Shown here: positions 1 through 64,000 of the stretch, piece by piece
Layout: the number at the start of each line of letters is the position of its first letter
Position numbering within the stretch: the stretch's first letter is position 1
Source: Patescibacteria group bacterium
GTDB taxonomy: Bacteria; Patescibacteriota; Microgenomatia; UBA1406
Direction: 5' to 3'
Length of the DNA stretch: 64,000 bases
Assembly: GCA_041665145.1 (NCBI GenBank)
Contig: JBAYJK010000001.1
Span: forward strand, 293,629-357,628
The notes under the pieces: generated by a model
Seen by the model: the letters and a program-made list of their open reading frames with translations, nothing else
Database searches by the model: none
Told to the model about the DNA's origin: nothing
Program-made: the position numbers and the translations under genes

Positions 1-199
1 CTGTTATGAGAGGCACCTCTTGTTCTGCCGCTTCGCGAATAATATCCCCGGCCAAAATTCCGAGTCCTCCCGCATAGATAGGGATAGCATCGCTTATGGC
101 GAACTCAGCACAAAAGTATACGATCGGGTGTCTTCGTATGTAATCACACGCCGGAGATGCAGTGAAATGTTTAAACCAGGATTTGTCTTCGATGTTCAC
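1..199 (-). CDS. glgP: alpha-glucan (glycogen) phosphorylase, N-terminal fragment running off the window edge
   Basis: Not in the ORF track because it is open to position 1. Minus-strand translation from GTG 199-197 reads NIEDKSWFKHFTASPACDYIRRHPIVYFCAEFAISDAIPIYAGGLGILAGDIIREAAEQEVPLIT. The IPIYAGGLGILAGD block is the hallmark N-terminal motif of GT35 phosphorylases. Confidence 0.7.
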   Translation of the reverse strand, partial: MNIEDKSWFKHFTASPACDYIRRHPIVYFCAEFAISDAIPIYAGGLGILAGDIIREAAEQEVPLIT

Positions 200-211
200 A
201 GTATAGCAGAG

Positions 212-1777
212 TTACGGAAGCGGTTGTTGTTCGTATGCCGGGTGTGGTGTAACACTCGTTGCACGTCTGCGAACTTCAAGCGCATTTTTATACAAATCCT
301 GGTATAGCAGCGCTGAGTACTTCCAGGAAAAATCATACGACATACCATTATGAACAAGCCGTTTCCACAAAGCCGGCTGTTTGTAGGTTGTGAGTGCTTC
401 AACCAGAGATGCAAAAAAATCCCACGAATCATTGTTCGTGAATGAGAATCCGTTGCCTGTTTTTTTCACCGGGTCAAAATCGACTATGATGTCGTTAAGC
501 CCTCCGACCCGATGAACTAATGGTACTGCACCATATCTGAGTGCTTCCAAGGCAACAATGCCACCCGGCTCAAAAGCGCTTGGAATGAGCATAATATCTA
601 CTCCAGAAAAAAGCTTGCGTGGCAGACGGAAATCAGATCGAAGATGCAGACCGATTTGTCTGGGATATACTTTTGCAAGCTCGATAATTTGATCTCTGTA
701 TTGTTCTTCTCCGCTGCCGAGTACTATGAGTTGGACATCCTTTCGCTGCGAAAGCAAATGGGGAAGCACTTTCAACAAAACATCCCAACCTTTCTGTTGT
801 GTTAACCGTCCCGATATGGCAAATAGAGGATTGTTCGGGTTTTCCTCCAAAAAAAATTTACGTTGCAAATCCAATTTGTTATCCCGCCGCCGCGTTGAGA
901 AGTTCAGTAAGGAGTATCTATTCTTAATAATCGGATCTGTCTGGGGGTTGAATTCTTTGGTGTCCAGACCATTCAGAATACCATCGAGCTTACCACTGAC
1001 GTTTTGCAGAACCTCTTCAAGGCCCGCGCCATATTGAGGAGTTTGTGCTTCAATCGCATATGTTTTACTCACTGTATTGACCGCGTCAGCATAGAGTATC
1101 CCTCTGAGCATTGCGTTTTGCATCTGCAATTCGGGTGATAAAAGTGAAGCGAGTGGAATGGTCCCGTTATCGTGCTCCTTGTGATTTCCATACTGAAAAT
1201 CATAGTTGCCCTGGTAAAGGAAATTGTGTATGGTAAAAATAATAGGTATTTTTGAAAGCAGATCTTTGTAACGTTTTGATTGGCGGGCCAATTCTATAAA
1301 ATAACCCGTGTGCCAATCATTACAGTGAATAACATCGGGCATCCATCCGCGCGGGTCTTTTCGTGCAAGAAAAGCTTCCATGTACATAAGCCATTCGAGA
1401 CATCCTTTTGAAAGAAGTGCGAACCGGACATGGTCATCTTTATATCCGTACAGATTGGCACGGAGTTCGTAATACTCCTTATTTTCAAGAAAGTATGTGT
1501 TCAGCGTCAGTGAGGTTTTTGGATAAACTTTAACATTACAGAGCAAAGTTCCCGGCGATGCTTCGATTTTTGATTTTGAATGGACATTCTCGATCGGCAC
1601 GACAAGATTCTCTATTTCTTTTTTGAGTTTCCATTTTCTGTTTCGTTTATTCTCCAAACTATCGATAGAGGCATATTTTGGCATAAAAACACGCACATCA
1701 TGTCCTTGTTTATTGAGTGCCCTGGGAAGGAAGTACATAACCTGGGAAAGACCTCCGACAGTAACAAACGGTGCCAC
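212..1777 (-). CDS. glgA: glycogen/starch synthase (GT5)
   Basis: ORF track 521 aa with a GTG start. It has the N-terminal (E)VAPFVTVGGL motif and the C-terminal PSAFEPGGIVALEALRYGAVPLV block typical of GlgA. Conserved N-terminal residues continue upstream to an ATC at 1804 (see findings). Confidence 0.85.
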   Translation of the reverse strand: MAPFVTVGGLSQVMYFLPRALNKQGHDVRVFMPKYASIDSLENKRNRKWKLKKEIENLVVPIENVHSKSKIEASPGTLLCNVKVYPKTSLTLNTYFLENKEYYELRANLYGYKDDHVRFALLSKGCLEWLMYMEAFLARKDPRGWMPDVIHCNDWHTGYFIELARQSKRYKDLLSKIPIIFTIHNFLYQGNYDFQYGNHKEHDNGTIPLASLLSPELQMQNAMLRGILYADAVNTVSKTYAIEAQTPQYGAGLEEVLQNVSGKLDGILNGLDTKEFNPQTDPIIKNRYSLLNFSTRRRDNKLDLQRKFFLEENPNNPLFAISGRLTQQKGWDVLLKVLPHLLSQRKDVQLIVLGSGEEQYRDQIIELAKVYPRQIGLHLRSDFRLPRKLFSGVDIMLIPSAFEPGGIVALEALRYGAVPLVHRVGGLNDIIVDFDPVKKTGNGFSFTNNDSWDFFASLVEALTTYKQPALWKRLVHNGMSYDFSWKYSALLYQDLYKNALEVRRRATSVTPHPAYEQQPLP

Positions 1778-1840
1778 TTCTGCAGATAAGAATAGTACTT
1801 TGATACGTTCATTGTACCATGAAGAGTATACTTAGGTCAC

Positions 1841-2974
1841 ATGAGATATTGGTCAATTACCTTACATTTCTACCAACCGCCGACACAAAGTGCAGAAATC
1901 ACACAACAAGTTCTTGAATCGTGTTACCTGCCGTTATTGAAAATGCTTCTTGGAAAACAAGGCTATGGACTTACATTGAATTTAAGCGGTAGTCTATTGT
2001 TTCAGCTCCGAAGGTTGAATGCAAACCGTTTCTTTGAAATGGTTAAACAGCTCGTTAGTGAAGGGAAAGTCGAACTTACAACAAGCGCCTTGTATCATCC
2101 ATTAATGACTATTACCCCGGTTGATGTGCTCAAGCGACAAATCAAAAAAAACAGCGAAATGCTCGAAGAAATATTTGAGGTGAAATCCACGGTTGGTTTT
2201 TTTCCACCGGAGCTCGCTGTCAATAAGTCAAGTCTTGAATTAATGCCCGTCAAATATGTTTTTGTTGATGAAAGCGCTTTGACATCATCTGTAAAAGGCC
2301 ATTCGATAGCGCGCTACAATGATAAGTTGTTGCTTATAAATAGTCATGATGTCTGTGCAATTTTCCGAGCATATCCCACAATCCTGAAAGCGTCGGTTGT
2401 GCTAGACGTAGTAAAGAATAATTGTGGTGAGGGCGAATTGCTTGTGTCCGTGAACGATGCCGAACTATTCGGGCATCACTATTCAGAGCGGCTGCAAGTA
2501 TTGTCGGATTTGTTGGACAGCAAAGAAGTGCAGCTCATAACTGCGTCGGCAGCTGTTTCCCGGTTTGGTAGTTCTGCCGATATTGTAAACAACATCAGGC
2601 CTTCAACATGGCAAGAAGGAAAGAGATTTGAATTGTGGAGTAAAAACAAACTACAAAAAAAGTATCTGGCAATGTTGCAGGCGGTTCATGATTTTATTGC
2701 AGGAAGCACTAATGCGACAGCGCAAGATTACCTTGATCAAGCCTATTCTTCGTGTTATCTGTATTGGTTGTCCAATTGGCCATGGTGGCACCCCGGTTTA
2801 GTTGAAAAAGGGGTGCAAAATCTTGTGCGATCAATAGCGATTGCCGAAGGTGAAGATAGGAAAAAAATTGCAATTGAAGAACTCTGTCGAAGTTTTTCAA
2901 ATGAGATGTGGGAGTTCCATGAGTCGGGAAAAGTAGAAAAAAATTACAGAAGATTCGAAAAAGAACGTAACTAG
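1841..2974 (+). CDS. GH57-family-like alpha-glucan-active glycoside hydrolase
   Basis: LHFYQPPTQ near the N-terminus and a NDAELFGHHY block resemble GH57 signature regions. The gene is divergent from glgA, giving a glycogen-metabolism context. Confidence 0.55.
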   Translation: MRYWSITLHFYQPPTQSAEITQQVLESCYLPLLKMLLGKQGYGLTLNLSGSLLFQLRRLNANRFFEMVKQLVSEGKVELTTSALYHPLMTITPVDVLKRQIKKNSEMLEEIFEVKSTVGFFPPELAVNKSSLELMPVKYVFVDESALTSSVKGHSIARYNDKLLLINSHDVCAIFRAYPTILKASVVLDVVKNNCGEGELLVSVNDAELFGHHYSERLQVLSDLLDSKEVQLITASAAVSRFGSSADIVNNIRPSTWQEGKRFELWSKNKLQKKYLAMLQAVHDFIAGSTNATAQDYLDQAYSSCYLYWLSNWPWWHPGLVEKGVQNLVRSIAIAEGEDRKKIAIEELCRSFSNEMWEFHESGKVEKNYRRFEKERN

Positions 2975-2977
2975 TTA

Positions 2978-4501
2978 TTATTTCGACTCGGTGAGCACTA
3001 CCTGGGGGTAGATCTTCTTGGTAAGTTCTTCTACTTCGTTTTTCATAAGCGGAAACAATGTCGCTTCTCGTGCGGTCACGTCTTCCAGAAACCAAAAAAG
3101 ACGTTCACTATGTGCATAGCCTGAAGTCGGTGGCATACCGTACTCGAGCATTTCAACGTAATCTATATCAAGCATCTGTGCTTCATCATCTCCTGCATCC
3201 CTCTGTTTCTGCTGGTCAAGGAATCGCTCAAGCTGGTCCTGAGGATCATTTAACTCGGAGTACCCGTTGCCCAGTTCTGATCCGGCAATTATGACATGGA
3301 ATCGTTCAGTCAATTCCGGTTTATCGGGTTTGGACTTGGCAAGCGGGGACATGAACTTTGGTTCATTGATTAAAAATGCCGGTCCTGCGATGGTCTTTCT
3401 GATGAGCTTCCACAAATTGTCGATCAGGCGGTTGCGGTTGATGGCGCCGGTCAGGACAACTTTTTCTCTCTTTAATATCGCAAGCATTTCCTCATCAGAG
3501 GTTGTAAAAATATCCACGCCAAAACGGTCTGTAATACATTGCCCGTAATCTATTTCTTTCCAATCGTCCGCAAGATCGAATGTATGGCCATGAGACTCAA
3601 ATTTAGTTTTCCCATACACTTCTTGTGCCGTGTGCCGGATTATGTCGCGTACGTATAGCATATTTTCCCGATAACTGACGTATGCCCAGTACCATTCGAG
3701 CTGATAGTACTCTTGTAAATGCTCTTCGCTTGTTCCTTCGTTTCTGAAATTCGGTGCCAACGTAAATACTTTTTCAAACCCTCCGCCGATAAGTCTTTTC
3801 TGATAGAGTTCCGTAGAGATCCTCATGTAGAAATCCTGATCAAGGTCGTTGTGGTGGGTAACGAATGGGCGGGCATCTGCTCCTCCCGTAACATGTTCAA
3901 GCACGGGAGTTTCGACTTCGACAAAGCCGTGTTTGCGCATGAATTCCCGGGAAACCTGCCAGAATTTAGCCTTCCTGAAAAATAATTCCTTACGTTCAGG
4001 ATTTGTTATAAGGTCTAAATATCTTCGTCTGAACTGCAATTCTTTTTCATTCAGTTGATTGGGAAGCGGGCGCAGACTTTTAGTCAGTAATCTGAGATGG
4101 GTAACTTGCAAAGAAACCTCACCCCGAACTGTTTTAATAACGGTTCCATGTGCTTCTACAAAATCACCTACGTCAAAGAGTGACAAATGATCCCATCCAA
4201 GATACGAATTTTCAAGCTCCTCAATAAGGGTATCTTGCTTAAGGAACAATTGAATTTTCCCGGATTGGTCCACAAGGTCCGCAAATGCCAGTTTACCGTG
4301 TTCCCGCATTGACATAAGACGTCCGGTAAGATGTACTTTTTTATTTTCAAAATCACCGAAATTGTCCGTGACGTGAGTGTTTGCAAAGTCTTTCTGGGCA
4401 GTGGATGGATATGGATTTATGCCCAGATCACGCAGTGCTTTTAGTTTTTCTATTCTTTTAGCACGCTGACCGACAAAGTCATCAGCAAGTTGAGTGTTCA
4501 T
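2978..4501 (-). CDS. lysS: lysyl-tRNA synthetase, class II
   Basis: 507 aa with an OB-fold anticodon-binding N-domain and a class II core (FVEVETPVL, NFRNEG, GLGIDRL-like C-terminal region). Full-length ORF. Confidence 0.9.
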   Translation of the reverse strand: MNTQLADDFVGQRAKRIEKLKALRDLGINPYPSTAQKDFANTHVTDNFGDFENKKVHLTGRLMSMREHGKLAFADLVDQSGKIQLFLKQDTLIEELENSYLGWDHLSLFDVGDFVEAHGTVIKTVRGEVSLQVTHLRLLTKSLRPLPNQLNEKELQFRRRYLDLITNPERKELFFRKAKFWQVSREFMRKHGFVEVETPVLEHVTGGADARPFVTHHNDLDQDFYMRISTELYQKRLIGGGFEKVFTLAPNFRNEGTSEEHLQEYYQLEWYWAYVSYRENMLYVRDIIRHTAQEVYGKTKFESHGHTFDLADDWKEIDYGQCITDRFGVDIFTTSDEEMLAILKREKVVLTGAINRNRLIDNLWKLIRKTIAGPAFLINEPKFMSPLAKSKPDKPELTERFHVIIAGSELGNGYSELNDPQDQLERFLDQQKQRDAGDDEAQMLDIDYVEMLEYGMPPTSGYAHSERLFWFLEDVTAREATLFPLMKNEVEELTKKIYPQVVLTESK

Positions 4502-4502
4502 A

Positions 4503-4964
4503 TTATTTGACCGTTAAAATAGTATATGTTTTCTCGCCATTAGGCGTATGTAGAGTAATTGTAGCACCTTTTTTCTTACCTAAAAGCTTCTGTGCAAGCG
4601 GAGATTTGTGGGTTATCTTTCCTGCTTTAATGTCGCCCTCGGCTTCTCCGACAATTTCATAACTCATTGTTTTGCCCTCGAGATCGAGTGTTACTTTACT
4701 GCCGATTTGCACGTCATCCGAATTGCTTTTTTCAACCACCGTGCTGTTTCTCAAGGTTAATTCGAGTGTAACAATTCTGCGATCAGTGTTTGAGAGATTT
4801 TCACGGGCCGCATGATAGGCTGCATTTTCCCGTAAATCACCCTGCGAACGGGCGCGTTGCAAGTCTTCAAGAATCTTCGGACGATTCATCCGCAAATCGG
4901 CCATTTCTTTTTCAAGTTTTTCTTTTCCTTCTTTTGTAAGCAGTATATCTCCTCGTTTTTTCAT
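4503..4964 (-). CDS. greA: transcription elongation factor GreA
   Basis: The internal ATG at 4964 gives 153 aa starting MKKRGDILLTKEGKEKLEKE..., with the coiled-coil and C-terminal globular domain pattern of GreA. The longer ORF-track form (to 5123) would run through the tRNA gene. TGGTATATT lies 7 nt upstream of this ATG. Confidence 0.85.
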   Translation of the reverse strand: MKKRGDILLTKEGKEKLEKEMADLRMNRPKILEDLQRARSQGDLRENAAYHAARENLSNTDRRIVTLELTLRNSTVVEKSNSDDVQIGSKVTLDLEGKTMSYEIVGEAEGDIKAGKITHKSPLAQKLLGKKKGATITLHTPNGEKTYTILTVK

Positions 4965-5084
4965 TTGGTACAATATACCATATATTTGTGAGAAAATCGT
5001 GCCGATGCACAGTTCAAACTGTCTATTCGGTGCATCGCGCATCCTCGATGCTGAGTTTGTCGAGCATCGGGATCCATATCGCTT

Positions 5085-5157
5085 GCTCTTATCGTCTAGA
5101 GGCCTAGGACACCAGGTTCTCAACCTGGGAACACGGGTTCGAATCCCGTTGAGAGCA
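5085..5157 (+). tRNA. tRNA-Glu (anticodon CTC)
   Basis: The sequence is GCTCTTATCGTCTAGAGGCCTAGGACACCAGGTTCTCAACCTGGGAACACGGGTTCGAATCCCGTTGAGAGCA. The acceptor stem is GCTCTTA/TGAGAGC with one G-T pair. The anticodon arm is CCAGG-TTCTCAA-CCTGG and the T arm is ACGGG-TTCGAAT-CCCGT. CCA is not encoded. Confidence 0.9.
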
Positions 5158-5159
5158 CA

Positions 5160-6512
5160 CTAGAATAGCGTTCCGCTGGAGAAGGTCCAGTTTGATACGT
5201 GAAGGGATGGCACTCGGCTGATGCCAATCTCCGATTCGAAACTAGAAAGGGGAGTCAGTTTGTTTTCAACATCGATTACATTCGTAAACATCTCAGGAAC
5301 GCTCTGGTTATAGCGTAAGTTTTTCACGCCCCCGGTTATCTCTCCATTTTCTATTAGGAACGTACCGTCCCGCGTCATACCGGTTAACGAAAGGGAACGT
5401 GGGTTAAGTACCCTGACATACCACAAGCGAGTTACCAGGATTCCCTTTTTAGTGTTCTTGATCATTTCCTCTTTGCTCTTTTCTCCGGGTTCTAGATAAA
5501 GGTGTAAAGGAATCGGTCCGGATGTATTCGGGGCAGGCAAGGCGTGTCCGGTGTTTTCCGCCTTATACCGATCGGCGTGATACGAGTCATATAGCAGATT
5601 TTCAAATACACCTTTCTTAATAATCTCCACTTTCCGTTTCGGATACCCTTCGAAATCAAATGGAATAGGAAATGCTTCAGGGTGAAGCGCATCATCAACT
5701 ATAGAAATTTTTTCACTAAATACTTTTTTTCCTAATTTGCCTGACAAACAGCTGGCCTGTTCGTGATACATACGTGCGTTTGGACCGTAAAAGGCAAAGA
5801 ACGTAAGCATTTCGCTGACTGCCTGCGGTTCCAAAATTACTTCCCACTCGCCGGGCTCCACATCTCTCGGATTTTTTCCTAATAGTACTTTTTCAATTGC
5901 CGTTGTAGCGACGGTTTCTGCATCCAAGTCTTTTGTCCTTCGTGCAACTTGTGCACCAAAACCTGTTGACGTATCTCCCATAAGAATAGTAGATAAATCT
6001 GCACTTGATCCGGAGTGGCATGCCCATACACCCAGAGAATTAGCAATGGCTATCATGGATGACGAACTGCTGAGTGATCCTGAGGCAATTATTTTAGCAT
6101 CGCGTGACTTTTTGATAATCGTCATAACCGCAATAGCCCGCTCTTCCGGTGTATCGTGGAACACCTCCTGTTCAACTGCGGCAGTTGCCATGGGGCCTGG
6201 TAACGACTCAAAGTAGGGATCAGGTTCCTGGAGCGTCGCAAGCATTATCGCGTCTTCGACAACTTTCTTCAGTGCTACATCCGAGAAGCTGTTTGTACCC
6301 GAGACGCCGATCCGTTTCTGTCCTGCTTTATTTCCCACAACTACACGAACAGATATCCCAACATCTTCCCATGCCACATTTTGATGTATCTGGGAATTTG
6401 CAAATCGCGTCAAACCGTTTTCGGAAACGGAAAGTATGACCTCTGTTTGATCAGCTTTCGAAAGGGACAGAACCTTCTGTGCGACTTGCTTTAGTTTTTT
6501 TTCGGTCACCAT
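5160..6512 (-). CDS. pmbA: PmbA/TldE-family metalloprotease subunit
   Basis: TldD/PmbA-family sequence throughout. The start is trimmed to ATG 6512 (MVTEKKLKQVAQKV...), which overlaps the tldD stop as ATGGTGA. Confidence 0.8.
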   Translation of the reverse strand: MVTEKKLKQVAQKVLSLSKADQTEVILSVSENGLTRFANSQIHQNVAWEDVGISVRVVVGNKAGQKRIGVSGTNSFSDVALKKVVEDAIMLATLQEPDPYFESLPGPMATAAVEQEVFHDTPEERAIAVMTIIKKSRDAKIIASGSLSSSSSMIAIANSLGVWACHSGSSADLSTILMGDTSTGFGAQVARRTKDLDAETVATTAIEKVLLGKNPRDVEPGEWEVILEPQAVSEMLTFFAFYGPNARMYHEQASCLSGKLGKKVFSEKISIVDDALHPEAFPIPFDFEGYPKRKVEIIKKGVFENLLYDSYHADRYKAENTGHALPAPNTSGPIPLHLYLEPGEKSKEEMIKNTKKGILVTRLWYVRVLNPRSLSLTGMTRDGTFLIENGEITGGVKNLRYNQSVPEMFTNVIDVENKLTPLSSFESEIGISRVPSLHVSNWTFSSGTLF

Positions 6513-7993
6513 TTTTTTACGACACCAATTTGTATATCTTTGAAACGTGCAGGGGACGCACCATGTCCGGTGTACATTACCTGAGACGGTTGTCCTTTTC
6601 CACAATTCGGGGTTCCCCATACGACCCATTCTTTTTTCCCGGCTATCGCATTACAGCTGTTCCAGAATTGGGGAGTCATGCCCTGGTAGGTGGGATTTTT
6701 AACCATCCGTATTTTCTTACCGTCTTTTATTTCCCATCCGACTTCCGTGCCAAACTGGAAGTTCAAGCGCCTGTCGTCGATACTCCATGAGCGGTTGGTG
6801 GACATAAATACACCCTTTTTCGTGTCTGCAATCATGTCATTCAAGGTCCATGCTTTTCCGTTATGAGCATCTTCCTCACCAGGGAGTAAATTGACATTGG
6901 TCATGCGAATAAGCGGAATTCTGTCCCACGACGACGCACGCATGGTTCCGTTACTGGGAGAATTGTATGACGGGATGAGTTGGTGCAGTTTATGTGCGGA
7001 TTGTCGTGAAGTAAGGTAATCTACAAAAACACCTTTCTTTACAAGGTACGTTTCTTGTGCAGGAACCCCCTCATCATCATAAGCGAATGTACCCAAGCCT
7101 CCGGGAATCGTCGCATCTGCAGTAAGATTGACTATAGGTGATCCGTATTGAAATGTTCCCAGTTTTTCAGGAGTCAGAAAACTGGTTCCGGCGTAAGACG
7201 CTTCATCACCCAACACTCTATCGAGTTCTGTCGCGTGTCCGCAACTCTCGTGTATTTGTAATGCGAGTTGGTTACTGTCCAAAATCAAATCGTATGTTCC
7301 TGTTGGACACAACGGAGCAGTCAAGAGCTGCACAGCCTCTTCACCAACACGCGCAGCGTTCCCGACAAGATCCGATTCCACTACCGATTCATATCCACGG
7401 GTCATGTTTTGTCCCCTGAAGGAATTGGGGTACGTTCTGTTTTGGAAATCTTTTCCGTCACTTGCTGATGCCTCAATACCTGCTCCTGTCCATGTTATTT
7501 CTTGATCGATAATCGATCCGTTGGTAGACGCGAACCATTTTCTTTCCCGATGGGCATCAAATGATGCCTGAGATATTACGATGTTTTTATGTACTCGCTG
7601 TGCCTTGTCGGCTTCCAGCAATAATTTTATTTTATCTTCGAACGGGACAGTAAACGGGTCTTGTTTGACCGGAGTTTTATATGAAGCAACGATTTTCTTT
7701 TGTTCAGAAAGCACGATGTCTTCAAATTTATTCTGTGCCGATGAAAGTGATATTTGAAGTGCAAGCGCTATGGTTTTATCAACTGCCTGCGTGCTGAAGT
7801 CATTCGACGCGGCAAACCCCCATGCTCCGTCTTTCAAAACCCGAATCCCGTAACCGAGTGTTGATCCTGTTGCGAGGGCTTCCACAATACCGTCTTTTGT
7901 CGCAATAGATTGGGTGTCTATTTGCACAATTCGGATATCTGCGTAGTCAACGGAGGGAATTTTTGAGAGAATATCGAGGAGTATTTTCTTCAT
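6506..7993 (-). CDS. tldD: TldD-family metalloprotease
   Basis: 495 aa with the HESCGHATELD (HExxxH-type) metal-binding motif characteristic of TldD. It sits directly upstream of pmbA. Confidence 0.85.
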   Translation of the reverse strand: MKKILLDILSKIPSVDYADIRIVQIDTQSIATKDGIVEALATGSTLGYGIRVLKDGAWGFAASNDFSTQAVDKTIALALQISLSSAQNKFEDIVLSEQKKIVASYKTPVKQDPFTVPFEDKIKLLLEADKAQRVHKNIVISQASFDAHRERKWFASTNGSIIDQEITWTGAGIEASASDGKDFQNRTYPNSFRGQNMTRGYESVVESDLVGNAARVGEEAVQLLTAPLCPTGTYDLILDSNQLALQIHESCGHATELDRVLGDEASYAGTSFLTPEKLGTFQYGSPIVNLTADATIPGGLGTFAYDDEGVPAQETYLVKKGVFVDYLTSRQSAHKLHQLIPSYNSPSNGTMRASSWDRIPLIRMTNVNLLPGEEDAHNGKAWTLNDMIADTKKGVFMSTNRSWSIDDRRLNFQFGTEVGWEIKDGKKIRMVKNPTYQGMTPQFWNSCNAIAGKKEWVVWGTPNCGKGQPSQVMYTGHGASPARFKDIQIGVVKKW

Positions 7994-8070
7994 AGAACCT
8001 CACTATAACATATTGAGTTGAGAAAGACAAAAATTGAATTTATACTATTAAAAAGATACGCGGACACCAC

Positions 8071-8916
8071 ATGAACGAACTTAAAGCAAAAACTCAAGAG
8101 TTACTTAAAAAATATCGTATCACCCCAGATCCCGTACACTTCGGTCAGCATTTTTTGGTGGAACCGGGAACTATTGATGTGTTCGTGAAAACGTGCAGCG
8201 TTACCAAGGAAAGTAGGGTTCTGGAAATCGGTCCCGGACTTGGTTTTATAACAAAAGGATTGTTGAGAAAAGCGGAGTCCGTGACAGTCTTCGAAGTTGA
8301 TATGAGGTTTGAGAAGCTTTTACGTGACATTCAGAAAGAGTTTAAAACATTACATGTCTCGATTTCCAATATTCTGCAAAACGATGACTTTAATTACGAT
8401 GTTGTATGTGGGGCGCTTTCATACAGTATTTTTGAGCCGTTGCTACGGAAAATATTTGCCAATGAGGACTTCAGGTACGGAGTGTTTATCGTGAGTGAAA
8501 AGATTGAAAAGGACTATGAGGAACACGATTCCGTATTGGCGCTTTTGATCGAGGCGTTTTTCGAAATTTCATTTGTTAAACTTTTGCCGAAGCAATTTTT
8601 CTATCCGGTTCCACGAGCCGACGGAATGCTTATTGCGTTGAAACGCAGAAATGCAGTTAGTGCTCGCCACTTATTTCTGCAACAGCTTTTCTTACAGGGA
8701 GATAAAAAAGCGAAGAACGCACTGCGCGAAGGACTTATTAACAGCTCGGTGAATCAAGCCCATGTGCTTACTAAAAAAGAGTCCCGAGCGCTTCTCGGAG
8801 AACTTACCAATCTGCGGGACAGCAACGAATCGATTTTCCAATGTTCAAAAGAATTCCTCAAAAAAATATATGATTTCTTTCAATCGTACGGCTTTGACGG
8901 GGCAACTTTACCGTAA
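8071..8916 (+). CDS. rsmA: 16S rRNA (adenine-N6,N6)-dimethyltransferase RsmA/KsgA-like
   Basis: FGQHFLVEPG motif followed by the SAM-binding VLEIGPGLGFITKGLL block, as in the RsmA/Erm family. Confidence 0.75.
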   Translation: MNELKAKTQELLKKYRITPDPVHFGQHFLVEPGTIDVFVKTCSVTKESRVLEIGPGLGFITKGLLRKAESVTVFEVDMRFEKLLRDIQKEFKTLHVSISNILQNDDFNYDVVCGALSYSIFEPLLRKIFANEDFRYGVFIVSEKIEKDYEEHDSVLALLIEAFFEISFVKLLPKQFFYPVPRADGMLIALKRRNAVSARHLFLQQLFLQGDKKAKNALREGLINSSVNQAHVLTKKESRALLGELTNLRDSNESIFQCSKEFLKKIYDFFQSYGFDGATLP

Positions 8917-8942
8917 CTCGTAAATGCTGTATACTTTCACTT

Positions 8943-10190
8943 ATGTTGAGTATCGATTTTATCCGGAAAAATACGGAAAAAGTTAAGCGTGCGGCAGAAT
9001 TAAAAAATCGGAAAGTCGATATCGACGAACTCCTCAGACTTGACGAAGAATACAAAAAACTGCTTGCTGAAACCGAAACTCTCAGAGCTGAACGCAACAA
9101 AGCGGCAAAACTCGGGAAAAGTGAAGAAGCCATAAAAAGAGGAAAAGAAATAAAGGAGGCGTTGAAGATTCAAGAAGATGCGGCAGCACAACTTAAGCAG
9201 CAAGTTGATGATCTGCTCCTGAAGGTTCCGAATATTCCGTATGAAGAGACGCCAATCGGTGCAGACGAGAATGATAATAAGGAAATAAAGCGTGTCGGCG
9301 AACCGAGGAAATTTGACTTTGAGCCATTGTCACATATGGATTTGGTCGCAAAGCATGATCTTGCTGACTTTGAACGAGGTGCAAAAACGTCCGGTTATCG
9401 CGGGTACTTTCTCAAGCGTGAGCTTGCTCAGTTGCACCTTGCGGTACTTATGTATGCTTTCATGAAGATTTCAAAAAAGGGATACATTCCCTTTATCGCA
9501 CCCACACTAGTAAAGGAATTTACCCTTTTCGGTAGTGCCCAGTTGCCGTGGGGCCGTGATGAGGTATACCATTTGGAAAAAGATGACATGTACCTTTCGG
9601 GAACAGCGGAGATCCCAATGACTTCATATTACAGTGATGAAATTTTGCCCGAAAAAGATTTGCCGAAAAAGTTCGTCGCCTTCTCTCCGTGTTTCAGACG
9701 AGAGATAGGTAATTATGGTAAAGACACCAAGGGTTTGTATCGGGTACACGAATTTTGGAAAGTGGAACAGGTTGTAGTTGGACCGGCAGACGAATCTGCG
9801 TCCCGCACCATTCATGAAGAGCTCCTGAAAAACTCGGAAGAAATCATGACCGATCTTGAACTTCCATACCGCATACTTTTAATGTGCACGGGAGATATGG
9901 GAGAACCACAGGCGAAAAAGTATGATCTGGAATTGTGGATGCCTTACCGTAAAGGGTGGGGAGAAATCGGGAGCGATTCTATTATGACAGACTTTCAAGC
10001 ACGCAGAGTTAAATTACGATACCGAACTGCGAGCGGGGAAGTTAAGTTTGCATATACATACAACAACACAGCTGTTCCATCGCCCCGTATACTTATTGCA
10101 ATTCTCGAAAACTATCAACAAAAAGACGGAACCATCCTCGTGCCGAAAGTGCTCCAACCTTTTGTGGGATTTGATAAGATAGGAAAATAA
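8943..10190 (+). CDS. serS: seryl-tRNA synthetase
   Basis: 415 aa with an N-terminal coiled-coil arm (IDELLRLDEEYKKLLAETETLRAERNK) and a class II core (FRRE, TAEIP, NNTAVPSPRILIAILENYQ). Confidence 0.9.
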   Translation: MLSIDFIRKNTEKVKRAAELKNRKVDIDELLRLDEEYKKLLAETETLRAERNKAAKLGKSEEAIKRGKEIKEALKIQEDAAAQLKQQVDDLLLKVPNIPYEETPIGADENDNKEIKRVGEPRKFDFEPLSHMDLVAKHDLADFERGAKTSGYRGYFLKRELAQLHLAVLMYAFMKISKKGYIPFIAPTLVKEFTLFGSAQLPWGRDEVYHLEKDDMYLSGTAEIPMTSYYSDEILPEKDLPKKFVAFSPCFRREIGNYGKDTKGLYRVHEFWKVEQVVVGPADESASRTIHEELLKNSEEIMTDLELPYRILLMCTGDMGEPQAKKYDLELWMPYRKGWGEIGSDSIMTDFQARRVKLRYRTASGEVKFAYTYNNTAVPSPRILIAILENYQQKDGTILVPKVLQPFVGFDKIGK

Positions 10191-10209
10191 TATCGTCAAC
10201 AAAAAAATA

Positions 10210-12915
10210 ATGGGATTATTTAGCAAATTCTTTAACTTTAATGAGCGGGAGCTCAATCGCTATCGGACAATTCTTGTCGAAATAAACGCGCTTGAGGAAA
10301 AAGCCAAGAAACTGAAAGATGCGGATTTTCCCAAAGAAACTGCGCGTTTGAAAGAAGAGATGGGCGGGCGGAAAGAAAAACTCGACAGTATTCTTCCGTG
10401 GGCGTTTGCACTCGTTCGGGAGGCAGCGGTCAGGGTATTGGGAGAACGCCATTTCGACGTTCAACTTATAGCGGGTATTGCGCTCCACGAAGGACGGATT
10501 GCAGAGCAAAAAACGGGTGAAGGGAAAACACTCTCTGCAACAGCACCTTTATACCTAAATGCACTGGTCGGTCGTGGTGTTCATTTGGTTACCGTAAATG
10601 ACTATCTGGCCCGGCTGCACGCAGGCTGGATGGGGCGTGTGTTCGATTTCTTGGGTATAACAACCAGCGCGATGATTTCCGAGCAGTCGTTTGTATATGA
10701 CAAGACATACCTCGACGAAAAGGCATCAGATTGGCGCATGCGTCACCTGAAGCCGACCGACAGAAGAAGCGCATATCAAGCGGACGTTACCTACGGTATT
10801 AACAGTGAATTCGGTTTTGATTTTCTCCGCGATAACATGTCTTTTTCACTCCCGGAAAAAGTTCAACGGGATTTTTATTTTGCAGTTGTCGACGAAGTTG
10901 ACTCGGTGTTAATAGATGAAGCGCGAACTCCACACATTATTTCTTCGCCGTTTGACGACGATGTGAGCCGTTATTACCAGTACGCAAAAATGGTGGATCG
11001 GTTGATGAGCGGGACGGACTATGTGATTGATGAAAAAATGCGTACGGCAAACCTCACGGAACACGGAATTGAGAAAATTGAAAAAATGCTCGGTGTCACC
11101 AATGTTTATGAAAAAGACTACGACAGCTTATACCATCTGGAAGCTTCGTTGAAAGCAAAATCACTTTTTAAATTAAACAAAGATTACATCGTTCGAAATG
11201 GGGAAGTAATAATCGTTGATGAATTTACCGGTCGACTCCTCGAAGGACGCAGGTTTTCAGAAGGTTTGCATCAGGCGATAGAAGCGAAAGAGAACGTAGC
11301 GATCAAAAAAGAATCAAAAACTCTTGCGACTATTTCCCTACAGAACTACTTCAGAAAATACGACAAGCTGGCAGGCATGACGGGTACCGCAGTTACGGAG
11401 GCTGAAGAATTTCATAAAATTTACAAGCTTGATGTGATTGTTATTCCCACAAACCGAAAGCTCGTTCGTAAAGACCATCCGGATTTTATATATAAAACCG
11501 AACGCGGAAAATTCACGGCTCTCGTGGATATTATTGCAGAAGAACATGCGAAAGGTCGCCCGATATTGGTCGGTACGACAAGTATAGACAAAAATGAAGC
11601 TCTATCTTCTCTTTTGCGCAAGAAGGGAATAAAACATGAACTGCTGAATGCGAAGAATCACGAGCGGGAAGCTCAGATTATTTCTGATGCCGGTAAAAAA
11701 GGAGCAGTAACCATTGCGACAAATATGGCCGGCCGCGGTGTTGATATTATTTTGGGAGGAAATGCGCCGAACAGAGTCAGAAGTCAGGAGTCAGGAGTTA
11801 AAAGCGCCGATAAGGAATACGAAAAGGCATACAAAGAGTGGCAAAAAGGGCACGATGAAGTAGTACAACTCGGCGGTTTGTTTGTCATGGGAACGGAACG
11901 CCATGAGTCACGCAGAATAGATAATCAGCTTCGCGGACGGGCCGGACGACAGGGTGACCCGGGCGAGACACGCTTTTTTGTCGCACTTGAAGACGACATG
12001 CTCAGAATCTTCGGTGGTGACCAAATCGGGAAACTCATGACCTTTTTTAACTTCCCGGAAAATCAGCCCATCGAACATTCAATGGTTTCGCGGGCAATGG
12101 AGCAGGCGCAAGTTAAGGTGGAAGGTTTTAACTTTGATTCGCGGAAACACCTGTTGGAATATGACGATGTGTTGAATAAGCAACGTGACATTATTTATTC
12201 TCAGCGCGACAAGATTATGGACTATGTGGCGGCACCAACAACCCAGTTTTCGGAATTCATGCAAACCCAAGTGCAAAAATTCGTGGAAGACTTTTCCATA
12301 CCTTTCACTATGGGAAAAAAAGATGAAAAAGAAGCAGTTGTTAAACTCCTGGAAGGTTTTTTTGCGATCGATGAGGAAGGTAGAAAAGCACTCCTTGAAA
12401 TGGAACCGCGGGAATTTACCGAACGTTTTGAACAAAATATCATAACGGCGCTTGCCCGAAAAGAAAAAGGATTCGGTCCCGAGTTATTCAAAGAGGCGGT
12501 ACGGACGTTATTTCTTTCGACAATAGACTATTACTTTACCGAACACTTAACAAGTATCGAAGATTTGCGCGAAGGAATTAATTTGCGCGGGTATGCACAA
12601 CTGGACCCGCTGGTTGAATATAAGAAGGAATCATACAAATTTTTTAACACAATGCTCCAGAATATCCGGACAGACTTTTTCAGAAGGTTGTTGCATTTGG
12701 AAATCGACTCCCAGCAAACTCAAAATTCAAATCTACAAATATCAAATCAAGCTCAAAAATCAAAAAACAAAAAGAATAAAATCAATCAGAACGACACTCA
12801 GACAGTCAGACAATCGGACACTCAGACGAGTACTAACAAATTAAGTCGTAATGACCCCTGTTGGTGCGGCAGTGGTAAAAAGTGGAAAAAGTGCCATTAT
12901 CCAAAATTAAGTTAG
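10210..12915 (+). CDS. secA: preprotein translocase ATPase SecA
   Basis: 901 aa with the Walker A motif QKTGEGKTL, the DEAD-like DEVDSVLIDEARTP block, TERHESRRIDNQLRGRAGRQGDPG and the C-terminal zinc motif CWCGSGKKWKKCH. A low-complexity linker before the zinc motif is built from repeat DNA (see findings). Confidence 0.95.
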   Translation: MGLFSKFFNFNERELNRYRTILVEINALEEKAKKLKDADFPKETARLKEEMGGRKEKLDSILPWAFALVREAAVRVLGERHFDVQLIAGIALHEGRIAEQKTGEGKTLSATAPLYLNALVGRGVHLVTVNDYLARLHAGWMGRVFDFLGITTSAMISEQSFVYDKTYLDEKASDWRMRHLKPTDRRSAYQADVTYGINSEFGFDFLRDNMSFSLPEKVQRDFYFAVVDEVDSVLIDEARTPHIISSPFDDDVSRYYQYAKMVDRLMSGTDYVIDEKMRTANLTEHGIEKIEKMLGVTNVYEKDYDSLYHLEASLKAKSLFKLNKDYIVRNGEVIIVDEFTGRLLEGRRFSEGLHQAIEAKENVAIKKESKTLATISLQNYFRKYDKLAGMTGTAVTEAEEFHKIYKLDVIVIPTNRKLVRKDHPDFIYKTERGKFTALVDIIAEEHAKGRPILVGTTSIDKNEALSSLLRKKGIKHELLNAKNHEREAQIISDAGKKGAVTIATNMAGRGVDIILGGNAPNRVRSQESGVKSADKEYEKAYKEWQKGHDEVVQLGGLFVMGTERHESRRIDNQLRGRAGRQGDPGETRFFVALEDDMLRIFGGDQIGKLMTFFNFPENQPIEHSMVSRAMEQAQVKVEGFNFDSRKHLLEYDDVLNKQRDIIYSQRDKIMDYVAAPTTQFSEFMQTQVQKFVEDFSIPFTMGKKDEKEAVVKLLEGFFAIDEEGRKALLEMEPREFTERFEQNIITALARKEKGFGPELFKEAVRTLFLSTIDYYFTEHLTSIEDLREGINLRGYAQLDPLVEYKKESYKFFNTMLQNIRTDFFRRLLHLEIDSQQTQNSNLQISNQAQKSKNKKNKINQNDTQTVRQSDTQTSTNKLSRNDPCWCGSGKKWKKCHYPKLS

Positions 12916-12940
12916 CGTTGTGTTAACGTGATCTAATAGA

Positions 12941-13732
12941 ATGGATGAATCACCAATAGAAAGACCTGAAAAAGGCATGTTCTACGGATTTCCGGAGGCG
13001 TGGACTGGTGTTGTTGACAGAATGGCCAATAAACTGGGAATTGCAATAGGGGCAGACGAGCCTTTTGCTGGGCTTATTGTTGGACAACAAAAAGTGGGAA
13101 AGACAACCGCAGTTCGGACAATAGAACAGCGACTTAGAGAACAACAAGGCTTGGTTGCGTCATACGAGGCAACACCGGCTACGGATTCCAGGTTAATTTA
13201 TGTAAAAGCTGACATAGGTGCAGATGGAATCGTTCAGTATCGGAACCAATTTTGGTCAGAAGTCCCTATCGATGATAGGCAAACTTTACAGTCAATAGCT
13301 GATAGTGTTCAGCACAGAGGAACTCGCGTGGTAGTTGATGTTGTAAATACTCATTTTCCTCTTGGTGATCCAAGGAATAATACCGAAGCCACTGAAATTC
13401 TGAGAAGGGTATTCCAAAATCCGTACATTGAAAACTTATTTGCTAAACCAAAAGGTGTTCCTATATCGACCAGAGTAGTCGTATCTGATGAAATGAACCA
13501 TCTAGAATTGGATTTGGCTCAACCAGATACCGCGAGAGCTTTTGCTGAACACAAAAGGAGAGTCGAAATTATGATGCAACGTGACTTTATTCCCACAGAT
13601 ACATATGATAATGGGGAAGGCCAAATTGTTACGAATTTTATTTTTGCTGGGAATCCTGATACGGCGTTTGGCTCAACTCTTGACCAGTCGGTAGTAACAG
13701 AATTAAGTCAATATCGTAGAGGCAAAAGGTAG
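12941..13732 (+). CDS. hypothetical protein with P-loop NTPase motifs
   Basis: Candidate Walker A GQQKVGKTT and a Walker-B-like RVVVDVV. I recognise no further family. Confidence 0.4.
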   Translation: MDESPIERPEKGMFYGFPEAWTGVVDRMANKLGIAIGADEPFAGLIVGQQKVGKTTAVRTIEQRLREQQGLVASYEATPATDSRLIYVKADIGADGIVQYRNQFWSEVPIDDRQTLQSIADSVQHRGTRVVVDVVNTHFPLGDPRNNTEATEILRRVFQNPYIENLFAKPKGVPISTRVVVSDEMNHLELDLAQPDTARAFAEHKRRVEIMMQRDFIPTDTYDNGEGQIVTNFIFAGNPDTAFGSTLDQSVVTELSQYRRGKR

Positions 13733-13790
13733 TTTATGAAAATGATCCGGTAAGCATTGCATTAAATAATAAGTAGACTAGAATAGTCAC

Positions 13791-14420
13791 ATGATTTCCT
13801 TTGTTTATTTTGATGTTGGTGGGGTGGTAATGAAAGACACTACGGTGGGTGATGCATGGGCCAAAATGAGAAAAGATATCGGAATAAAACCGGAAGATAA
13901 TGCACGCTACGACGCGTATTATGCAGAATACGAGAAGGATGTCTGCAGGGGCTTTAAAGATATCGACACTATTATTCCATTCCTTGAAAAAGAGTTTTCG
14001 CTTGTTTTCCCAAACGGGTATTCCATTTTTACGGATTTCGTGAATAGATTTGCTCTAAACGAAAGTATTATTCCGGTAGTGACTGCGGTAGATAAGAAAA
14101 TGCCTGTTGGGTTGTTGACAAATATGTATCCACGGATGCTTGATGAAATTAATAAACGTCACCTTATTCCCGAATTTAACTGGGAATTTATTGTAGATTC
14201 AAGTGTTGTCCATGCTATGAAACCGGACAAAGAAATATATGAAATTGCCCAAAAACGGATTGGCGTTTCTGCAGATCAGATACTGTTCATCGACAATTCA
14301 AAGAAAAATATTGATGGCGCACGTGCTGCAGGATGGCAGGCATATTGGTATGATCCCGCAGATTGTGAGAAATCTTCTAAACTTTTGGAAGAGTATATGC
14401 AAAACCTCAACACGGTTTAA
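13791..14420 (+). CDS. HAD-superfamily hydrolase (subfamily IA-like)
   Basis: N-terminal VYFDVGGVVM (DxG nucleophile motif), LLTNM, and the late FIDNSKKNIDGARAAG (K...DD/N motif). TAGAAT lies 6 nt before the ATG. Confidence 0.7.
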   Translation: MISFVYFDVGGVVMKDTTVGDAWAKMRKDIGIKPEDNARYDAYYAEYEKDVCRGFKDIDTIIPFLEKEFSLVFPNGYSIFTDFVNRFALNESIIPVVTAVDKKMPVGLLTNMYPRMLDEINKRHLIPEFNWEFIVDSSVVHAMKPDKEIYEIAQKRIGVSADQILFIDNSKKNIDGARAAGWQAYWYDPADCEKSSKLLEEYMQNLNTV

Positions 14421-14444
14421 ACATAGTGTATACTATCAGACAAT

Positions 14445-15317
14445 ATGTCTGCTGATTTATTTGATTACACTCCTGCTTCCGAGTCTGAATTTGTACCCAT
14501 ATGGCAACCGGTTACCGATCTTCCCGTAAGTAAACGAAACAATCATCGATCCGGTCCAATAGAATGGGAACCTCATCCTATGTTGTCAAATTTGCATATC
14601 GATGTTGATGCGCTTGAGGATGTTGCAGATGAGCTCGGCCTGGTGCTTCCGACCGTTATTAAATTTCGTTCAATTAGCCACCCGAACAAACAATCGTACA
14701 TCTTTTCTCCGGGAACAGGAAGCGAGCCGATGTCACTTACGCTTCCGTATGCAGATTTTGCGGTCAGAAAATTGACTCAGCAATATAAGACAGGTGATTA
14801 TGCTCAAGCGGTCGGATTGCATGTCGACCGGGTATTACACGCTGCATTGCCGGAGCTTACAAGACTTAATTTTGCACTGGTTGAGCTGCAGGATCCTGAA
14901 ATTATGATATCGGAAATGAAAATCTTTCTGAGGTCACTCCTCGTCGGAATTGGCCCACTTGCATTGGCCCTTATTATGAATGCTGCTTCGGGGAAATTCC
15001 ATCCTTTCACCATATTATTCTTTTCGACTCAAAGTGCTATGGCTACAGCGTATGCGCAAGTTGCCCAGCACATGAGATTATTATCGCGATCAGGGCTGAA
15101 AACGTTCAATGATAATGATCAGGACAAAGCGTATGGACGGATGTTACACAATTTGTTTATACAAAAACAGCTTGATGAGCCGGGTAATCATATGTCTGCA
15201 AATCCGCTCAACGCAGTGGTTCCTTTTATTATCCCCGTTTTCACTCCGAAGATGCTGTATAAATGTGACCAAGCACGGCGCGTTAAGGATGTGTTTGTAC
15301 GGGGAGGAAAATTGTGA
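14445..15317 (+). CDS. hypothetical protein with a central hydrophobic helical hairpin
   Basis: Long ORF with no family recognised. The hydrophobic stretch is LLVGIGPLALALIMNAASGKFHPFTILFFSTQSAMATAYAQVA. Confidence 0.35.
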   Translation: MSADLFDYTPASESEFVPIWQPVTDLPVSKRNNHRSGPIEWEPHPMLSNLHIDVDALEDVADELGLVLPTVIKFRSISHPNKQSYIFSPGTGSEPMSLTLPYADFAVRKLTQQYKTGDYAQAVGLHVDRVLHAALPELTRLNFALVELQDPEIMISEMKIFLRSLLVGIGPLALALIMNAASGKFHPFTILFFSTQSAMATAYAQVAQHMRLLSRSGLKTFNDNDQDKAYGRMLHNLFIQKQLDEPGNHMSANPLNAVVPFIIPVFTPKMLYKCDQARRVKDVFVRGGKL

Positions 15318-15336
15318 AGACGTCTTGCCTGATTTC

Positions 15337-16266
15337 TTAAGGCAGATGAAGCACCACCGCAGTTGTTGGGTGGGCCATTGTTTTTGCAAGCTGTGACTCA
15401 TATGAACGCTGTTTCTGAAGCACTTGCATCACGAGAGCATATGCTTCTCGATAAAATCTTATTTTAAGTAGAGCACCTTCGATCATAAATTTGGTCCCGG
15501 ATTCGTTTTCGTCTATCATATGGCGGTAGTCAGCCCGCTCGCTGGTCATTCTTCGTATAAACATAGGATCGTTCAGCGTGTGGCCACTCAGGTCATTTAC
15601 GACAGATACTGCTCGTCCTCTATAATCTGGGTTTTCGAAAAACTTTTTAAATAAAAACGCTGATACTCCGTCATCATCAGACAGAGCACTATGAAATGCG
15701 TCAAGTCTTTTACTCGATACGAAAACGATTCCACCAGCATATCGGTCAACCGACCATATAACAGATGCCGGTAGATTATGCTTTACCAAGGAACGCAGAC
15801 AATTCAATTCTATAATGGATAAAATATCGATAAATGCTTCCATATCTTGGGGGTGAAGTTCGCCGTGATATATTCCCTCAGGTTGTAATTTGTCTGCGAG
15901 TAAACTGTCTATGGATGCGCGGTGCTGATTTTGGCCAATCATAGCCATAGTACTTATCGGCTCACGACCTGACATTCTAGGTTCTCTGAAGAGATTGAGA
16001 TAGTGTTCAATAATATCCAAGTATGAAAATGCGGTTGTCATGGGCTCAATATGCCTAGGAAAATTACCTGCGACAATCATTTTAATATGGCCAAGCGCTA
16101 TTGAAACGACCATTTTTGCTACTTCACTGGGGAAGAATTCAGAATGAAACTGCTTTGTTGCTTCAAATACCTCCAAAAATTTTACGGGACTAGCCTCAGA
16201 CATAGATAACGCTTTTGCAGCTTCCAACGCTTGTGCTTTGTCTATTTCGTGGTCAACGGTACTCAT
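15337..16266 (-). CDS. hypothetical protein
   Basis: The ORF is trimmed to ATG 16266 (MSTVDHEIDKAQ...), which overlaps the stop of the upstream gene as ATGA. No family recognised. Confidence 0.4.
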   Translation of the reverse strand: MSTVDHEIDKAQALEAAKALSMSEASPVKFLEVFEATKQFHSEFFPSEVAKMVVSIALGHIKMIVAGNFPRHIEPMTTAFSYLDIIEHYLNLFREPRMSGREPISTMAMIGQNQHRASIDSLLADKLQPEGIYHGELHPQDMEAFIDILSIIELNCLRSLVKHNLPASVIWSVDRYAGGIVFVSSKRLDAFHSALSDDDGVSAFLFKKFFENPDYRGRAVSVVNDLSGHTLNDPMFIRRMTSERADYRHMIDENESGTKFMIEGALLKIRFYREAYALVMQVLQKQRSYESQLAKTMAHPTTAVVLHLP

Positions 16267-17165
16267 AGTTTTTGGATAGGTTTTATTAATGTTTGCCTGT
16301 TTAGAACAGCTCGAGCTGCAGGAATAGCTAAATATCGCCATGGTTTAAGGGGAATCATGTGCTTGAGTAGCAAATCTTCTCTACCAGCTAAATACCAAAA
16401 ATGTGCCTCGCCAACAGTTTCGTCCTCTGTCCCATGCTTGGATATTGCTGGGTCAAGAAACTTTCTGCCCATTGCCAGCGATGCAAGGCTTACTATGTTG
16501 TGCGCCCCCAAGTTGATCAGCCCCAGTGCCGCGGTAGTTGCTGCAATAGACTCCGGAGTTAGTTCACCTTGAGCAGCCATAGAGCCGAGAATTGCTCCTT
16601 CCGCCAAAAATGTGAAGGCACTGTTAATAAGAAAGAGAAAATATTCGGGAAAGTGACCAAAATCGTGTTTTAACTCGTAGAGGTTGTTGAAAATAACTAG
16701 CGGTATTGCTGCCTTTTTTAATGATTCGTTAAACAAGCGTGCAAACTCGGGAATAAAACGGGAATCGCTTCTCTGTATGTTGCGCTCTGCTAATTGTCTT
16801 TCCATTGCCTGGAAATTAAAGTTAATCTGCTGTGAAGGAGACTCGAAGTTCTGGCTTAATTGAAGCAGGTGTTGAGGTTTCTGTCGTGTAACAGTTCCGA
16901 CAGTAGCCTGTGCATGATTGTGATTCGTGCTTTGATGAGCAGTGGTCACGGTATACTCATTTGAATTATCTGTAAACGCGCCGAGTGTTAAGGAAAATGA
17001 TAAACGTAAACTTTGCAACCATCTGTTAGCGGCTTCTGTATCTATTCCCAGCTCACGACAATATGGTATAGTCACAGGGTTCCAGCCGACGTCTCCATAT
17101 TCAATACGTTGTGAAGTGATAACTCGATCTCTGCAAAACGGAACAACCATTTGTTCAGTGGTCAT
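16263..17165 (-). CDS. hypothetical protein with a C-terminal Gly/Ala-rich hydrophobic region
   Basis: 300-aa ORF with the hydrophobic segment FLAEGAILGSMAAQGELTPESIAATTAALGLINLGAHNIVSLASLAMG. No family recognised. Confidence 0.4.
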   Translation of the reverse strand: MTTEQMVVPFCRDRVITSQRIEYGDVGWNPVTIPYCRELGIDTEAANRWLQSLRLSFSLTLGAFTDNSNEYTVTTAHQSTNHNHAQATVGTVTRQKPQHLLQLSQNFESPSQQINFNFQAMERQLAERNIQRSDSRFIPEFARLFNESLKKAAIPLVIFNNLYELKHDFGHFPEYFLFLINSAFTFLAEGAILGSMAAQGELTPESIAATTAALGLINLGAHNIVSLASLAMGRKFLDPAISKHGTEDETVGEAHFWYLAGREDLLLKHMIPLKPWRYLAIPAARAVLNRQTLIKPIQKL

Positions 17166-17198
17166 TTCGGGATTATAGCGACACCATACCCTATAGTC

Positions 17199-17227
17199 TT
17201 GACCGTTAGGACAAAATATGCTATAAT
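17199..17227 (+). promoter_or_regulatory. sigma70-type promoter (TTGACC-N17-TATAAT)
   Basis: TTGACC at 17199-17204, a 17-nt spacer, and TATAAT at 17222-17227. It lies 30 nt upstream of ATG 17257. Confidence 0.55.
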
Positions 17228-17256
17228 CCTGACCTAATTAGCAATCTAACTGACAA

Positions 17257-18540
17257 ATGAACACCCCAAAAGTCTATGCAGGGAGCGAAAAGTATCTATC
17301 CAACCTCGCGCAGAGTTTGCTTGAAGGACCTCTAAACAACGAATCTTCCCTGATTATTTGGTTCCCAGCAACAGGGAAAAGTGTTTACTTGCAAGATCTC
17401 TTCGGTATGAATAAGCAGATTGAGCAGTTTATCCCGTCAGATAAGGATAAACAGATATTTATATATCTTCAAAGTACTATGGTCGTATCAGAAAATAAAG
17501 TACTTGGTTTTTTCCGTTTGTTGGCTTCTAAATTAAACAAAGAAGTTGATTTAAAGCACTCGGACAATCAGTTTAATAGTAGCGAAGAGTATGTATTGTC
17601 AGAAATAGAAGTTATTTGTCAGAATGTTGCCAGACAGGGAAAATCGGTAACTTTTGTTGTTGATGAACTGGAAATGTTCTCTCGTGATGAAGCACAGAGG
17701 ATTATCAATGGGCTGTCATCTTTGGTGCTTGTAAATCGGAATGCTATCCATACTGCTATCCAATTACAAAATCTTGATCTTGTCCCCCTATTCCAAAGTA
17801 GTGAGAAACTACTTTCTTTGGTACAAAAGATTGTGTATCTCCCAATGCCAACAGTATCAGAGTCCGAGGTATTTATTAAAACTTTTATGGATCGCTGGAA
17901 AATTACACTAACTGAAGACCATCAAAAAGTTTTAAGTCTTCTGTCAGGAAATAATATGCTGGTTAAGGCGTATGTCAGATCAATTAGAGAAAACACCAAC
18001 TATAATCTTGACGCCTTTTTGCGCAGCTATGAAGCTAAGGCAAAGACCAAATTGTTTCTGAATCTTATAGGGAGTGATGAAAGAAAAGTCTTAGAACAGG
18101 TAGTTTTTCATCAGCCGATTTCGGAATCGTTGGTCCATGCCAAGCAATATTTGGAAACAATTAAAGTATTGAATAAGGCAGGTAAAAAATATGACGTATA
18201 TCCTAAAGTACTTGCTCAGCTTATCCGACTGGAAAATAACCATAACACATTGAAATTGAACAATGCAGGAGAACTTATTTTCGGAGCTTGCAATTTAACG
18301 AGCGTCTTGTCTCATCATGAATATGCAATCCTAAAGCTATTGTTAAAGCATTTGGGTGAAGTTGTAGGAAGAGAACAAATTGCAGAAGTTCTCTGGGGAG
18401 AGTATTATCAGAAACTCTATTCCGATTGGGCAATTGACAAAACAATATCCCGACTACGTAAGCAACTAGCACAAATTGGTTTTCCTGAATCGGCGATACA
18501 AACAGTTAAAGGAAGTGGCTTTTTGCTTAAAAATATATGA
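17257..18540 (+). CDS. ATPase-like domain fused to an OmpR/PhoB-type winged-helix DNA-binding domain
   Basis: The C-terminus is LSHHEYAILKLLLKHLGEVVGREQIAEVLWGE...DWAIDKTISRLRKQL...IQTVKGSGFLLK, which fits the Trans_reg_C pattern. The N-terminus has a degenerate P-loop (FPATGKSV) and a Walker-B-like FVVDELE. Confidence 0.6.
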   Translation: MNTPKVYAGSEKYLSNLAQSLLEGPLNNESSLIIWFPATGKSVYLQDLFGMNKQIEQFIPSDKDKQIFIYLQSTMVVSENKVLGFFRLLASKLNKEVDLKHSDNQFNSSEEYVLSEIEVICQNVARQGKSVTFVVDELEMFSRDEAQRIINGLSSLVLVNRNAIHTAIQLQNLDLVPLFQSSEKLLSLVQKIVYLPMPTVSESEVFIKTFMDRWKITLTEDHQKVLSLLSGNNMLVKAYVRSIRENTNYNLDAFLRSYEAKAKTKLFLNLIGSDERKVLEQVVFHQPISESLVHAKQYLETIKVLNKAGKKYDVYPKVLAQLIRLENNHNTLKLNNAGELIFGACNLTSVLSHHEYAILKLLLKHLGEVVGREQIAEVLWGEYYQKLYSDWAIDKTISRLRKQLAQIGFPESAIQTVKGSGFLLKNI

Positions 18541-19982
18541 GTACCGTAGATACAAGTCCGAAAACAATGTTTGCACAAATACCTGAGCTTGCTGGAGTGC
18601 CCCGTCTAGACGATATTGGTCTAGAGACCCAACTGTATCTTGATTGGACCAGGGCGATGTATTTAAATCGACCTGAGATTCAACGAGTACTTGACGTCTT
18701 GAAACTGGGCCCAATCCATCCCGCGTATGCATTGGCCGTAATGGAATTAAGTACTATAGGTATGCCAGAACTGCCGGTCGCCTATCGGTTTCAAAATATA
18801 TTGGAATTTATTCATCAAGTATATCCTGCAGATATGCGCGGTTTTTTTGTTCTCCAACAACTAGCGAAAGAGGAAGGTACCTGCACTATCGGAAGAAGCC
18901 TTTATGGAGAAATGTTTGCGCAACAAGCCCAAGCATATTTACACAGCAATGTACGGGATTATGGTCATGACAAAGCATTAAGCGAGCCTATTTTGTCTGA
19001 CCCCGATTGGGATCATAAATTTGTAACCGACCCGGGTCCACTTGAACAGATTCTTGCTGAATTGGTTCAAAGCATAACGTGGGGTAAGGAAGTACCTGAC
19101 AGAAACAATGGTTGGAGCTATTTTCTTCCGGTATTTCACGATAAGAAATTCGCCGGTACTTTATACGGTATTCGTATCCAAATAGGTGCAACAAACACCC
19201 CAGGACTTCAGCGATTAAGCGTTCATGTCGGATATTTTTGTACTCCTAATGATACCGTGCCATACATTACTAAGTATCGAGCTGACTTTATACCGCCATT
19301 ACCAAAAGGGTCTCTCGATATGCGTGGATCGGAGTTTGGGTTATCAATTGATGCAGTGAGGGCAGAAATCGTTGAGCATGTGGTCAGTCCGCTCAATTTT
19401 AAGAAAGTGAAAGTCGGGTTCAGAGTGAAATCGGAAACCATACCGAGGGATGCGACCGGTGCCGTAGTAATTCGTTTCCCAGATAAATCTAAATTTGAGC
19501 ACTTGCCTGAAATCGAACAGAAGCGATACTACCTCGAGCTGGCAACCCGAGCTCTTTTTTACCGATCCAGTTTGGGATTCAAACTTGAGATTCCTGAGTT
19601 TGTTCCGATCATCAATCCACAGGAAGCACAGGAAATTTTTGAAGAGAATCCAGGGTTATACGTTACGTTCATTAATAAAATCCGAGACTCCCTTCTGACA
19701 AATGCTGGGGAGGCCTGGAAAGTCATGAAGCAATTGGGAATAACCCAATGTTCAGAACAGCTAGCCAGTCTCGGTGATGGTTATGAAGAAATCCAGGGTA
19801 TGTTAACGCAAATTAGTGAATATAATATTGAGCGGGCTCGGCAGGGTATAGACGTGATAGATAACAGGCACGCCGTTTTCCCTAACCTTATTGCATGGCT
19901 GCAGGCGAATGGTATTGAGATTCCCATAGAGGAAGATTGGTTATGTCTTTTTAGTTTACTTCCGGTACGAAAGCTCAAGTAA
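18537..19982 (+). CDS. hypothetical protein, translationally coupled to the ATPase-wHTH gene
   Basis: 481-aa ORF whose start overlaps the upstream stop as ATGA. No family recognised. Confidence 0.4.
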   Translation: MSTVDTSPKTMFAQIPELAGVPRLDDIGLETQLYLDWTRAMYLNRPEIQRVLDVLKLGPIHPAYALAVMELSTIGMPELPVAYRFQNILEFIHQVYPADMRGFFVLQQLAKEEGTCTIGRSLYGEMFAQQAQAYLHSNVRDYGHDKALSEPILSDPDWDHKFVTDPGPLEQILAELVQSITWGKEVPDRNNGWSYFLPVFHDKKFAGTLYGIRIQIGATNTPGLQRLSVHVGYFCTPNDTVPYITKYRADFIPPLPKGSLDMRGSEFGLSIDAVRAEIVEHVVSPLNFKKVKVGFRVKSETIPRDATGAVVIRFPDKSKFEHLPEIEQKRYYLELATRALFYRSSLGFKLEIPEFVPIINPQEAQEIFEENPGLYVTFINKIRDSLLTNAGEAWKVMKQLGITQCSEQLASLGDGYEEIQGMLTQISEYNIERARQGIDVIDNRHAVFPNLIAWLQANGIEIPIEEDWLCLFSLLPVRKLK

Positions 19983-20065
19983 TATCCTGTTGGTATTTTC
20001 CAATCTCCCTATTTTGTTGCCTATAGTCCGTTGTTTCATTTTTTTTCATGATCCACAATGGTGGC

Positions 20066-22315
20066 ATGAAAAAATATATTCATACATTAACCTTTTTTGT
20101 ATATCTGCTCCTGTCGACTATTATCTTTCTCTGGTACGTTTCTCCTGTACAGGCAGAGTGGACGAGACAACCTCTTGCGTTTACTAATGATTATACCGGT
20201 TGGGATGAAACAGGAAAATATCAGCCGACAGTACTTGTTGAGAACGGGCAGTTTAAGATGTGGTTTTCAAGCTATAACGGTACACAGGCGAAAATAGGTT
20301 ATGCCACGTCTCCCGACGGACTTCACTGGACTAGCCACGGTCCGGTGTTGGCGTCCCCCGAGCTTGATTTAGGTGACCCGACGGTGATTCATGATGCCGA
20401 GGGCTACGTAATGTGGTTTTCCGGGAATTATCCCGGTCTTGCGGGTATACGGATATACCGCGCGACTTCAACAGACGGCATGATATGGGAGAGCGATTTT
20501 GCACCTGTTCTTACAGGCACTCCCGGTGGGTGGGACAGTCAATCTGTTGCCGCGCCATTTGTATTCAAGGAAGAGGGAGGCGTGTACCGAATGTGGTATT
20601 CGGGGTATGGAAGTGAATGGGACGTGGGTTTGGCAACTTCAGCAGACGGTGTGCTGTGGGAAAAGTATTCCCAACAATTACTTACGATTGCCGGAGGGTC
20701 ATCAATACTTAAAGAAGGCTCGGTGTATAAATTGTACTATGAGCGTTATGGACAATGCGGTTATGGCATATATTCGGTGGAAAGCGCAAACGGGGTGCAG
20801 TGGAATGACGTAGATACTCCTGAACAAGTTGCTTGTACACTTGGAGAAGAGGATAATTTTATCTTTGCACCCGGTGCCGTGAAAAATAACAACCAAACTC
20901 TTGTATACTTTTCGGGTATAAGTACAAATGGCGTAGGGAATATATTGCTTGCATCCAGCCCCCCTTCACCTACGGTTACGGTAGGGGCAAGCACTCCTAC
21001 GCCATCTACAATTCCCTCACCAACATTAGTGCCAAATACCCCGACACCGGTACCGGAGAGAACGCCCGTCGTTTTCATACCGGGTCTGTTTGGGTCCTGG
21101 AACAAGGATGCAATACTACACAAGCAAATCGTCGAGCCGTTTTCCTGGACAGAGAACCCAATCGTTAAAGAGTACGATAACGTGAAAAACACATTTACAC
21201 GGCTGGGGTACCAACGCGATACTGATTTTTACTTTTTTGCCTATGATTGGAGGAAAGCGGTAGAAAAAACGGCGGACATCCTTAATACGTATATTCGTGA
21301 AAAAGTAATCGTGGGCAAACCTGGGAAGAAGGTTATCCTCATCGGTCACTCGCTTGGCGGTCTGGTCTCCAGAATCTATGCACAAAAATATGGAACAGCC
21401 AATGTAGCAAAAATAGTAACCGTTGGGTCGCCACATGAAGGTACAACAAAAGTGTACGAAACATTACACATGGGTCGTATAGAAGATGATAATTCATTTC
21501 TTTGGTTAATGGAACGGGTGTCGGTGGAGTTATACCGTAAACCGAACCAGTCTGTCCTGGATGTGGTCCGGAAAGAATTGCCTGTTTTGTATGATTTGGT
21601 GCCCACATATAACTTCCTACAAACAACTAACGGGCGAGTGCTACCTGTCTCGGACTTCGGGCTGGTGAATAAGCTGTTGAAGAAATATGCCGATATAAAA
21701 TTGTTAACTGATGTGCTTATTGCGGCGGGAAGTAAATCCTATAACACACTATATAAGTATGTCGTAAACAAAGGTGGGAACCCGATTAAGAGTATTTTGA
21801 AACCGGGAGATGGAGTAATACTTGGTTTAAGTTCGCGTATAGGTCCTCAAACAATTGAACTCAAAGGAAATCATGGGGAAATAATATATACAAAAGCGAA
21901 CCTTAAAAGACTGCTGAATGCTTTGGATATTGGTTACCGGGATGAGCAGATTCAAGAAGGAAGGGGAACGAAGTTGGACCAATCGATACTTGTGCTTGTC
22001 CGCTCACCGGTGTCAGTAACAGTAGAACACGCAGGAAAAACATACTCCGAGAGCCAGGGCATTGTATTTATTGAGAATGCGCAAAGCGGCGGCTTTACGA
22101 TCCGTGCGCGGGGAACGGGGGTCGGGAAGTATTCTTTGGTAATCGGACAATTGTTTAACGGACAGTCTGTCTGGAAAACAATTCAGGGAGAGATAACGAA
22201 CACTGACCCCGGGTCAGAAGAAGATGTGTACACGCTAAAATTCAACCCATCAAAAAAATGTTTTGAAACGCACGGAACAAAACGAAGAGGAAAATTCCTC
22301 AAGCGGCTTTTTTAA
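20066..22315 (+). CDS. secreted multidomain protein: beta-propeller (GH43/GH130-like) + Pro/Thr linker + alpha/beta-hydrolase lipase/esterase
   Basis: Signal-peptide-like MKKYIHTLTFFVYLLLSTIIFLWYVSPVQA. Repeated blade-like motifs (KMWFSSYNG, VMWFSGNYPG, YRMWYSGYGSEW). PSPTVTVGASTPTPSTIPSPTLVPNTPTPVP linker, then VVFIPGLFGSW and the LIGHSLGGLV (GxSxG) motif. Confidence 0.6.
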   Translation: MKKYIHTLTFFVYLLLSTIIFLWYVSPVQAEWTRQPLAFTNDYTGWDETGKYQPTVLVENGQFKMWFSSYNGTQAKIGYATSPDGLHWTSHGPVLASPELDLGDPTVIHDAEGYVMWFSGNYPGLAGIRIYRATSTDGMIWESDFAPVLTGTPGGWDSQSVAAPFVFKEEGGVYRMWYSGYGSEWDVGLATSADGVLWEKYSQQLLTIAGGSSILKEGSVYKLYYERYGQCGYGIYSVESANGVQWNDVDTPEQVACTLGEEDNFIFAPGAVKNNNQTLVYFSGISTNGVGNILLASSPPSPTVTVGASTPTPSTIPSPTLVPNTPTPVPERTPVVFIPGLFGSWNKDAILHKQIVEPFSWTENPIVKEYDNVKNTFTRLGYQRDTDFYFFAYDWRKAVEKTADILNTYIREKVIVGKPGKKVILIGHSLGGLVSRIYAQKYGTANVAKIVTVGSPHEGTTKVYETLHMGRIEDDNSFLWLMERVSVELYRKPNQSVLDVVRKELPVLYDLVPTYNFLQTTNGRVLPVSDFGLVNKLLKKYADIKLLTDVLIAAGSKSYNTLYKYVVNKGGNPIKSILKPGDGVILGLSSRIGPQTIELKGNHGEIIYTKANLKRLLNALDIGYRDEQIQEGRGTKLDQSILVLVRSPVSVTVEHAGKTYSESQGIVFIENAQSGGFTIRARGTGVGKYSLVIGQLFNGQSVWKTIQGEITNTDPGSEEDVYTLKFNPSKKCFETHGTKRRGKFLKRLF

Positions 22316-23003
22316 GCTTTTGAAGATCCAGAATCTTCAATCCGCCACGAACGACTCGAATTATTTTTTTGCGCTTCAATTCGGAAATAAAACGGGTTAC
22401 CGATTCTCTGCTTACACCGATCCACGCGGCAACGTCCTGATGAGTGAGTTTAAGATTAATCGTCGCTTGGCGTCCCTCTGCTTTTCCGAAGCTTTTGATC
22501 AAGTACTGCAGCAACATCACGATGCGTCCGTTCGTGTCTTCGTTCATCTGCTTAAACCGCTCAACTGAACCGACAAGGGCATCCGTTATTCTCTCGAGCG
22601 TATGAAAGAGTATATCCGGATGTTGTCGCAAAAACTCGACAGTATGGTCGGACGGGGATTTGCGCACAACTATCGGCGTCATCGCCTCGAAGATATATTG
22701 CCGATGCGTCGACCACGTGCTTATTTTAGGAAGAAGGGGAAAGAATGCTCCCGGTCTGAAAATATGAATAAGTACTTTTTTCCCATTCGGATCATAGGTA
22801 AACATTTGGACGAAGCCCTTTTCAAGAAAAAAAATTGAGTCTACTTCATGGTCTTTATCCACGATAATAGATTTCTTCCGGAGCATCTGTCTCGGATAAT
22901 TCTTAAAGAATTCTTCGGTCGCCTTTTCTAGCAATGTGATCTGTGTCACATCCGTAGTATACACCTTTTTTTCTTTGTCAATATGAAAATTGAAAAAACT
23001 CAT
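22299..23003 (-). CDS. Crp/Fnr-family transcriptional regulator
   Basis: cNMP-binding-like N-domain and a C-terminal HTH (LTHQDVAAWIGVSRESVTRFISELKRKKII). The start is trimmed to ATG 23003 (MSFFNFHIDKEKK...). Confidence 0.8.
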   Translation of the reverse strand: MSFFNFHIDKEKKVYTTDVTQITLLEKATEEFFKNYPRQMLRKKSIIVDKDHEVDSIFFLEKGFVQMFTYDPNGKKVLIHIFRPGAFFPLLPKISTWSTHRQYIFEAMTPIVVRKSPSDHTVEFLRQHPDILFHTLERITDALVGSVERFKQMNEDTNGRIVMLLQYLIKSFGKAEGRQATINLKLTHQDVAAWIGVSRESVTRFISELKRKKIIRVVRGGLKILDLQKLKKAA

Positions 23004-23020
23004 AGTGATTTTAACTAATA

Positions 23021-23042
23021 TAGGTGTATAATTATACACCTA
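23021..23042. promoter_or_regulatory. perfect 22-bp palindrome containing TATAAT in both orientations
   Basis: TAGGTGTATAATTATACACCTA equals its own reverse complement. It lies in the divergent intergenic region between the crp-family gene and the glycosyltransferase operon. Confidence 0.5.
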
Positions 23043-23048
23043 GTAAAT

Positions 23049-23064
23049 TGTGACAGATATCACA
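23049..23064. promoter_or_regulatory. consensus CRP-type operator TGTGA-N6-TCACA
   Basis: TGTGACAGATATCACA has both half-sites perfect. It lies 46 nt upstream of the crp-family ATG and 23 nt upstream of the GT2 ATG. Confidence 0.6.
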
Positions 23065-23086
23065 ACGCAACCTTTTGAACAATATT

Positions 23087-25243
23087 ATGGGAAAAATTAG
23101 CATTATTGTACCGGTTCGGGATGAACGTGACAATCTGGAGGTTTTGTTGTTACGGATTTCCGATACTCTTAAAAAAGCCAAACAACACTTCGAGATTGTT
23201 GCTGTTGATGATTATTCAACTGACGGGAGTTTAGAGCTTCTTATGTCATTGAAAAAGACCTATAAAGAATTGATTGTTGTAAAAAAGCAAGGAGTCATTG
23301 GAAAAGGCAGTGCAATTCTTGAAGGTGTTCAGTCATCAGGCGGGGAGATACTTGTCACTATTGATGCTGATCTTGCATACGCGCCGGAGGCGATTCCACT
23401 GCTACTTGACAGACTTAAAACATGCGATATTGCCGTTGCCGACAGAATTTATGTGAACGGAGAACGTCTTATAAAGAAATTTCTCGCCAAAAGTTTTAAG
23501 CTTCTGTTCGGAAGAGTTATCTTCGGTTTGGACACCGATGTGCAATCAGGTTTAAAGGCATTCAAACGGTCAGTACTCGAACAATTTGATCTTCACCCGA
23601 AAAGTTGGAGTTTTGACTTGGAATTTTTGCTGCGCGCGGTAAACGCCGGATATATGCTTGAAAGTGTACCCGTCGAATACGGTTCCCGCAAAAAGGGAAA
23701 AGGAAAAATGAACCTGCTCTCTGCAGGTATAGAGCTCTTGTTATTGTCCATATACTATTGGTTGATTCCGCTCGAGCCCGTTGCGATTACCAACGCGAAT
23801 AAAGATCAACACACAGTTGCCTACAAAGGAAAACGCTTTCATACCTACACCCGATTGCATCATCGTGAAAGCGCTATCCGGACTATAACATTCGGCCAGG
23901 CAATTTTTGCCCTCGTGGTAATCGGTTTCTTTTGGACTCTGTTGTTGCTTAATTGGCAACTTGCGATTATCGGTTTGGTAAGTTTTTTGTCTACCATGTA
24001 CTTTATCGACTTGCTCTTCAACTTGTTTCTTATAGTCACTTCATTGAGAAAAAATCCTGAGATCCATGCTAAAAGCGGTGATATCGCTGCCAGAACAAAC
24101 TGGCCGACCTACTCGATCATTTGTCCCTTGTACAAAGAGTGGGAAATGATTCCTTATTTTGTGAAGGCAATCGACGAACTGGAATATCCGAAAGACAAAT
24201 TGCAGGTGTTGTTAACGTTGGAGGAGGATGATGTGAAAACCCGCGAAGAGGTTGCAAAAATTGAGTTACCGGATTACTTTTCAGTAGTAGTTGTTCCTGA
24301 TGCTTCCCCGAAAACGAAACCGAAAGCTTGTAATTACGCGCTATTGTATGCTACGGGAGAGTACGTTGTCATTTACGACGCCGAAGACAGACCTGATCCG
24401 TTACAGTTAAAAAAAGCCATTATCGCTTTCGATCAGGAAGGCAAGAAAGTCGTATGTCTGCAGGCAAAACTGAATTTTTATAATATTCATCAAAACCTTT
24501 TGACCAGACTGTTCACTCTCGAATACTCACTCTGGTTTGACCTTGTTCTCACCGGATTGCATTCAATCGGAGCACCTATCCCACTCGGGGGAACCTCAAA
24601 TCATTTCAGAAAGGAATCACTGCATCTTTTGGAAGGATGGGATCCGTTCAATGTTACCGAAGACTGCGATTTGGGAATCAGATTGTTCAAATACGGATAC
24701 AAGACCCGGGTGCTTGACTCGACGACATATGAAGAAGCAAATAGTCGTTTCTTCAGTTGGTTCGGGCAGCGTTCCCGATGGATCAAGGGGTATATACAGA
24801 CCTATCTTGTCCATATGCGGCGCCCACATGAATTTATTTCCGATTGGGGTAATCCGCATTTGTTGACATTTCAACTGGTAGTGGGAGGCAAGGTTGTGTC
24901 TATGTGGATTAATCCGTTTTTATGGTTACTGACGATACTGTATTTCGGTTTCAGAAGTACGTTCGGTGCATTCGTGGAATCTCTGTATTTAACACCGGTG
25001 TTTTATATGGCGGCAGTTTCTTTGGTATTTGGTAACTTTTTATATTTTTACTACTACATGATTGGTGCAGCAAAGCGTGAGCAGTGGGATTTGGTGAAGT
25101 ACGCATTTTTCATTCCGTTCTACTGGCTCATGATGTCCGTTGCGTCATGGATCGCATTCAACCAAGTACTTTTCAATCCGCACTATTGGTCGAAAACCCA
25201 ACATGGGTTACATCTTAAAAAACAAAAAACCGTGATGTCATGA
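23087..25243 (+). CDS. bifunctional membrane glycosyltransferase: N-terminal GT2 + TM region + second processive-type GT2
   Basis: The N-terminus is ISIIVPVRDE...VAVDDYSTDGS...IDADL. The central part has TM helices. The second domain is ICPLYKE...VIYDAEDRPDP...QRSRWIKG (QxxRW), followed by C-terminal TM helices. Confidence 0.7.
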   Translation: MGKISIIVPVRDERDNLEVLLLRISDTLKKAKQHFEIVAVDDYSTDGSLELLMSLKKTYKELIVVKKQGVIGKGSAILEGVQSSGGEILVTIDADLAYAPEAIPLLLDRLKTCDIAVADRIYVNGERLIKKFLAKSFKLLFGRVIFGLDTDVQSGLKAFKRSVLEQFDLHPKSWSFDLEFLLRAVNAGYMLESVPVEYGSRKKGKGKMNLLSAGIELLLLSIYYWLIPLEPVAITNANKDQHTVAYKGKRFHTYTRLHHRESAIRTITFGQAIFALVVIGFFWTLLLLNWQLAIIGLVSFLSTMYFIDLLFNLFLIVTSLRKNPEIHAKSGDIAARTNWPTYSIICPLYKEWEMIPYFVKAIDELEYPKDKLQVLLTLEEDDVKTREEVAKIELPDYFSVVVVPDASPKTKPKACNYALLYATGEYVVIYDAEDRPDPLQLKKAIIAFDQEGKKVVCLQAKLNFYNIHQNLLTRLFTLEYSLWFDLVLTGLHSIGAPIPLGGTSNHFRKESLHLLEGWDPFNVTEDCDLGIRLFKYGYKTRVLDSTTYEEANSRFFSWFGQRSRWIKGYIQTYLVHMRRPHEFISDWGNPHLLTFQLVVGGKVVSMWINPFLWLLTILYFGFRSTFGAFVESLYLTPVFYMAAVSLVFGNFLYFYYYMIGAAKREQWDLVKYAFFIPFYWLMMSVASWIAFNQVLFNPHYWSKTQHGLHLKKQKTVMS

Positions 25244-27636
25244 AACCTTTTACAAAAAAAATAATTACCAGCGGAAGTGTTCTTATTATTGCCATGATGG
25301 TTGCAAATGTCGGCAATCTTTTTTTCAGCGGTTTCCTCGGAAGAATTATTTCGCTCGAAGAGTTTTCCGAAATAGCATTAATCAACACGTTTGCCTATTA
25401 CTTCTCGATCGGCTACGGAGCATTGACGGCTGCAATTATTGAGCGGGTGGCCTTTTTGAATGCACGCAACGGAAAAGGTGCCGGGGCAAGTTTTTTCCGC
25501 AGAACGTTCTGGAGAACCGTTGCATTGGCAGTGATTTCCACTGTCGCATTCATGATCTGCACCCCCTTTCTGAACAGCTTTTTTCATATTACAGACCGGA
25601 CGGTATTTTTGTCTGTTGCCCCCATGATTTTTGTCGGAACTATTACCGGGCTTTGTGTCGGTTATCTGAAAGGTCTGTTTCTGTTTTCATGGGTTGCGCT
25701 CCTGATTGTTGTTGAGGTGTTTTTGAAAATAGCCCTGGCAATTCTTTTTGTTTCATTGAATATGCAGTCAGTAATACATACGGTGATTGTCATCTCAATG
25801 GCAAGCGCGTCACTTTTGGCGCTGTTAATTTTATGGTTGAATTTTCCCAAAAGCACTGATGGAAATAACTATAGATTTCCCCGACGGTTTTTTCTTGCAG
25901 CTATGCTTACTAACTTTGCTTCGAATGCCTTTTTGACTTTAGACATGTCTTTGGTGAAGCATTACCTTTCCGGAACGGAAGCGGGACAGTACGCACTCCT
26001 TGCGCTGGTGGGAAAAATGATCTTCTTCCTCGGGTCGCTGCTTAACGCATTTGTCATTTCTTTCGTAAGTCGTGACGAAGGGTTGAAAAACAATCCTAAC
26101 GCAACGTTTTACCGTTTGATAGGACTGGTTACCGGGACAGTCCTTATGGCGACCATTGTTCTTGGTGTGGGGGGGCAATACTTCGTGCCGTTGCTTTTGG
26201 GGACTCGAACACTCTCGATAGTTCCATATCTCTTGCACTACTCGATAACGATTGCGTTGTTCACTATTGCTACAACTTTTGTAATCTACCACCTTGCCCG
26301 CAAGCAGTATATCTTCTCTGTTGCTTCGTTGGTAATGTCCGGAACCATGGCATTGTTTATTGTACTGTGGCATGCCTCAATTTGGGAAATTGTCAACAGC
26401 ATGCTCATTGTTTCAGTGTTGAATCTTGTTCTAATGATCATGCTTCACTCACTGCAAAAAAACGGCGGATTTTTTATCAGAAATGTTGTTGATATGATTT
26501 CACTCGTTCTGCCACTCTCAAAGACCGAGCCGTCAAACAGTTCCGGTAAACGGGTTTTGGTTTTTAATTGGCGGGATGTCCGGCATGTTTTTGCCGGGGG
26601 GGCTGAAGTATACATTCATGAATTGGCAAAACGGTGGGTGAAAAGCGGAAACAAAGTTACCGTGTTTTGCGGAAATGATGGTCGCTCTCCGCGGTATGAG
26701 GTAATAGACGGAGTAGAGATAATCAGGCGGGGCGGGTTTTATTTTGTCTATGTGTGGGCATTTTTTTACTACGTTTTACGGTTGCGTGGCAAATACGATA
26801 TAGTGCTCGATTGCGAGAATGGAATTCCTTTTTTTACGCCACTGTATGTCAAAGAGAAGATATATCTCATCATGCATCATGTTCATCAGGAGGTCTTCAG
26901 AAAAAGTTTAATTCCACCGTTCTCGTGGATAGCGTCGTTTCTGGAACTCCGATTCATGCCGTATATCTATCACACAGCGCAATTTATTACCGTTTCACCG
27001 TCAACGAAAGAATCCATTATCCGAAACGGACTCTCAACGAAAGAACCGAAAGTCGTGTATAACGGTGTAGATTTGGATTTCTATGTTCCCGGGAAGAAAG
27101 AAACTTCACCGCTTGTTGTGTATATCGGAAGACTGAAGTCTTATAAGAGTTTACCCGTGCTTATTCGTGCAGCGCAATTGGTCGTGCAACGCATACCGAC
27201 TGCCAAGTTTGTTATTGCGGGAGGCGGTGAAGAAAAAAACAAACTGTCTGCACTCATAACGAGCTTGCATCTTTCTGACTCGGTGAAGTTAGTCGGAAGA
27301 GTAAACGAGCAGGAAAAACGGGATTATTATCAACGGGCGTGGGTTTTTTGTAATCCGTCTTTTTTGGAAGGTTGGGGAATTACATCCATTGAAGCAAATG
27401 CTTGTGGAACACCGGTCGTTGCATCAGACGTGTCCGGACTTCGGGATTCGGTGAAAGACAATGTAACGGGTTACCACGCACTCTACGGTTCTGCCTCACA
27501 CTTTGCACAAAAAATTACCGAGTTGCTTACGGATGAGCGGAAGCGGAAACAGTTCAGTTCAAATTCCATTGCTTGGGCACAAAAATTTAGTTGGGATTTC
27601 AGTGCTGATAAAAGTTTTGAATTTTTTGCATCATGA
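25240..27636 (+). CDS. fusion of a polytopic flippase-like (MOP/Wzx-like) domain with a C-terminal GT4 glycosyltransferase
   Basis: The first ~430 aa are multi-TM. The C-terminus is VLVFNWRDVRHVFAGGAEVYIHELAKRW ... EGWGITSIEANACGTPVVASDVSGLRDSV, a GT4 E-x7-E region. Confidence 0.6.
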   Translation: MKPFTKKIITSGSVLIIAMMVANVGNLFFSGFLGRIISLEEFSEIALINTFAYYFSIGYGALTAAIIERVAFLNARNGKGAGASFFRRTFWRTVALAVISTVAFMICTPFLNSFFHITDRTVFLSVAPMIFVGTITGLCVGYLKGLFLFSWVALLIVVEVFLKIALAILFVSLNMQSVIHTVIVISMASASLLALLILWLNFPKSTDGNNYRFPRRFFLAAMLTNFASNAFLTLDMSLVKHYLSGTEAGQYALLALVGKMIFFLGSLLNAFVISFVSRDEGLKNNPNATFYRLIGLVTGTVLMATIVLGVGGQYFVPLLLGTRTLSIVPYLLHYSITIALFTIATTFVIYHLARKQYIFSVASLVMSGTMALFIVLWHASIWEIVNSMLIVSVLNLVLMIMLHSLQKNGGFFIRNVVDMISLVLPLSKTEPSNSSGKRVLVFNWRDVRHVFAGGAEVYIHELAKRWVKSGNKVTVFCGNDGRSPRYEVIDGVEIIRRGGFYFVYVWAFFYYVLRLRGKYDIVLDCENGIPFFTPLYVKEKIYLIMHHVHQEVFRKSLIPPFSWIASFLELRFMPYIYHTAQFITVSPSTKESIIRNGLSTKEPKVVYNGVDLDFYVPGKKETSPLVVYIGRLKSYKSLPVLIRAAQLVVQRIPTAKFVIAGGGEEKNKLSALITSLHLSDSVKLVGRVNEQEKRDYYQRAWVFCNPSFLEGWGITSIEANACGTPVVASDVSGLRDSVKDNVTGYHALYGSASHFAQKITELLTDERKRKQFSSNSIAWAQKFSWDFSADKSFEFFAS

Positions 27637-28727
27637 AAATAGATATTGTTGACATGGACAACCTGAGGAATCCATTCTGGGCTGCCGGACAGGCACGGGC
27701 AACGTTTGAGGTGAGTAGAATTCTCGCCAAGCATCATACAGTGACCGTACATTGTTCGAAATATCCGGGCTACTCTGACTATGTGCAGGACGGTGTCTCT
27801 TATGTGCATCACGGAGTTGTCGTGAACCAACCGCAGATTACGAATGCGGCGTTCATACTGTCAATTCCGTTTATCGTTTCGCGTATCCATTCGGATGTTA
27901 TAATCGAGAATTTTAACGCACCGTTTTCAGTGAGTTTTTCGCCGCTGTTCACAAAAATTCCGGTGATCGCATTGCCGACCATGTTTAATGCGGAAGCTTT
28001 TTCCAGAAAATATTTTCTACCGTTTTGGATTGTCGAAGCTATCGGGATGAAATTCTACCGGTACATGATGCCGTTTTCCACAGTCGGGGAAACAAAAGCA
28101 AAAAAATTGAACCGCAACATAATTACGAAAATTATTCCCGAGGGTGTCGGTCCGGATTTCTTTGCTGTTAAACCAGGAAAGAGCGAATATATTTTGTTTC
28201 TCGGCCGATTTGATATTGCCCAAAAAGGTATCGATCTGCTGCTGAAAGCGTATGCACGGATAAAAGAGAAAATCAATTACCCGCTTGTTGTTGCGGGACA
28301 CGGTTCGGATAAAAAGAAAATAGAAGACCTTATACAATCCCTGGGACTCACCGGTGCTGTTCAGCTTCACGGGGCTGTGTATGGCAAAGACAAAATGGAT
28401 CTTATCTCCCGGGCTCTGTTTGTGGCGTTTCCTTCACGACACGATGAAATGTCGATTTGGGCACTTGAGGCATTGGCCGCAGGGTTGCCGCTGGTTGGGT
28501 TCGATATTCCGGAGTGTGAATGGGCTCCAAACTCCGTCGCCCTTAAAGCGGAAGCGTATAATGTACCTGTATACGCAGATAGTTTACTGCGGGCAGCGGA
28601 ATTGAATGTGAACAAAAAAATGCGCCATGCGGCACGGGAATTTGCACGCTCTTTCACGTGGGAACATGTGGCATCGGAAATCGAAGCATTTATTATAGAA
28701 GTTATTAAACATCATGGACAAAAGTAG
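27633..28727 (+). CDS. GT4-family glycosyltransferase
   Basis: 364 aa with FLGRFDIAQKGIDLLL...FPSRHDEMSIWALEALAAGLPLVGFDIPE, as in the GT4 fold. Confidence 0.7.
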   Translation: MKIDIVDMDNLRNPFWAAGQARATFEVSRILAKHHTVTVHCSKYPGYSDYVQDGVSYVHHGVVVNQPQITNAAFILSIPFIVSRIHSDVIIENFNAPFSVSFSPLFTKIPVIALPTMFNAEAFSRKYFLPFWIVEAIGMKFYRYMMPFSTVGETKAKKLNRNIITKIIPEGVGPDFFAVKPGKSEYILFLGRFDIAQKGIDLLLKAYARIKEKINYPLVVAGHGSDKKKIEDLIQSLGLTGAVQLHGAVYGKDKMDLISRALFVAFPSRHDEMSIWALEALAAGLPLVGFDIPECEWAPNSVALKAEAYNVPVYADSLLRAAELNVNKKMRHAAREFARSFTWEHVASEIEAFIIEVIKHHGQK

Positions 28728-29142
28728 CATAAAGAAAACCAAACTCTCACACATCGTTCAGGTCCCGCAAATACATGACGAAGCTCTGTTGTGTTTTGCC
28801 GAAAGCGATAATCGGCATATCCCGTTTCAGATCAAACGTTTTTATTACATCAGAGATGTCGATAACGGTGCGGTCCGGGGAAAACACGCACACAAGAAAA
28901 CCAAACAGATGCTTTTCTGTCTTCAGGGATCAGTTTCTCTTATACTCGATAACGGTTTGGATAAAGAACACATACTTCTCAACAAACCGAATGAAGGGCT
29001 GTTTTTGGACGCGGGAATGTGGCACGAAATGGTCGACTTCAAAAAGAACACACTTCTTCTGATAGTTGCTTCAGATTTCTATGACGAATCTGACTATATT
29101 CGTGACTACACAAACTTTATCAAGTTCATAAAAAAAGCATGA
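28714..29142 (+). CDS. FdtA/WxcM-like sugar 3,4-ketoisomerase (cupin)
   Basis: 142 aa with IPFQIKRFYYIRDV...VRGKHAHKKTKQMLFCLQGSVSL...LFLDAGMWHEM, which matches the FdtA-type cupin pattern. Confidence 0.65.
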   Translation: MDKSSIKKTKLSHIVQVPQIHDEALLCFAESDNRHIPFQIKRFYYIRDVDNGAVRGKHAHKKTKQMLFCLQGSVSLILDNGLDKEHILLNKPNEGLFLDAGMWHEMVDFKKNTLLLIVASDFYDESDYIRDYTNFIKFIKKA

Positions 29143-30236
29143 TCCTCATGAATGATTTTAAGCGGGAATTCAAAGCGCTTGAGCAGGAGATTATGGACGC
29201 AGTTTCTACAACGCTCGGGAGCGGGTGGTATATTTTGGGTGAGCAGGTAGAAACATTCGAACGGAAATTTGCACATTTTGTCGGCGTAAAATATGCAGTG
29301 GGTGTCGCAAACGGACTGGAAGCGTTGCAGATTGCCCTGATGGCACATCATATAGGTTCGGGCGATGAAGTTCTGACTGTTGCAAACTCAGCTGTTGCAA
29401 CATCGCTGGCGATAACGGCAGTCGGTGCCCGGCCGGTATTTGTGGATATTGATGAATATGGACATATCGATATCGGTAAATTGGAATCGCACATGTCGGT
29501 TCATACTAAAGCGATCATTCCCGTCCACCTTTTCGGCCAAACAGTGGATGTTTCCGGTTTATTGAAATTTGCAGATCAGCATCGCCTGATCGTTATAGAA
29601 GATGCGTGTCAAGCACATGGCGCAACGTATGCGGGAAAACAGGCAGGATCGTTCGGCAATTGTGCCGCGTTCAGCTTTTATCCGACAAAGAATCTCGGAG
29701 CATATGGTGACGCAGGGGCGCTTACTATGAACAACAAAGAGCTTTATGAAACATGCAAAAAACTGCGCAATTACGGACAGAGAAACCGTTACAATCATGA
29801 GATTAAAGGAATTAACAGTCGTCTTGACGAAGTACAGGCTGCTATTTTAACTGTCAAACTCGGGCACCTGTCTGAATTTGTGAAGAAACGGAATCGTATT
29901 GCATCACTGTATTTAAAAGGTCTGGCGGATGTTCCGCACATAACGCTTCCGAAGATCCGGAAAAATTGTGTGCACTCCTTTCACCTTTTTGTTATAGAAG
30001 CCCGCGATAGGGATGGTTTGCGTAGTTTTCTGAAAGACAACGGGGTCGAGACGCAGGTGCACTACCCAACACCCATACATAAACAACAATGTTATACGGA
30101 ATTTTCTGCGGTATCCCTTCCGGTCACGGAAAAGATGGCAGATAGCATTCTTTCGTTACCCATACATCCGTACATGGAGGATGACGAAGTGTCCAGCGTA
30201 ATCAACCTTATTAAAAATTACTATGTATCAAAATAA
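29139..30236 (+). CDS. DegT/DnrJ/EryC1/StrS-family sugar aminotransferase
   Basis: 365 aa with YILGEQVETFERKFA, the FSFYPTKNLGAYGDAG block carrying the PLP lysine, and HYPTPIHKQ. Confidence 0.8.
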   Translation: MILMNDFKREFKALEQEIMDAVSTTLGSGWYILGEQVETFERKFAHFVGVKYAVGVANGLEALQIALMAHHIGSGDEVLTVANSAVATSLAITAVGARPVFVDIDEYGHIDIGKLESHMSVHTKAIIPVHLFGQTVDVSGLLKFADQHRLIVIEDACQAHGATYAGKQAGSFGNCAAFSFYPTKNLGAYGDAGALTMNNKELYETCKKLRNYGQRNRYNHEIKGINSRLDEVQAAILTVKLGHLSEFVKKRNRIASLYLKGLADVPHITLPKIRKNCVHSFHLFVIEARDRDGLRSFLKDNGVETQVHYPTPIHKQQCYTEFSAVSLPVTEKMADSILSLPIHPYMEDDEVSSVINLIKNYYVSK

Positions 30237-31158
30237 CATGACCAACGTTAAACACCCCACCGTTACTATTGCCATGTGCGCCTTGAATGAAGAGGCAAAT
30301 ATCGGCCAGCTGCTTACTTCGATCTTTGACCAGGAAACGGACGGTTTTGTCTTGGAAAAAATACTTCTTATTTCTGACGGTTCGACGGACAAAACTGTCG
30401 AGATCGCCCGCACATTTAAGTCCCGACTGTTTGAGATAAAGGATTACAAAGAAAGAAAAGGAAAGTCGTTTCGATTGAACGAGATCTATACAGGGGTAAA
30501 AAGCGATATTGTGGTTCAGCCTGACGCGGACGTCATACTTAAAAGTAAACACGTGATCAAAGACCTCATTGCGCCATATGCAACGGACAAGTCGATCGGC
30601 ATGACAGGGGGAAATGCATTGCCGCTACCCGCCGAGACATTTGTTGAACGTGCCGTGAATTTAACTCTTGCGGCGTATATCCCGTTCAAAAAGACCATCA
30701 ATAATGGAAATAATATTCTTTCAGCAACAGGCAGACTACTGTCACTCCGTCGGGAAGTATTTCAAAATATTACCGTTCCTCAAGACACCATCGCAAACGA
30801 CGGTTTCGTATATTTTTGTACACTTACTCAGGGATTCAAGTACCGGTTTGTGGAAACAGCTGAAGTTTTTTTCAGATCACCACAAACGCTCCATGATCAA
30901 ATCAGCCAGAATACGCGATTCTCGGCAACGCACACGTGGATGAAGAAATACTTTCCACCGGAAATGGTAGATCACGAATACAATATTCCCGCATCTGAAT
31001 TATCGAGGGCAATGCTCGTACAATTTATAAAGCATCCTGTATTGGGAGGGTATATTTTCTTAATAAACCGGTATTGTCGACTGCGTTCGTGGTTCTTAAA
31101 AAAGCGCATTAATGCAATTTGGGAGGTAGTTTATTCAACAAAAAGTCTACGAAAATAA
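30223..31158 (+). CDS. GT2-family glycosyltransferase
   Basis: VTIAMCALNEEANIGQLL...ISDGSTDKT...QPDADV motifs. Confidence 0.7.
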   Translation: MYQNNMTNVKHPTVTIAMCALNEEANIGQLLTSIFDQETDGFVLEKILLISDGSTDKTVEIARTFKSRLFEIKDYKERKGKSFRLNEIYTGVKSDIVVQPDADVILKSKHVIKDLIAPYATDKSIGMTGGNALPLPAETFVERAVNLTLAAYIPFKKTINNGNNILSATGRLLSLRREVFQNITVPQDTIANDGFVYFCTLTQGFKYRFVETAEVFFRSPQTLHDQISQNTRFSATHTWMKKYFPPEMVDHEYNIPASELSRAMLVQFIKHPVLGGYIFLINRYCRLRSWFLKKRINAIWEVVYSTKSLRK

Positions 31159-31159
31159 C

Positions 31160-31921
31160 ATGGACAATCTTAAAGAATTAATCTATTCCTTTTTCTTTAA
31201 ACGGCCGGTTGTTGAAGTGGAAGCCTATTCATTGTCGGGCAAAGTGGTTATTGTTACCGGGGCGAGTAAGGGGTTGGGTTACGAAACAACAAAATTACTT
31301 CTCAAAAGCGGGGCAAAAGTTATCGCGGTTTCACGGGACAAACGGGAGTTGCAGCGGGTTTTTGGTACATTTGAACGATCATCCGTTTTGCTCGTGGAGG
31401 CGGATGTGCGAACCCGTGCCGCATGTTTTTCAGTGGTGCAAAAAGGATTGAAGAAGTTCGGGCACATAGATGCGCTGGTCAGTAATGCGGGGTTGTTCGT
31501 CGGCGGTCCGATTGAAAGTGTCCGTGCTGACGAAATAGAAAATGCATTCGCAACGAATGTTTTCAGTGGTATCTCCATGGTTCAGGCAATCGCTTCACAT
31601 TTTAAACAACAAAAATCCGGAAGCATACTTATTGTCGGGTCACGGATCAGTCATAATTCGAATGTGGCTCCGAACATGACGATATATGCAACGTCGAAAT
31701 ATGCTATCGAAGGTTTTGCGACGGCTCTTGCCCAAGAAATGCAACCGTTCGGTGTAAGTGTCAGTTGTATACTGCCGGGAACCATGGATACAAAGCGTTC
31801 CATACATGCCCGAAATCAACTGCCGGGTCGGAGCGTTGCCCAATTAGTGCTGTTTATTGTTGCACATCCCGATATTATGTTTGAAAGAGTCATTATCAGA
31901 TCACTGTTTAACAAAGCATGA
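31160..31921 (+). CDS. short-chain dehydrogenase/reductase (SDR)
   Basis: VIVTGASKGLGYE (TGxxxGxG) and YATSKYAIEG (YxxxK). Confidence 0.8.
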   Translation: MDNLKELIYSFFFKRPVVEVEAYSLSGKVVIVTGASKGLGYETTKLLLKSGAKVIAVSRDKRELQRVFGTFERSSVLLVEADVRTRAACFSVVQKGLKKFGHIDALVSNAGLFVGGPIESVRADEIENAFATNVFSGISMVQAIASHFKQQKSGSILIVGSRISHNSNVAPNMTIYATSKYAIEGFATALAQEMQPFGVSVSCILPGTMDTKRSIHARNQLPGRSVAQLVLFIVAHPDIMFERVIIRSLFNKA

Positions 31922-33447
31922 AATTTTTTAAACCGATTCTATTAGCGGTAACCGCATTGGCGGTAATCGTATTCTATATTCTTACAATCAAAGGTGTCCC
32001 GGGAAACCCGGACATCACCAAATTCAGCATGTTGCAGACCGCGACCAAACCGTTTGAATCATCGCATAACAGAGCGCCCTACGCGTTGACCATGTCACTT
32101 GTTGACCGGCAATCGTTTGAACTGACGAAAGCGCAGGCAGACTTCGGGGCACCGGATGTGGGGTATCGCAATAACAAATTCTACATTCTTTTCCCGCCGG
32201 GTATTTCAATTATTTCCATACCGTTTTACATAATGGGGAGTTCATGGAATATGGCACAAGTTGTTACGTTTGCCGGACTGGGAATTTTCTTTGTGCTGAA
32301 CATGTTTTTTTTATATGTAATTGCACGCACATTGTTTCGATTACCGACGGTAACCGCATTGATTCCTCCGTTGGTTTTCGGATTTGCTTCCAGCGCCTGG
32401 GTTTACGCCTCATCTTTGTATCAACACAACGTAACTACTTTTCTGTTGCTTTCCGGCCTCTATGCCGTATGGCATTACCGGAACGGGAAGCGGGGAAAAT
32501 TGTTCGCGCTGTGTTACGTATGGTTTGCATACGGGATTTCGTTTTTTATTGATTATCCGAATTTGTTTTTGCTGCTCGGAGTAATGATTTATCTACTCTG
32601 GTCAACGGTGACCGTTACATCCCGTCAGCGCAAACAGCTTGTTTCGGTAAACATGCTTCCGGTGTATACGATTGTTTTCTTTATTGCGGCCGTTTCCATG
32701 CATTTATATTACAACGCGGCAGTATTCGGGGGACCGTTCAAATTCAGCGGGGCGCTCAAACGGTACGATAAAATTCTGACCGCACTCCCTTCGGCAAGCA
32801 CGGCTACTTCTTCCGCTACAGTAACAAAAGCGACCACCGAAGAGCAGTTTGTCAGTCCGTTCAGCGAAACCAAGCTGTTTACCGGAGTACAGACGCTTAC
32901 GGTGAGTTGGGACAGGGGATTGTTTTTCTTTTTTCCCGTATTTACCGTGGCGATTCTTGGAATATGGCAGCTGCTGAAAAAACCGTTTCTCGAAGGATAT
33001 ATCGTGCTCTTAATTGCAGGCATTAATGTATTTGTGTATGCAAGTTTTTGGGATCCCTGGGGTGGTTGGGCCTATGGTCCTCGGTATCTGATTCCGGCTA
33101 TGGCCGTGCTTGCGCTGTTTGTCGGGGTAGCCTTTCAAAATTGCAAATGGCGTTTGTGCAAACTGTCGCTATTGCCGTTATTTTTGTATTCAAGCTTTAT
33201 CTCTCTGATTGGAACGCTGACGACGGAAGCGGTACCTCCGAAAGTGGAAGCTGATTTTCTGAAGATGAGTTACAACTTCTTTCATAATTTGCAATTTCTC
33301 GCAAGCAATACAAGCGGAGTGTACGTTTTTAACGAATTTATTAAGCCTCACCTGACATTGCATGCGTACTTCATAGTATTGTGGATTTTTCTGAATATTC
33401 TTTTTACAAGTATCGTTCTCTACGCTCTTCATGAAAAAAATAACTGA
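31918..33447 (+). CDS. polytopic membrane protein, probable GT-C-type (ArnT/PMT-like) glycosyltransferase
   Basis: 509 aa with more than 10 predicted TM segments, in a glycosylation operon. The family assignment rests on architecture only. Confidence 0.4.
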   Translation: MKFFKPILLAVTALAVIVFYILTIKGVPGNPDITKFSMLQTATKPFESSHNRAPYALTMSLVDRQSFELTKAQADFGAPDVGYRNNKFYILFPPGISIISIPFYIMGSSWNMAQVVTFAGLGIFFVLNMFFLYVIARTLFRLPTVTALIPPLVFGFASSAWVYASSLYQHNVTTFLLLSGLYAVWHYRNGKRGKLFALCYVWFAYGISFFIDYPNLFLLLGVMIYLLWSTVTVTSRQRKQLVSVNMLPVYTIVFFIAAVSMHLYYNAAVFGGPFKFSGALKRYDKILTALPSASTATSSATVTKATTEEQFVSPFSETKLFTGVQTLTVSWDRGLFFFFPVFTVAILGIWQLLKKPFLEGYIVLLIAGINVFVYASFWDPWGGWAYGPRYLIPAMAVLALFVGVAFQNCKWRLCKLSLLPLFLYSSFISLIGTLTTEAVPPKVEADFLKMSYNFFHNLQFLASNTSGVYVFNEFIKPHLTLHAYFIVLWIFLNILFTSIVLYALHEKNN

Positions 33448-35119
33448 CCATATAAAAAAGAATCCGTTTACATTTCGCGCGACATTTCAAAAGATCGCAG
33501 TTGATGTGACGCCGACCTGGATTCGCAAGAAAGTGCAGTGGCTTGAAAAACGTATTTCGATCAAGCTGGTTTTGTGTCTGGCAGTGATTTTGGCCATTGC
33601 TGCAACAACGCTTTCTTTGTCCAAAGATTGGATCATTGTGTACGGAGATTCGGAATCACATTTGAATATCGCCAAACGCGTTATCCATAGCATTACGCCG
33701 GGTTTTGCACAGCTTGGTGGTATATGGCTGCCGTTGCCCCATTTGCTTATGGTGCCATTTGTCATGATAGAACCGTTATATCGGACGGGACTGGCGGGGT
33801 CCATCGTGTCCGGAATTGCCTATGTCATTTCCGCCGTCTATTTATATAAGCTGACGTATTCAATTACGAACTCTAAAATATCTGCCTTCATTGCATTCGT
33901 TGTTTTTGCAACGAATCCGAATGCCCTGTATATGCAATCGACCCCCATGACCGAGTTGCCGTTAACTGCATTTTTCCTTCTTTCAAGTTATTACTTTATC
34001 CGTTTTATCAGCTCCGGAAGTATTTCGTCGATGATGCTTGCCGGATTATTCGGATTTTGTGCAACCCTTTCAAGGTATGACGGCTGGTTTTTGGTCGCGT
34101 TTGAAGCGCTGATTATTGTTCTTGTGCATTTTTGGAACGAAGGGACATTTTCCCTGGTTTTTAAACGGAGAATTGATCAGATTTTAGAAACGTTCCAGAA
34201 AGCGCAAGGGAAACTGGTGCTTTTTTCCACGGTTGCATTTTTCGGGATTATTATCTGGATGGCGTGGGATTTCCTGATACTCGGAGATCCGTTCTATTTT
34301 ACGAACAGTCAATTCTCGGCACGCGCTCAGCAGGAGAACTGGTTCCGTAGGGGTGAGCTTCCGGCAAAAGGCGACCTGCCGCTTGCGTTTGTTTACTTTC
34401 TGGTGACATCCATGAGTTCCGGCGGTATTCTGCTGTCACTGGTGGCGCTTATAGGGATGTACCTATACATTACGAGCACCGAGAAAAAGAAATGGTTTGT
34501 TGTTCTGGTTCTGTTGGTTCCGTTTATCTTCAACGTTTTTACGCTTTTTGTGGGACAGTCGGTTATTTTCATCCCGCATGTAACCCCGCGATCATTTGAG
34601 TGGACGCTCTTTAACGTTCGCTATGGAATGCTTATGCTTCCGGTGATCGCACTTTTTTTCGGGTATCTGTACCATAAAGGAAAAACCCTAGTCCGGGCAC
34701 TCCTGATTTTATTGATTGTCATGCAATTTGCGTTGTATACCGTCGGTTACTCACAGGCGATTTCGTTGCAGGACGGTTTGGTAGGACTGTCGAGCGCTAA
34801 ACGGCCTGACGCCGAAACATGGATGCGAAAAAACTACGATCACGGGCTGGTGCTTCTGGACGACTACGCGCGTTCCATCAGTATTATCCGTGCCGGGATA
34901 CCGATGCAGAACATTATTTATGTCGGTAACAAACCGTATTGGGAAATTTCTTTAAAGAAACCTTCGGCATATGCCCGATGGATAGTCATGCAACGGGACG
35001 ACAGTGTGTGGAAAGCGATTATTGATGATAAGCATATGAGTGATCAGTTGTATACTTATTTCCAGAAAGTATATACATCGAAAGAAGTGTTAATATTTAG
35101 AAGAATACCGGGAAAATAA
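33431..35119 (+). CDS. polytopic membrane protein, probable GT-C-type (ArnT/PMT-like) glycosyltransferase
   Basis: 562 aa with many TM segments followed by a C-terminal soluble domain. It is adjacent to a similar gene. Confidence 0.4.
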
Positions 35120-35120
35120 T

Positions 35121-35621
35121 ATGCTGTATAAATTAAAAGAATTGCTGTATCAATTCATCATGTGCGGGTATTTTCGTATTCACCGGACATACCTGGGCTT
35201 ATTCGTGAAAAAGATGGGTAAAAACGTTGAAATTTGGAGGTCGGTGCACTTTATGGATCCGAAAAATATTTCCATCGGTGATAATGTCATGTTGGCGAGA
35301 AACGTCGATCTTTACGGATTCGGAGGTTTGGAAATCGGAAACCACACGGCAATCGGAGCATATTCCGCCATTATTACCCATAATCATATATTTACGGATA
35401 ACAACAAACCTATTCTGGAACAGGGTCATAAGAGGGAAAAAGTAACCATCGGCACAGATGTGTGGATCGGCACCCATGCCATAATTCTTCCGGGAGTGAC
35501 CATCGGTAATGGGGCTGTTATCGGGGCGGGGGCGGTCGTCACAAAAGACGTGCCGAAATACGCGGTGGTTGTTGGAAACCCAGGGAAGATTGTGAAATAC
35601 AGAAATTCAAAAATCAAATAA
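35121..35621 (+). CDS. hexapeptide-repeat (LbH) acetyltransferase
   Basis: [31 protein letters not shown]...[51 protein letters not shown]. Confidence 0.8.
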
Positions 35622-35724
35622 CAACCCTCAAATCAAATTCAAAGTTCAAATGACAACCTTCAAAAGGTTTTGAATTTTAGATTTGGAATTTGATTTGTCA
35701 TTTGTAGATTTGAATTTTGAATTT
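35602..35724. repeat. AT-rich inverted-repeat hairpin element, gene-less form (copy A)
   Basis: The left arm is GAAATTCAAAAATCAAATAACAA... and the right arm is ...TGATTTGTCATTTGTAGATTTGAATTTTGAATTT. The element overlaps the stop codon of the upstream gene. Confidence 0.85.
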
Positions 35725-35746
35725 GTGAATGTACTAGAATGTTAGT

Positions 35747-35965
35747 ATGTACCTTCTATCACTCTTTCCTATAAAACTCAGCATTCATCAATTAGTGCTT
35801 ATCACCAACTCCATAGTTTTAATCGGCCTTTTGATTGCCGTGGAACTGTGGTCGACAAATGACACCCATAAAGACAAAGCGAAATATTACTACCCGCTGA
35901 TTATGTTGTTTATATTCCTCATGATGTATGCCGGATATGTACAGTTTGCAACACCCAACCTATGA
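35747..35965 (+). CDS. small membrane protein
   Basis: 72 aa with two hydrophobic helices. TAGAAT lies 6 nt upstream of the ATG, and the stop overlaps the next start as ATGA. Confidence 0.4.
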   Translation: MYLLSLFPIKLSIHQLVLITNSIVLIGLLIAVELWSTNDTHKDKAKYYYPLIMLFIFLMMYAGYVQFATPNL

Positions 35966-36705
35966 GTAACTTACGTAAAAACCAAATTTTCATTGCACTT
36001 GCCGCCATTCTTATACTCGCATCACGCATGATCTCTTTTTATTCCCAGGACTACGGGTATCTGGTAAATACAACGCTCTTTGTCGTGTTTGTGTTGTTAA
36101 GCATGTACCGGAAAGATTTACAGAGAGTGCTTATATTACTCTCGGTTATTCCTGCCGCCACAGTTTTCACCATTTCTCTTCCCGTTCCGGCTATTTTCCA
36201 AACACTTCTTTTTTACGCCGCCATATTCCTGACAGGTTTGATTTACTGGTATTTTTTTGAGGAGCAAAAAAAAGTAACCGTATTGCGCTCCGTCACCGCC
36301 AAGCAACTGGTTGTGGGTGTCATCGCCGGGCAAGCGCTCGGGATCGCAAGTTATGTGTTGCTTCCCAAAGTGTATTGGCCGCAGGAGCTCATGACTGCCG
36401 GGCGCATAACTGTTCCCCTGGTTTTTCTTATTTTTATATTGCTTGCAATAACCGAAGAATTGTACTTTCGCCGTTTATTGCAGAAGGAGGTGGGGGAAGT
36501 GGTGAACCCGCATAATGCGCTCGCACTTTCGGCGTGGCTCTACGCATCCCTTGCCGGATCTTTGGGTTTCGGCGTCACATTCTTAGCGCTTGTTGCGGGA
36601 ATCACAATGGCACTCTTGTATTCGGAGAACAAATCGACACTCCAAACGGTCATAGTAAATATCACTATGAAGCTTGTTTTTCTTGCCGCTATCTTCCTTA
36701 TGTGA
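35962..36705 (+). CDS. CPBP-family (CAAX protease-like) intramembrane protease
   Basis: Polytopic protein with the ITEELYFRRLLQ motif (EExxxR), diagnostic of the CPBP/Rce1-like family. Confidence 0.7.
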   Translation: MSNLRKNQIFIALAAILILASRMISFYSQDYGYLVNTTLFVVFVLLSMYRKDLQRVLILLSVIPAATVFTISLPVPAIFQTLLFYAAIFLTGLIYWYFFEEQKKVTVLRSVTAKQLVVGVIAGQALGIASYVLLPKVYWPQELMTAGRITVPLVFLIFILLAITEELYFRRLLQKEVGEVVNPHNALALSAWLYASLAGSLGFGVTFLALVAGITMALLYSENKSTLQTVIVNITMKLVFLAAIFLM

Positions 36706-36749
36706 TTATGATCATTGTGTTGTGAAGAGTAATGATGTATATTGACATC

Positions 36750-37193
36750 ATGAAATCCCGTTTAGCAGGTTTTATTGCCCTGTTTTTATGCCTTTCATTG
36801 TTGATGGTTCCTGCTGTTTTGGCAAATAACCCAGGAGTAACCAGAGTTAGGGGAAATGTCTATGATCAAGACAACGGGGGAGCGGGAATCGGTGGTCTCA
36901 CCGTCAACGTAACTTGCAACGGAAATTCACGAAACGCCACAACTGACGGCAACGGATTATATGTGGTCGACTATACCCGTTCGGAATGCCCGCAGTTTGG
37001 ACCGGTCAGTTCTGCCGTTTCGCACAACGGACAATCCCAGTCTGACACGGTATATGTATCCGACGTGTATACTGCTACGATGGACTTTTACTTCGGGACG
37101 ATAAGCGTTCCGGAATTCGGCATGATCCCGGGAGCGATTGCGGCAATTGGATCAATTGGAACATACCTGGCACTTAGGAGAAAGAGAACCTAA
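36750..37193 (+). CDS. small secreted protein with a C-terminal VPEFG-TM-RRKR sorting signal (PEF/PEFG-CTERM-like)
   Basis: Signal peptide MKSRLAGFIALFLCLSLLMVPAVLA. A carboxypeptidase-regulatory-like beta domain (RGNVYDQDN...GLTVNVTCNGNSRNATTDGNGLY). The C-terminus is ISVPEFGMIPGAIAAIGSIGTYLALRRKRT. The start is trimmed from the ORF-track 36732, with TATATT 6 nt upstream. Confidence 0.65.
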   Translation: MKSRLAGFIALFLCLSLLMVPAVLANNPGVTRVRGNVYDQDNGGAGIGGLTVNVTCNGNSRNATTDGNGLYVVDYTRSECPQFGPVSSAVSHNGQSQSDTVYVSDVYTATMDFYFGTISVPEFGMIPGAIAAIGSIGTYLALRRKRT

Positions 37194-37315
37194 ATTCAAA
37201 GCTCAAATCTACAACCTTCAAATCAAATTCAAAATTCAAATGATAACCTTCAAAAAGTTTTGAATTTTAGATTTTGAATTTGATTTGTCATTTGTCTATT
37301 TGAATTTTGAATTTT
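37192..37315. repeat. AT-rich inverted-repeat hairpin element, gene-less form (copy B)
   Basis: AAATTCAAAGCTCAAATCTACAA...TGATTTGTCATTTGTCTATTTGAATTTTGAATTT. It starts inside the upstream stop codon. Confidence 0.85.
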
Positions 37316-37340
37316 ACTCATCTGCGCCTATAATACCTCT

Positions 37341-38288
37341 ATGCCTTTATTAAAGCGCTTACTCTTATTTTCTGCGCTGTTTATTGTCCTCTCCGGCCTT
37401 GTGGGTCCGTGGGTGATCAGCACCAAGCTTCTCTACGGTTTCTATTTCTTTATCTACCCGAACATGGGGAAGTTACTCATGTTTTCGTTTATCGTGTTTG
37501 TACTTCTTACAAAAGACAAGTTGAATTCAATCGGTGTCATCCCCGCGAAGGCGGGGATCCAGGAGCATCTGGATTCCCGGTCACGTATGCCGGGAATGAC
37601 AGTATCAACTATTCTTTGTTTTCTTTCCTTCGTTCTTTTGATTCCCTTCTACGTATTCGGAAACATGTTGCTCAAAGAACCTTCATTTTTCACCAATCTT
37701 CCTCTTTCTCTCTTTGTTCATTTCCTGTTAATTTCTTCTGTTTTGACTTTATTTGTTTCGGTTTTCGGATTTCGATATTCGATTTTTTTTGCAAAGCAGT
37801 TTAAACGTGAACTAGTTGTCTGTTGCCTGTTGTCTGTTATCTACTATTTCGCGATTTTTTACGTATGGCATTTCTGGCCCCTACTTTCTGACGCAGTTTT
37901 GCAGTCGGTAAAATTCCTGTTCTCCCTATCATATAAAGACGTTATGTTTATTCCTCCACGTGCATTGTACGTTCACAACTTTACGGTGAGTATTGAAGAA
38001 GCCTGTTCGGGCCTCGACAGCATGTTCTTGTTTACGACGCTGTACATACTTATTGGGATTGTTGAACGGAAAACATTCAACATTGCTAAATTGTTGCTAT
38101 TGCTACCCGTAGCGCTTGTCGGCTTATTTCTTGTGAATGTTCTGCGCGTGTATACGCTTATTCTCGTCGGTGTGCTCATAGATCCGAAGCTGACCGTACA
38201 ACTCTTTCACACGTACCTTGGTATGGTTCTCTTCATGGTCTACTTTGCCTTATTTTGGAAAATCTTTTACGGATGGATGAGGAAGTAG
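37341..38288 (+). CDS. exosortase/archaeosortase-family transpeptidase
   Basis: Polytopic protein with the family Cys/Arg/His signature blocks: SIEEACSGLDSMF, LVNVLRVYTLIL and FHTYLGMVLF. It carries an in-frame GC-rich repeat insertion (see findings). Confidence 0.7.
   Translation: MPLLKRLLLFSALFIVLSGLVGPWVISTKLLYGFYFFIYPNMGKLLMFSFIVFVLLTKDKLNSIGVIPAKAGIQEHLDSRSRMPGMTVSTILCFLSFVLLIPFYVFGNMLLKEPSFFTNLPLSLFVHFLLISSVLTLFVSVFGFRYSIFFAKQFKRELVVCCLLSVIYYFAIFYVWHFWPLLSDAVLQSVKFLFSLSYKDVMFIPPRALYVHNFTVSIEEACSGLDSMFLFTTLYILIGIVERKTFNIAKLLLLLPVALVGLFLVNVLRVYTLILVGVLIDPKLTVQLFHTYLGMVLFMVYFALFWKIFYGWMRK
37536..37601. repeat. GC-rich triple-hairpin palindromic element (copy 1), in frame inside the exosortase CDS
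   Basis: GTCAT-CCCCGCGAAGGCGGGG-ATCCAGGAGCATCTGGAT-TCCCGGTCACGTATGCCGGGA-ATGAC, translated as VIPAKAGIQEHLDSRSRMPGMT. Confidence 0.8.
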
Positions 38289-38290
38289 GC

Positions 38291-38397
38291 AAAATTCAAA
38301 GCTCCAATAACAACCTTCAAGTCAAATTCAAAATTCAAATTTTAAACATTTAGATTTTGAATTTGATTTGTCATTTGTCTATTTGAATTTTGAATTT
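38291..38397. repeat. AT-rich inverted-repeat hairpin element, gene-less form (copy C)
   Basis: AAAATTCAAAGCTCCAATAACAA...TGATTTGTCATTTGTCTATTTGAATTTTGAATTT. It begins 3 nt after the exosortase stop. Confidence 0.85.
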
Positions 38398-38412
38398 ATT
38401 TTTCAATTCGGA

Positions 38413-38441
38413 TTGACACAAATTTTATCTTAATGTATACT
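38413..38441 (+). promoter_or_regulatory. sigma70-type promoter TTGACA-N17-TATACT
   Basis: TTGACA at 38413-38418 and TATACT at 38436-38441. GTG 38448 follows after 6 nt, which suggests a leaderless transcript. Confidence 0.55.
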
Positions 38442-38447
38442 ACTTTT

Positions 38448-38912
38448 GTGCAGAATATCACAAAAAAACTAACATTTTCAGCTCTTGTTACTCTTATCCT
38501 CTTTAGCTTAGTGTTAATTCCACAGGCATCGGCACAACCGGCACCCGTTGAACAAACAATTGTAAACGGCCAGGTGAAAGACGGAGCAAACAATCCTGTT
38601 TCCGGAGCATCGGTACAGACAAATTGTAATGGTAATGTGCGAAACACATCAACAAACGGAGACGGTAAATATCAAACGGTCTACACCGGGACGGAATGTC
38701 CGGTTAACACCGTTGTTACCGCTCAAGCTACAGCCGGCAGCCAAAGCGGCGGTGGCAGTGGTCAGGTACAAGAGGTGATTAACACCGGTACCGTGATCAT
38801 CAACGTTGCTCTCATCAATATAGCTGTTCCAGAATTCGGACTCATGACCGGAGCAGTCGCTGCCGTCGGATCATTGGCAGTATTCTTGAAAATGCGAAAG
38901 AAAACAGTCTAG
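38448..38912 (+). CDS. small secreted protein with a C-terminal VPEFG-TM-RKK sorting signal (paralog of 36750..37193)
   Basis: Signal peptide (M)QNITKKLTFSALVTLILFSLVLIPQASA. The same CNGN...ECP domain layout as the paralog. The C-terminus is IAVPEFGLMTGAVAAVGSLAVFLKMRKKTV. The ORF-track start 38433 lies inside the -10 box, so GTG 38448 is preferred. Confidence 0.6.
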   Translation: MQNITKKLTFSALVTLILFSLVLIPQASAQPAPVEQTIVNGQVKDGANNPVSGASVQTNCNGNVRNTSTNGDGKYQTVYTGTECPVNTVVTAQATAGSQSGGGSGQVQEVINTGTVIINVALINIAVPEFGLMTGAVAAVGSLAVFLKMRKKTV

Positions 38913-38917
38913 GTGCA

Positions 38918-39394
38918 GAAATTCAAAGATCAAATCTACAACCCTCAATTGAAATTCAAATGACAACCTTCAATTGAAATCTAAAATTCAAAATACAAAG
39001 AATTATTTCTTGTTAATGGCGCCGAATATGAGAGAGAGTTCTTTGGCTTCCTGAAGGAGCCTAGTAATTAAAGCACGTTGTGTTTCATCTGCAAACTCGA
39101 TCATTCGCAACCAATGGATAGTTTCCTTCGCCTCTTTTTTGCAAATACCAATCTTTGCATGGAAATCTTTTTTGGAGTCGGCACCGTTGGCTTCCATATA
39201 GTTGGCTCCGACACTTGTTGCAGATCTTATTATTTGCGAGATTAGTGGAACAGTAATTATTGTTTTTCTGATGCTGTTGCACAACGAAATTATTTGAGTG
39301 CCAAATAGGGTAGTTCGCACCTCAAGGTCGTATATTTTTTCTCCATTTGAATTTTGAATTTGATTTGTCATTTGTAGATTTGAAGGTTGAATTT
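38918..39394. repeat. 477-bp inverted-repeat-bounded unit enclosing a four-helix-bundle gene (long form, copy 1)
   Basis: 85-nt left arm, a minus-strand ORF at 39003..39371, and a 23-nt right arm. The termini are AAATTCAAAGATCAAATCTACAA on the left and, as reverse complement, AAATTCAACCTTCAAATCTACAA on the right. Confidence 0.75.
39003..39371 (-). CDS. four-helix-bundle protein (23S rRNA intervening-sequence protein family)
   Basis: 122 aa with LISQIIRSATSVGANYMEANGADSKKDFHAKIGICKKEAKETIHWLRMI, which matches the TIGR02436/PF05635-type pattern (R.A.S...N..EA......DF..K...A.KE..ET..WL). Confidence 0.8.
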   Translation of the reverse strand: MTNQIQNSNGEKIYDLEVRTTLFGTQIISLCNSIRKTIITVPLISQIIRSATSVGANYMEANGADSKKDFHAKIGICKKEAKETIHWLRMIEFADETQRALITRLLQEAKELSLIFGAINKK

Positions 39395-39470
39395 ATTATC
39401 CACCTCATGTTTATCAAATACCACGGTTTATAGGCATCATCTACGCCCAAAGTACTGTATAATGTATCAC

Positions 39471-40022
39471 ATGATTCGTCCCTTATTTAGACTCGCCAAG
39501 CGCTTGCACAGTGACTCTTTGTACAGAAATTCGTTGAGTGTTGTTAATAAGCTTAAGAATATAAAATTTCTTCCGTACATTTTGCATACCCAACTGATCC
39601 GGAGTCAGTTTAAAAGAATGGGAAAAAACTTTCTTGCAGAAGGCCATTTTGGGTACACAAAACCTAAACAAATCGAGATCGGTGATAATGTATATTTCAA
39701 TCACGATGTTCTATTAATAGTACATGGCAGTGCGTCAATAAAAATAGGAAATGATGTTTTAATAGGCCCATACTCATATATTTTTACAAAAATGCATGGG
39801 TATTACACACGGAGAATTCCAATAAGAAGTCAAAAGGAAACATTTAAATCTATAGTTATAGAGGATGGTGTCTGGTTGGGTGCAAATGTTATCGTGATGC
39901 CCGGAGTAACGATTCACAAGGGGGCTATTGTTGGAGCCGGTGCTGTCGTGACAAAGGATGTAAAATCGTACACAATTGTTGGTGGGATACCTGCAAAATT
40001 TATCAGAGACAGGCCCGCTTAA
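39471..40022 (+). CDS. hexapeptide-repeat acetyltransferase with a flippase-derived N-terminal segment
   Basis: LbH core IEIGDNVYFNHDVLLIVHGSASIKIGNDVLIG...[40 protein letters not shown] 39471 is preceded by TATAAT 7 nt upstream. The N-terminal LAKRLHSDSLYRNS is shared with the next flippase gene. Confidence 0.7.
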   Translation: MIRPLFRLAKRLHSDSLYRNSLSVVNKLKNIKFLPYILHTQLIRSQFKRMGKNFLAEGHFGYTKPKQIEIGDNVYFNHDVLLIVHGSASIKIGNDVLIGPYSYIFTKMHGYYTRRIPIRSQKETFKSIVIEDGVWLGANVIVMPGVTIHKGAIVGAGAVVTKDVKSYTIVGGIPAKFIRDRPA

Positions 40023-40178
40023 TTAGTCTTACATTAAAAAGAAGGTTATGTTAAACAAGTTATCAAGCGGTTTGTCTGTCATTATGCGCTATAATATGTG
40101 CTAAACTTAACAGTTTCCTGGTATTTTCAGCAATCTAGCAATTGTCATGTATCAATATAGCAATCTAACAATTTAACA

Positions 40179-41432
40179 ATGATAAAATCTATTTACCACC
40201 TCGCGAAGCGCTTGCACTCCGACTCTTTGTATCGAAATTCGTTTTACTTAATGGCCAGCACGTTCGCCATGGCCTTTTTCGGGTTCTTTTTTTGGATAAT
40301 AAACGCCCGTCTGTATAAACCGGAATCCGTGGGAATAACCACATCTCTTATCTCCGTTATATCATTATTATCCACAGTAAGCTTATTCGGCTTTAATAAC
40401 GGCATTGTGAGCTACTTGCCGAAAGAGAAAGACAAAAACCACATGATTAACACCATGTTTACGTTTACGGGCGTAGCAGGTGTGGTTATCTCTATTGTGT
40501 TTCTCTTGGGGCTTTCGTTTTTTGCTCCCAAGTTATTATTTATTCGTGCGAACCCGCTATTTATTGCCGGGTTTATTGTGCTGGTGGTTTTGAGTGTGTG
40601 GAACATTATGACGGATTCGGCGTTTCTGGCATTCCGGTCTACGCAGTACACATTTCTTGCAAACCTTATCAGTAGTTTCGCTAAGCTTGTAGCGCCATTC
40701 TTTTTTATAAGCCTCGGTGGGGCAGGAATATTTGCGGCATATGTAACATACCTAACGTTGTCTACCGGCATCAGCTTTTTGCTTATGTTCATTCGCCTGG
40801 GATACAAACCAAAAATGGATGTGGACAAAAAAATTATCCGTCAGACGGCAAAGTTTTCGTTTATGAATTACCTGGCTGGAACTATCGGCATGCTTCCAAC
40901 GCTAATTATCCCTATCTGGATTCTTAACAGACTAGGTGCCAAAGAAGCTGCGTATTACTATATGGCATCCATGATAATGGCTTTGCTTGGTATTATCCCG
41001 AGCGGAATAACCCGCTCGCTTTTTGCAGAGGGTTCGCATAATCAAAAGCATATGAAAGCACTGATCAAAAAGGCCGTAATTGGGGTGGTTGTTTTAGTGA
41101 TTCCAGCAATTATCATTACAATTATATTTGGTGGAACAGTTCTTACTTTGTTTGGAGAAAGCTACTCTGAGGAGGGTTTCAGGCTTTTGCAGTTGATGGC
41201 AGCATCTCTTTTATTTACTTCAACCAATCACATTCTCGGTTCTATTTTTAACATCAGGAAGGAAACAGGCACTATATTAGGAATGACGGTATTTGGAGCA
41301 ATTACAATATTGCTATTAATTAACAGCTTGATTAACCTTAAGCTTAACGGAGTGGGTTTTGCTTGGCTTATCAGTCAAATGATTACAGCTTTCGTATTTC
41401 TTATTATCTTCTTCCTAAAAAAACATGATTAA
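40179..41432 (+). CDS. Wzx-like polysaccharide flippase (MOP superfamily)
   Basis: 417 aa with about 12 TM segments and the typical N-terminus LAKRLHSDSLYRNSFYLMASTFAMAFFGFFFWII. Confidence 0.65.
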   Translation: MIKSIYHLAKRLHSDSLYRNSFYLMASTFAMAFFGFFFWIINARLYKPESVGITTSLISVISLLSTVSLFGFNNGIVSYLPKEKDKNHMINTMFTFTGVAGVVISIVFLLGLSFFAPKLLFIRANPLFIAGFIVLVVLSVWNIMTDSAFLAFRSTQYTFLANLISSFAKLVAPFFFISLGGAGIFAAYVTYLTLSTGISFLLMFIRLGYKPKMDVDKKIIRQTAKFSFMNYLAGTIGMLPTLIIPIWILNRLGAKEAAYYYMASMIMALLGIIPSGITRSLFAEGSHNQKHMKALIKKAVIGVVVLVIPAIIITIIFGGTVLTLFGESYSEEGFRLLQLMAASLLFTSTNHILGSIFNIRKETGTILGMTVFGAITILLLINSLINLKLNGVGFAWLISQMITAFVFLIIFFLKKHD

Positions 41433-42333
41433 AACAATAGGGGTCATCATATGTAACCAAAACGGTTTTACAGACACTGCCAAATGCATCGAATCTATAA
41501 AAACAATCAGATCTGCCAAACTTGACATACTAGTTATTGATAATGGCTCCGAAATGTCAGATTTTAAGAAAATTCAGGAAATTAAAGACATCTCAGTAAT
41601 AAGAAATGAAAAAAACTACGGTTATGCTAGAGGAAATAATCAAGGGATATTGTATTTCTTAAATAAGTCAGAGAAACCCGGATACATTTTACTATTGAAT
41701 AACGACGCTTTTTGTGAAGAAGATTTTTTGTTTCCGCTGCTTAAAATTTTAGATAAATCTAGAAGAGTAGGTGCTGTCAATCCACTGATTTATTATGCAA
41801 AAGAACGAAACAGAATCTGGTCTTCGGGAGGAAAATTAAACATGGAATCCGGGTCAATATCATCAGATTATATGTTTCATAACCCTAGTGTAAGTATCAA
41901 AGAGCCGTATTTAGTTGATTTTGTTTCTGGTTGTGCCTGTTTAGTTAGAACTGAAATTTTCCAGGAAGTTGGGTTGTTAGAAGAGTCATACGAGATGTAT
42001 GTAGAAGATGTCGAATTTAGTCTAAGAGTTAGAAATCACGGATGGGTGTGTATGGTTGAACCGAGATGCAAGATTTATCATAAAGTTAGTGCTTCCAGTG
42101 GGGGAACTGCGAGCTTTAAAAAGAGATACTATATTTCAAGAAACACAATGTTTTTAGCTAAGACATATTTCGAGGAACCACGGTTGTTTATCCAAAGATA
42201 TTTGTTAGGCCAGATCTTAGGTTTACACAACTATCCCATAGCCTCTATTCCCTTTCTGTTGTTTGCCACTTTAATAGGTTCAATTAATGGATTAATCTTG
42301 AGTGGTAAAAGAAAGATGAAGCATGAAATTTAA
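41425..42333 (+). CDS. GT2-family glycosyltransferase
   Basis: GVIICNQN...LVIDNGS...LLLNNDA...VEDVEFSLR (DxD and ED motifs). Confidence 0.7.
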   Translation: MIKTIGVIICNQNGFTDTAKCIESIKTIRSAKLDILVIDNGSEMSDFKKIQEIKDISVIRNEKNYGYARGNNQGILYFLNKSEKPGYILLLNNDAFCEEDFLFPLLKILDKSRRVGAVNPLIYYAKERNRIWSSGGKLNMESGSISSDYMFHNPSVSIKEPYLVDFVSGCACLVRTEIFQEVGLLEESYEMYVEDVEFSLRVRNHGWVCMVEPRCKIYHKVSASSGGTASFKKRYYISRNTMFLAKTYFEEPRLFIQRYLLGQILGLHNYPIASIPFLLFATLIGSINGLILSGKRKMKHEI

Positions 42334-42868
42334 TAAATACTATTTTAGAGAGTGTCTTTGTGAGTATTTGTGTAACGAAATAGTTTCAAACATCCCTTCA
42401 CATTTGTTTAGGATTTTTTTCTATAAGAAAGTTGCAGGAATTAAAGTAGGTAAAGAAAGCAGTATTGCTATGCATGTAAAATTCAGAAGTCCCTGGAAAA
42501 TAATAATCGAAGACAATTGTGCAATTAATCAAGACTGTTACCTAGATGGGAGGGGCGGTCTTATTATAGGGAAGAATGTGAATATTAGCAGAGGCACATC
42601 GATTCACACAGCTACTCATAATTACAACTCAAAAGACTTTCGTTACGTAGAAAAAGGTGTCGTTCTTGAAAAGGACGTATGGGTTGCCAGTAATTGTATA
42701 ATTCTCCCTGGGATTACTTTAGAAAAAGGCAGTGTTGTTGGAGCTGGTTCTGTAGTTACGAAAACAGTAGAAAAGTATACTGTAGTGGCTGGGAATCCAG
42801 CGAGAGAGAGGAAGAAACGCAATAGTAAACTTAACTACAAAACGAACTATTTTAGGTTGCTTAGTTGA
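42323..42868 (+). CDS. hexapeptide-repeat acetyltransferase
   Basis: IIEDNCAINQDCYLDGRGGLIIGKNVNISRG...VLEKDVWVASNCIILPGITLEKGSVVGAGSVVTKTV. Confidence 0.75.
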   Translation: MKFNKYYFRECLCEYLCNEIVSNIPSHLFRIFFYKKVAGIKVGKESSIAMHVKFRSPWKIIIEDNCAINQDCYLDGRGGLIIGKNVNISRGTSIHTATHNYNSKDFRYVEKGVVLEKDVWVASNCIILPGITLEKGSVVGAGSVVTKTVEKYTVVAGNPARERKKRNSKLNYKTNYFRLLS

Positions 42869-42886
42869 TTGAATAAAAGAGTGAGT

Positions 42887-43963
42887 TCAATCGAGACTAT
42901 TGTAAACAAGTTGTGTTTTTGTTGCTGCTTCTTGCCAGCTAATTGATTGAGCATATTTAAGAGCTTGTCTTCCCTTGCTTCCTAAATTCTTCCTGTCTTT
43001 ATAAACACTCACTAATGTGTTAAGTAGGTTTTTTGAATTTTGAGGATTATAAAAAAAAGTGAAATCGTCAGGAAACTCAACCAGATCACCTAGTTGTGGA
43101 CAAATAATCGGCTTGCCAAATGATAATGCGAGCAGTGCGCTACCGCTTGTTGTAATTTTTCTAAATGGCAACACAACCACATTAGCTGCATTCATATATA
43201 CTTGGACCTTGTCATCAGGGACAAAGCCTATATGGATATCAATGCTCTTCTCGTTAATTGACTGCAAAGATTTTTTAATACTAGGATCGCTAGCATTTCC
43301 AGCAATTAATAATCGTGTTCCTTTAATATTAGCTTTATTAAATAAGTTAATGAGCAAATCGACGCCCTTGTATTTTTCTATTCTTCCGAAGAATAAGTAC
43401 ACAAATTCATCTTTTGGTATATGTAATAGTCTTCTAGATACAATTTGCGAAACCGTGTTAGTGTAAAAATTTACATAATTACCATGAGGAACGATATAAC
43501 TATTCTTGGTAATAAAATGCAATTTTTTTATGCGTTCCAAAGTTGCATCAGAATTGAGAATTTGAGCGCTGCTCATAAAAAAAATAATTTTTGAGATATA
43601 CAGATCGTTTAAAAATATTTTCTCATGTGAGGTTAAATCGTGCATGGTCCAAACTATTCTATAGCCAAGTATTTTTAATATGACTAATATGCTGAGAAAA
43701 TATGCGGTATAGAGCAAACGGAAAAAAAAACTATGAAAAAATGCCTGTTTAAATGGAAATTGAAATGGATACAACCAATGGATATGAAAGATTCCGAATC
43801 CAGACAATTTATACTTGAACAACATTAGTGGTAGTAATAATAAGTTGACTGAATGGGACTTAGTCGGACCTACTAGATATCTGATAGTGAATTTCTTTGC
43901 TAATTCTTGGTAGAGTAGTCTCTGATAAGGATTATTATCTTGTGGGTAAACAAGTATTTTCAT
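42887..43963 (-). CDS. GT4-family glycosyltransferase
   Basis: FFGRIEKYKGVDLLI...VVLPFRKITTSGSALLALSFGKPIICPQLGDL, a GT4-like C-terminal domain. Confidence 0.6.
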   Translation of the reverse strand: MKILVYPQDNNPYQRLLYQELAKKFTIRYLVGPTKSHSVNLLLLPLMLFKYKLSGFGIFHIHWLYPFQFPFKQAFFHSFFFRLLYTAYFLSILVILKILGYRIVWTMHDLTSHEKIFLNDLYISKIIFFMSSAQILNSDATLERIKKLHFITKNSYIVPHGNYVNFYTNTVSQIVSRRLLHIPKDEFVYLFFGRIEKYKGVDLLINLFNKANIKGTRLLIAGNASDPSIKKSLQSINEKSIDIHIGFVPDDKVQVYMNAANVVVLPFRKITTSGSALLALSFGKPIICPQLGDLVEFPDDFTFFYNPQNSKNLLNTLVSVYKDRKNLGSKGRQALKYAQSISWQEAATKTQLVYNSLD

Positions 43964-44835
43964 GAATTAGTGATCAACTCTTTTAAAACACCAAGACCAT
44001 AAACTAAATGATCAACTGTTACTTGAATAGGTTTGCTTGAGCGGTTCTTTATCAAGGGGATTAATAAAAGTAATGGATATATTGGAATTATGATGGTAAT
44101 TGGCAGTCCAATTATAAATATCGGATAGATTACTGCAGTTATGTCGCGTGTAAAAAGATATTTAAGACGATGTCTATATGTTTTATATAACTTAGCCCGT
44201 GCAGCTCCATAAATGAACGATCTTTTTAAGTCGCTTTTCCAATCTCCCCAATTATGATAAATAACTGCATTCGGTTGATATCGTATTTTGTAACCCTTAT
44301 CTACTACACGCCAGCTAAAGCCGACATCTTCACCATAACCAAATAACTCGTTGAAATACCCGATTTCTTTTATCAGGTTTTTCTTAAAAGCTAAATTGAT
44401 CGTTGGGCATTCATTAAGGTACCTTGCTGACTTGTTTCTTTCAGCAACTTGGTCATGGAGTGTTGGTCGGTTCTTTGATAAGGCTTTACCGGCAACATAG
44501 ACTTCGCCCTCGTGCAGAAGTGGCTCAACAAGGTTGACGAGCCACTTCTTGTCGGGTATACAACCAGAATCTATAAAGACAATAATGTTTCCCTTTGCTT
44601 GAGTTATGCCTAAATTCCTTTGTTCAGGAATGGTTGGCTTGTTCTTTTTTATTTTATAGAAATACCATTTTACTTTGGGATATTTGGTTTTTATTTGTAG
44701 CAATCTACCTTTTTCCGAAGAATCAACGACTATTATTTCCGATTTAAAAGGGTTCTCAATTTGCGTGAGTCCTTTTAAAGTAGAATCAAGTTCCGGGTCG
44801 TTTTTAACAATAATAATTATTGAAAGAAAAATCAT
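43960..44835 (-). CDS. GT2-family glycosyltransferase
   Basis: LSIIIIVKND...IVVDSSE...FIDSGCIPD...GEDVGFSWR, followed by a C-terminal TM region. The start overlaps the upstream stop. Confidence 0.7.
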   Translation of the reverse strand: MIFLSIIIIVKNDPELDSTLKGLTQIENPFKSEIIVVDSSEKGRLLQIKTKYPKVKWYFYKIKKNKPTIPEQRNLGITQAKGNIIVFIDSGCIPDKKWLVNLVEPLLHEGEVYVAGKALSKNRPTLHDQVAERNKSARYLNECPTINLAFKKNLIKEIGYFNELFGYGEDVGFSWRVVDKGYKIRYQPNAVIYHNWGDWKSDLKRSFIYGAARAKLYKTYRHRLKYLFTRDITAVIYPIFIIGLPITIIIPIYPLLLLIPLIKNRSSKPIQVTVDHLVYGLGVLKELITNS

Positions 44836-47081
44836 TTAAATATTTTTGAACTTTTATTAGTGTAGATAAGATTTTTATTCAAACTAATGAATTGAAACGG
44901 ATAGTTTATTGCGAAAGTTGTTCCTAGATAGTATGACTTGCTAATACCTTTTATAGTGTTTGTATATGTGCTATATACATAGGAATATTTATCAATTGTA
45001 CCCGGTATAACGTCATTCATGATTCCGTTAGTGATTCTAGTATGTGACTGCAGCCTTAGCTGACCATACTGGTCAGTAAATACGACGCTGTTTTTCGAGT
45101 ACCCTGTTTCTAACCACTTAGCCGCTGCAACTTCCTCCGGCTTTATATAAAACCTTTCATAATCCTCACCAAAATTATTAAAGTTAAGTGAAGCAGATCC
45201 CCCTAAAAATTGACTTGTGATATTTATACTGAAAAGAAAATATACTGAAACTAGAACGAATAAAACCATCTTCTTTAGCAAATCATGGAGGAAAAATAGT
45301 ACAGCGTGAGTGCCGGCTATTAACCCCAGGCTCAGAACAACAAGCGATTGTTGGTAAAGGCGCTCGATATTGTATGAAATCGAAATTGAAGGCAACACAG
45401 TCATCGCCACAATTAAAACGAGAAGAGTTGGGAAAAGTCCGACAAAATCCGGCTGAATATTAAATTTATTTAGCATGTAGCCGAGTACTATAAACAGCAC
45501 ACCGAGAGAAATAAGTGCTTTGATGACTTTTTGATCTATTTGGGTTACCCAAAACGCAAGATTAGAAACTTGCCTGTTAATTGGCGGAATAAATTGCGCG
45601 GATGCGAGTTTAATTGCTTGCTGATCTCTACTAGTTGCTGGCAAAGGTGTTAGCCACTTAATTTTTTTGTATTTAAGAGTTGTCTCGTGAATATAATTCT
45701 GGACATCATTATTATTAATGGGTCTGGCTACTCCAATGATGGATATTCTAGCCTGCTCGCTCTTGACTTCAGCATGGTTAAACTTACTAAAATTTGTAAC
45801 AATACTTCGCACAACGTCAGACAGGTAGAAAGCAGTATTAGTAACCAGTCCGTACCAAATAACCGTAACACCGGCAAAGATCATAATCATACGTAATCCC
45901 AAAAAGGTATCGGTTCTTAGGTGATGCATAAACGGTAATTTCTTAAGAATCTTTACAGCAATGCCAAACGCATAGACACATACCATAACAATAAGCATTA
46001 TGTAGGCGGTTGAGTAGTGGGAGAAAATAGTTGCAATACCAAAAAGTATAAAGAGAAATTTACGAGTGGGGCCTGAAAAACCTTGTCCCAACCAGGTATA
46101 CAAAGTTAGCGTGAAAAATAACATTGCGATTTCCTGACGGGCGAGCGCTGGCATCTGTTGCATGAATTGGTATTGAGACATAAAAAAGAATGTAGCGAGA
46201 AACGCGTAAGACTTTTTTGTATGTTCCGACAGTAGGGCAAATACTGCAACAGGAGTGAATGCAAATAAGAAAGGGTAAAGAGCTTTGAAAATCCACAGGT
46301 TTGATAATCCGGTAAGCTCTCCTATAATTGTTGGTAGTAAAGAAGTGCTAAGTGTAGCGTTGTACGCATTGTTAATATTATTCATACTCCAGAACAGTTT
46401 TTCACGTGTTATCTGGAGCACTCTATATTCCGTCTGAATATCCCAGCCTACTAGGTAATTGCTCCGGAGCGAATAGGAATATATAAGCGAGATGCCGATA
46501 CAAAATATTGCAATGGGGTATACGTATGACTTAATCTTTTTTTCAAACAACAGAAGGAAAAAGATATAGATAAGTATTAGAAAAATAAATGCATATGTGT
46601 AGTAACTTTGAACGCCGCTATTAAGAAATAATGCTCCTAAAATGGAAAACAAAGGAAAAATAATCGGGAACACGCTAAGCAAAATGTTTATAAAGTTTGG
46701 CCTGATGCCCGGTTCTTGTTTATTTAGTGTTTGTTTTTTCAGGTAGTGGGTAGCAATAACAACGACATACAAAATATCTAGTGAGATAACCATAGGGATT
46801 CTTGCAAGCGGTGCTTGGACTCCCAGTATTTTGTACAAGGTGTTCAGACAAAGTCCGCCAATAAGGAGAAGTGAAAGACTTAAACCAATACTACTCAGTA
46901 TTATTTTGAGCTTAGATACTTGCTTACCGTTTGTAAGTAGTAATAACAGATATCCAGGAAAAAAGGCTATAGTACATAAACTAATTGGTAGCATCACACC
47001 GATAAAAGACGGAAAAAGAAGAGTTGTCACGTTGTATGAAAGTGCAACAACAAGTATTGCTAACAATTTCTGTTTACTCAT
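44832..47081 (-). CDS. large polytopic membrane protein (O-antigen polymerase/GT-C-like)
   Basis: 749 aa with more than 15 hydrophobic segments followed by a soluble C-terminal domain. It sits between GT2 genes. Assignment is by architecture only. Confidence 0.35.
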   Translation of the reverse strand: MSKQKLLAILVVALSYNVTTLLFPSFIGVMLPISLCTIAFFPGYLLLLLTNGKQVSKLKIILSSIGLSLSLLLIGGLCLNTLYKILGVQAPLARIPMVISLDILYVVVIATHYLKKQTLNKQEPGIRPNFINILLSVFPIIFPLFSILGALFLNSGVQSYYTYAFIFLILIYIFFLLLFEKKIKSYVYPIAIFCIGISLIYSYSLRSNYLVGWDIQTEYRVLQITREKLFWSMNNINNAYNATLSTSLLPTIIGELTGLSNLWIFKALYPFLFAFTPVAVFALLSEHTKKSYAFLATFFFMSQYQFMQQMPALARQEIAMLFFTLTLYTWLGQGFSGPTRKFLFILFGIATIFSHYSTAYIMLIVMVCVYAFGIAVKILKKLPFMHHLRTDTFLGLRMIMIFAGVTVIWYGLVTNTAFYLSDVVRSIVTNFSKFNHAEVKSEQARISIIGVARPINNNDVQNYIHETTLKYKKIKWLTPLPATSRDQQAIKLASAQFIPPINRQVSNLAFWVTQIDQKVIKALISLGVLFIVLGYMLNKFNIQPDFVGLFPTLLVLIVAMTVLPSISISYNIERLYQQSLVVLSLGLIAGTHAVLFFLHDLLKKMVLFVLVSVYFLFSINITSQFLGGSASLNFNNFGEDYERFYIKPEEVAAAKWLETGYSKNSVVFTDQYGQLRLQSHTRITNGIMNDVIPGTIDKYSYVYSTYTNTIKGISKSYYLGTTFAINYPFQFISLNKNLIYTNKSSKIFK

Positions 47082-48105
47082 GCTTAAATTTAAGTTTACT
47101 AAACGCAGTAATAAATCCCACTAAAGAAACTGCCTCAATAAAAAATTGAATATAACTGAAAAGCATATATTTAAGATGTTTGTTAGTTAGGCTCCGTACT
47201 ACCCACCAAGAGTAAAAAATAGGTGGTAGTAAGGTTATGGTCAAAAAAGCCAACGGTAAACTAAAATAAGCAACTATTGTTGTTATGGTAATTATGGCTA
47301 GAGGAAAAGGAAATATAGGTGGTATCTTTTTTTCCAACAAATATTTTTTAAACACGTCTTCACTTCTGAAATAAGTTTTTTGAACCAGAACCACTAGTGA
47401 ATTTGTGTATGTTGTTGTAACAATGGCCATTGGGTTACAAATAATTTTTTTGTTTGTGTACACCGAGCTAAGTCTTGTACACAGCATACTGTCTTCTGAA
47501 GTTCGAAGTTCTTTATTAAACCCTCCAACTTTTTTTATAAAACCCGTTCTAAAAGAAGCATTTGCGGTGTATATTTCCCGCACTTCGTAAGACCTGTTTG
47601 TCTCGCTGTTATTCGAGTACATAGAAAAAAAATAGATGAGAAATCTATAAGCCAAACTCCTAGAATTGTCATATTTCAGCTCTGCAGGATTCCCGTATCG
47701 CATACAAGTTAGGTAGTCTTGGGTTAAGGTTCTGTGAGAGGATGAATTTACAATTCCTCCAACTGCCATAATTTCTTTAGATTTGTAAGGTTCAATGAGT
47801 TTGCTCAGCCAATCACTTCTTGCGACACAATCATCGTCAATGTATGCAACTATCTCACCCCTAGCCAGATCTAAACCAGAGTTTCTCGCGGAAGAGATAC
47901 CCTTGTTCACCCCATGAATAATCAGTTTTACTGGGAGAGCTGTCACTAATTTTCTAGTGTTGTCAGTTGATCCATCATCTACTACAATAATTTCATAATT
48001 GTTTTTTGGGTAACTCTGTTTCGCTAACGACTCGAGTGTTTGAACTATTGTCTTTTCTCCGTTAAAGGTGCAGACCACAACACTAACTCGAATTTTATTT
48101 TGCAT
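47074..48105 (-). CDS. GT2-family glycosyltransferase with C-terminal TM helices
   Basis: VSVVVCTFNGEKT...IVVDDGSTDNT...YIDDDCV motifs. Confidence 0.75.
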   Translation of the reverse strand: MQNKIRVSVVVCTFNGEKTIVQTLESLAKQSYPKNNYEIIVVDDGSTDNTRKLVTALPVKLIIHGVNKGISSARNSGLDLARGEIVAYIDDDCVARSDWLSKLIEPYKSKEIMAVGGIVNSSSHRTLTQDYLTCMRYGNPAELKYDNSRSLAYRFLIYFFSMYSNNSETNRSYEVREIYTANASFRTGFIKKVGGFNKELRTSEDSMLCTRLSSVYTNKKIICNPMAIVTTTYTNSLVVLVQKTYFRSEDVFKKYLLEKKIPPIFPFPLAIITITTIVAYFSLPLAFLTITLLPPIFYSWWVVRSLTNKHLKYMLFSYIQFFIEAVSLVGFITAFSKLKFKHE

Positions 48106-49009
48106 AGTAACTGCTTAATTTAAAAAATCCAATTAATCGCCCCATAAAAAATGATAGCAATAAAACAGTGTTTACCAAGACAGCTCCTATGAAATTAGGA
48201 GGCTTATCTTGTAAAAATTTTGCTGAGAGATGAAGGTAGGAAGTTAAAATCAAATAAGCAGTAGCTAGTGGCACAAAAATAGGGAAGCTGATCGAAGAAA
48301 TCAGCGATAGCATAAAAATGAAGAAAGCAATATCTGGTTTTCTAATGTTACGGAATTTTATAAGCAGCCGTGTCGAGCCTATTCCGCTTTGGAATAACCA
48401 CTCGAGAGATTGAACAAATGATTTGTTTTCCTCATGTGCAACTATAAGCGTACTTATGGAATATAGTTTCAATCCCAATTTCTCAGCTCTCCAACTGAAA
48501 TCTACATCTTCACCATCGGACACATTTTTAAACCCAAGTTTGCTAAATACTTCTTTTTTAGCCATACAGTTACTTCCGGTGATGGCTGTGGTGTGTGTAG
48601 CTTTTTTTGGTACTAGCTCAAATTTTTTGTAGACAAAGCTAACGTCACCATCGGGGATAGCGATTCCGCCGACAATATCATGTTGTTTTAAGTCTTCTAA
48701 ACAGGTTTCGGCCCAATGGGGTGGAAGAATAATATCGCTGTCCACAAAGGCGATATGTTTTCCTAGTGCAAGGTCAATCCCTTTTTGACGGGCGTAACCT
48801 CTACCTTTGTTACTAGATAGGGATAGAAGCTTAATTGATTTTTTATCCTTCTGAAGTGTTTTGACAACCCCTGCTGTGTTGTCTGTCGAACCGTCATCAA
48901 CCACCAAAATCTCATAATCTTTTATGCCTTTCTGCGATTCCACAGATCGTATTGCGTTAGATACTGTTGACTCTTCGTTGTGCGCAATAATTACATATGT
49001 TATTTCCAT
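48095..49009 (-). CDS. GT2-family glycosyltransferase with C-terminal TM helices
   Basis: The start is trimmed to ATG 49009 (MEITYVIIAHNEE...). LVVDDGSTDNT...FVDSDI...GEDVDFSWR. Confidence 0.75.
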   Translation of the reverse strand: MEITYVIIAHNEESTVSNAIRSVESQKGIKDYEILVVDDGSTDNTAGVVKTLQKDKKSIKLLSLSSNKGRGYARQKGIDLALGKHIAFVDSDIILPPHWAETCLEDLKQHDIVGGIAIPDGDVSFVYKKFELVPKKATHTTAITGSNCMAKKEVFSKLGFKNVSDGEDVDFSWRAEKLGLKLYSISTLIVAHEENKSFVQSLEWLFQSGIGSTRLLIKFRNIRKPDIAFFIFMLSLISSISFPIFVPLATAYLILTSYLHLSAKFLQDKPPNFIGAVLVNTVLLLSFFMGRLIGFFKLSSYYAK

Positions 49010-50154
49010 TGATATTCTTTCAATAAACTTTCGCAAGCATTAGTAAGCAAATCAGCATCGCGCTTTAATTTCAATTCTTGTTTTCCGAACAAGAAATTTG
49101 TTATGGCTTTTGAGAGCAACTTTGCGTCCAATTTAACTACGTAATTCCAATCAGAATTTCTTGCTGTGTTACGGGCCCCATTATCTTTTTCATCTACTGT
49201 AATAACAGGAATTCCGCATGCGTTGGCCTCTAAAACCACGAGCCCAAAGCCTTCTCGGGAGGATGGTAACACGAAAACTTTCGAAGATTTTATCAGGGAA
49301 TAGAGATCATCATGGTTTGGAAAAAAGTTTTTGAAGACTATATTAGTCTCGAGTCGAAGGTCGCGCGTCAACTTGTCAAGACGTTCTTTTTCCGGCCCTT
49401 CTCCGACGATAATACATTTTACGTTGGGCTTGGTTTTTTTGACTTCGGCAATGGCCTTAATTAAAATGTCTACGTTTTTGTGTTTAAGTAACCTGCCGGC
49501 GAATATGATGTCGCTTTTTTCTTTGGAAGGTTTTACTTTCAATATATGATCATAGTCAATAGTGTTCGAAATGGTGCTAATCGGTTTTTTCATATGCAGT
49601 TCATTTACCAGTTTGTCCGTAGTGTGTTGTGAAATAGAGATTACTTTATCCGGAAAATACGTACTTATTTTTTCAACTAAGTATGCAAGAAATCCTTTAA
49701 CCGGTCCGGAATATTCTTGCCAGTACGTAAGTCCCCAAACTTCGTTCCACGTTACTATCATCTTTCTGCCTTTTACCAAACAAACCAGTTTTGTGAAAAT
49801 ATGTGGAAAGTAGGGCATTTGGTCGACGTCTATAACGTCCCAATCTTCACGAATAAGTTTTAAACAGCTTAGTCCGAAAAAAATCGCTTGTTTAATCGAC
49901 CGCCGTTCTCCGGAATACAGCGGATAGTAAGGAGAAATCGCATGTAACGTGACTCCGTTTTCAACTCGAATGTTCCTCGACTCGTGACTCGTGACTCGTG
50001 ACTTTTGACTCTTGTCTTGATCCCACCAACGCATGCAATATATATACACATCATGTCCCATTGCGGCCAAGCGGGTAGAGATATCGAATAACCTTTTTTC
50101 TTTTCCGCCTTTATTATAGGGGTATATGGCGTCGGTTACGTAAGCAATTCTCAT
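49000..50154 (-). CDS. GT4-family glycosyltransferase containing an internal heptanucleotide repeat
   Basis: The start is trimmed to ATG 50154 (MRIAYVTDAIYPYNKGG...). LPSSREGFGLVVLEANACGIPVI, an E-x7-E region. The start overlaps the upstream stop as ATGA. Confidence 0.75.
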   Translation of the reverse strand: MRIAYVTDAIYPYNKGGKEKRLFDISTRLAAMGHDVYIYCMRWWDQDKSQKSRVTSHESRNIRVENGVTLHAISPYYPLYSGERRSIKQAIFFGLSCLKLIREDWDVIDVDQMPYFPHIFTKLVCLVKGRKMIVTWNEVWGLTYWQEYSGPVKGFLAYLVEKISTYFPDKVISISQHTTDKLVNELHMKKPISTISNTIDYDHILKVKPSKEKSDIIFAGRLLKHKNVDILIKAIAEVKKTKPNVKCIIVGEGPEKERLDKLTRDLRLETNIVFKNFFPNHDDLYSLIKSSKVFVLPSSREGFGLVVLEANACGIPVITVDEKDNGARNTARNSDWNYVVKLDAKLLSKAITNFLFGKQELKLKRDADLLTNACESLLKEYQWK

Positions 50155-50861
50155 AATACCTTCGGCCTCCAACTCAGATTTCTGACGAACGTCCGCAGAA
50201 TTTTGAAACCGTCTCGCCACGAGTTTAACTTAGAATGTCCTAACCGCCGGTCATAGGTTATGGGCACAGAATATAGATGAAAACCGTGTTTTTTAACCTT
50301 TGTGAAAAACTCCATTTCTATGGTAAAGTCATTTCCTGTAAGGTGCTTGAGCAGTTTGTCTACGACTGTTTTTTTCATCGCGATAAAACCGGTGAGCGCA
50401 TCCGTAATGTTCGCCTGGTAGATGTGCCGCATCATAAAGGCAAAGAGCCAGTTGGCGAACCGGTGGGAAAAAGTGAGTGAACCGCGGATAAGCTTTCCGC
50501 TCATCCGGGAACCGGCGATTACGTCTGCAAACCCACTCTCCAATGGTTCTATTAACCGTGGGATTTCTTTCGGCTTATATGTGTCGTCGGCGTCTATTAT
50601 CACCACGTAATCCATATCTTCTGCCAAAGAAGCCAAACCGGTGCGAAGCGCATAACCTTTGCCCCGTTTTTTTTCGCGGACTATCTCAACTTTTTTAGAT
50701 TTTACAACTCCATGTGTATTGTCTGTAGAGCCGTTATCAACGACTATCACCCTGGTTTCAAATCCAAGCTGTGCTAATCGCTTGTATGGTATGCCATCAA
50801 GCACCTGGCCGATGCCGCGCTCCTCATTTAAAGCGGGAATGATGACGGTTATTTTCTTCAT
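50151..50861 (-). CDS. GT2-family polyprenol-phosphate sugar synthase-like glycosyltransferase
   Basis: The start is trimmed to MKKITVIIPALNEERGIGQV... VVDNGSTDNT...IIDADDTY, a DPM1-like layout. The ORF-track N-terminal extension MSFEFIKNN is repeat-encoded. Confidence 0.7.
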   Translation of the reverse strand: MKKITVIIPALNEERGIGQVLDGIPYKRLAQLGFETRVIVVDNGSTDNTHGVVKSKKVEIVREKKRGKGYALRTGLASLAEDMDYVVIIDADDTYKPKEIPRLIEPLESGFADVIAGSRMSGKLIRGSLTFSHRFANWLFAFMMRHIYQANITDALTGFIAMKKTVVDKLLKHLTGNDFTIEMEFFTKVKKHGFHLYSVPITYDRRLGHSKLNSWRDGFKILRTFVRNLSWRPKVL

Positions 50862-50873
50862 ATTATTTTTTAT

Positions 50874-50989
50874 AAATTCAAAGCTCAAATGACAACCTTC
50901 AATTGAAATTCAAAATTCAAGCTTCAAAATAGTTTTGAATTTTAGATTTTGAATTTGATTTGTCATTTGTATATTTGATTTTTGAATTT
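50874..50989. repeat. AT-rich inverted-repeat hairpin element, gene-less form (copy F; coordinates +/-2)
   Basis: AAATTCAAAGCTCAAATGACAACCTTCAATTGAAATTCAAAATTCAAGC...TGATTTGTCATTTGTATATTTGATTTTTGAATTT. It abuts the stop codon of 50990..51445. Confidence 0.8.
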
Positions 50990-51445
50990 TTATTCTTTCA
51001 CTCCATTCAGCCAGAAGTGTATCGTTTGTTTTTTATTAACCAGGTTTACCTCCACTTTTACCCGATCATGGTTTTCACCAATAGAGTAGGTTATTTTTTT
51101 GGTTATGTACGCGTCATGTATAAGCACAAACGTGCCGGTTTGCAAAACCTGTTGGTAACCGTCCGCGCCAGTTGCTTTAACCGTATACGGGTATTCCATG
51201 TCAGTGTATTCTAGGTTATGTACGGTAAATTTGAACGTTTGTTCTTCTTCCGGGATTATTCGGGTAGGTAATTTAAGGTGGTCTTCAAAATAAAGCTCCG
51301 TAAACGTTTCGGGTAAGGGAACCAATTTCCAGACTTTTAGCTGTTCATAGATGGCGTCCTGCTTGACATAGAGCGCCACAGCAAACATTGTGATGAATAT
51401 AAACGTCAGAATTAACACCAGTTTTTGTAACCACGGTTTTACCAT
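50990..51445 (-). CDS. membrane-anchored hypothetical protein
   Basis: The start is trimmed to MVKPWLQKLVLILTFIFITMFAVALYV (N-terminal TM anchor), followed by a beta-rich ectodomain. No family recognised. Confidence 0.4.
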   Translation of the reverse strand: MVKPWLQKLVLILTFIFITMFAVALYVKQDAIYEQLKVWKLVPLPETFTELYFEDHLKLPTRIIPEEEQTFKFTVHNLEYTDMEYPYTVKATGADGYQQVLQTGTFVLIHDAYITKKITYSIGENHDRVKVEVNLVNKKQTIHFWLNGVKE

Positions 51446-51514
51446 AAGGCAGGATTTGTAACTTACAGCACAATTATACTGGAAATAGCCTAGAATTAGC
51501 AAGCGAACAAGGGT

Positions 51515-51694
51515 AAATTCAAAGCTCAAATGACAACCTTCAATTGAAATTCAAAATCTGAATGTCACCCCCGGAACAAAGTACCGGGGATCCAGATTCC
51601 ATCCCTGGATTCCCGACTGGATCGGGAATGACACCTTTTGGAGTTTTGAATTTTGAGTTTCATTTGTAGATTTGTCCATTTGAATTTTGAATTT
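51515..51694. repeat. composite repeat: AT-rich hairpin element (copy G) with a GC-rich triple-hairpin element nested at its centre (51563..51633)
   Basis: AAATTCAAAGCTCAAATGACAACCTTCAATTGAAATTCAAAATCTGAA [TGTCACCCCCGGAACAAAGTACCGGGGATCCAGATTCCATCCCTGGATTCCCGACTGGATCGGGAATGACA] CCTTTTGGAGTTTTGAATTTTGAGTTTCATTTGTAGATTTGTCCATTTGAATTTTGAATTT. Confidence 0.8.
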
Positions 51695-51717
51695 AAGAAA
51701 AATATATAATAGAACCA

Positions 51718-53274
51718 ATGTCTCCAAACCGTTCCAATAAAAAACTTCTCTTCTTCCTCATTTTCGCCACCATAGTTTTGGGAGTAACCAACGTGTATTT
51801 GTTTGTGGACCGGTATGTTACGGCTAAAAACGAAGCTGTTCGAAAGGAAAACGAGCGCAAAGCGATTCTCGAAGGCATGTCTGCTGTGCCGACACAGGTA
51901 ACTGTGGATTTGTCCAAAAAAACCGTCACTGGCTCTCCTTTGATCTTCGGAGGTTCCAGTTTTCCAGACCAATTACACACTGGAGTAATGGATAAACTGA
52001 AAGCTGTTGGTGTAACGAATATTCGAAAGGACTTTTTTTTGGAATACACCTCTCCAGCTGGAATAACCTTGGACAGCTATAGAAGAAACGATAACAATAT
52101 TCAAGATATAGCCAATTGGAGGACAAAAGATATTGGTTGGGCGAATACGAATTTCGTGTCAGCCAAAAGTCGAGGAATGAAGATGATGGGAATAGTAACG
52201 TATGCTCCAAAATGGCTGACACATTCAGGTAATGAGCATGGAGTTCCAAAAGATTGGGGAGTATATGAGGATATTGTAAAAAAACTATATAAGCACTATA
52301 GAGACAATTTGGATTATCTTGAAATGTGGAATGAGCCAACATACAAATATTTTTTGGATCCAGCGGGTAGCGGGTTAACTCGGGAAGAGGCGTATCTACA
52401 AATATTTCTGCATGCATCTAAAGCTATTCGAGAAGTAGATAGTGAGATAAATGATGGAAAGAAAATTCCCGTTGGTGGTTTTGTAGCTCACACTCCCACG
52501 GAAACAGGATTGCTTGAATACCTTATGCAAAACGAAGAATTTAGAAAGTCTATTAATTTTATCAGCTACCACAATTACGAACATGTGCCGGAACCATCAT
52601 GGACGGCATACAAAACGATACTTGCAAAATACGGAATGCAAAATTTACCTGTTTTTTTGACGGAATGGAATTATTCTCCAGGCTTTAAAGAATACAATTC
52701 CAAACTAGTCGGTGATGAAGCAGTAACGTACACAGGAGATAAACTAACTAGCTTTTTGAACATGGGCCTTGCCGGGGCAAACTATTTTGCCCTTATTGCA
52801 GAAGATGCCAAATTTACCACACCATGGAGCGGATACTTGGCTTTTTATAAATGGGAAAATGGGAAAGCGACATTACTTCCTCAAGCAAAAACGTGGAGGC
52901 TGATGAGTGTTAGCCTTGCTCTCGGGAAAGGGAAAAGCCAAGTATATGAGACAAGCTATAAAGACAAAGAAATTAACGCTGCCGGGTTTACAAACGTAAA
53001 GGGCCAAAAAGGTACGGTGCTCGTGAACAAGGGAACCACTGGCAAATTGGTAAACGTTTCTTTTAAAAACTTAGGTGCCCCGAAACATGTAATTATCGAA
53101 GAATTTATTGCCGATCCCGATCATGACGGAGGGACTGCAGTGCGGAAAGAGTACGTGGATGAACCCGGAGAAGCGTTGAACTTTACCATGTATGTGCCGG
53201 CGCAGAGCGTGGTTGGTGTTTTGTTGTCGGATACAAGTAAGATGCAGGAAATACTCAAGCTATTCTTCAAATAG
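51718..53274 (+). CDS. membrane-anchored clan GH-A glycoside hydrolase-like protein
   Basis: N-terminal TM anchor. LEMWNEPTY (NEP acid/base-type motif) and VFLTEWNYS (TEW nucleophile-type motif), as in GH5/GH39-like TIM-barrel enzymes. Confidence 0.5.
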   Translation: MSPNRSNKKLLFFLIFATIVLGVTNVYLFVDRYVTAKNEAVRKENERKAILEGMSAVPTQVTVDLSKKTVTGSPLIFGGSSFPDQLHTGVMDKLKAVGVTNIRKDFFLEYTSPAGITLDSYRRNDNNIQDIANWRTKDIGWANTNFVSAKSRGMKMMGIVTYAPKWLTHSGNEHGVPKDWGVYEDIVKKLYKHYRDNLDYLEMWNEPTYKYFLDPAGSGLTREEAYLQIFLHASKAIREVDSEINDGKKIPVGGFVAHTPTETGLLEYLMQNEEFRKSINFISYHNYEHVPEPSWTAYKTILAKYGMQNLPVFLTEWNYSPGFKEYNSKLVGDEAVTYTGDKLTSFLNMGLAGANYFALIAEDAKFTTPWSGYLAFYKWENGKATLLPQAKTWRLMSVSLALGKGKSQVYETSYKDKEINAAGFTNVKGQKGTVLVNKGTTGKLVNVSFKNLGAPKHVIIEEFIADPDHDGGTAVRKEYVDEPGEALNFTMYVPAQSVVGVLLSDTSKMQEILKLFFK

Positions 53275-53750
53275 AAATTCAAAATTCAAATCTACAACCC
53301 TCAATTGAAATTCAAATGACAGCCTTCAATTGAAATCTAAAATTCAAAATTCAAAGAATCATTTCTTGTTAATGGCACCGAAAATGAGTGAAAGTTCTTT
53401 GGCTTCCTGAAGAAGCTTCAGAATAAACGATTTCTGAGTTCCGTCGGCAAATTCAATCATTCGCAACCAATGAATTGTTTCTTTCGACTCTTTTTTGCAG
53501 ATACTTATTTTTGCATGGAAATCTTTTTTTGAATCGGCGCCATTAGCTTCCATGTAATTGGCGCCCACACTTGTTGCAGATCTGATAATCTGCGAAATCA
53601 ACGGTGCAGTGACAATAGTTTTCTTTACATTGTTACAAAGAGTGATTACTTGAGTACCGAATACGCTTGTCCGTTCTTCCAGATCGTATATTTTCTCTCC
53701 ATTTGAATTTTGTGCTTGATTTGTCATTTGTAGATTTGAAGGTTGAGTTT
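53274..53750. repeat. 477-bp inverted-repeat-bounded unit enclosing a four-helix-bundle gene (long form, copy 2)
   Basis: It has the same length and layout as 38918..39394. The left arms match at 81 of 85 nt and the right arms at 22 of 23 nt by hand alignment. Confidence 0.75.
53359..53727 (-). CDS. four-helix-bundle protein (23S rRNA intervening-sequence protein family), paralog
   Basis: 122 aa. It differs from the 39003..39371 product at about 19 positions and shares the SQIIRSATSVGANYMEANGADSKKDFHAKI...KETIHWLRMIEFAD core. Confidence 0.8.
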   Translation of the reverse strand: MTNQAQNSNGEKIYDLEERTSVFGTQVITLCNNVKKTIVTAPLISQIIRSATSVGANYMEANGADSKKDFHAKISICKKESKETIHWLRMIEFADGTQKSFILKLLQEAKELSLIFGAINKK

Positions 53751-53877
53751 CTAATAAGTCTTATGATTCCTGACTCCTAACTCTTGACTCATATATAGTT
53801 TCCCTCGCTTCTCTCGGGAAATCAACGGTTTATACACCTCAATACTCATACTATAGGTTTATTTGATATAATACCAT

Positions 53878-54720
53878 ATGTCAATTTCTGTTGATCACCC
53901 ACGGTTCGTAGCCGATTTAAGTCGCAAAGTAGCTCGTCCCGAAGATTATGTTCGGGAATCTGTTGGAGACACAACATTGATCGGGATATCCCATATACCT
54001 ATCACAGATAAACGCTCTACGGCAATTGTGCAATTATTACGAGAAGCAAAAACTCATGCCCATCTTATTTTAGAAATACCTGATCACCAAATAGCCCGGG
54101 CAAACCCAAATGGCTTAGAGGCGCTTATGGCCAGAGAATTTAGACGTTTGGGAAAAGGCTCCTCAATACATTCGCTTGAACCCCGTATGGACTTGGGATT
54201 TTACCAGAATGTGTATGGCTTTCCTGCAATACTCTATATTGCCTGTGTGGCATTTGGAAATCTGATAAACAGCAAATCTGCATTACAATATCCGCTTGAC
54301 ACGGCAAAGACTATAAGACAATTATTTTTGGATATTGAGTCTGCCGGAAATGTTCCGGTCGAAGTTATAACAACAGCACTCGCCCGGAAGCTTCGGATAC
54401 TCAAAATGTCGCCCGGAGGAGAGTTGTATAAGGCAATGTTTCAGGCAGTGAACGTTGCCAGTCAATATGCAGGTTACCTCAGAGAATATGAAGTGCTTGG
54501 ACCGACATTTAATAGGCTCACAGAACTTCTAAACGGCATGAAACTGGCTGTTGTGGGGAGTGCACATATTCCGGCTTTTCATAAAGCTTTAGCAAAAGAA
54601 CCATTTGATCGCCCGATGAATTGGCAGGTATTTCTAAGTGAGATAGCCGGACCGGTGTATGCCGGATATGTAGCAAAATTTCAAGCTATTCTCGAGGAAG
54701 AAATGCAAAAACTAGCATGA
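53878..54720 (+). CDS. TraB/GumN-like family protein (tentative)
   Basis: Two GxxH-type blocks spaced as in TraB/PrgY/GumN proteins: TLIGISHIPITDKRS near the N-terminus and LAVVGSAHIPAFHKAL near the C-terminus. TGATATAAT lies 5 nt upstream of the ATG. Confidence 0.4.
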   Translation: MSISVDHPRFVADLSRKVARPEDYVRESVGDTTLIGISHIPITDKRSTAIVQLLREAKTHAHLILEIPDHQIARANPNGLEALMAREFRRLGKGSSIHSLEPRMDLGFYQNVYGFPAILYIACVAFGNLINSKSALQYPLDTAKTIRQLFLDIESAGNVPVEVITTALARKLRILKMSPGGELYKAMFQAVNVASQYAGYLREYEVLGPTFNRLTELLNGMKLAVVGSAHIPAFHKALAKEPFDRPMNWQVFLSEIAGPVYAGYVAKFQAILEEEMQKLA

Positions 54721-54777
54721 CATAAAAAGTTGTCCATATTTGATTTCTTATCTGCAGTGCGTTATAATAGTCCGTAT

Positions 54778-55680
54778 ATGACACGTGAGCGAACGCCTAA
54801 TCCTACAGACCTGCTTGCTGCTCTCAGAGACACATCCGGATATGTTGATTTTGCACGAGTAGTCGTGGCTCGAAAGATGGGTAGAGTAGAGCTTTCCGCT
54901 ATTGGAGCAGAACTTGACCAGATATTCAGAAAAGACTTGGTTATGTGTGCCCGACAAGGTATTGTAGAATCGGTTCCTTCAGGCACTCTTAATTGTGTTC
55001 CCAGGCCAAACTTATTTGATGTTTCTGTTGCCGCGGTTTTTCGGGCGCTTGATCAACTGAAAATTATGGTTCCCCTGACAGAAATACCCCACGTACAACG
55101 TGTGGAGGCAGTTATGGCTGCATTTACCCGGAGAGCTCTTCGGGAAATACGTATGACTTCACGAAATGCACAGTACATGAATCCCGGAATCGTTCTTGCC
55201 GAAGATATGCTGGATGAAGCGTCGGATGCCCGTATGGGTTTGTTGTTAGGAATAAGTGCACCTGAGCTGAGAAGAAGTTTGGTAGATCCGCATGTTGCCG
55301 AAATGAAAGATTCTGCAGCTATTCGGCAACGGGAGGATTCTATGCCTAAAGCCGGACGGAATATACAGATAGGTGAACAAATGGTTGCTACGGCGCACGA
55401 GGGCTTCAGTATGACTCAGTCGCCGCGTGATTCTCTGTATTATTGGATTGCCAGGGCACAAGCATTTGATATTCCCCTCAACGATCATGAAGTAGTATTG
55501 CTCCATGCAATTGCGCAAACAACAAATGCCCGACATACGCTTCATCAGACAATTGAGGCCAACAAGCTTTCTCCCGCGCTTGACCAACCGTCGTCCGAGG
55601 CACTTATTGCCGGTATGTCAGACTTGAATGCTCTCCACACGTGGGGAAGAGCAAGGACGGGAATTGTGACTGCTAAGTAA
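54778..55680 (+). CDS. hypothetical protein
   Basis: Long ORF with no family recognised. ATG 54778 (MTRERTPNP...) is preferred over the TTG at 54730. Confidence 0.35.
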   Translation: MTRERTPNPTDLLAALRDTSGYVDFARVVVARKMGRVELSAIGAELDQIFRKDLVMCARQGIVESVPSGTLNCVPRPNLFDVSVAAVFRALDQLKIMVPLTEIPHVQRVEAVMAAFTRRALREIRMTSRNAQYMNPGIVLAEDMLDEASDARMGLLLGISAPELRRSLVDPHVAEMKDSAAIRQREDSMPKAGRNIQIGEQMVATAHEGFSMTQSPRDSLYYWIARAQAFDIPLNDHEVVLLHAIAQTTNARHTLHQTIEANKLSPALDQPSSEALIAGMSDLNALHTWGRARTGIVTAK

Positions 55681-55785
55681 AATTCAAAGCTCAAATGACA
55701 ACCTTCAATTGAAATTCAAAGTTCAAATTTTAAATATTTAGATTTTGAATTTGATTTGTCATTTGTAGATTTGAATTTTGAATTT
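55679..55785. repeat. AT-rich inverted-repeat hairpin element, gene-less form (copy I)
   Basis: AAAATTCAAAGCTCAAATGACAACCTTCAATTGAAATTCAAAGTTCAAATTTTAAATATTTAGATTTTGAATTTGATTTGTCATTTGTAGATTTGAATTTTGAATTT. It overlaps the upstream stop codon. Confidence 0.85.
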
Positions 55786-55821
55786 AGTGTTTCTTCCCAG
55801 TACGCATACTATAGGCCGAAT

Positions 55822-57087
55822 ATGGTATACTACCCCATGTCGACCGAAGGGCAAAACAGCGGTTTTCCGTACTACCCACACAACCTGCGTATATCGAGTG
55901 CGCGCGGGCTCGAATATGCGGTTACCGTTATGACCAGGGAACTTCCTCGTGATCTTATTGACCATGTCGAGGTAAATCAGGCAGCCCACGACAGACTTTC
56001 CCCGGATCAAAAAGAGTATACAACTGTAGATTGGCTGGTGAGTCATGCGTGGCTCAGCACCGAACGGGGTGACAGGGAGGGCAAAAACGTACTTACTCCC
56101 TACGGGTTCGGGCGTGTAATCCCGGTAGAATACGGGTCGTATATGGCTAACGGATTGCACTATGGGGTAATAACACAAAAGGGCGGTCTGGTTGCCGGGG
56201 CCGCATACCTTGCCTCCCGCTATTTAGATACCAACGACACCACATATCCGTATGGATTATTCTCAAAAGGAAACGCGGATGTAGAAACAGGAACGAGCAA
56301 TTGTGCCCTGAATTATGGGTTGCGCAGTTCATTGGTATTGGGGACAATCATTCTTAAAACTCAAGCGTTGGAAAAGTGGATTAAAACCGCATGGGATGTT
56401 GACCCATTGTCACAGGACACGCTGGTGAGAATTTTGAGACATTTCAATTCGAACAAAGAAGTTCCATCAATTATATTCCGCATGAATAGTCAACTTGCCC
56501 GTATTACCGATTCAAATATTGATAGCGGCCTCAGTTTGGGTCACGTTCCTGAGTTTTATAACCATAGACGTAATGCAAAGCTGGCAAACCAACGGATCGG
56601 TTTTATATGTTGGGTGCACGAATTAATGGCGCAGAACAATTATGATCCTCGGCTTGTTGCAGCACTTAATAAACTTGCATATAGTCCCCTCGGAACTGCA
56701 ACGGAAGAAGACTTTAAACTCTTTCTGACGTTTTACACGCAACTGATTACAACGGAAAAAGAGAAGTTGGCTAAACTGTTTGCAGAACGATCTGGCGAAC
56801 CACAATGCGTGCGGATTTTAAATCTTAACATGCGTGACAAAGATACCGAACCATCCTATATACGTACTGATTATGAAGCTGATCCGGGCGATTCGGATTA
56901 TCCAAAATCGGTATATTTTGGCGACATGACCTCCAAACGGTACCTCAGTAATTTGCATCACGTTGTGGCGTGTCATTGGAGCACATTGAAACATTTCTTT
57001 AGTCATTTAGATCGTGCAAACATGAGAATATTTAACTTCCTTGAAGCGCACGATATTCATATCAATGAAATATTTCTTCATAATTAA
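55822..57087 (+). CDS. hypothetical protein
   Basis: Long ORF with no family recognised. The ORF-track start 55756 is repeat-encoded (MSFVDLNFEF). The start is probably ATG 55822 or 55837, and TGGTATACT lies 5 nt before 55837. Confidence 0.35.
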   Translation: MVYYPMSTEGQNSGFPYYPHNLRISSARGLEYAVTVMTRELPRDLIDHVEVNQAAHDRLSPDQKEYTTVDWLVSHAWLSTERGDREGKNVLTPYGFGRVIPVEYGSYMANGLHYGVITQKGGLVAGAAYLASRYLDTNDTTYPYGLFSKGNADVETGTSNCALNYGLRSSLVLGTIILKTQALEKWIKTAWDVDPLSQDTLVRILRHFNSNKEVPSIIFRMNSQLARITDSNIDSGLSLGHVPEFYNHRRNAKLANQRIGFICWVHELMAQNNYDPRLVAALNKLAYSPLGTATEEDFKLFLTFYTQLITTEKEKLAKLFAERSGEPQCVRILNLNMRDKDTEPSYIRTDYEADPGDSDYPKSVYFGDMTSKRYLSNLHHVVACHWSTLKHFFSHLDRANMRIFNFLEAHDIHINEIFLHN

Positions 57088-57090
57088 CCC

Positions 57091-57993
57091 ATGACATATA
57101 TTGAATTTCAACCACCACAACTACCTGTTCCGGACTATCCGAAAAGCCCTCAACCATGGTCTCAATTTGATTCGGCGCGACCTGTCGAATGGATTCCGAC
57201 GATGATTCCCGCCGATAAGCTTACGGATATGGTGCGAATGGTAAACAAAGGAGTATGGATTGCCCGCCGCACAGATCCGCAAACCGCTGTGCTTGTACCG
57301 GCACCTGCTTTTAATGAAACCTGGAGTATTGCAAACGGGGGAGGCGTGACTGAAGTATGGTTACGGACAGCAGATGTCATGCCGCATGCTACGGTACCAT
57401 ATGACGCGTGGAATGTCCAAGATTACAAATTGACTGTTTATCCACAGTTTAGTGAACAGGCAGTTAGTACGGTTCACACTCTCGCTCATACGCTGGGACG
57501 GGATCCGGAACGATATCGTCAGGGTGATGCGATGCATAACCGCACGCTTGCATTTTTGAATACACCGTTTCAAGCAGTTGTCACTCCGCACGTACTGGTA
57601 GTAGGAAATATGAATAAAGCTCTTTTTACTATTACCGATCGAGGCGTATTTTATCGGGAATCAACGGGATTGGCACAGATACGGAAGCCGTATGAGGAAT
57701 ACTATCAATTGCCGGGAGTTCGTTATATCCCGCCCAGTAACGGGGAATTCGGTGAGTTCAGAATACATCTTGCGACTTTGTCGGTGCCCAATGATATTTT
57801 TGGAGAAAAAAGAGGTTCTATGCCGACCGTATTCGAAAAATATTTGACGGTTCGGTTTTGCAGCACATCGCCCAACGATATTGGTTCATCAGTACCATGT
57901 ACATTGGGAGAACCACACCGGAGATCGTTCGATTCACAATCGGTCCGTGATAGAATCGTAAATGTTTCGATAGATCTAGAAATGAAAAACTAG
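57091..57993 (+). CDS. hypothetical protein
   Basis: 300-aa ORF starting 3 nt after the upstream stop. No family recognised. Confidence 0.35.
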   Translation: MTYIEFQPPQLPVPDYPKSPQPWSQFDSARPVEWIPTMIPADKLTDMVRMVNKGVWIARRTDPQTAVLVPAPAFNETWSIANGGGVTEVWLRTADVMPHATVPYDAWNVQDYKLTVYPQFSEQAVSTVHTLAHTLGRDPERYRQGDAMHNRTLAFLNTPFQAVVTPHVLVVGNMNKALFTITDRGVFYRESTGLAQIRKPYEEYYQLPGVRYIPPSNGEFGEFRIHLATLSVPNDIFGEKRGSMPTVFEKYLTVRFCSTSPNDIGSSVPCTLGEPHRRSFDSQSVRDRIVNVSIDLEMKN

Positions 57994-58005
57994 TAATTTA
58001 TAATT

Positions 58006-58770
58006 ATGGCCATGAATCTCGAACAAACAGCCACACTGAGAGAATTAGAACGTTCCCTGTCGCAACGTGCCGAACTTGCACATCGCGAACCATGTGAGCT
58101 TCTGGAGTTTTGGCGGAGATTCTATGAGTTACTTGCCCGACAAATAGCATATAGAGAACGTGCTGAACCGGAGTTTTGCGACGTACCTGAACTTCCGTGG
58201 TCTACGGACGCGGTTCGTGAACTCGTGCATGACGGATGGTATGTGGTGTATATGCCCCCGGAGTTTTCCGAAGAAGCTCATCGCCCGCTCCTTATGTCAG
58301 TACTTCCTATGGTAGTGCAGAGGCCGGAGTTTAGTCCACTGGATTTGACTGATCCGCATATGCCGGTGGAACGCGAGTCTGCAGTTACGGAGGGGTGGGT
58401 TGCTGTTCGCCCGGAAACACCGCAAACCCTTATGTGTTCCTCGACCTTTCCGTGCGTTATTAAAGCACTTGAATCACGCGTCTTGCATCCGGCGACACTC
58501 AATATGGGGATAGTTACTGCTGTTTTACATGATGCTATCATGCGAACAAAACCAAGACCCCTGATGCGCCCAAGTTTTTTGTGTATGGGAACAAGCGGAG
58601 GAGTTAAACCTACAACAGCACATCTTGACAGGCACACGTATCATGGAATTCGGTATCTCTTAGATATTCAACCCCAACCGTTCGGTAAAAAAAGCGTCTT
58701 GACTATCGCGGAAGAACCCGGTCCGGAGATTCCCGGAATGTGCGGGGTTTTGGCGGTAAGACGATTATAG
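58006..58770 (+). CDS. hypothetical protein
   Basis: 254-aa ORF with no family recognised. Confidence 0.35.
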   Translation: MAMNLEQTATLRELERSLSQRAELAHREPCELLEFWRRFYELLARQIAYRERAEPEFCDVPELPWSTDAVRELVHDGWYVVYMPPEFSEEAHRPLLMSVLPMVVQRPEFSPLDLTDPHMPVERESAVTEGWVAVRPETPQTLMCSSTFPCVIKALESRVLHPATLNMGIVTAVLHDAIMRTKPRPLMRPSFLCMGTSGGVKPTTAHLDRHTYHGIRYLLDIQPQPFGKKSVLTIAEEPGPEIPGMCGVLAVRRL

Positions 58771-58807
58771 TTAATGGTTAATAGTTTAGAGTTTATAGTT
58801 AATAGTT
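58766..58807. repeat. heptanucleotide-periodic array (6 units)
   Basis: TATAGTT AATGGTT AATAGTT TAGAGTT TATAGTT AATAGTT. It overlaps the stop of the upstream gene and lies upstream of the third four-helix-bundle gene. Confidence 0.8.
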
Positions 58808-58863
58808 GGGAATGTGGTATATAAACCGTTGTTTTGTCACGAACTAAGTAATACGATGGACCC

Positions 58864-59241
58864 GTGATCAATAGTTTCACTGATTTAAGCTCATGGCAAA
58901 TTTCTCATCAACTCGTCATTGAGGTTTATCAAGTGACTAAATTATTTCCTACTACTGAAACGTACTCTCTCACAGATCAGATGAGAAGGGCAGCGGTATC
59001 GATAACAAGTAATATTGCTGAGGGTTTCGGCAGAAAAGCTGTTAAAGAGAAAATCCAGTTCTACCACTTATCACTTGGATCAACTACCGAGTTACATAAT
59101 CAATGCATGTTGGCAAGAGATCTGGGATACGTAAATACTGATTACTATGAAAAAATCGAACAAAGAATAATTGTAGTTTACAAGCTTATTTGGGCTTCGA
59201 TCCGCTCATTCAAACAATTTTCAAATCACTCTAAACTATAA
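58864..59241 (+). CDS. four-helix-bundle protein (23S rRNA intervening-sequence protein family), divergent third copy
   Basis: GTG start. FTDLSSWQISHQLVIEVYQVTKLFPTTETYSLTDQMRRAAVSITSNIAEGFGRKAVKEKIQFYHLSLGSTTELHNQ is a textbook pattern for this family. Confidence 0.85.
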   Translation: MINSFTDLSSWQISHQLVIEVYQVTKLFPTTETYSLTDQMRRAAVSITSNIAEGFGRKAVKEKIQFYHLSLGSTTELHNQCMLARDLGYVNTDYYEKIEQRIIVVYKLIWASIRSFKQFSNHSKL

Positions 59242-59257
59242 ACCATCAACCCTAAAC
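59230..59257. repeat. heptanucleotide-periodic array (4 units), inverted relative to 58766..58807
   Basis: TCTAAAC TATAAAC CATCAAC CCTAAAC. The reverse complement reads GTTTAGG GTTGATG GTTTATA GTTTAGA, the same GTTNNNN phase as the upstream array. It overlaps the 3' end of the gene. Confidence 0.7.
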
Positions 59258-59421
59258 TAATATCCCAACACCATCACGTGTTCATAATACCTTCCGAAAT
59301 AAAACGCAAGAATCGGCACTACTACGAAGATTGCCATTGCAAGTGCTTTGGAGAACGGTGTAACAGTCGTTGCCCACTTCGGCAATGAGGATTTGGTTTG
59401 TTTTACTTTTTTAACAGACAT
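59257..59421 (-). CDS. small membrane protein (tentative)
   Basis: The ORF is trimmed to MSVKKVKQTKSSLPKWATTVTPFSKALAMAIFVVVPILAFYFGRYYEHVMVLGY. The ORF-track extension MNFEF... is repeat-encoded. Confidence 0.3.
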   Translation of the reverse strand: MSVKKVKQTKSSLPKWATTVTPFSKALAMAIFVVVPILAFYFGRYYEHVMVLGY

Positions 59422-59460
59422 ATGTATTGAAAAACTAATAATGCCTGTATTCAATATAAC

Positions 59461-59744
59461 AAATTCAAAATTCAAATGACAACCCTCAAGTGAAATTCAA
59501 AATTCGAATCTACAACCCTCAATTCAAATTCAAAGCTCAAACATCATTCCCGCACAAGTGATGTCATTCCCGCGTAGGCGGGAATCCAGGAACTTTGTAT
59601 CTGGATCCCCGGTATTTGTATTCCGGGGATGACAAACATATCTAGATTGCCGCGCTTCATCCCGCTGAGCGGGACTTCGCTCGCAATGACGCCTTTTGAA
59701 TTTTGAATTTGATTTGTCATTTGTCTATTTGAATTTTGAGTTTT
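59461..59744. repeat. composite repeat: AT-rich hairpin element (copy J) with nested GC-rich elements (59541..59693)
   Basis: The arms are AAATTCAAAATTCAAATGACAACCCTCAAG... and ...TTTTGAATTTTGAATTTGATTTGTCATTTGTCTATTTGAATTTTGAGTTTT. The centre holds a triple-hairpin copy at 59563..59633 plus a second GC-rich palindrome (TTGCCGCGCTTCATCCCGCTGAGCGGGACTTCGCTCGCAATGAC). Confidence 0.8.
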
Positions 59745-59767
59745 ACCTGTCCTGGTATAATACCCAC

Positions 59768-61018
59768 ATGCGCAAAACCGTCGTGATTTTTTTTCTCTGT
59801 ATCGTTCTTGCTGTTTCCTATGTGGTCACTCACGTGTTTCGTGCCTACAGTGTCGAGGGGGGAAAAACCCGACTGTTCCCCATACAATCCATAGATACTA
59901 TGAAATATTCGCGGGATATTGCGCGGGAGAAATTACATGATGCCTCGTTCGACAAACATATAGATACACAAGTTAAAAACATCGCCGCAACCGGGGCAAC
60001 GCACATTGCTATCGCAACTCCATATGACGAAGAGTTTATTCCGTTTTTGACCCGTTGGGTCAGGGCTGCGAGGAAATACAACCTGAATGTATGGTTCAGG
60101 GGTAATTTTTCCGGATGGGAAGAATGGTTTGATTACCCGGAAATCACGAAAGATGAACATATCCGAAAAACAAAAGCATTCATCGCACGGCACGCAGATA
60201 TGTTTGTTGACAACGACTTATTCAGCGCGTGTCCCGAATGCGAAAATGGGGCGCTTGGTGATCCGCGACAGACAGGGCGGCTTGCAGAGTATCGGCAATT
60301 TCTGATTGATGAGTACCAGGTAACAACCGAGGCGTTCAACCGGATCGGGAAGCGCGTGCAATCAAACATCCTGTCAATGAACGGCGATGTTGCCCGACTG
60401 GTTATGGATAGGGAAACGACCCGCGAACTCGGAGGAATGGTGACGATCGACCATTATGTCGAAACACCGGAACAATTGGTGGGGGACGCGGAGCGAATTG
60501 CAGGTAACAGCGGAGGACTGGTAATGCTCGGCGAATTCGGGACACCGATTCCCGATATCCATGGTGAGTTGACTGAAGATCAACAGGCGATGTGGGTGGG
60601 AGCGGGACTGTATGGATTGGCAAAATCCAAAAGCATTGCCGGAGTTAATTATTGGACCAACAAAGGGAGCAGTACGGCGCTGTGGAATGACGACGATACC
60701 CCGCGCGCGGTTGTTTCGACCATCACCGATTTTTACAAACCGCTTGTTATCCGGGGAACGGTGCGTGACGAACTCGGTTTCTTGCTTTCGGATGTAACGG
60801 TGACCTCCCCATTTGAAACAGTACATACGAAGACCGGGGCGTACAGAGTTTTCTTTATCACCGGCGATCACATAGAATTCCAGAAGCCGGGATACATAAA
60901 CGTAAGCGAATCTCTGCGGCGTACGGATGTGCGTGACTTGGTATTGGATGTAACGATGCAGCCCACTAACCCCTCATTACTCTATAAGATATTATTGCCG
61001 ATATTACGTAGAAAGTAG
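59768..61018 (+). CDS. membrane-anchored TIM-barrel glycosidase-like protein with a C-terminal carboxypeptidase-regulatory-like domain (tentative)
   Basis: The start is trimmed to ATG 59768 (MRKTVVIFFLCIVLAVSYVV), with TGGTATAAT 6 nt upstream. CPECENG and MLGEFG are possible clan-A catalytic Glu blocks. The C-terminus is IRGTVRDELGFLLSDVTVTS...TGAYRVF. Confidence 0.4.
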   Translation: MRKTVVIFFLCIVLAVSYVVTHVFRAYSVEGGKTRLFPIQSIDTMKYSRDIAREKLHDASFDKHIDTQVKNIAATGATHIAIATPYDEEFIPFLTRWVRAARKYNLNVWFRGNFSGWEEWFDYPEITKDEHIRKTKAFIARHADMFVDNDLFSACPECENGALGDPRQTGRLAEYRQFLIDEYQVTTEAFNRIGKRVQSNILSMNGDVARLVMDRETTRELGGMVTIDHYVETPEQLVGDAERIAGNSGGLVMLGEFGTPIPDIHGELTEDQQAMWVGAGLYGLAKSKSIAGVNYWTNKGSSTALWNDDDTPRAVVSTITDFYKPLVIRGTVRDELGFLLSDVTVTSPFETVHTKTGAYRVFFITGDHIEFQKPGYINVSESLRRTDVRDLVLDVTMQPTNPSLLYKILLPILRRK

Positions 61019-61657
61019 TTTTTCAAATTTCGAGAGATCAGCAATGGTATAGAGATTTTCCTTTTTGATGAGATATTTTTGGTCAATGAGCTTTTGCAGT
61101 TCCCTGCTTACCGTTTCTCGGGTGACTCCCGCGAAACTACCGACCTCTTTGTGAGTGAGGGGCATGGTAATTTCTACGCTCATGCCTGTTCTTTTTCCGA
61201 ACCGTCTGGAAAAAACCAGAAAAACAACAACAACTTTACATCGTGCGCAGGTAGACATAATGTTTTCGAGCATGCTGCTCATCGTTTCCAAACCGCGGGA
61301 AAGACGGGTTGTAAGATCGAAAAGTACTTCCGGATTGTTGTGTAAAAAGGTAATAACCGCTTCTTTCGGCGCGCGTCGGGTAACGACCCGGGAAGTGGCC
61401 TCAAAAAAATAGTGGTTCGGGAGGTGTCCATTCAGTACATAGACGGTGGGTATATATGTCCCGGCTTTAAACAGCATGATTGCTTTTTCTTCGCCGTCGG
61501 CGGACAGAGAGTATTGTCGGATATATCCCGACTCTATATAGTAAATGTGTTGCAGCGGATTTTCATCTGCCCGAATTATTACGTCGCCTTTTTCAAACGT
61601 CCGTGAGTCAAATTGGCTGAAAAAAGCTTTCAACTTATTTTCAACTGAAGAATTCAT
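61004..61657 (-). CDS. Crp/Fnr-family transcriptional regulator (second copy)
   Basis: cNMP-binding-like N-domain and the HTH LTHKEVGSFAGVTRETVSRELQKLIDQKYL. Confidence 0.8.
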   Translation of the reverse strand: MNSSVENKLKAFFSQFDSRTFEKGDVIIRADENPLQHIYYIESGYIRQYSLSADGEEKAIMLFKAGTYIPTVYVLNGHLPNHYFFEATSRVVTRRAPKEAVITFLHNNPEVLFDLTTRLSRGLETMSSMLENIMSTCARCKVVVVFLVFSRRFGKRTGMSVEITMPLTHKEVGSFAGVTRETVSRELQKLIDQKYLIKKENLYTIADLSKFEKLLST

Positions 61658-61700
61658 TTGTGTAGTATAGCAAAAATAGTATAAGAGATCACAAGGGTAA

Positions 61701-61791
61701 ATTTCTAATTTCTAGTTTCTAGTTTCTATTAAACTATCCACTCTCAACTATCGACTATAAACTATTAACTCTTAACTATAAACTCTAATCT
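61701..61791. repeat. heptanucleotide-periodic array, 13 consecutive units
   Basis: ATTTCTA ATTTCTA GTTTCTA GTTTCTA TTAAACT ATCCACT CTCAACT ATCGACT ATAAACT ATTAACT CTTAACT ATAAACT CTAATCT. Confidence 0.85.
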
Positions 61792-61797
61792 TTAGCA

Positions 61798-61825
61798 TTG
61801 ACAAAAAAAGCACGTTTGTTATCAT
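61798..61825 (+). promoter_or_regulatory. sigma70-type promoter TTGACA-N16-TATCAT
   Basis: TTGACA at 61798-61803 and TATCAT at 61820-61825. ATG 61833 follows after 7 nt. Confidence 0.5.
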
Positions 61826-61832
61826 GAAGTCC

Positions 61833-62642
61833 ATGAAAAAAATAACGGCAAAAAACCAAACCCCTGTTACAAAATCCGTACCAGCTCCCGTTGCATCACA
61901 ACCCATGATGGATCCGATGCAGCAGATAGTCGCGATGCAGAAAATGATGCAGAAAATGTTTCTCATCGTTATTGTGCTTGTCGTAGCGGTTGGAGGTTTA
62001 TTGGTGAAAGACTTGGTGTTGAATAAAAATGCAGCGCCTGCAGCAAATACCGCGCCGACAGCAGGTGAACCGACTGACCCGTTTGCCTTAATCACGAAGT
62101 ATCCGACCATACAAAAAGATGATTATGTCCAGGGAGACAAAAACAGTAAATACCAGATGATTACGTACTCGGATTTGCAATGTCCGTTCTGTCATCGGTT
62201 CCATCCGACAACCCTTCAATTTCTTGAAAATCATAAGGATGTAGCGTTTGCGTACCGTCACTATCCGCTGACACAGATTCATCCGCAAGCCGTTCCGGCA
62301 GCAATAGCTTCGGAATGTGTGGCAAAACTGGGAGGTACGGATGCCTTTTTCAAGTTTATCGACAAGGTGAATACTGCCCCCGAAGATGCAGAAGGAGGAC
62401 TTGATGTAACCAAACTTGCAGGCTATGCGGTAGAATCCGGAGTCGACGAGTTTGCGTTCACCGCTTGTAATGATGCCCAGGACCAATCCCGCGTGGATGC
62501 GCAGCAAAAAACAGGAAATGAATTCGGAGTTTCGGGAACACCTTCATCATTCTTGGTTAATGTCAAAGACAAGAAGGCGGTCATGATCCCCGGAGCGTAT
62601 CCGATCGAACAGGTCGAACAGGCGTTTGAGAAGATCAAGTAA
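61833..62642 (+). CDS. DsbA-like thiol:disulfide oxidoreductase, membrane-anchored
   Basis: TM anchor FLIVIVLVVAVGGLLV and the thioredoxin-fold CxxC motif SDLQCPFCHRF. The ORF-track start 61824 lies inside the -10 box, so ATG 61833 is preferred. Confidence 0.7.
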   Translation: MKKITAKNQTPVTKSVPAPVASQPMMDPMQQIVAMQKMMQKMFLIVIVLVVAVGGLLVKDLVLNKNAAPAANTAPTAGEPTDPFALITKYPTIQKDDYVQGDKNSKYQMITYSDLQCPFCHRFHPTTLQFLENHKDVAFAYRHYPLTQIHPQAVPAAIASECVAKLGGTDAFFKFIDKVNTAPEDAEGGLDVTKLAGYAVESGVDEFAFTACNDAQDQSRVDAQQKTGNEFGVSGTPSSFLVNVKDKKAVMIPGAYPIEQVEQAFEKIK

Positions 62643-62655
62643 CGTTTGGGTTTGT

Positions 62656-62788
62656 AAATTCAAAGCACAAATAGACAAATTTACAAATCAAGCTTAAAAT
62701 TCAAAGGCTGAAACTTCAGGAATATTATGTTTGGTAACATTTGATTTTTGAATTTGATTTGTCATTTGTGGATTTGAATTTTGAATTT
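62656..62788. repeat. AT-rich inverted-repeat hairpin element, gene-less form (copy K, most divergent left arm)
   Basis: AAATTCAAAGCACAAATAGACAAATTTACAAATCAAGC...TTGATTTTTGAATTTGATTTGTCATTTGTGGATTTGAATTTTGAATTTT. Confidence 0.75.
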
Positions 62789-62805
62789 TCTGCTAAGATA
62801 ATTCT

Positions 62806-63240
62806 ATGACCCAGAATTTTACTGCGTTACCCGATGAAATGGTGAAAAAGCCTGCTCCGGTTGCAGGTGTCCCGCACAAGGAAGCAGAACCCTTGCGGAT
62901 TGATACAGGAATCCGGAGTGAAATTTCGGAAGACGTTGTTGAAGAGCAGGTTGAAGCACAACCGACGGCTGACGTTGCTCAGCACGTTACGGTTGTCCCT
63001 GAAAAAGTTGCATTGACGAAAGAACAGGAAGACTTGGGAGTTCAGGCTGCCGAAACGAGTATTTTTGTTCAGGGCAAGAAAATTGATGTCCATATACCGG
63101 CCGAAGAAGTCGAAGCGGGATTACAAAAACCCATGACGTCCGGTTGGCGATGGATGGCTGAACTTATCAAATATATTTTGCACAAGTTCCATATGTCCGT
63201 CAAAAAAGTATCAGGCGTTTTCCAATACGTAAAAGAATGA
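62806..63240 (+). CDS. hypothetical acidic protein
   Basis: 144-aa ORF with no family recognised. TAAGAT lies 6 nt upstream of the ATG. Confidence 0.3.
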   Translation: MTQNFTALPDEMVKKPAPVAGVPHKEAEPLRIDTGIRSEISEDVVEEQVEAQPTADVAQHVTVVPEKVALTKEQEDLGVQAAETSIFVQGKKIDVHIPAEEVEAGLQKPMTSGWRWMAELIKYILHKFHMSVKKVSGVFQYVKE

Positions 63241-63548
63241 GATTTTCAATAGACAGAGTTGTTCGGCTCATGCTCGGTTTATTGTTGACCGCAACGGTTT
63301 TGGGGGTTTTCTTTTTTGTCAGTCCCGACTCGCGTTCAATAATCTGGGTATTTATATTTCTTGTCGGTTGTGCGTTACTGTTTCTGTTATGGGTTTTTAT
63401 CCCGTTTCGCTTTGCCGCCTACGTTTCTTTTTTTTCGGCGTATGTACTTTTTTTGGTTGCAGAACACGTCATGCGTGCCGACCTCATTATCTACGCATTG
63501 ATTATCGTAGTTTTTACCGAACTGTTCGTTGGGCGTCGGATCCTATGA
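63237..63548 (+). CDS. small polytopic membrane protein
   Basis: 103 aa with three hydrophobic helices. The start overlaps the upstream stop as ATGA. Confidence 0.35.
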   Translation: MRFSIDRVVRLMLGLLLTATVLGVFFFVSPDSRSIIWVFIFLVGCALLFLLWVFIPFRFAAYVSFFSAYVLFLVAEHVMRADLIIYALIIVVFTELFVGRRIL

Positions 63549-63563
63549 TACAATAGACGCAGT

Positions 63564-64000
63564 ATGTACAAGCGCTTTTCACTCGTCAGGCTTTTCGAAA
63601 TAATGATCCCGTTGTCGACGTGGCTTTTGATCACTATGCCGATTTGGCTTTCCCCATTTCACCCGGCAGTTGTCGCCTATTTCATTATTTTATTTGATGT
63701 CTATTTTTTCTATAAAACGCTTCGTACGGTAATCTTTGCAACGATCTCATATCGGAACATTCTGGCGGCCAAGAAAATACCCTGGTTAAAACGAGCAGAG
63801 GAGTTTCCCGGTTTCAAGGAATTGCATCATGTATTTATCGTTCCCAACTATAAGGAAGACGCAACTAAGTTGCGGTCGACTCTCCGGGCTATCAGCAAGC
63901 AGAATTTTCCGACGAAACGGATAATGGTTGTTATCGGGATGGAAGAAGGCGAAGGTGATTCGGCGCAAATAAGAGCAGAAGAACTTCGTAAAGAATACAA
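63564..64000 (+). CDS. membrane-anchored GT2-family glycosyltransferase, 5' fragment running off the window
   Basis: Not in the ORF track because it is open to position 64000. MYKRFSLVRLFEIMIPLSTWLLITMPIWL... followed by HHVFIVPNYKEDATKLRSTLRAISKQNFPTKRIMVVIGMEEGEG, a GT2 start. Confidence 0.55.
   Translation, partial: MYKRFSLVRLFEIMIPLSTWLLITMPIWLSPFHPAVVAYFIILFDVYFFYKTLRTVIFATISYRNILAAKKIPWLKRAEEFPGFKELHHVFIVPNYKEDATKLRSTLRAISKQNFPTKRIMVVIGMEEGEGDSAQIRAEELRKEY

Follow-up and report, generated by a model that had tools for sequence, protein, structure and literature searches.

The intervening sequences (IVSs) of bacterial rRNA genes can encode a protein of the four-helix-bundle (4HB) family, which has thousands of members and is represented by the solved structures 2RLD and 2GSC; short IVSs without an open reading frame (ORF) exist as well. 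What the IVS-encoded protein does and where the rRNA IVSs come from are questions that date from about 1990. In the 23S rRNA IVS of Coxiella, RNase III cleaves inside the inverted-repeat stem, and the ATG is preceded by two or three copies of the heptad GACAGAT and one of GACAGAA, the number varying by strain (PMC4990558). The proteins of this family are homopentamers, and the verdict of the same study was that the IVS protein is probably not made (PMC4990558). Genes of the family, PF05635, have also been found intercalated in cas operons (PMC3936711), and the family is homologous to Avd, a protein of diversity-generating retroelements (DGRs) (PMC10053308).

Here, we analyze a 477-bp unit that contains a 4HB gene and lies in a 64-kb stretch of DNA from a member of the Patescibacteria (hereafter, the window). 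A preliminary description of this unit offered two readings, namely, a small mobile unit bounded by terminal inverted repeats (TIRs) or an IVS-like RNA-processing module that had escaped from rRNA, and considered neither to be an established concept. The first of these ideas is not new: Ralph and McClelland proposed in 1993 that the IVS is a mobile element with an ORF that serves its mobility, an idea that was never established (PMC4990558). A full-text literature search for the heptad sequences or for repeat-flanked, free-standing 4HB genes found nothing.

Results

The gene and its product

The ORF enclosed in the unit (Table 1) matches PF05635 (E = 7e-15; 55.6 bits, cut-off 33.8), TIGR02436 (E = 6e-20; 71.6 bits, cut-off 24) and the PDB structure 2RLD (5e-10, or 1e-18 with a profile). 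On the strength of these matches, the 122-aa protein is assigned to the PF05635/TIGR02436 family of 4HB (23S rRNA IVS) proteins, in agreement with the preliminary description. The residues R49, S53, N57 and E60 of the motif RxxxSxxxNxxE, which is conserved in the PF05635 family (PMC3936711), are all present: IIRSATSVGANYMEA. Family-profile matching detected no nuclease or recombinase domain in this helical bundle. The gene lacks a Shine-Dalgarno sequence, as do all 41 of the 41 genes checked, so that this absence is uninformative.

Table 1. Coordinates of the 4HB units, hairpins and arm-like sequences in the 64-kb window
Feature	Coordinates	Strand	Remarks
4HB gene, copy 1	39003..39371	-	122 aa, pI 9.2; matches PF05635, TIGR02436, 2RLD
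3' arm, copy 1 (previously the 85-nt "left arm")	38917..39002	-	array of ~7-nt A-rich repeats; homology with copy 2 begins here
5' arm, copy 1	39345..39394	-	23 nt upstream of ATG, ATG and first ~9 codons (MTNQIQNSN)
Gene-bearing copy 2	53273..53750	-	3' arm 53273-53358, ORF 53359-53727, 5' arm to 53750
ORF-less hairpin	35602..35724	-	-40 kcal/mol; contains stop codon of upstream gene
ORF-less hairpin	37192..37315	-	-39 kcal/mol; first bases finish TAA stop of gene 36732-37193
ORF-less hairpin	50874..50989	-	abuts stop codon of gene 50990-51529 (-)
ORF-less hairpin	55681..55785	-	immediately past stop codon of gene 54730-55680
ORF-less hairpin, larger loop	62656..62788	-	
Half copy, single arm	51515..51555		beside a copy of a second, GC-rich repeat
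Half copy, arm repeats only	59468..59534		beside a copy of the second, GC-rich repeat
Degenerate arm-like stretch	12716..12775	+	in frame in secA, between the SecA_SW domain and the SEC-C motif

Ends, arms and folding of the unit

Alignment of the unit (38918-39394; copy 1) with the second gene-bearing copy in the window (copy 2) shows that homology begins and ends exactly at the ends of the arms; the free-standing 477-bp unit recognized earlier is thus real. Its 23-nt ends are inverted repeats with 20 of 23 positions identical between the left 23-mer and the reverse complement of 39372-39394, the left one starting at 38919, one nucleotide later than the previously assigned 38918. The inverted repeat continues past these ends to a length of 42 nt, at 79% complementarity, and enters the beginning of the coding sequence. 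The ATG, together with the 8-9 codons at the start of the ORF, is itself repeat sequence, as had been noticed, and recurs in every ORF-less copy (see below). Within the 3' arm, positions 38938-38987 form a 25-nt tandem duplication, and the 5' arm is nearly invariant across all seven complete window copies. Both arms are built of ~7-nt repeats (lag-7 autocorrelation 0.58, against 0.36 in shuffled sequences; z = 12.9); this heptad structure and the dispersal of the arms as a hairpin family had been overlooked in the preliminary description. When the whole unit is folded as RNA or as DNA, the long-range stem between the arms closes in the MFE structure as well as in the centroid, with z-scores of -1.8 for copy 1 RNA, -3.9 for copy 2 RNA and -2.5 for copy 1 DNA.

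Surroundings

No rRNA was detected in the 64-kb window, where Rfam yielded a single tRNA at the gathering thresholds and nothing above chance at E values up to 1. The neighbors of copy 1 are those originally reported, a gene for a sorting-signal protein, whose PEF-CTERM-like tail was judged by eye (NCBIfam gave no match), and a gene for a WcaF/WbbJ-like hexapeptide acetyltransferase; the reported shift in composition is also apparent, with the GC content falling immediately to the right of the unit from about 0.40-0.46 to 0.32-0.39. Both gene-bearing copies are antisense to the neighboring genes. No intrinsic terminators were found, and promoter-like sites occur at the chance level.

A family of hairpins in the window

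The 23-nt ends, proposed as a probe for further copies, proved productive within the window, with 10 occurrences at up to three mismatches where 0.00 are expected. In a metagenome scan, a 24-nt arm pattern hit 18 stretches, all of them from other organisms and none syntenic with the window, and no close relative of the window genome came up. Besides the two gene-bearing copies, the window contains at least five ORF-less hairpins with the same arms, and all nine window copies share one orientation. The ORF-less hairpins are AT-rich, near-perfect structures of 105-133 nt (-33 to -40 kcal/mol), situated in the short spaces between genes and directly next to stop codons. Their palindromes are more perfect than those of the gene-bearing copies and contain extra modules. 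Compensatory changes among the seven complete copies give a mixed picture, with fixed differences between the 5' and 3' arms instead of clean covariation, and identical conserved mismatches between the two arms recur from copy to copy.

Between the two gene-bearing copies, the parts have diverged to different degrees: the arms are 95-96% identical, the ORFs 78% and the flanks 31-34%. In the two ORFs, the synonymous sites have reached saturation (pS = 0.72), with a dN/dS of 0.036. By these estimates, the two window ORFs are anciently diverged and not recent duplicates, and the 4HB protein is under strong purifying selection. The likeness of the arms far exceeds that of the synonymous sites of the ORFs.

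The same layout in related loci

We compared the unit with loci of the same 4HB clade in 80 species-representative genomes from Patescibacteria and other phyla. The flanks score higher as inverted than as direct repeats in 64 of the 69 clade loci, and higher as direct repeats in the other 5. One related locus, L124, has arrays that are direct rather than inverted. The two arms of a unit match each other better than they match the arms of other units (36.7 versus 28.9; reached in 0 of 2000 permutations), and variants of the arm sequence co-vary between the two sides. Heptad periodicity is present as well, with a lag-7 autocorrelation of 0.49 in the 5' arm and 0.48 in the 3' arm against 0.26 in controls. 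The RNA duplex energies of the flanks are shifted but noisy (median z = -3.3), and in other genomes the complementarity of the arms is just ~76% across ~50 nt. Among arm mismatches on the sense strand, there are 133 G-U and 164 A-C pairs; in the absence of a G-U excess, sense RNA is not singled out as the paired form.

The arms and the ORF are AT-shifted relative to the host genomes. Other genomes, too, have ORF-less hairpins whose arms are of the local variant (for example, at L013 and L063), and an additional arm-like site lies near only 8 of the 69 clade loci. The 4HB gene is co-directional with its upstream neighbor in 56 of 62 cases and with its downstream neighbor in 52 of 61. No neighboring gene is conserved around it across 79 loci. 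None of 88 related loci is located in rRNA, and no rRNA motifs were found within 3 kb of them. A search of 2.9 million viral contigs detected no relatives.

For three CPR-clade units, 11, 23 and 10 population contigs show no presence/absence difference, in a look-up that covers gene-carrying contigs only and would thus miss empty sites. A breakpoint in the P0039 population lies at a tRNA gene and not at the unit.

Among more distant family members, those of Bacteroides occur in the arrangements araD-4HB-araA and aminotransferase-4HB-DAHP synthase; inverted (AATTGAC)4-5 arrays are present in both, and strains differ in array length by three heptads. In Xanthomonas, Dyella and Dokdonella, the 4HB gene is flanked by inverted (GGGAATN)4 arrays and sits between accB and accC, genes that are adjacent in most bacteria; the start codon lies within the array, the stem closes in the MFE structure, and the insertion site is orthologous and fixed over these three genera of Xanthomonadales. 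Most of the distant 4HB genes with heptad arrays are co-directional with, and placed between, genes of ordinary operons. The heptad sequence is specific to each lineage, and in every lineage the array includes the start codon.

Discussion

Weighing the explanations

The suggestion that the unit is mobile, in the form of a DNA transposon family in which the gene-bearing unit is autonomous, the 4HB protein moves it via its arms, by itself or together with enzymes of the host, and the ORF-less hairpins are MITE-like, non-autonomous derivatives, revives the 1993 idea of Ralph and McClelland. Terminal inverted repeats and multiple dispersed copies, as in TIR transposons and MITEs, are indeed found: at least nine sharp-ended copies are scattered over 64 kb, all in one orientation, and the ORF-less ones bear the local arm variant. 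The contexts differ over 79 genomes with no partner gene, the clade extends over several phyla with arms and ORFs AT-shifted against their hosts, and a unit has inserted between accB and accC. The dispersed copies, the varied contexts and the AT shift lend weak support to the first of the two earlier readings, and other observations speak against it. There are no target-site duplications in the flanks of the seven complete window copies. No transposase partner appears, the 4HB gene being the only ORF of the unit and no partner gene being conserved over 79 loci, and no nuclease or recombinase domain is recognized in the 122-aa helical bundle. The gene-bearing copies are old by their synonymous divergence, and the ORF-less copies, with their better palindromes and extra modules, are not simple deletion derivatives of them. 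The accB-accC site has stayed fixed in three genera, the gene-carrying population contigs of three units do not vary in presence, and the search of viral contigs gave no relatives. A transposon family in this sense is unlikely.

If the hairpins instead serve the host as intergenic repeats comparable to REP, ERIC or Correia elements (as stabilizers of mRNA 3' ends, terminators or nucleoid sites), the 4HB genes would be their passengers, either inserted into hairpins or captured by them. The position of the hairpins in short gaps against stop codons, their numerical excess over the gene-bearing copies and the homogenization of the arms within a genome independently of the ORFs all fit. Such a role is nevertheless improbable: the ORF is paired with inverted heptads in CPR, Bacteroides and Xanthomonadales with few or no ORF-less copies nearby, the start codon is part of the array in every lineage, and no features of intrinsic terminators were found. 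Quite improbable, too, is that the arrays are double-stranded DNA operators or iterons, their symmetry being that of paired binding sites and not of a stem, with the 4HB protein binding DNA as an autoregulator or nucleoid protein. This explanation would account for the conservation of the arms as sequence, above all the nearly invariant 5' arm, for the recurring mismatches, for imperfect complementarity with wobble pairs that show no strand bias, and for the basic character of the protein. Against it stand the near-perfect ORF-less hairpins of the window and the demonstration that the stem of the rRNA IVS is an RNA substrate (PMC4990558); furthermore, by our reasoning, a 7-bp period would place successive sites on different faces of the duplex.

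On balance, we lean towards regarding the unit as a cassette of the type represented by the ORF-bearing IVSs, here in free-standing form, and not as a classical TIR transposon. By analogy with the IVSs, it likely acts mainly as an RNA stem that is likely a substrate of RNase III. Because the same layout is found in very different bacteria and matches that of the rRNA IVSs, the ORF-bearing rRNA IVSs look like one special case of a wider, undescribed cassette. The second earlier reading, the IVS-like module, agrees with the architecture, a stem with a 4HB gene in the loop, a start codon in or next to tandem repeats and the same layout in Bacteroides and Xanthomonadales, but the direction implied by an escape from rRNA finds no support: given that none of the 88 related loci is in rRNA and that, in the rRNA genes of CPR, no more than 22 insertion-borne PF05635 ORFs were counted in a survey (PMC11270868), rRNA looks like one insertion site among many.

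In the cassette model, the transcribed arms would form an imperfect duplex, ~40 bp or longer, open to cleavage by RNase III, so that the insert would be removed from the host transcript, or insulate it, as experiments have demonstrated for the rRNA IVSs. The basic, pentamer-forming 4HB protein would probably bind the heptads that flank its own gene as well as those in the ORF-less copies, and four or five heptads per arm, as in Bacteroides and Xanthomonadales, would fit five subunits. Binding would govern formation of the stem, translation of the 4HB gene itself or maintenance of the element. Arrival at new sites would be rare, and the arms would be kept alike within a genome by concerted evolution and repeat slippage. 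A more far-reaching version appears to us doubtful: that PF05635 pentamers are sequence-specific in binding the heptad arrays next to their own genes, and that protein and inverted arrays constitute a self-contained, hitherto unnoticed class of transposase-less cassette, which has spread over many bacterial phyla into operon spacers and rRNA helices, spawning ORF-less hairpins, with the classical IVSs as its rRNA-resident members.

Several observations run counter to the IVS-like reading. The gene-bearing copies in the window, unlike ~90% of the related loci, are antisense to their neighbors and accordingly would not lie in sense within host transcripts. There is also the lack of a G-U excess, the imperfection of the arms, the direct arrays at L124, the five loci with higher scores as direct repeats and the judgment that the Coxiella protein is probably not made. 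Furthermore, given that the heptads differ by lineage, recognition between protein and array would have to co-evolve.

Implications

Should inverted heptad arrays invariably accompany the gene, within rRNA as well as elsewhere, the IVSs would be the rRNA-resident members of a general cassette, and the arrays would be an obvious candidate ligand of the pentamer. Insertions in essential operons (accB-4HB-accC, araD-4HB-araA, cas) may then process or regulate the transcripts. For annotation, a practical rule would be to treat the dispersed A-rich hairpins of Patescibacteria, odd N-termini such as MTNQIQNSN and in-frame inserts of the secA type as repeat sequence.

Comparison with known systems

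TRAP-type ring proteins wrap RNA that carries evenly spaced short repeats, and the 4HB units resemble them by analogy only, in combining an oligomeric ring with a short-repeat array that overlaps the coding start; the fold is unrelated. Avd of the DGRs, in contrast, shares a homologous four-helix-bundle fold and is basic, pentameric and nucleic acid-binding. Unlike Avd, the unit adjoins genes for a sorting-signal protein and an acetyltransferase, with neither a reverse transcriptase nor template and variable repeats, and HMMER produced no Avd match to this 4HB clade.

The ORF-less copies are similar to the Correia (CREE/NEMIS, Neisseria) and ERIC elements, ~100-150-nt hairpins that are bounded by inverted repeats, dispersed intergenically and have no known cognate transposase. 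They differ in their unrelated sequence and in the heptad substructure of the arms; Correia elements are associated with TA duplications, which are absent at the window copies, and we know of no Correia or ERIC member with a protein gene in the loop. Binding and cleavage of Correia elements by RNase III, with effects on nearby genes, are documented (PMC2649163). With REP/BIME sequences and their RAYT (Y1) proteins, the common feature is the dispersed extragenic palindrome; REPs are GC-rich, 20-40 nt long and tagged with GTAG or CGTC (PMC3733652), whereas the hairpins described here are AT-rich, far longer (105-133 nt) and built of heptads. Across 79 loci, the units have no linked Y1 gene; at one related unit, a Y1_Tnp gene ~2 kb away is variably present (L004-L007 versus L003).

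The closest parallel is with the rRNA IVSs, those in the 23S and 16S genes of Leptospira, Coxiella, Brucella and Haemophilus and the insertions in CPR rRNA. The unit differs from these in its location between protein-coding genes and antisense to them, outside any rRNA gene, in that excision by RNase III is demonstrated for the IVSs and is here only predicted, and in arms that also form a dispersed family of ORF-less repeats. The likeness, on the other hand, covers the whole architecture: a PF05635 ORF in the loop, terminal inverted repeats that form a stem around the insert, a similar size (477 bp here, 428 nt in Coxiella), a division into ORF-less hairpins and ORF-bearing units and, going by the published description of Coxiella, heptads in variable number immediately before or around the ATG.

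A probable IVS-type unit outside rRNA

The 477-bp unit at 38918-39394 (copy 1) is most likely a free-standing cassette of the type known from rRNA intervening sequences (IVSs), in which arms, that is, inverted flanking repeats, enclose a gene for a four-helix-bundle (4HB) protein. The assignment of its ORF to the 23S-IVS 4HB family, originally made from the sequence alone, is borne out by scores of 55.6 bits against PF05635 (cut-off 33.8) and 71.6 bits against TIGR02436 (cut-off 24) and by a structural-database match to PDB 2RLD. The outer 23 nt of the two arms repeat each other in inverted orientation, with 20 of 23 positions the same, and the left 23-mer begins at 38919; with up to 3 mismatches, this 23-mer occurs 10 times in the window and never in 100 shuffles. 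Arm complementarity extends into the first codons (42 nt, 79%). Alignment with a second gene-bearing unit (copy 2) sets the borders of the unit: flanking sequence shows 31-34% identity, the arms 95-96% and the ORF 78%. A long-range stem between the arms closes in the minimum-energy and centroid structures, for both copies as RNA and, in the single DNA fold, for copy 1.

The surroundings of copy 1 likewise agree with the preliminary description. Across the window, Rfam detects one tRNA and no rRNA. The unit lies between a sorting-signal side, with an exosortase/archaeosortase-family gene and two small proteins bearing VPEFG...RKK tails, and a hexapeptide acetyltransferase gene to its right, and GC content drops directly right of the unit. 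This low-GC stretch (39400-50900; 0.32-0.39 vs 0.40-0.46 outside) contains many glycosyltransferase genes and is bounded by copy 1 and, at the far end, by a hairpin copy lacking the 4HB gene together with copy 2. Copies 1 and 2 share the same orientation, and the glycosyltransferase island might be swapped by recombination between the repeats. Across the window, a Shine-Dalgarno-like motif precedes none of 41 gene starts, and in several genes a box resembling TATAAT or TATACT lies 6-12 nt upstream of the ATG, which suggests that leaderless or SD-independent initiation is widespread in this organism.

Features of the window (coordinates within the window)
Feature	Position	Strand	Remarks
Copy 1, gene-bearing unit	38918-39394		477 bp
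4HB ORF, copy 1	39003-39371	minus	122 aa
Copy 2, gene-bearing unit	53274-53750		
Exosortase/archaeosortase-family gene	37341-38288		neighbourhood of copy 1
ORF-less copy	35602-35724		
ORF-less copy	37192-37315		
ORF-less copy	50874-50989		at far end of low-GC stretch
ORF-less copy	55681-55785		
ORF-less copy	62656-62788		
GC-rich repeat	37553-37578		in frame within exosortase-family ORF
GC-rich repeat	51586-51614		adjoins half copy of A-rich arm
GC-rich repeat	59580-59610		adjoins half copy of A-rich arm

A dispersed family of hairpins

Beside the gene-bearing units, the window contains two half copies and five complete ORF-less copies, hairpins of 105-133 nt with the same arms and predicted energies of -33 to -40 kcal/mol. 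The 5' arm (~49 nt, including ATGACAAATCAAATTCAAAAT) is nearly invariant in all complete copies, whereas the 3' arm has a modular make-up. As palindromes the ORF-less copies are more perfect, and they are not simple deletion products. Complete copies occupy short intergenic gaps, overlapping or adjoining stop codons, and comparison of their flanks in the window reveals no target-site duplication. In all nine arm-bearing elements, spread over 35.6-62.8 kb, the 4HB-sense strand is the minus strand regardless of how flanking genes are oriented; across the window, GC skew is positive for the most part. Were the orientation biased with respect to replication, this would hint at a single-strand DNA step; nine elements are too small a sample to judge.

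Each ORF-less hairpin retains an ATG that opens a micro-ORF of 10-23 codons, read by hand, beginning with MTNQIQ or MTNQIP (for example, MTNQIQNLKFKTF); these are probably by-products. Within secA (10210-12915), a degenerate A-rich arm-like repeat (12716-12775) is translated in frame as a linker from the SecA_SW domain to the C-terminal SEC-C motif, and a 4HB locus from another genome (L068, ~position 2600) has a similar in-frame stretch, SSNVKAQMSNEIQNPNDQN, within a coding region. The window also holds another palindromic repeat, which is GC-rich: GGGAATCCAG...CTGGATCCCC, within a longer GTCATTCCCGC... unit, occurs 3 times vs 0 expected.

Synonymous sites of the two window ORFs are saturated (pS 0.72), so that copies 1 and 2 are not recent duplicates, and a dN/dS of 0.036 implies a functional protein. 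Despite this saturation, the non-coding arms are 95% identical, much more conserved than neutral sites. The two 4HB genes are old and the arms either young or constrained; arm likeness within the genome is maintained through conversion with the many hairpin copies, selection on sequence, or both.

Related loci in other genomes

An identical protein is recorded from a Patescibacteria contig, and homologues with ~60% identity retain the N-terminus M(T/S)NQxQN(S/P)N. From this clade we sampled 80 loci in species-representative genomes, which comprise Patescibacteria and MAGs carrying the labels Dehalococcoidia, Nitrospirae, Brocadiales and Thermodesulfobacteriota. At 64 of 69 loci, the 5' flank is more similar to the 3' flank in reverse complement than in direct orientation. 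Arms match better within units (36.7) than between units (28.9), the observed mean being attained in 0 of 2000 permutations, and distinct arm variants appear on both sides together. A 7-nt period is present in both arms (lag-7 autocorrelation 0.49 and 0.48 vs 0.26 in control DNA), as it is in the window arms (0.58 vs 0.36, z = 12.9). GC content is 28% in arms, 38% in ORFs and 46% in hosts, and the AT shift persists where the host exceeds 50% GC. Other genomes, too, contain ORF-less hairpins that carry the local arm variant. No rRNA signature lies within 3 kb of any of 88 related loci, and no neighbour gene is common to more than a few clade loci. In raw counts, the 4HB gene is usually co-directional with its neighbours, the upstream one at 56 of 62 loci and the downstream one at 52 of 61.

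At L124 (1150-1760), and also at L113 and L121, the 4HB gene is flanked on either side by arm sequence repeated in tandem as a 32-nt unit (CAAATAACAAATGACAAATCAAATTCAAAATT). These arrays are in direct orientation, and the gene then begins with a short N-terminus, MNKFDLEERT. Among population contigs, a Y1_Tnp gene (IS200/IS605- or RAYT-type; ~5620-6340) lies ~2 kb downstream of a 4HB unit in L004-L007 and is absent from L003, whose 3' arm differs from that of L007 by one 13-nt sub-repeat. In L100-L104, two different upstream neighbourhoods are divided by a population-level breakpoint ~125 nt ahead of the 4HB gene; the breakpoint falls at a tRNA gene beside the unit and not at the unit itself.

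Sequences of 2RLD and 2GSC led to more distant loci in Bacteroides and Xanthomonadales, respectively. In Bacteroides, the 4HB gene lies between araD and araA or, at another locus, between aminotransferase and DAHP synthase genes, flanked by inverted arrays in which AATTGAC is repeated four to five times; the difference between strains amounts to exactly three heptads. In Xanthomonas, Dyella and Dokdonella (L136-L147), it sits in the acetyl-CoA carboxylase operon, between accB and accC. Here the flanks are inverted (GGGAATN)4 arrays, the start codon falls within the 5' array, yielding the N-termini MGNRES or MENRES, and the minimum-energy fold contains the closed arm stem. XCC0516, a protein of solved structure (2GSC) and no assigned function, is the product of this inserted gene, and the insertion is conserved across the three genera. 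Heptad sequence is lineage-specific; the 7-nt period, inverted symmetry and start codon in the array recur in all lineages examined. The inverted-heptad layout is a property of the 4HB protein family and not of the window genome alone.

Origin and possible function of the cassette

The preliminary description had offered two readings. The IVS-like architecture of an RNA module stands; its supposed escape from rRNA finds no support. Most copies are free-standing, and among rRNA insertions of CPR bacteria a survey counted only 22 PF05635 ORFs (PMC11270868). A mobile unit bounded by terminal inverted repeats fits in part, given the dispersed copies in the window, the unrelated contexts of related loci and the insertions into operons whose genes normally adjoin. 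Ongoing transposition, however, is at odds with the absence of target-site duplications, a 4HB protein without a catalytic domain, the long-ago divergence of the two window ORFs, populations without polymorphism at the units (among contigs carrying the 4HB gene) and the orthologous accB-accC site in three Xanthomonadales genera. The absence of the clade from the viral contigs searched counts against it too. New insertions must have occurred, but rarely.

For the IVS-type cassette, we envisage that the arms would pair in the transcript into a long imperfect duplex; in rRNA, such an arm duplex is a proven RNase III substrate (PMC4990558). If an operon transcript were cleaved in this way, the 4HB cistron would be released and the cistrons on either side would be separated or insulated. 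Members of the protein family assemble into homopentamers (PMC4990558), and the family shares homology with Avd (PMC10053308). Together with the basic pI (9.2) of the copy 1 protein, the four or five heptads per arm in Bacteroides and Xanthomonadales and the conservation of the arms, these properties make the heptad arrays the obvious candidate for what the pentamer binds, much as some ring proteins wrap RNA that carries repeats. The arrays may instead act at the DNA level, as operators or iterons, and several observations weigh against a view confined to RNA: wobble pairs show no strand bias, arm complementarity in other genomes is modest, copies 1 and 2 are both antisense to their neighbours, and at L124 the arrays are in direct orientation.

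Annotations routinely include free-standing 'four helix bundle protein' genes, and rRNA IVSs belong to textbook knowledge. Full-text searches of a limited collection, heptad strings included, found no description of free-standing 4HB copies with IVS-like inverted heptad arrays, of ORF-less hairpin families sharing 4HB arms, or of the conserved accB-4HB-accC and araD-4HB-araA insertions. The cassette reaches beyond one locus in that it makes the old question of IVS protein function directly testable. A published parallel is the 23S IVS of Coxiella, in which inverted repeats form a stem cut by RNase III, the 4HB ORF occupies the loop, and two or three GACAGAT heptads plus one GACAGAA, in numbers that differ among strains, directly precede the ATG (PMC4990558). 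By this published description, the Coxiella IVS and the free-standing units have in common the stem, the 4HB ORF in its loop and the heptads at the ATG.

Follow-up and report, generated by a model that had tools for sequence, protein, structure and literature searches.

A five-gene run that probably belongs to the accessory content of a variable glycan island in a Patescibacteria group bacterium

Five consecutive plus-strand genes were found at 53878-58770 of a 64,000-nucleotide stretch of DNA from a Patescibacteria group bacterium, the whole of which is called the window here. On balance, they are best read as accessory orphan genes lodged in a variable island, genuine as genes, from which a five-gene machine is not demonstrable. 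The sequence-only reading had proposed that the five form one cassette, or an undescribed system; this proposal was not supported, given that kin of gene 1 occur alone in 7 of 7 genomic contexts, that a hairpin splits the run and that each gene has a -10-like box of its own.

Gene layout and start signals

The description of five plus-strand genes was borne out by the ORF listing, in which all of them are present as described and in the annotated frame:

53864-53872, plus strand: extended -10-like box TGATATAAT, read from the sequence, 5 nt upstream of the gene 1 ATG
53878-54720, plus strand: gene 1, 280 aa, divergent relative of the TIKI/TraB/GumN superfamily, putative hydrolase
54778-55680, plus strand: gene 2, 300 aa (316 aa with an alternative TTG start at 54730), predicted soluble, Arg-rich, no family recognised
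55822-57087, plus strand: gene 3, 421 aa (416 aa if the start is 55837), orphan
57091-57993, plus strand: gene 4, 300 aa, predicted soluble, Pro-rich, no family recognised
58006-58770, plus strand: gene 5, 254 aa (252 aa from 58012), predicted soluble, Arg- and Pro-rich, no family recognised

Per-codon log-likelihood was 0.10-0.14 in frame 0 and at most 0.004 in the other frames, inside the range of 42 other genes, and the synonymous codon preferences of the five genes are those of the host. A -10-like box was found 5-11 nt upstream of an ATG in all five: besides the one listed for gene 1, there is a TTGATT-17-TATAAT site at 54740-54768, ending 9 nt upstream of the gene 2 ATG, a TATACT at 55826-55831 upstream of the alternative gene 3 start at 55837, and a TATAAT at 57999-58004 upstream of gene 5. 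No Shine-Dalgarno sequence was found in the genes of this genome, where TATAAT or TATACT placed 5-12 nt upstream of many genes is a general habit. The strong extended -10 reported 5 nt before the first ATG is thus present but not special. Because of this rule of a -10 box before the ATG, starts at 55837 for gene 3 and at 58012 for gene 5 appear more likely than the longer ORF starts, and the NCBI gene calls also begin at these two positions. Judged from their sequence, the five ORFs are genuine protein genes with native expression signals.

The short gaps reported between the last three genes were both measured, with 3 nt from the gene 3 stop to the gene 4 start and 12 nt between genes 4 and 5 (18 nt with the 58012 start). 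Transmembrane segments were not found in the block proteins by prediction, and the spacing of genes 3-5 is tight enough for a single functional unit made up of soluble proteins.

The reading frame is the same in all five genes, for which the probability by chance is about 1/81, and genes 1 and 2, like genes 3 and 4, are separated by just one stop. A former giant gene of about 1,600 aa, split by nonsense mutations into five same-frame ORFs, could be read from this layout, but we regard it as extremely unlikely. For gene 1 such a split appears largely refuted, as its alignment with stand-alone homologues (260-308 aa) spans the proteins from end to end; moreover, every ORF starts with an ATG behind a -10-like box, there are no frameshifts, two consecutive stops lie between genes 4 and 5, and genes 2 and 3 have a hairpin element between them. 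Stop-codon recoding across the block was ruled out, since the stop codons are of mixed type. In the explanation that we favour, the shared frame would be a coincidence.

The lineage-specific segment and its hairpin elements

The block lies within a longer segment enclosed by two conserved genes. The features concerned are:

33431-35119, plus strand: PMT_2-type glycosyltransferase gene (Pfam PF13231 in the gene table), left anchor
35120-59767: lineage-specific segment of 24.6 kb, envelope-glycosylation locus
53274-53758: 4HBa hairpin unit, with its four-helix-bundle (4HB) gene at 53359-53727 (minus strand), arms at 53274-53328 and 53693-53758, repeat families D1 and D2
55678-55793: solo hairpin copy between genes 2 and 3, AT-rich, repeat families D1, D2 and D5
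58765-59255: 4HBb hairpin unit, with its 4HB gene at 58864-59241 (plus strand), of a repeat family different from that of 4HBa
59459-59751: final hairpin copy, shortly ahead of p416 at the segment's right edge, repeat families D1-D3
59768-61018, plus strand: p416, conserved 416-aa gene, right anchor

The PMT_2 gene is 58% identical to 8005-9426 of the related locus L057, and homologues of p416 with 45-59% identity were found in loci L055-L061 and L064. In five of these (L055, L057, L058, L060 and L061) the PMT_2 homologue is directly followed by the p416 homologue, the two being 24.6 kb apart in the window; L057 has, between its two homologues, a hairpin-borne 4HB gene. None of the five block genes was found in any of 40 related loci. 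In the evolutionary sense, therefore, the claim that the region is exchangeable stands, the segment being absent between the anchors in five loci and the block genes from all 40. Protein identity to the related genomes is no more than 45-66%, so that the 24.6-kb difference may be an old one, and may stem from rearrangement rather than insertion.

The segment contains acetyltransferase, Rce1-like, exosortase, flippase, low-GC glycosyltransferase and GH39-like genes, together with three 4HB units and the five-gene block. Conserved anchors enclosing 24.6 kb of lineage-specific genes recall variable loci of the O-antigen or capsule type, and the low-GC glycosyltransferase cluster, the flippase and the acetyltransferases are shared with surface-polysaccharide loci. 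Unlike in such loci, the segment is punctuated by an unusual family of hairpin/4HB elements, and none of the five block proteins, all predicted soluble, is a recognisable sugar-pathway enzyme.

Outward-pointing 4HB genes had been described on both sides of the block, and both were confirmed as PF05635/TIGR02436 genes (2.9e-15 and 3.3e-20 for 4HBa; 5.9e-34 and 2.1e-32 for 4HBb). The inverted arms of 4HBb (58765-58807 and 59213-59255) lie 405 nt apart, the left one overlapping the gene 5 stop codon. A second copy of the 4HBa unit occurs at 38917-39402: its first 300 nt (38917-39216) are 85% identical to 53273-53572, and blastn aligned 484 nt (38917-39394) at 83%. The AT-rich hairpin repeat said to split the block after gene 2 was likewise found, at 55678-55793, with a predicted fold of -34.6 kcal/mol (z = -5.85); elsewhere this repeat sits between transcription units. 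Altogether, the hairpin of about 115 nt, with or without a 4HB ORF, occupies eleven sites in the window, nine of them inside the 24.6-kb segment, among these one at each of its edges. At 35-40 kb and 50.8-59.8 kb hardly any intergenic gap lacks such an element, and these elements therefore do not specially delimit this block, as had been supposed from the flanking 4HB genes. The bracket is real but generic; hairpins peculiar to this genome, some with a 4HB ORF and some lacking one, sit in nearly every gap between transcription units of the segment.

The view that the block is a discrete mobile or exchangeable cassette, its five genes moving together and its ends being the two 4HB/hairpin units, seems to us distinctly improbable. 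Although 4HB genes within long inverted repeats do abut both block ends, the repeat family differs between the two units, which do not form a pair of direct repeats, and the hairpin also splits the block and recurs at eight other places in the window. The 4HB hairpin of L057 sits exactly at the PMT_2/p416 junction, where the window carries its extra DNA, and the block is absent from 40 of 40 related loci, which would suit a cassette; yet no recombinase or transposase lies nearby, the gene 1 family is elsewhere a stand-alone chromosomal gene, synonymous codon usage is native and all available copies are 100% identical. The suggestion of a mobile module fared no better, with native synonymous codons and no integrase, transposase or other mobility gene annotated near the block in the gene tables.

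Both flanking genes strongly match the models of 23S rRNA intervening-sequence proteins (PF05635/TIGR02436) and share the setting of such sequences, the loop of a long stem built from inverted repeats. ORF-carrying and ORF-less versions are reported to coexist among rRNA gene insertions of CPR bacteria (PMC11270868), as do hairpins with and without an ORF in the window. Unlike rRNA intervening sequences, the 4HB units of the window lie between protein genes, and nothing but position connects them with what the five genes do. As an AT-rich palindrome of about 115 nt with a stable fold and at least eleven copies, nearly always between transcription units, the hairpin also resembles REP/MITE palindromes; it differs from them in being genome-specific (the exact core is absent in 40 of 40 related loci), in having some copies with a 4HB ORF and in having no known transposase partner. 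There is also a weak likeness of 4HBb to Avd, an accessory protein of diversity-generating retroelements (bAvd, E = 0.016; DivGenRetAVD, E = 2.5e-4), but these matches are far under the cut-offs (21 bits against 80 for DivGenRetAVD). As to other parts of such a retroelement, the gene tables for 30-68 kb list no reverse transcriptase, and the sole candidate for a template/variable repeat pair, 43 nt at 74% identity, is not convincing.

Gene 1 and the TraB/GumN family

Gene 1 carries two GxxH blocks, TLIGISHIP and VVGSAHIP, from which a TraB/GumN-like nature had been proposed. Among 1.84 billion representatives, 26 distant homologues of similar length were recovered (25-32% identity), and the family is, by this sequence census, rare and unannotated, with about 26 clusters. 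Its conserved residues (G36, H39, E66, E81, E101, R202, E205, G227 and H230) form the pattern GxxH...E...E...R..E...GxxH. Profile-profile comparison of the family with TraB/GumN by hhalign gave a Prob of 86.7% (E = 4.3e-6), against 0.2% in the reversed controls; the alignment keeps the two GxxH motifs and the conserved Glu residues in register and, at mact 0.05, is full length. The proposal was therefore upheld at the level of remote homology, where a TraB/GumN-like gene 1 is supported by the profiles.

The closest known kin of gene 1 would be TraB/PrgY/GumN (PF01963) of the TIKI superfamily, which also includes Tiki, the erythromycin esterases, ChaN and RRSP. Like TraB/GumN, the gene 1 family has an N-terminal GxxH followed about 27 residues on by a strand-end Glu, additional conserved Glu and Arg residues, and a VGxxH towards the C terminus; their order is that of E. 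coli YbaP (G37, H40, E66, R227, G248, H251), and their spacing nearly so. Unlike TraB/GumN, its central part differs, its subfamily is very rare (27 clusters among 1.84 billion), its fold and activity are putative, and it falls below Pfam's own model: gene 1 did not match PF01963 at E <= 1, nor did the family consensus match, and only one of 25 family members did (E = 0.17). The structure model of gene 1 reached a pLDDT of 41.8. The defining feature of the TIKI superfamily is its 2His/2Glu catalytic set (PMC6254334). The gene 1 product may thus be a soluble hydrolase of a rare TIKI/TraB/GumN subfamily, in which H39, H230, E66 and either E101 or E205 would activate water and cleave a peptide or ester bond.

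Labelled family members come from Patescibacteria, Microgenomates, one Limnocylindrales bin and one Nanoarchaeota bin. In the surroundings read from seven other genomes, the homologue stands alone beside unrelated genes in all seven, and no relatives of genes 2-5 were found beside it. The homologues of gene 1 are thus scattered and unlinked. GumN, one namesake of the family, comes from the xanthan (gum) polysaccharide gene cluster, and gene 1 likewise lies within a polysaccharide locus.

Orphan genes, composition and origin

None of the five block proteins matched Pfam, NCBIfam, PHROGs, PADLOC or PDB sequences, in agreement with the statement that genes 2-5 match nothing recognisable. For gene 3, only the protein itself was recovered among 5.8 billion clustered proteins. 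For genes 2, 4 and 5 the result is limited to family libraries, PDB, 90%-identity clusters, phage/plasmid tblastn, scans for peptide patterns and the 40 related loci. The 90%-identity clusters of the block proteins hold same-strain copies only; all available copies of the block are 100% identical, and presence/absence polymorphism therefore could not show. Within this scope, genes 2-5 would be lineage-specific orphan genes.

It had been suggested from spot counts that the block has about 50% G+C against 23-30% in its neighbours. In 1-kb windows, the G+C of the block (0.43-0.47) equals the window average of about 0.43; the outlier is the glycosyltransferase stretch at 41-49 kb, whose G+C is unusually low (0.32-0.38). 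Overall composition is that of the genome and synonymous codons are native, GC3 showing no difference from 42 other genes (p = 0.38). A real difference does exist at the amino-acid level: GC at codon positions 1 and 2 is higher in the block genes than in the 42 others (p = 3e-4), and K/(K+R) is 0.19-0.45 in the block proteins against a mean of 0.60 (p = 8e-4), which makes them Arg-rich and Lys-poor. By these sequence statistics, their amino-acid make-up is foreign-looking and their silent sites native-looking, a combination that fits an old, ameliorated acquisition; the source may have been more G+C-rich.

Two further explanations were weighed against this background, and we consider both unlikely. 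One is that the block is what remains of an integrated element after decay and loss of the hallmark genes, for example of a prophage or plasmid from a Patescibacteria virus not yet sampled; the same composition, the orphan content and the location in a segment absent from relatives would be compatible with it. No phage, plasmid or defence match to the block was found, however: there was none in PHROGs, none by tblastn in 50,697 phage and 72,556 plasmid records, and none by peptide pattern in IMG/VR. Its borders also lack an integrase and a tRNA, the ORFs are intact, each with a native -10 box, and gene 1 has stand-alone chromosomal relatives.

The other, to which we give about the same small weight, is that genes 3-5, possibly with gene 2, are a new self-contained system of soluble proteins, for example anti-phage or host-interaction. 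The short spacers of 3 and 12-18 nt point to genes 3-5 being co-expressed, a variable island is a typical location for accessory systems, gene 3 has no homologue among the 5.8 billion proteins and the composition is unusual. PADLOC, however, returned no match, no library recognised an enzymatic or nucleotide-binding motif, the structure models are unusable (that of gene 1 as given above, and the single-sequence AlphaFold model of gene 5 at pLDDT 35), and cross-genome conservation, the usual evidence for a system, cannot be shown.

In the reading that we favour, that of accessory orphan genes in a variable island, the whole five-gene run would be cargo of a 24.6-kb segment grown between two otherwise adjacent genes of a glycosylation locus. 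By tentative analogy with other variable surface-glycan cargo, its likeliest role may be an accessory one, related to the cell surface or to interaction with a host.

The five reading frames and their start signals

We found that the five plus-strand ORFs described by the sequence-only reading were present, as were the gaps of 3 and 12 nt that it had reported between the last three. The flanking genes, which it had taken for four-helix-bundle (4HB) genes, gave strong PF05635/TIGR02436 matches on both sides. The features concerned are:

53878-54720, plus strand, gene 1 of the block
54778-55680, plus strand, gene 2
55822-57087, plus strand, gene 3
57091-57993, plus strand, gene 4
58006-58770, plus strand, gene 5
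53359-53727, minus strand, 4HBa, the 4HB gene left of the block
58864-59241, plus strand, 4HBb, the 4HB gene right of the block
33431-35119, plus strand, PMT_2 gene, left anchor
59768-61018, plus strand, p416, gene for a 416-aa protein, right anchor

The extended -10 sequence that had been read 5 nt upstream of the first ATG, TGATATAAT, was there too, and all five block genes carried a -10-like box (TATAAT/TATACT type) ahead of the start. Shine-Dalgarno sequences are essentially absent from the genome, and many of its genes have TATAAT or TATACT 5-12 nt 5' of the start codon (in the window, for example, those at 16263-17165, 37341-38288, 51718, 59768 and 61004-61657), which suggests that leaderless or near-leaderless mRNAs may be widespread in it. 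Since the box is common to so many genes, it represents the native habit of the genome and not a mark of the block. The position of the box makes 55837 the probable start of gene 3 and 58012 that of gene 5, in agreement with the NCBI gene calls.

A single reading frame is common to all five ORFs, an arrangement with a chance of about 1/81. The stops separating them are, in order, TGA, TAA then TGA, TAA, and TAG-TAA; this mixture of TGA, TAA and TAG, together with the double stop before gene 5, ruled out stop-codon recoding or read-through. That the block might be one broken giant gene was countered by the mixed stops, by the ATG starts with their -10 boxes and by the fact that gene 1 aligns over its full length with homologues that stand alone. 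The five ORFs are real genes, and we treated their common frame as a coincidence, if an odd one.

Relationships of the five proteins

Gene 1 had no match in Pfam, NCBIfam, PHROGs, PADLOC or the PDB sequences. HMMER, run exhaustively on 1.84 billion representatives, recovered 26 homologues of similar length, with identities of 25-32%. In the family alignment (25 sequences), E66, G114, E205, G227, H230, P246 and W249 were invariant, and G36, H39, L63, E81, L100, E101, Y113, R202, P209, G220 and K222 nearly so (H39 and E101 being kept in at least 90% of the members), giving the pattern GxxH ... E ... E ... R..E ... GxxH. This family was then compared by hhalign with a TraB/GumN profile of only 8 sequences, namely E. 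coli YbaP and seven proteins that plasmid records annotate as TraB/GumN. The match had a Prob of 86.7%, below the usual 95% level, with a pairwise E of 4.3e-6, while reversed-sequence controls reached a Prob of 0.2% (E = 0.3). A more permissive alignment brought the two GxxH motifs and the strand-end Glu into register over 225 columns, and G36/H39, E66 and G227/H230 of gene 1 aligned with G37/H40, E66 and G248/H251 of YbaP and with the seven other annotated members. The Pfam model PF01963 itself was not reached: gene 1 fell short of the gathering score and had no match at E <= 1, only one of the 25 family members matched (E = 0.17), and the family consensus did not match. The TraB/GumN hint drawn earlier from the GxxH blocks stood at the level of motifs, was suggestive in profile-profile comparison and did not extend to the PF01963 model.

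A 2His/2Glu catalytic set is characteristic (PMC6254334) of the TIKI superfamily, which includes TraB. In the sequence alignment, the residues matching this set (H39, E66, E101, E205 and H230) are kept in the gene 1 family, and all of them are present in the protein of the window. From these alignments we conclude that gene 1 would be a remote TraB/GumN relative within the TIKI superfamily, representing a rare unannotated subfamily, and that its product is probably a hydrolase. The single-sequence AlphaFold model of the protein had a pLDDT of 41.8, and Foldseek comparison of that low-confidence model with the PDB gave nothing at E <= 0.001. Labelled members of the subfamily came from Patescibacteria, Microgenomates and two bins, one of Limnocylindrales and one of Nanoarchaeota; a T4SS-pilin gene lies on the Limnocylindrales contig. 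One relative, P0032, a 687-aa protein from a Logan contig, is a fusion with the TraB-like domain at residues 405-663, and its N-terminal 400 aa matched neither Pfam nor genes 2-5.

Co-occurrence of the five genes in other genomes had been proposed as a check on the block, and in the genomes examined gene 1 was not linked to genes 2-5. The gene 1 homologue stood alone among unrelated genes in 7 out of 7 contexts recovered, next to DNA ligase and Fic (two genomes), MgtE, MacB/FtsX, a mechanosensitive channel and MazE, or NUDIX and aldehyde dehydrogenase. No relatives of genes 2-5 lay beside it in the six contexts read as DNA (L004-L014), and tblastn of genes 2-5 against L004-L012 gave no match.

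Genes 2-5 proved as unrecognisable as first described, with no meaningful match in any family library. A search of 5.8 billion clustered proteins with gene 3 returned only itself, and GTDB species representatives held no close relatives of gene 3 or of the flanking GH39-like gene; for genes 2, 4 and 5, the 90%-identity clusters contained same-strain copies only. Across all five proteins, tblastn against phage (50,697 records) and plasmid collections and IMG/VR peptide-pattern scans of each gene gave no match, PHROGs no meaningful match and the PADLOC-DB defence models no family at E <= 1. There were no paralogues of the five within the window or among themselves, and none of them contains transmembrane-like segments. 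Peptide patterns of genes 2, 4 and 5, two of the six spanning artificial junctions, retrieved nothing from JGI metagenomes, the source contig included. The single-sequence AlphaFold model of gene 5 had a pLDDT of 35.0. Genes 2-5 thus appear to be orphans, a judgement that for genes 2, 4 and 5 draws on weaker evidence, namely the libraries, the 90% clusters, phage and plasmid tblastn, the peptide scans and 40 related loci. Of these orphans, genes 3-5 may be expressed together as a trio. No evidence was found that the five genes form one system, and as a candidate undescribed system the block is without cross-genome support.

Hairpin repeats and 4HB units

The palindromic repeat that follows gene 2, about 115 nt long, is predicted to fold stably (-34.6 kcal/mol, z = -5.85), and copies of its family were found at eleven places in the window:

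Copies of the gene 2/3 hairpin family
12715-12772, half copy, inside the 3' end of the SecA ORF
35601-35732
37191-37322
38290-38405
38918-39402, carrying a 4HB gene
50872-50997
51513-51702
53274-53758, carrying 4HBa
55678-55793, between gene 2 and gene 3
59459-59751, last unit of the segment between the anchors
62677-62796, full copy, 3' of DsbA

At 35-40 kb and 50.8-59.8 kb, almost all the spaces that separate transcription units are taken up by the hairpins, so that flanking by these elements is not specific to the five genes. 4HBa is carried in the loop of one such hairpin, and 4HBb lies between inverted arms, 405 nt apart, of a different repeat family. With the two flanks belonging to different families and hairpins in nearly all other gaps, the 4HB genes do not delimit this block in particular, contrary to what had been supposed.

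A long inverted repeat encloses every 4HB gene seen, the gene lying in its loop (38918-39402, 53274-53758, 58765-59255 and, in the related locus L057, 9455-9927), with arms exactly 405 nt apart in two of these units. Their architecture is like that of rRNA intervening sequences, but they are placed between protein genes. The neighbourhood also contains dispersed copies of the hairpin that lack an ORF, a pairing reminiscent of the autonomous and non-autonomous forms of a single element. Short G+C-rich palindromes at 59540-59690, such as gtcattcccgcgtaggcgggaatc and ccccggtatttgtattccgggg, lie within the last AT-rich hairpin unit and may be a second repeat type nested in it. Rfam returned only tRNA in the window.

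A link to DGRs through an Avd-like 4HB protein was also considered and rejected: no template/variable repeat pair was found, Avd models matched far below their cut-offs, and the gene tables for 30-68 kb list no reverse transcriptase. A stretch of 43 nt at the 3' end of the GH39-like gene (53242-53284) is 74% identical to one at the 3' end of gene 1 (54668-54710); this similarity is probably due to chance and does not look like such a repeat pair.

A lineage-specific segment of the glycosylation locus

No relative of any of the five genes was found in 40 related loci recovered by a scan with two flanking proteins. Five of these (L055, L057, L058, L060 and L061) share the order GT-C gene, PMT_2 gene, p416 homologue, with PMT_2 homologues up to 58% and p416 homologues 45-54% identical to their counterparts in the window. 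The last two genes are directly adjacent in four of the five, and L057 has a hairpin-borne 4HB gene between them; in the window, they are 24.6 kb apart (segment 35120-59767). The related loci share only 45-66% identity with the window, and the DNA absent from them is the 24.6 kb, not the block alone. This segment contains an acetyltransferase, an Rce1-like gene, an exosortase, a flippase, a low-GC glycosyltransferase cluster, a DUF2206 gene, the GH39-like gene, three 4HB units and the block. Nine of the 11 hairpin copies are inside it, including one at each edge; the exact hairpin core is absent from all related loci, and L057 has no solo-hairpin family. Likewise, SecA and DsbA (10210-12915 and 61824-62642) are 48.9 kb apart in the window as against 1.5-4.5 kb in the three closest relatives (L027, L034 and L062), so that the whole neighbourhood has been reshaped.

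Several other genes of this region deserve mention. The Rce1-like (CPBP) protease and exosortase EpsH genes (35962-38288), within the lineage-specific segment, hint at PEP-CTERM-type protein sorting linked to a glycan locus in a Patescibacteria genome. The 518-aa GH39-like protein near the block (51718-53274) has only a weak GH39 match (E = 5.6e-7), and p416 has no Pfam match, yet has 45-59% identical relatives in eight loci. The glycosyltransferase, flippase and DUF2206 cluster at 41000-49000 is markedly low in G+C and was probably acquired separately from the rest of the surface-glycan locus.

The G+C contrast suspected for the block was not borne out, its windowed G+C of 0.43-0.47 being that of the window average; the outlier is the glycosyltransferase stretch at 41-49 kb (0.32-0.38 vs about 0.43). 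At codon positions 1+2, GC was higher in the block genes (p = 3e-4), K/(K+R) of their proteins was 0.19-0.45 compared with a mean of 0.60 (p = 8e-4) and genes 4 and 5 were enriched in proline, while GC3 did not differ (p = 0.38). Such a composition would fit genes acquired long ago from a source richer in G+C, with later amelioration of the silent sites.

The proposal of a mobile or exchangeable cassette held in one respect, the variability of the region; neither a discrete unit nor a mobility gene nor a pair of matching ends was found. The gene tables for 30-68 kb list no recombinase, integrase or transposase, and no tRNA bounds the block, the sole one being at 5085. The window derives from JGI 3300037810, and its sequence also occurs in an ENA assembly and two Logan runs, all copies being identical except that the ENA assembly differs by one SNP over 16.9 kb. 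A prophage or phage-derived region was countered by the lack of any meaningful PHROGs match and of any phage tblastn or IMG/VR peptide match.

In the best-supported reading, the five genes would be accessory genes carried by a segment of an envelope-glycosylation locus that is lineage-specific and studded with hairpins, and gene 1 a stand-alone TIKI/TraB/GumN-type hydrolase among them. A bolder scheme, which we regard as quite unlikely, would have genes 3-5, with gene 2 as a potential fourth member, encode an entirely new system of several soluble proteins that lacks detectable relatives. An undescribed hairpin element pair would have delivered it into the surface-glycan locus, the 4HB-carrying hairpins and their ORF-less derivatives jointly providing sites for insertion or recombination and thereby building up variable islands in the genomes of Patescibacteria.

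The block is one new distant member of a known superfamily plus four orphans, and its interest as a whole is modest; more attention may be due to the hairpin/4HB elements and to the island in which they occur. The gene 1 branch of the TIKI/TraB/GumN superfamily, rare and unannotated, could be added to family databases. Patescibacteria genomes being small, 5 kb of consecutive unassignable genes accounts for a noticeable part of their accessory gene content, and a conserved envelope-glycosylation locus expanded by 24.6 kb is useful for studying the surface diversification of episymbionts.

Follow-up and report, generated by a model that had tools for sequence, protein, structure and literature searches.

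Several bacterial groups (Leptospira, Coxiella, Brucella and the Xanthomonas group) carry intervening sequences (IVS) with an open reading frame in their 23S rRNA, and these are the closest described counterparts of the locus studied here. They share with it a gene for a PF05635/S23p protein, terminal inverted repeats round that ORF which form a long stem and whose arms are made of tandem heptamers, and a dispensable character, with patchy distribution and decay of the ORF. In the Coxiella IVS two to three tandem GACAGAT heptamers precede the S23p ORF, and the cut made by RNase III falls where the first repeat begins, within the inverted-repeat stem; S23p is apparently not made, yet the IVS is conserved (PMC4990558).

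Tandem heptamers have also been described in bacteria in their own right, as inverted pairs of GGGAATC in Xanthomonas and as GGGGA(T/C)T in Nostoc (PMC4692102), and as TAACTGA in Beggiatoaceae (PMC4679880). Their excess in bacteria was attributed to polymerase slippage (PMC4692102). These arrays, including the cyanobacterial STRR, resemble the present ones in being intergenic, in having 2-14 units with a strain-variable copy number, and in commonly forming convergent inverted pairs, of which X. campestris has 70. They differ in that most published arrays enclose no gene, in that those studies drew no link to PF05635, and in being G-rich and discussed as quadruplex formers, unlike the A+T-rich arms of CPR. 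One array, of four GGGAATC units, runs across the start codon of the Xanthomonas 4HB gene XCC0516 (supplement of PMC4692102). A further relative is Avd, the DGR accessory protein, a pentamer with a homologous four-helix-bundle fold (PMC10053308). Within the literature open in full text, that is, outside subscription journals, IVS heptamers are noted for Coxiella alone, the papers on heptamer repeats do not mention the four-helix-bundle family, and no general statement of the association is found. Heptamers in one IVS are already published; their generality and the setting outside rRNA appear to be new.

We analysed a stretch of 64,000 nucleotides from a Patescibacteria group bacterium (contig JBAYJK010000001.1), here called the window. 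Its three four-helix-bundle (4HB) genes had been described as bracketed by inverted repeats, which we confirm, and all three products belong to PF05635 (Table 1). Judged from the sequence layout, the architecture is the known one of 23S rRNA IVS, a likeness unrecognised in the initial annotation, and the cassette is the same unit that forms the ORF-bearing IVS. The reading that we favour, at a probability of about 55%, is that the locus is a dispensable cassette of the IVS type lying outside rRNA, whose arms, once transcribed, probably anneal to give a stem for RNase III, by analogy with Coxiella.

Table 1. Cassettes and gene-less hairpins of the window; family A is the arm family of the second and third cassettes
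Feature	Position	Strand	Remarks
Studied cassette, upstream arm	58766..58807	+	Six tandem heptamers, consensus WAWRGTT; Tandem Repeats Finder; pairs with downstream arm in predicted RNA folds
Studied cassette, 4HB gene (cargo)	58864..59241	+	125 aa, GTG start; PF05635 / TIGR02436
Studied cassette, downstream arm	59227..59262	+	Inverted heptamers TCTAAAC, TATAAAC, CATCAAC, CCTAAAC and partial units; repeat search, RNA duplex, shuffles
Second cassette	38919..39394	-	Left arm 38919-39002, 4HB gene 39003-39371(-), right arm 39346-39394
Third cassette	53275..53750	-	Left arm 53275-53358, 4HB gene 53359-53727(-), right arm 53701-53750
Gene-less hairpin, family A	35603..35724		Arm-family match
Gene-less hairpin, family A	37192..37315		Overlaps stop of ORF 36732-37193
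Gene-less hairpin, family A	38291..38396		Arm-family match
Gene-less hairpin, family A	50874..50989		Between minus-strand genes; + strand orientation like every other copy
Hairpin, family A	51515..51694		Loop contains a G+C-rich palindromic module of ~80 nt in place of the gene
Gene-less hairpin, family A	55680..55785		Immediately 3' of stop of ORF 54730-55680
Hairpin, family A	59460..59744		Loop contains a G+C-rich palindromic insert of ~150 nt; 200 nt downstream of studied cassette
Gene-less hairpin, family A, degenerate	62657..62789		Arm-family match
Gene-less heptamer-array pair	61696..61794		(AATTTCT/AGTTTCT)x4, then (TAAACTA)x8

The upstream units of the studied cassette read, in order, TATAGTT, AATGGTT, AATAGTT, TAGAGTT, TATAGTT and AATAGTT, exactly as first described, and the TAG stop (58768-58770) of the preceding gene, ORF 58006-58770, lies inside the first of them. 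This arm contains no C and the downstream arm no G. The downstream array (59230-59257, four to five inverted heptamers) holds the TAA stop (59239-59241) of the 4HB gene, the last four codons and stop of which are encoded by the arm, and its end coincides with the stop codon (59257-59259) of a small convergent ORF, 59257-59421(-). Since the downstream arm abuts this convergent gene, the studied cassette does not occupy a simple operon spacer. It is also atypical in that the upstream arm stops 57 nt short of the start codon. Only two other contigs carry the gene (L001 and L162); both are 100% identical to the window and no variation in heptamer copy number is visible among them.

Tandem Repeats Finder called the upstream array at period 7 (5.9 copies, 82% matches, score 54); it made no call on the downstream array, the weaker of the two, which has 16 of 21 self-matches at a shift of 7 by manual count. 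The proposed complementarity of the two arrays was borne out by a repeat search, which gave inverted arms at 58765-58807 / 59213-59255 (43 nt, 74%), a second register at 58763-58799 / 59228-59264 (37 nt, 78%) and additional registers shifted against each other in steps of 7; the best inverted core has 21 matches in 23 nt. When the downstream flank was shuffled 2000 times, the observed inverted-repeat score of 18 was never reached (mean 8.2, maximum 14.5). In RNA folds predicted from the window sequence, both the MFE and the centroid structure pair the upstream with the downstream array, and the duplex of the two arms has a predicted energy of -24.5 kcal/mol. The locus is an ORF within terminal inverted repeats that could fold into a long stem (37-43 nt, 74-78% complementarity), with tandem heptamer arms adjoining the ORF as in Coxiella and in the five rRNA IVS described below. 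It departs from an IVS in its position, between ORF 58006-58770 and ORF 59257-59421 and not in a 23S or 16S rRNA helix; a search of the whole window against Rfam returned one tRNA and no other known RNA family. Moreover, a consensus scan upstream of 58864 found no promoter or terminator of the cassette's own.

The protein encoded by the studied cassette matches PF05635 (E 5.9e-34, 116.9 bits against a cut-off of 33.8) and TIGR02436 (E 2e-32, 111.6 bits against 24). Its best solved relative is XCC0516 (PDB 2GSC, E 1.6e-19). A word-indexed search gave 3575 homologues at E<=1e-10, for the most part from CPR, while tblastn (E<=1e-6) gave none among 50,697 phage records; PADLOC defence models matched none of the three window 4HB proteins. 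The dN/dS of 0.04 between the 4HB genes of the second and third cassettes indicates that the protein is under strong purifying selection. Avd, which is homologous in fold, binds nucleic acids, and by this homology the 4HB protein is probably a nucleic-acid-binding pentamer. It is nevertheless not an Avd itself by the equivalog model (21.3 bits against a cut-off of 80). Neighbouring ORFs gave no Pfam match, and neither a reverse transcriptase nor a template/variable repeat pair adjoins the 4HB gene, so that membership of a DGR is not indicated.

The initial annotation had held the association of 4HB genes with inverted repeats to be no accident, an opinion that would fall if most 4HB genes elsewhere were unbracketed. 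We observed the opposite. In a genome scan using the core motif only, 70 of 80 homologues (80 CPR genomes) had inverted arms scoring above the 95th percentile of 301 neighbouring genes, with a median score of 18 against 7.5 for these other genes of the same loci; bracketing reached 88% for 4HB genes, about 5% for other genes and 2.6% for small genes in the same loci. A second subfamily from metagenome loci gave 63 of 72 above the same percentile, although this set was collected with six peptide patterns and is biased, because one of them, MTNQIQNS, is repeat-encoded. Arrays of period 7 were present upstream at 35 and downstream at 46 of 78 loci, whereas periods of 5, 6, 8, 9 and 10 were found 0 or 1 times. 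Median arm length is 28 nt, and the inner ends of the arms lie at a median of 0 from the start codon and -1 from the stop codon.

As to setting, 53 of 70 cassettes run in the same direction as the genes on either side, from which gaps of 32-37 nt separate them. Most cassettes thus occupy transcribed spacers of about 35 nt within operons. The sites include the spacers atpG|atpD, thyA|folA and nrdA|nrdB, and in cyanobacteria cas6|cas4 and cas10|cmr3. Related Saccharibacteria differ at the atpG-atpD site. Three loci have an intact cassette (L081, L061, L174); in another the 4HB gene is frameshifted (L173), another has lost the 5' two-thirds of the gene and retains both arms (L171), and in yet another the cassette is absent, leaving an 11-nt spacer with no heptamers (L172). 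This series of presence, decay and absence shows that the cassette is dispensable and decaying at this site.

The same layout occurs in rRNA and in other phyla. All five PF05635 ORFs located inside 23S rRNA (Rfam LSU) have inverted arms of heptamer arrays. Inverted arms are also present in 12 of 16 plasmid-borne homologues outside CPR, and examples of the layout come from Nostoc, Calothrix, Geminocystis, Leptolyngbya and Riemerella. One Pseudanabaena copy has direct arrays, and in three Nostoc copies by IS elements the arrays are non-complementary. The proportions bracketed in these four sets establish the association as real and family-wide.

It might still be argued that the adjacency is incidental, the heptamer hairpins being ordinary intergenic punctuation, such as terminators or slippage products, with small genes falling between them by chance. 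Other parts of the loci do contain period-7 arrays, at 0.15 per kb and many of them as short-loop hairpins, and slippage has been invoked for the heptamer excess of bacteria (PMC4692102). In the window, four ordinary non-4HB genes also score high for bracketing because a dispersed hairpin element flanks them with complete copies on both sides; bracketing inside the window alone is consequently not specific to 4HB genes, and the specificity rests on the comparative data. There, the bracketing rates of 4HB and other genes differ as given above, the arms end exactly at start and stop codons, the empty atpG-atpD site has no hairpin, and the identical layout recurs within rRNA helices. We therefore regard chance adjacency as highly improbable.

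Across loci the two arms covary. The heptamer varies freely from element to element, with 37 distinct types in 49 loci. Within a locus, the upstream consensus and the reverse-complemented downstream consensus disagree on average at 1.0 of 7 positions, while direct comparison gives 3.2; RNA duplexes are predicted at -34.5 kcal/mol when both arms come from one locus and at -20.3 kcal/mol when they come from different loci. The mismatches of the arms carry no RNA-specific signal, G-U-compatible ones numbering 47 in the sense reading and 50 in the antisense-only reading, and transition-type ones are not enriched (97 of 274), so that pairing at the DNA level or templated correction between arms fits equally well. 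Two other roles for the heptamers were considered and set aside. As three-frame stop-codon insulators they would serve 29% of 4HB upstream flanks (13% of controls), which is not general, and Shine-Dalgarno-like 4-mers are present in 22%, against 21% of controls.

The covariation between protein subfamily and repeat type that had been put forward for checking turned out to be weak (rho -0.18), which excludes a strict pairing of heptamer type with subfamily, and same-subfamily paralogues of one genome may carry different arms. This bears on another explanation, in which the arrays are RNA or DNA binding sites of the locus's own pentameric 4HB protein, forming an autoregulatory operator, with the hairpins as its regulon or processing targets. 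Arms of four to six units would suit a pentamer (2GSC; PMC4990558). Heptamers within one mismatch of each other rise to 35% of pairs at 70-80% protein identity from 7-8% below 60%, and the subfamily 1 arm including ATGACAAATCAAAT is conserved across genomes in which the proteins are only ~60% identical; within the window, too, arm sequence is better conserved than synonymous sites, and the nucleic acid binding of the homologous Avd points the same way. However, the 37 heptamers accompany proteins 45-60% identical to one another, two subfamily-3 paralogues of one genome (L014; both E about 1e-55 to one profile) have unrelated heptamers, and the complementarity of the two arms is left unexplained. 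Nor would such a role agree easily with Coxiella, where the IVS is kept although S23p is apparently absent (PMC4990558). Taken together, we consider the binding-site explanation doubtful, and rather unlikely.

The remaining copies of the window were said to have repeats unrelated to those of the studied cassette. This does not hold in kind, as the other two genes also have heptamer arrays for arms, of the AAATTCA type. The second and third cassettes are antisense to neighbouring genes; their arms are ~96% identical, whereas their genes are 78% identical with saturated dS, and the right arm of the second encodes the ATG and first codons (MTNQIQNSN). Family A comprises ten copies, these two cassettes and eight gene-less hairpins, all in one orientation on the + strand, and nine contain the exact 16-mer TTGATTTGTCATTTGT. 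The hairpins retain the 4HB start codon and first codons ATGACAAATCAA. The array pair at 61696..61794 has the heptamer type and polarity of the studied cassette's arms, with weak complementarity.

These hairpins resemble MITE and REP/BIME elements in being short, intergenic, multi-copy, nearly palindromic and mutually very similar, and like MITEs they have terminal inverted repeats. It is conceivable, then, that the arms act as DNA, as the terminal inverted repeats of a mobile element with the gene-less hairpins as MITE-like derivatives; its movement or copying would rely on hairpin or cruciform DNA, or on a host enzyme that the 4HB protein recruits. The many copies per genome (in the window, three cassettes and eight hairpins of one arm family within 29 kb; elsewhere, four 4HB genes in 6.3 kb at L077), the single orientation of family A, the 4HB codons left in the gene-less hairpins, arms far more similar than synonymous sites, the lack of G-U preference among mismatches and the series at the atpG-atpD site would all be compatible with this. 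On the other hand, loss alone can account for that series, no target-site duplication was found at the homology boundaries of the two family-A cassettes, and no transposase, recombinase or RAYT gene was associated with cassettes or hairpins among the window ORFs screened. Moreover the full-length form, unlike a MITE parent, has heptamer-array arms and carries a 4HB gene in place of a transposase gene, the product is a 120-aa helical bundle without a known catalytic motif, and paralogous cassettes of one genome (L014, L077) differ in their arms, unlike the repeats served by a single enzyme. On this evidence we judge a DNA element of this kind unlikely.

Returning to the IVS-type cassette, its arms would anneal to each other in the RNA, forming a stem of ~28 bp with the entire ORF in the loop, and this stem would probably be a substrate of RNase III, as in rRNA. 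Looping out or cutting may allow a dispensable insert to persist in operons and in rRNA with little harm, while strong purifying selection would maintain the 4HB protein. After decay of the gene the arms would remain as gene-less heptamer hairpins, of which the window would hold the eight of family A (two with short G+C-rich inserts) and one weak pair of the studied family. Period 7 may stem from replication slippage and not from function. The architecture and its generality, the covariation of the arms, the placement in operon spacers and the series at one site are observed; we infer the RNA pairing, the RNase III cleavage and likewise the mode of spread of the cassette. The window copies differ from the rRNA IVS in lying between protein-coding genes, some of them antisense to their neighbours, in having gene-less derivatives scattered through the genome, and in that excision by RNase III is here putative, by analogy with rRNA. 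The ~96% identity of the arms despite saturated synonymous sites points to sequence-specific constraint or homogenisation, which a plain stem would not need.

A bolder interpretation, which we regard as speculative and improbable, is that PF05635 genes and tandem heptamer arrays form one class of self-propagating element across phyla, in which the protein binds, maintains or generates the arrays and the thousands of gene-less arrays and pairs (STRR, the GGGAATC of Xanthomonas, the CPR hairpins) are non-autonomous remnants. If true, the long-noted excess of 7-base repeats in bacterial genomes would be accounted for, and a protein family without a function since 1993 would acquire one.

For PF05635, an abundant family with three copies in this window, complementary heptamer arrays provide a testable structural rule, and they link three literatures, those on rRNA IVS, on the heptamer repeats of cyanobacteria, Xanthomonas and Beggiatoaceae, and on the Avd proteins of retroelements. 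There are also consequences for annotation, as the repeats often encode the N- and C-termini of 4HB proteins, fusions arise (QueH-4HB, for example), and the hairpins are break points of metagenome assemblies. Finally, operons as basic as atpG-atpD and nrdA-nrdB tolerate a foreign, putatively looped-out gene in their midst.

The six heptamers that the initial annotation had placed upstream of this four-helix-bundle (4HB) gene, overlapping the stop of the preceding gene, and the four inverted heptamers at its 3' end were both recovered, with partial units on both sides of the latter (Table). The downstream array holds the last four codons of the gene and its TAA, and extends as far as the stop of a small, convergent ORF. 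Tandem Repeats Finder described the upstream array with a period of 7, 5.9 copies and a score of 54. The arrays are indeed mutually inverted: a repeat search gave arms of 37-43 nt with 74-78% complementarity in several registers offset by multiples of 7, and when the downstream flank was shuffled 2000 times the observed inverted-repeat score was never reached. The predicted RNA fold of the segment pairs them, whether the minimum-energy or the centroid structure is taken. The gene encodes a typical PF05635/TIGR02436 protein, the closest solved relative being XCC0516 (PDB 2GSC).

The surroundings (35-63 kb) contain accessory genes, including exosortase, polysaccharide synthesis and glycosyl hydrolase-like genes. 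The convergent small ORF likely encodes a membrane peptide (MSVKKVKQTKSSLPKWATTVTPFSKALAMAIFVVVPILAFYFGRYYEHVMVLGY), and its stop codon touches the downstream arm. Its promoter match is a good one (TTGTCA-18-TATATT, with TG) and lies immediately upstream of the neighbouring hairpin's left arm. Two independent short-read Logan contigs with the studied gene (L001 and L162) end at the same base within the loop of this hairpin, and such elements therefore break assemblies.

Coordinates of the features (positions of the window, unless a comparison locus is named)
Feature	Position	Strand	Remark
Three consecutive genes directly 5' of cassette	55756-58770		443, 300, 254 aa; no Pfam match
Preceding ORF	58006-58770		TAG within first upstream unit
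RNA segment folded	58755-59270
Upstream array	58766-58807		six heptamers
4HB gene under study	58864-59241	+
Downstream array	59230-59257		four inverted heptamers
Convergent small ORF	59257-59421	-
Promoter match of small ORF	59453-59482
Neighbouring hairpin	59460-59744
Shared end of L001 and L162	59591
4HB gene	39003-39371	-	AAATTCA-type arms
4HB gene	53359-53727	-	AAATTCA-type arms
AAATTCA-type hairpin family	35603-62789		ten copies
Hairpin loops with G+C-rich module	51565-51640; 59542-59690
ORF in G+C-rich module	59544-59720	-
Gene-less array pair	61696-61794		TAAACTA/TAGTTTC, as in cassette under study
tRNA-flanking site, locus L084	632-703		subfamily-1 cassette begins ~30 nt after tRNA gene
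Small ORF, locus L175	2254-2508		spacer atpA|atpG
Small ORF, locus L175	3367-3636		spacer atpG|atpD
Small ORF, locus L175	5007-5144		spacer atpD|atpC

A six-frame profile search found exactly three 4HB genes in the window, all bracketed as had been claimed, the other two each at the apex of a long quasi-palindrome. The two repeat sequences proposed as unrelated are of the same kind, since the arms of the other two genes are also heptamer-like (AAATTCA, AAATGAC / TGAATTT). They belong to a hairpin family, with no member in the first 35 kb of the window, in which two copies enclose a 4HB gene, six are gene-less and the other two have G+C-rich palindromic inserts of 80-150 nt. All ten share one asymmetric + strand orientation regardless of which strand the adjacent genes occupy; the window has a mostly positive GC skew, with a cumulative curve that climbs along it. 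In the nine copies matching the core, the right arm carries on the minus strand ATGACAAATCAA, which is the start and first codons of the 4HB genes. In two hairpin loops, short palindromes are nested to form G+C-rich modules (gtcattcccgcgtaggcgggaatcc, ccccggaacaaagtaccgggga), one of which reads as an ORF whose peptide (...VIPGIQ...WIPAYAGMT) resembles spurious hypothetical proteins annotated in many unrelated genomes. This module may be a second small element targeting hairpin apices. Because complete hairpins are dispersed through the window, four ordinary genes also look bracketed, and the window alone therefore cannot prove specificity.

Using the protein core motif as query against one genome per species, 80 loci were obtained, almost all from Patescibacteria (CPR). 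In nearly all of them tandem heptamers reach the ATG, often entering it, and their reverse complement lies at and after the stop codon. Period-7 arrays were found upstream in 35 and downstream in 46 of 78 loci, against 0-1 for the control periods 5, 6, 8, 9 and 10. The median inverted-repeat score was 18, compared with 7.5 for 301 other genes of the same loci, and 70 of the 80 4HB genes exceeded the 95th percentile of those genes (5% by definition), as did 63/72 in a second subfamily, a set partly biased because one search pattern was itself repeat-encoded; flanking inverted repeats are thus the rule for 4HB genes elsewhere. A stricter threshold (99th percentile of between-locus pairings) was exceeded by 2.6% of small genes. 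Arm duplex energy was -34.5 kcal/mol within a locus and -20.3 kcal/mol between loci. Median arm length is 28 nt, the inner arm ends lying at the start (median 0) and stop (median -1) codons, and the N-termini of the second subfamily (MTNQIQNSN, MSNDKVQMSNE and similar) are heptamer-encoded. An incidental adjacency of gene and arrays is effectively excluded.

The heptamer itself varies: the 49 loci in which both flanks hold strong arrays yielded 37 different consensus sequences. Once reverse-complemented, the downstream consensus mismatches the upstream one at a mean of only 1.0 of 7 positions; compared directly, the mean is 3.2. As for the suggested co-variation of protein subfamily and repeat type, heptamer type tracks protein relatedness only weakly, and 4HB paralogues of one genome can bear different heptamers.

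The 4HB gene is co-directional with both neighbours in 53/70 loci, with gaps of 32-37 nt per side, which is just the arm, and the neighbours are tightly linked operon pairs such as atpG|atpD, thyA|folA and nrdA|nrdB. Judging from this layout, most cassettes must be co-transcribed with their neighbours, so that a single transcript would contain both arms. Related Saccharibacteria (AtpG 76-91% identical) differ at the atpG-atpD junction: the cassette is intact in L081, L061 and L174, has a frameshifted gene in L173, and in L171 keeps both arms but only the 3' third of the gene, the 5' two-thirds being deleted; in L172 it is absent, leaving only an 11-nt spacer, TAAggagaatattgATG, without heptamers. 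The cassette is therefore dispensable, the arms were not pre-existing at the site, and decay leads toward arms-only hairpins like those of the window.

Spacers flanking tRNA genes are also used, as seen in locus L084. The ATP synthase operon of another Saccharibacteria relative (L175) has three small ORFs (84, 89 and 45 aa) without Pfam match; the atpG|atpD spacer, the one of the three read, has no heptamer arms, and these ORFs may be a different kind of operon-spacer insert. Six metagenome loci (L134, L137, L144, L149, L155, L159) encode an in-frame fusion of a complete QueH (epoxyqueuosine reductase) with the 4HB domain; heptamers encode the linker (..KSNKMSNDKVQMSNE..) and no stop codon intervenes, one 315-aa ORF matching both QueH (1e-61) and PF05635 (1e-14) in Pfam.

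The heptamer-arm layout extends beyond CPR, true rRNA intervening sequences (IVS) included. Inverted heptamer-like arms flank 12/16 plasmid-borne homologues, from Nostoc, Calothrix, Stanieria, Geminocystis, Leptolyngbya, Picosynechococcus, Anabaena, Riemerella and Azospirillum. Arms are (GTAGGGA)n/(TCCCTAC)n in Nostoc edaphicum, where the cassette lies between nrdB and nrdA, and (GGGTGTA)n/(TACACCC)n in Calothrix and N. punctiforme. The exceptions are one Pseudanabaena copy with direct arrays (~17 AAAGCTA units upstream, AAAGCCA units downstream) and three Nostoc copies adjoining IS elements, whose arrays are not complementary. Cyanobacterial cassettes also occur in CRISPR-cas operons (L166, L177, L178; plasmids), between cas6 and cas4 in Pseudanabaena and Anabaena sp. 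90, and between cas10 and cmr3 in Picosynechococcus. Rfam places five relatives, the Azospirillum copy among them, within 23S rRNA genes, and all five have heptamer arms of CAGAAGT or ACAGAGG type. In the Coxiella burnetii IVS, 2-3 tandem GACAGAT heptamers, strain-variable in copy number, precede the S23p ORF; RNase III makes its 5' cut where the first repeat begins, inside a 28-bp terminal inverted-repeat stem, and the ORF of one strain carries a 176-bp deletion (PMC4990558). In Xanthomonas a four-unit GGGAATC array lies between bccP (XCC0517) and XCC0516, the crystallised 4HB member, over the XCC0516 start codon (PMC4692102, supplementary table); these repeats are unexplained, and the authors drew no link to the XCC0516 family.

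The locus is best explained as an IVS-type cassette that resides outside rRNA. Its architecture is securely identified, and the RNA-level mechanism is one we infer by analogy with the rRNA copies: the conserved 4HB gene would be looped out by a ~28-bp stem of complementary heptamer arrays, which RNase III would probably cut or at least tolerate, so that a non-essential insert could persist in transcribed spacers. Against this mechanism there are real weaknesses: arm mismatches show no G-U bias, the studied copy is atypical in its 57-nt gap to the start codon and its convergent downstream neighbour, and the other two copies in the window lie antisense to the genes around them. DNA identity of those two paralogues is 78%, dS being saturated and dN/dS 0.04, which points to strong purifying selection on the protein; their arms are ~96% identical. 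Such extreme similarity across anciently diverged paralogues is a further weakness and suggests that the arms are either homogenised or sequence-constrained. Two other explanations remain, namely that the arms act at the DNA level, as the terminal repeats of a mobile element that has miniature derivatives, or that the arrays are binding sites of the pentameric 4HB protein. Period 7 itself may be mutational: slippage-prone heptamers are over-represented in bacteria (work cited in PMC4692102).

Already known are S23p-encoding IVS elements that have inverted repeats, the heptamers of the Coxiella IVS, and unexplained heptamer arrays in several phyla. Not found in the searchable literature were a general rule placing PF05635 genes between complementary heptamer arrays, the abundance of such cassettes in CPR operon spacers, the decay series to gene-less hairpins, and the bridge from PF05635 to the heptamer-repeat work. 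Both the function of the 4HB family and the origin of heptamer repeats become experimentally approachable.
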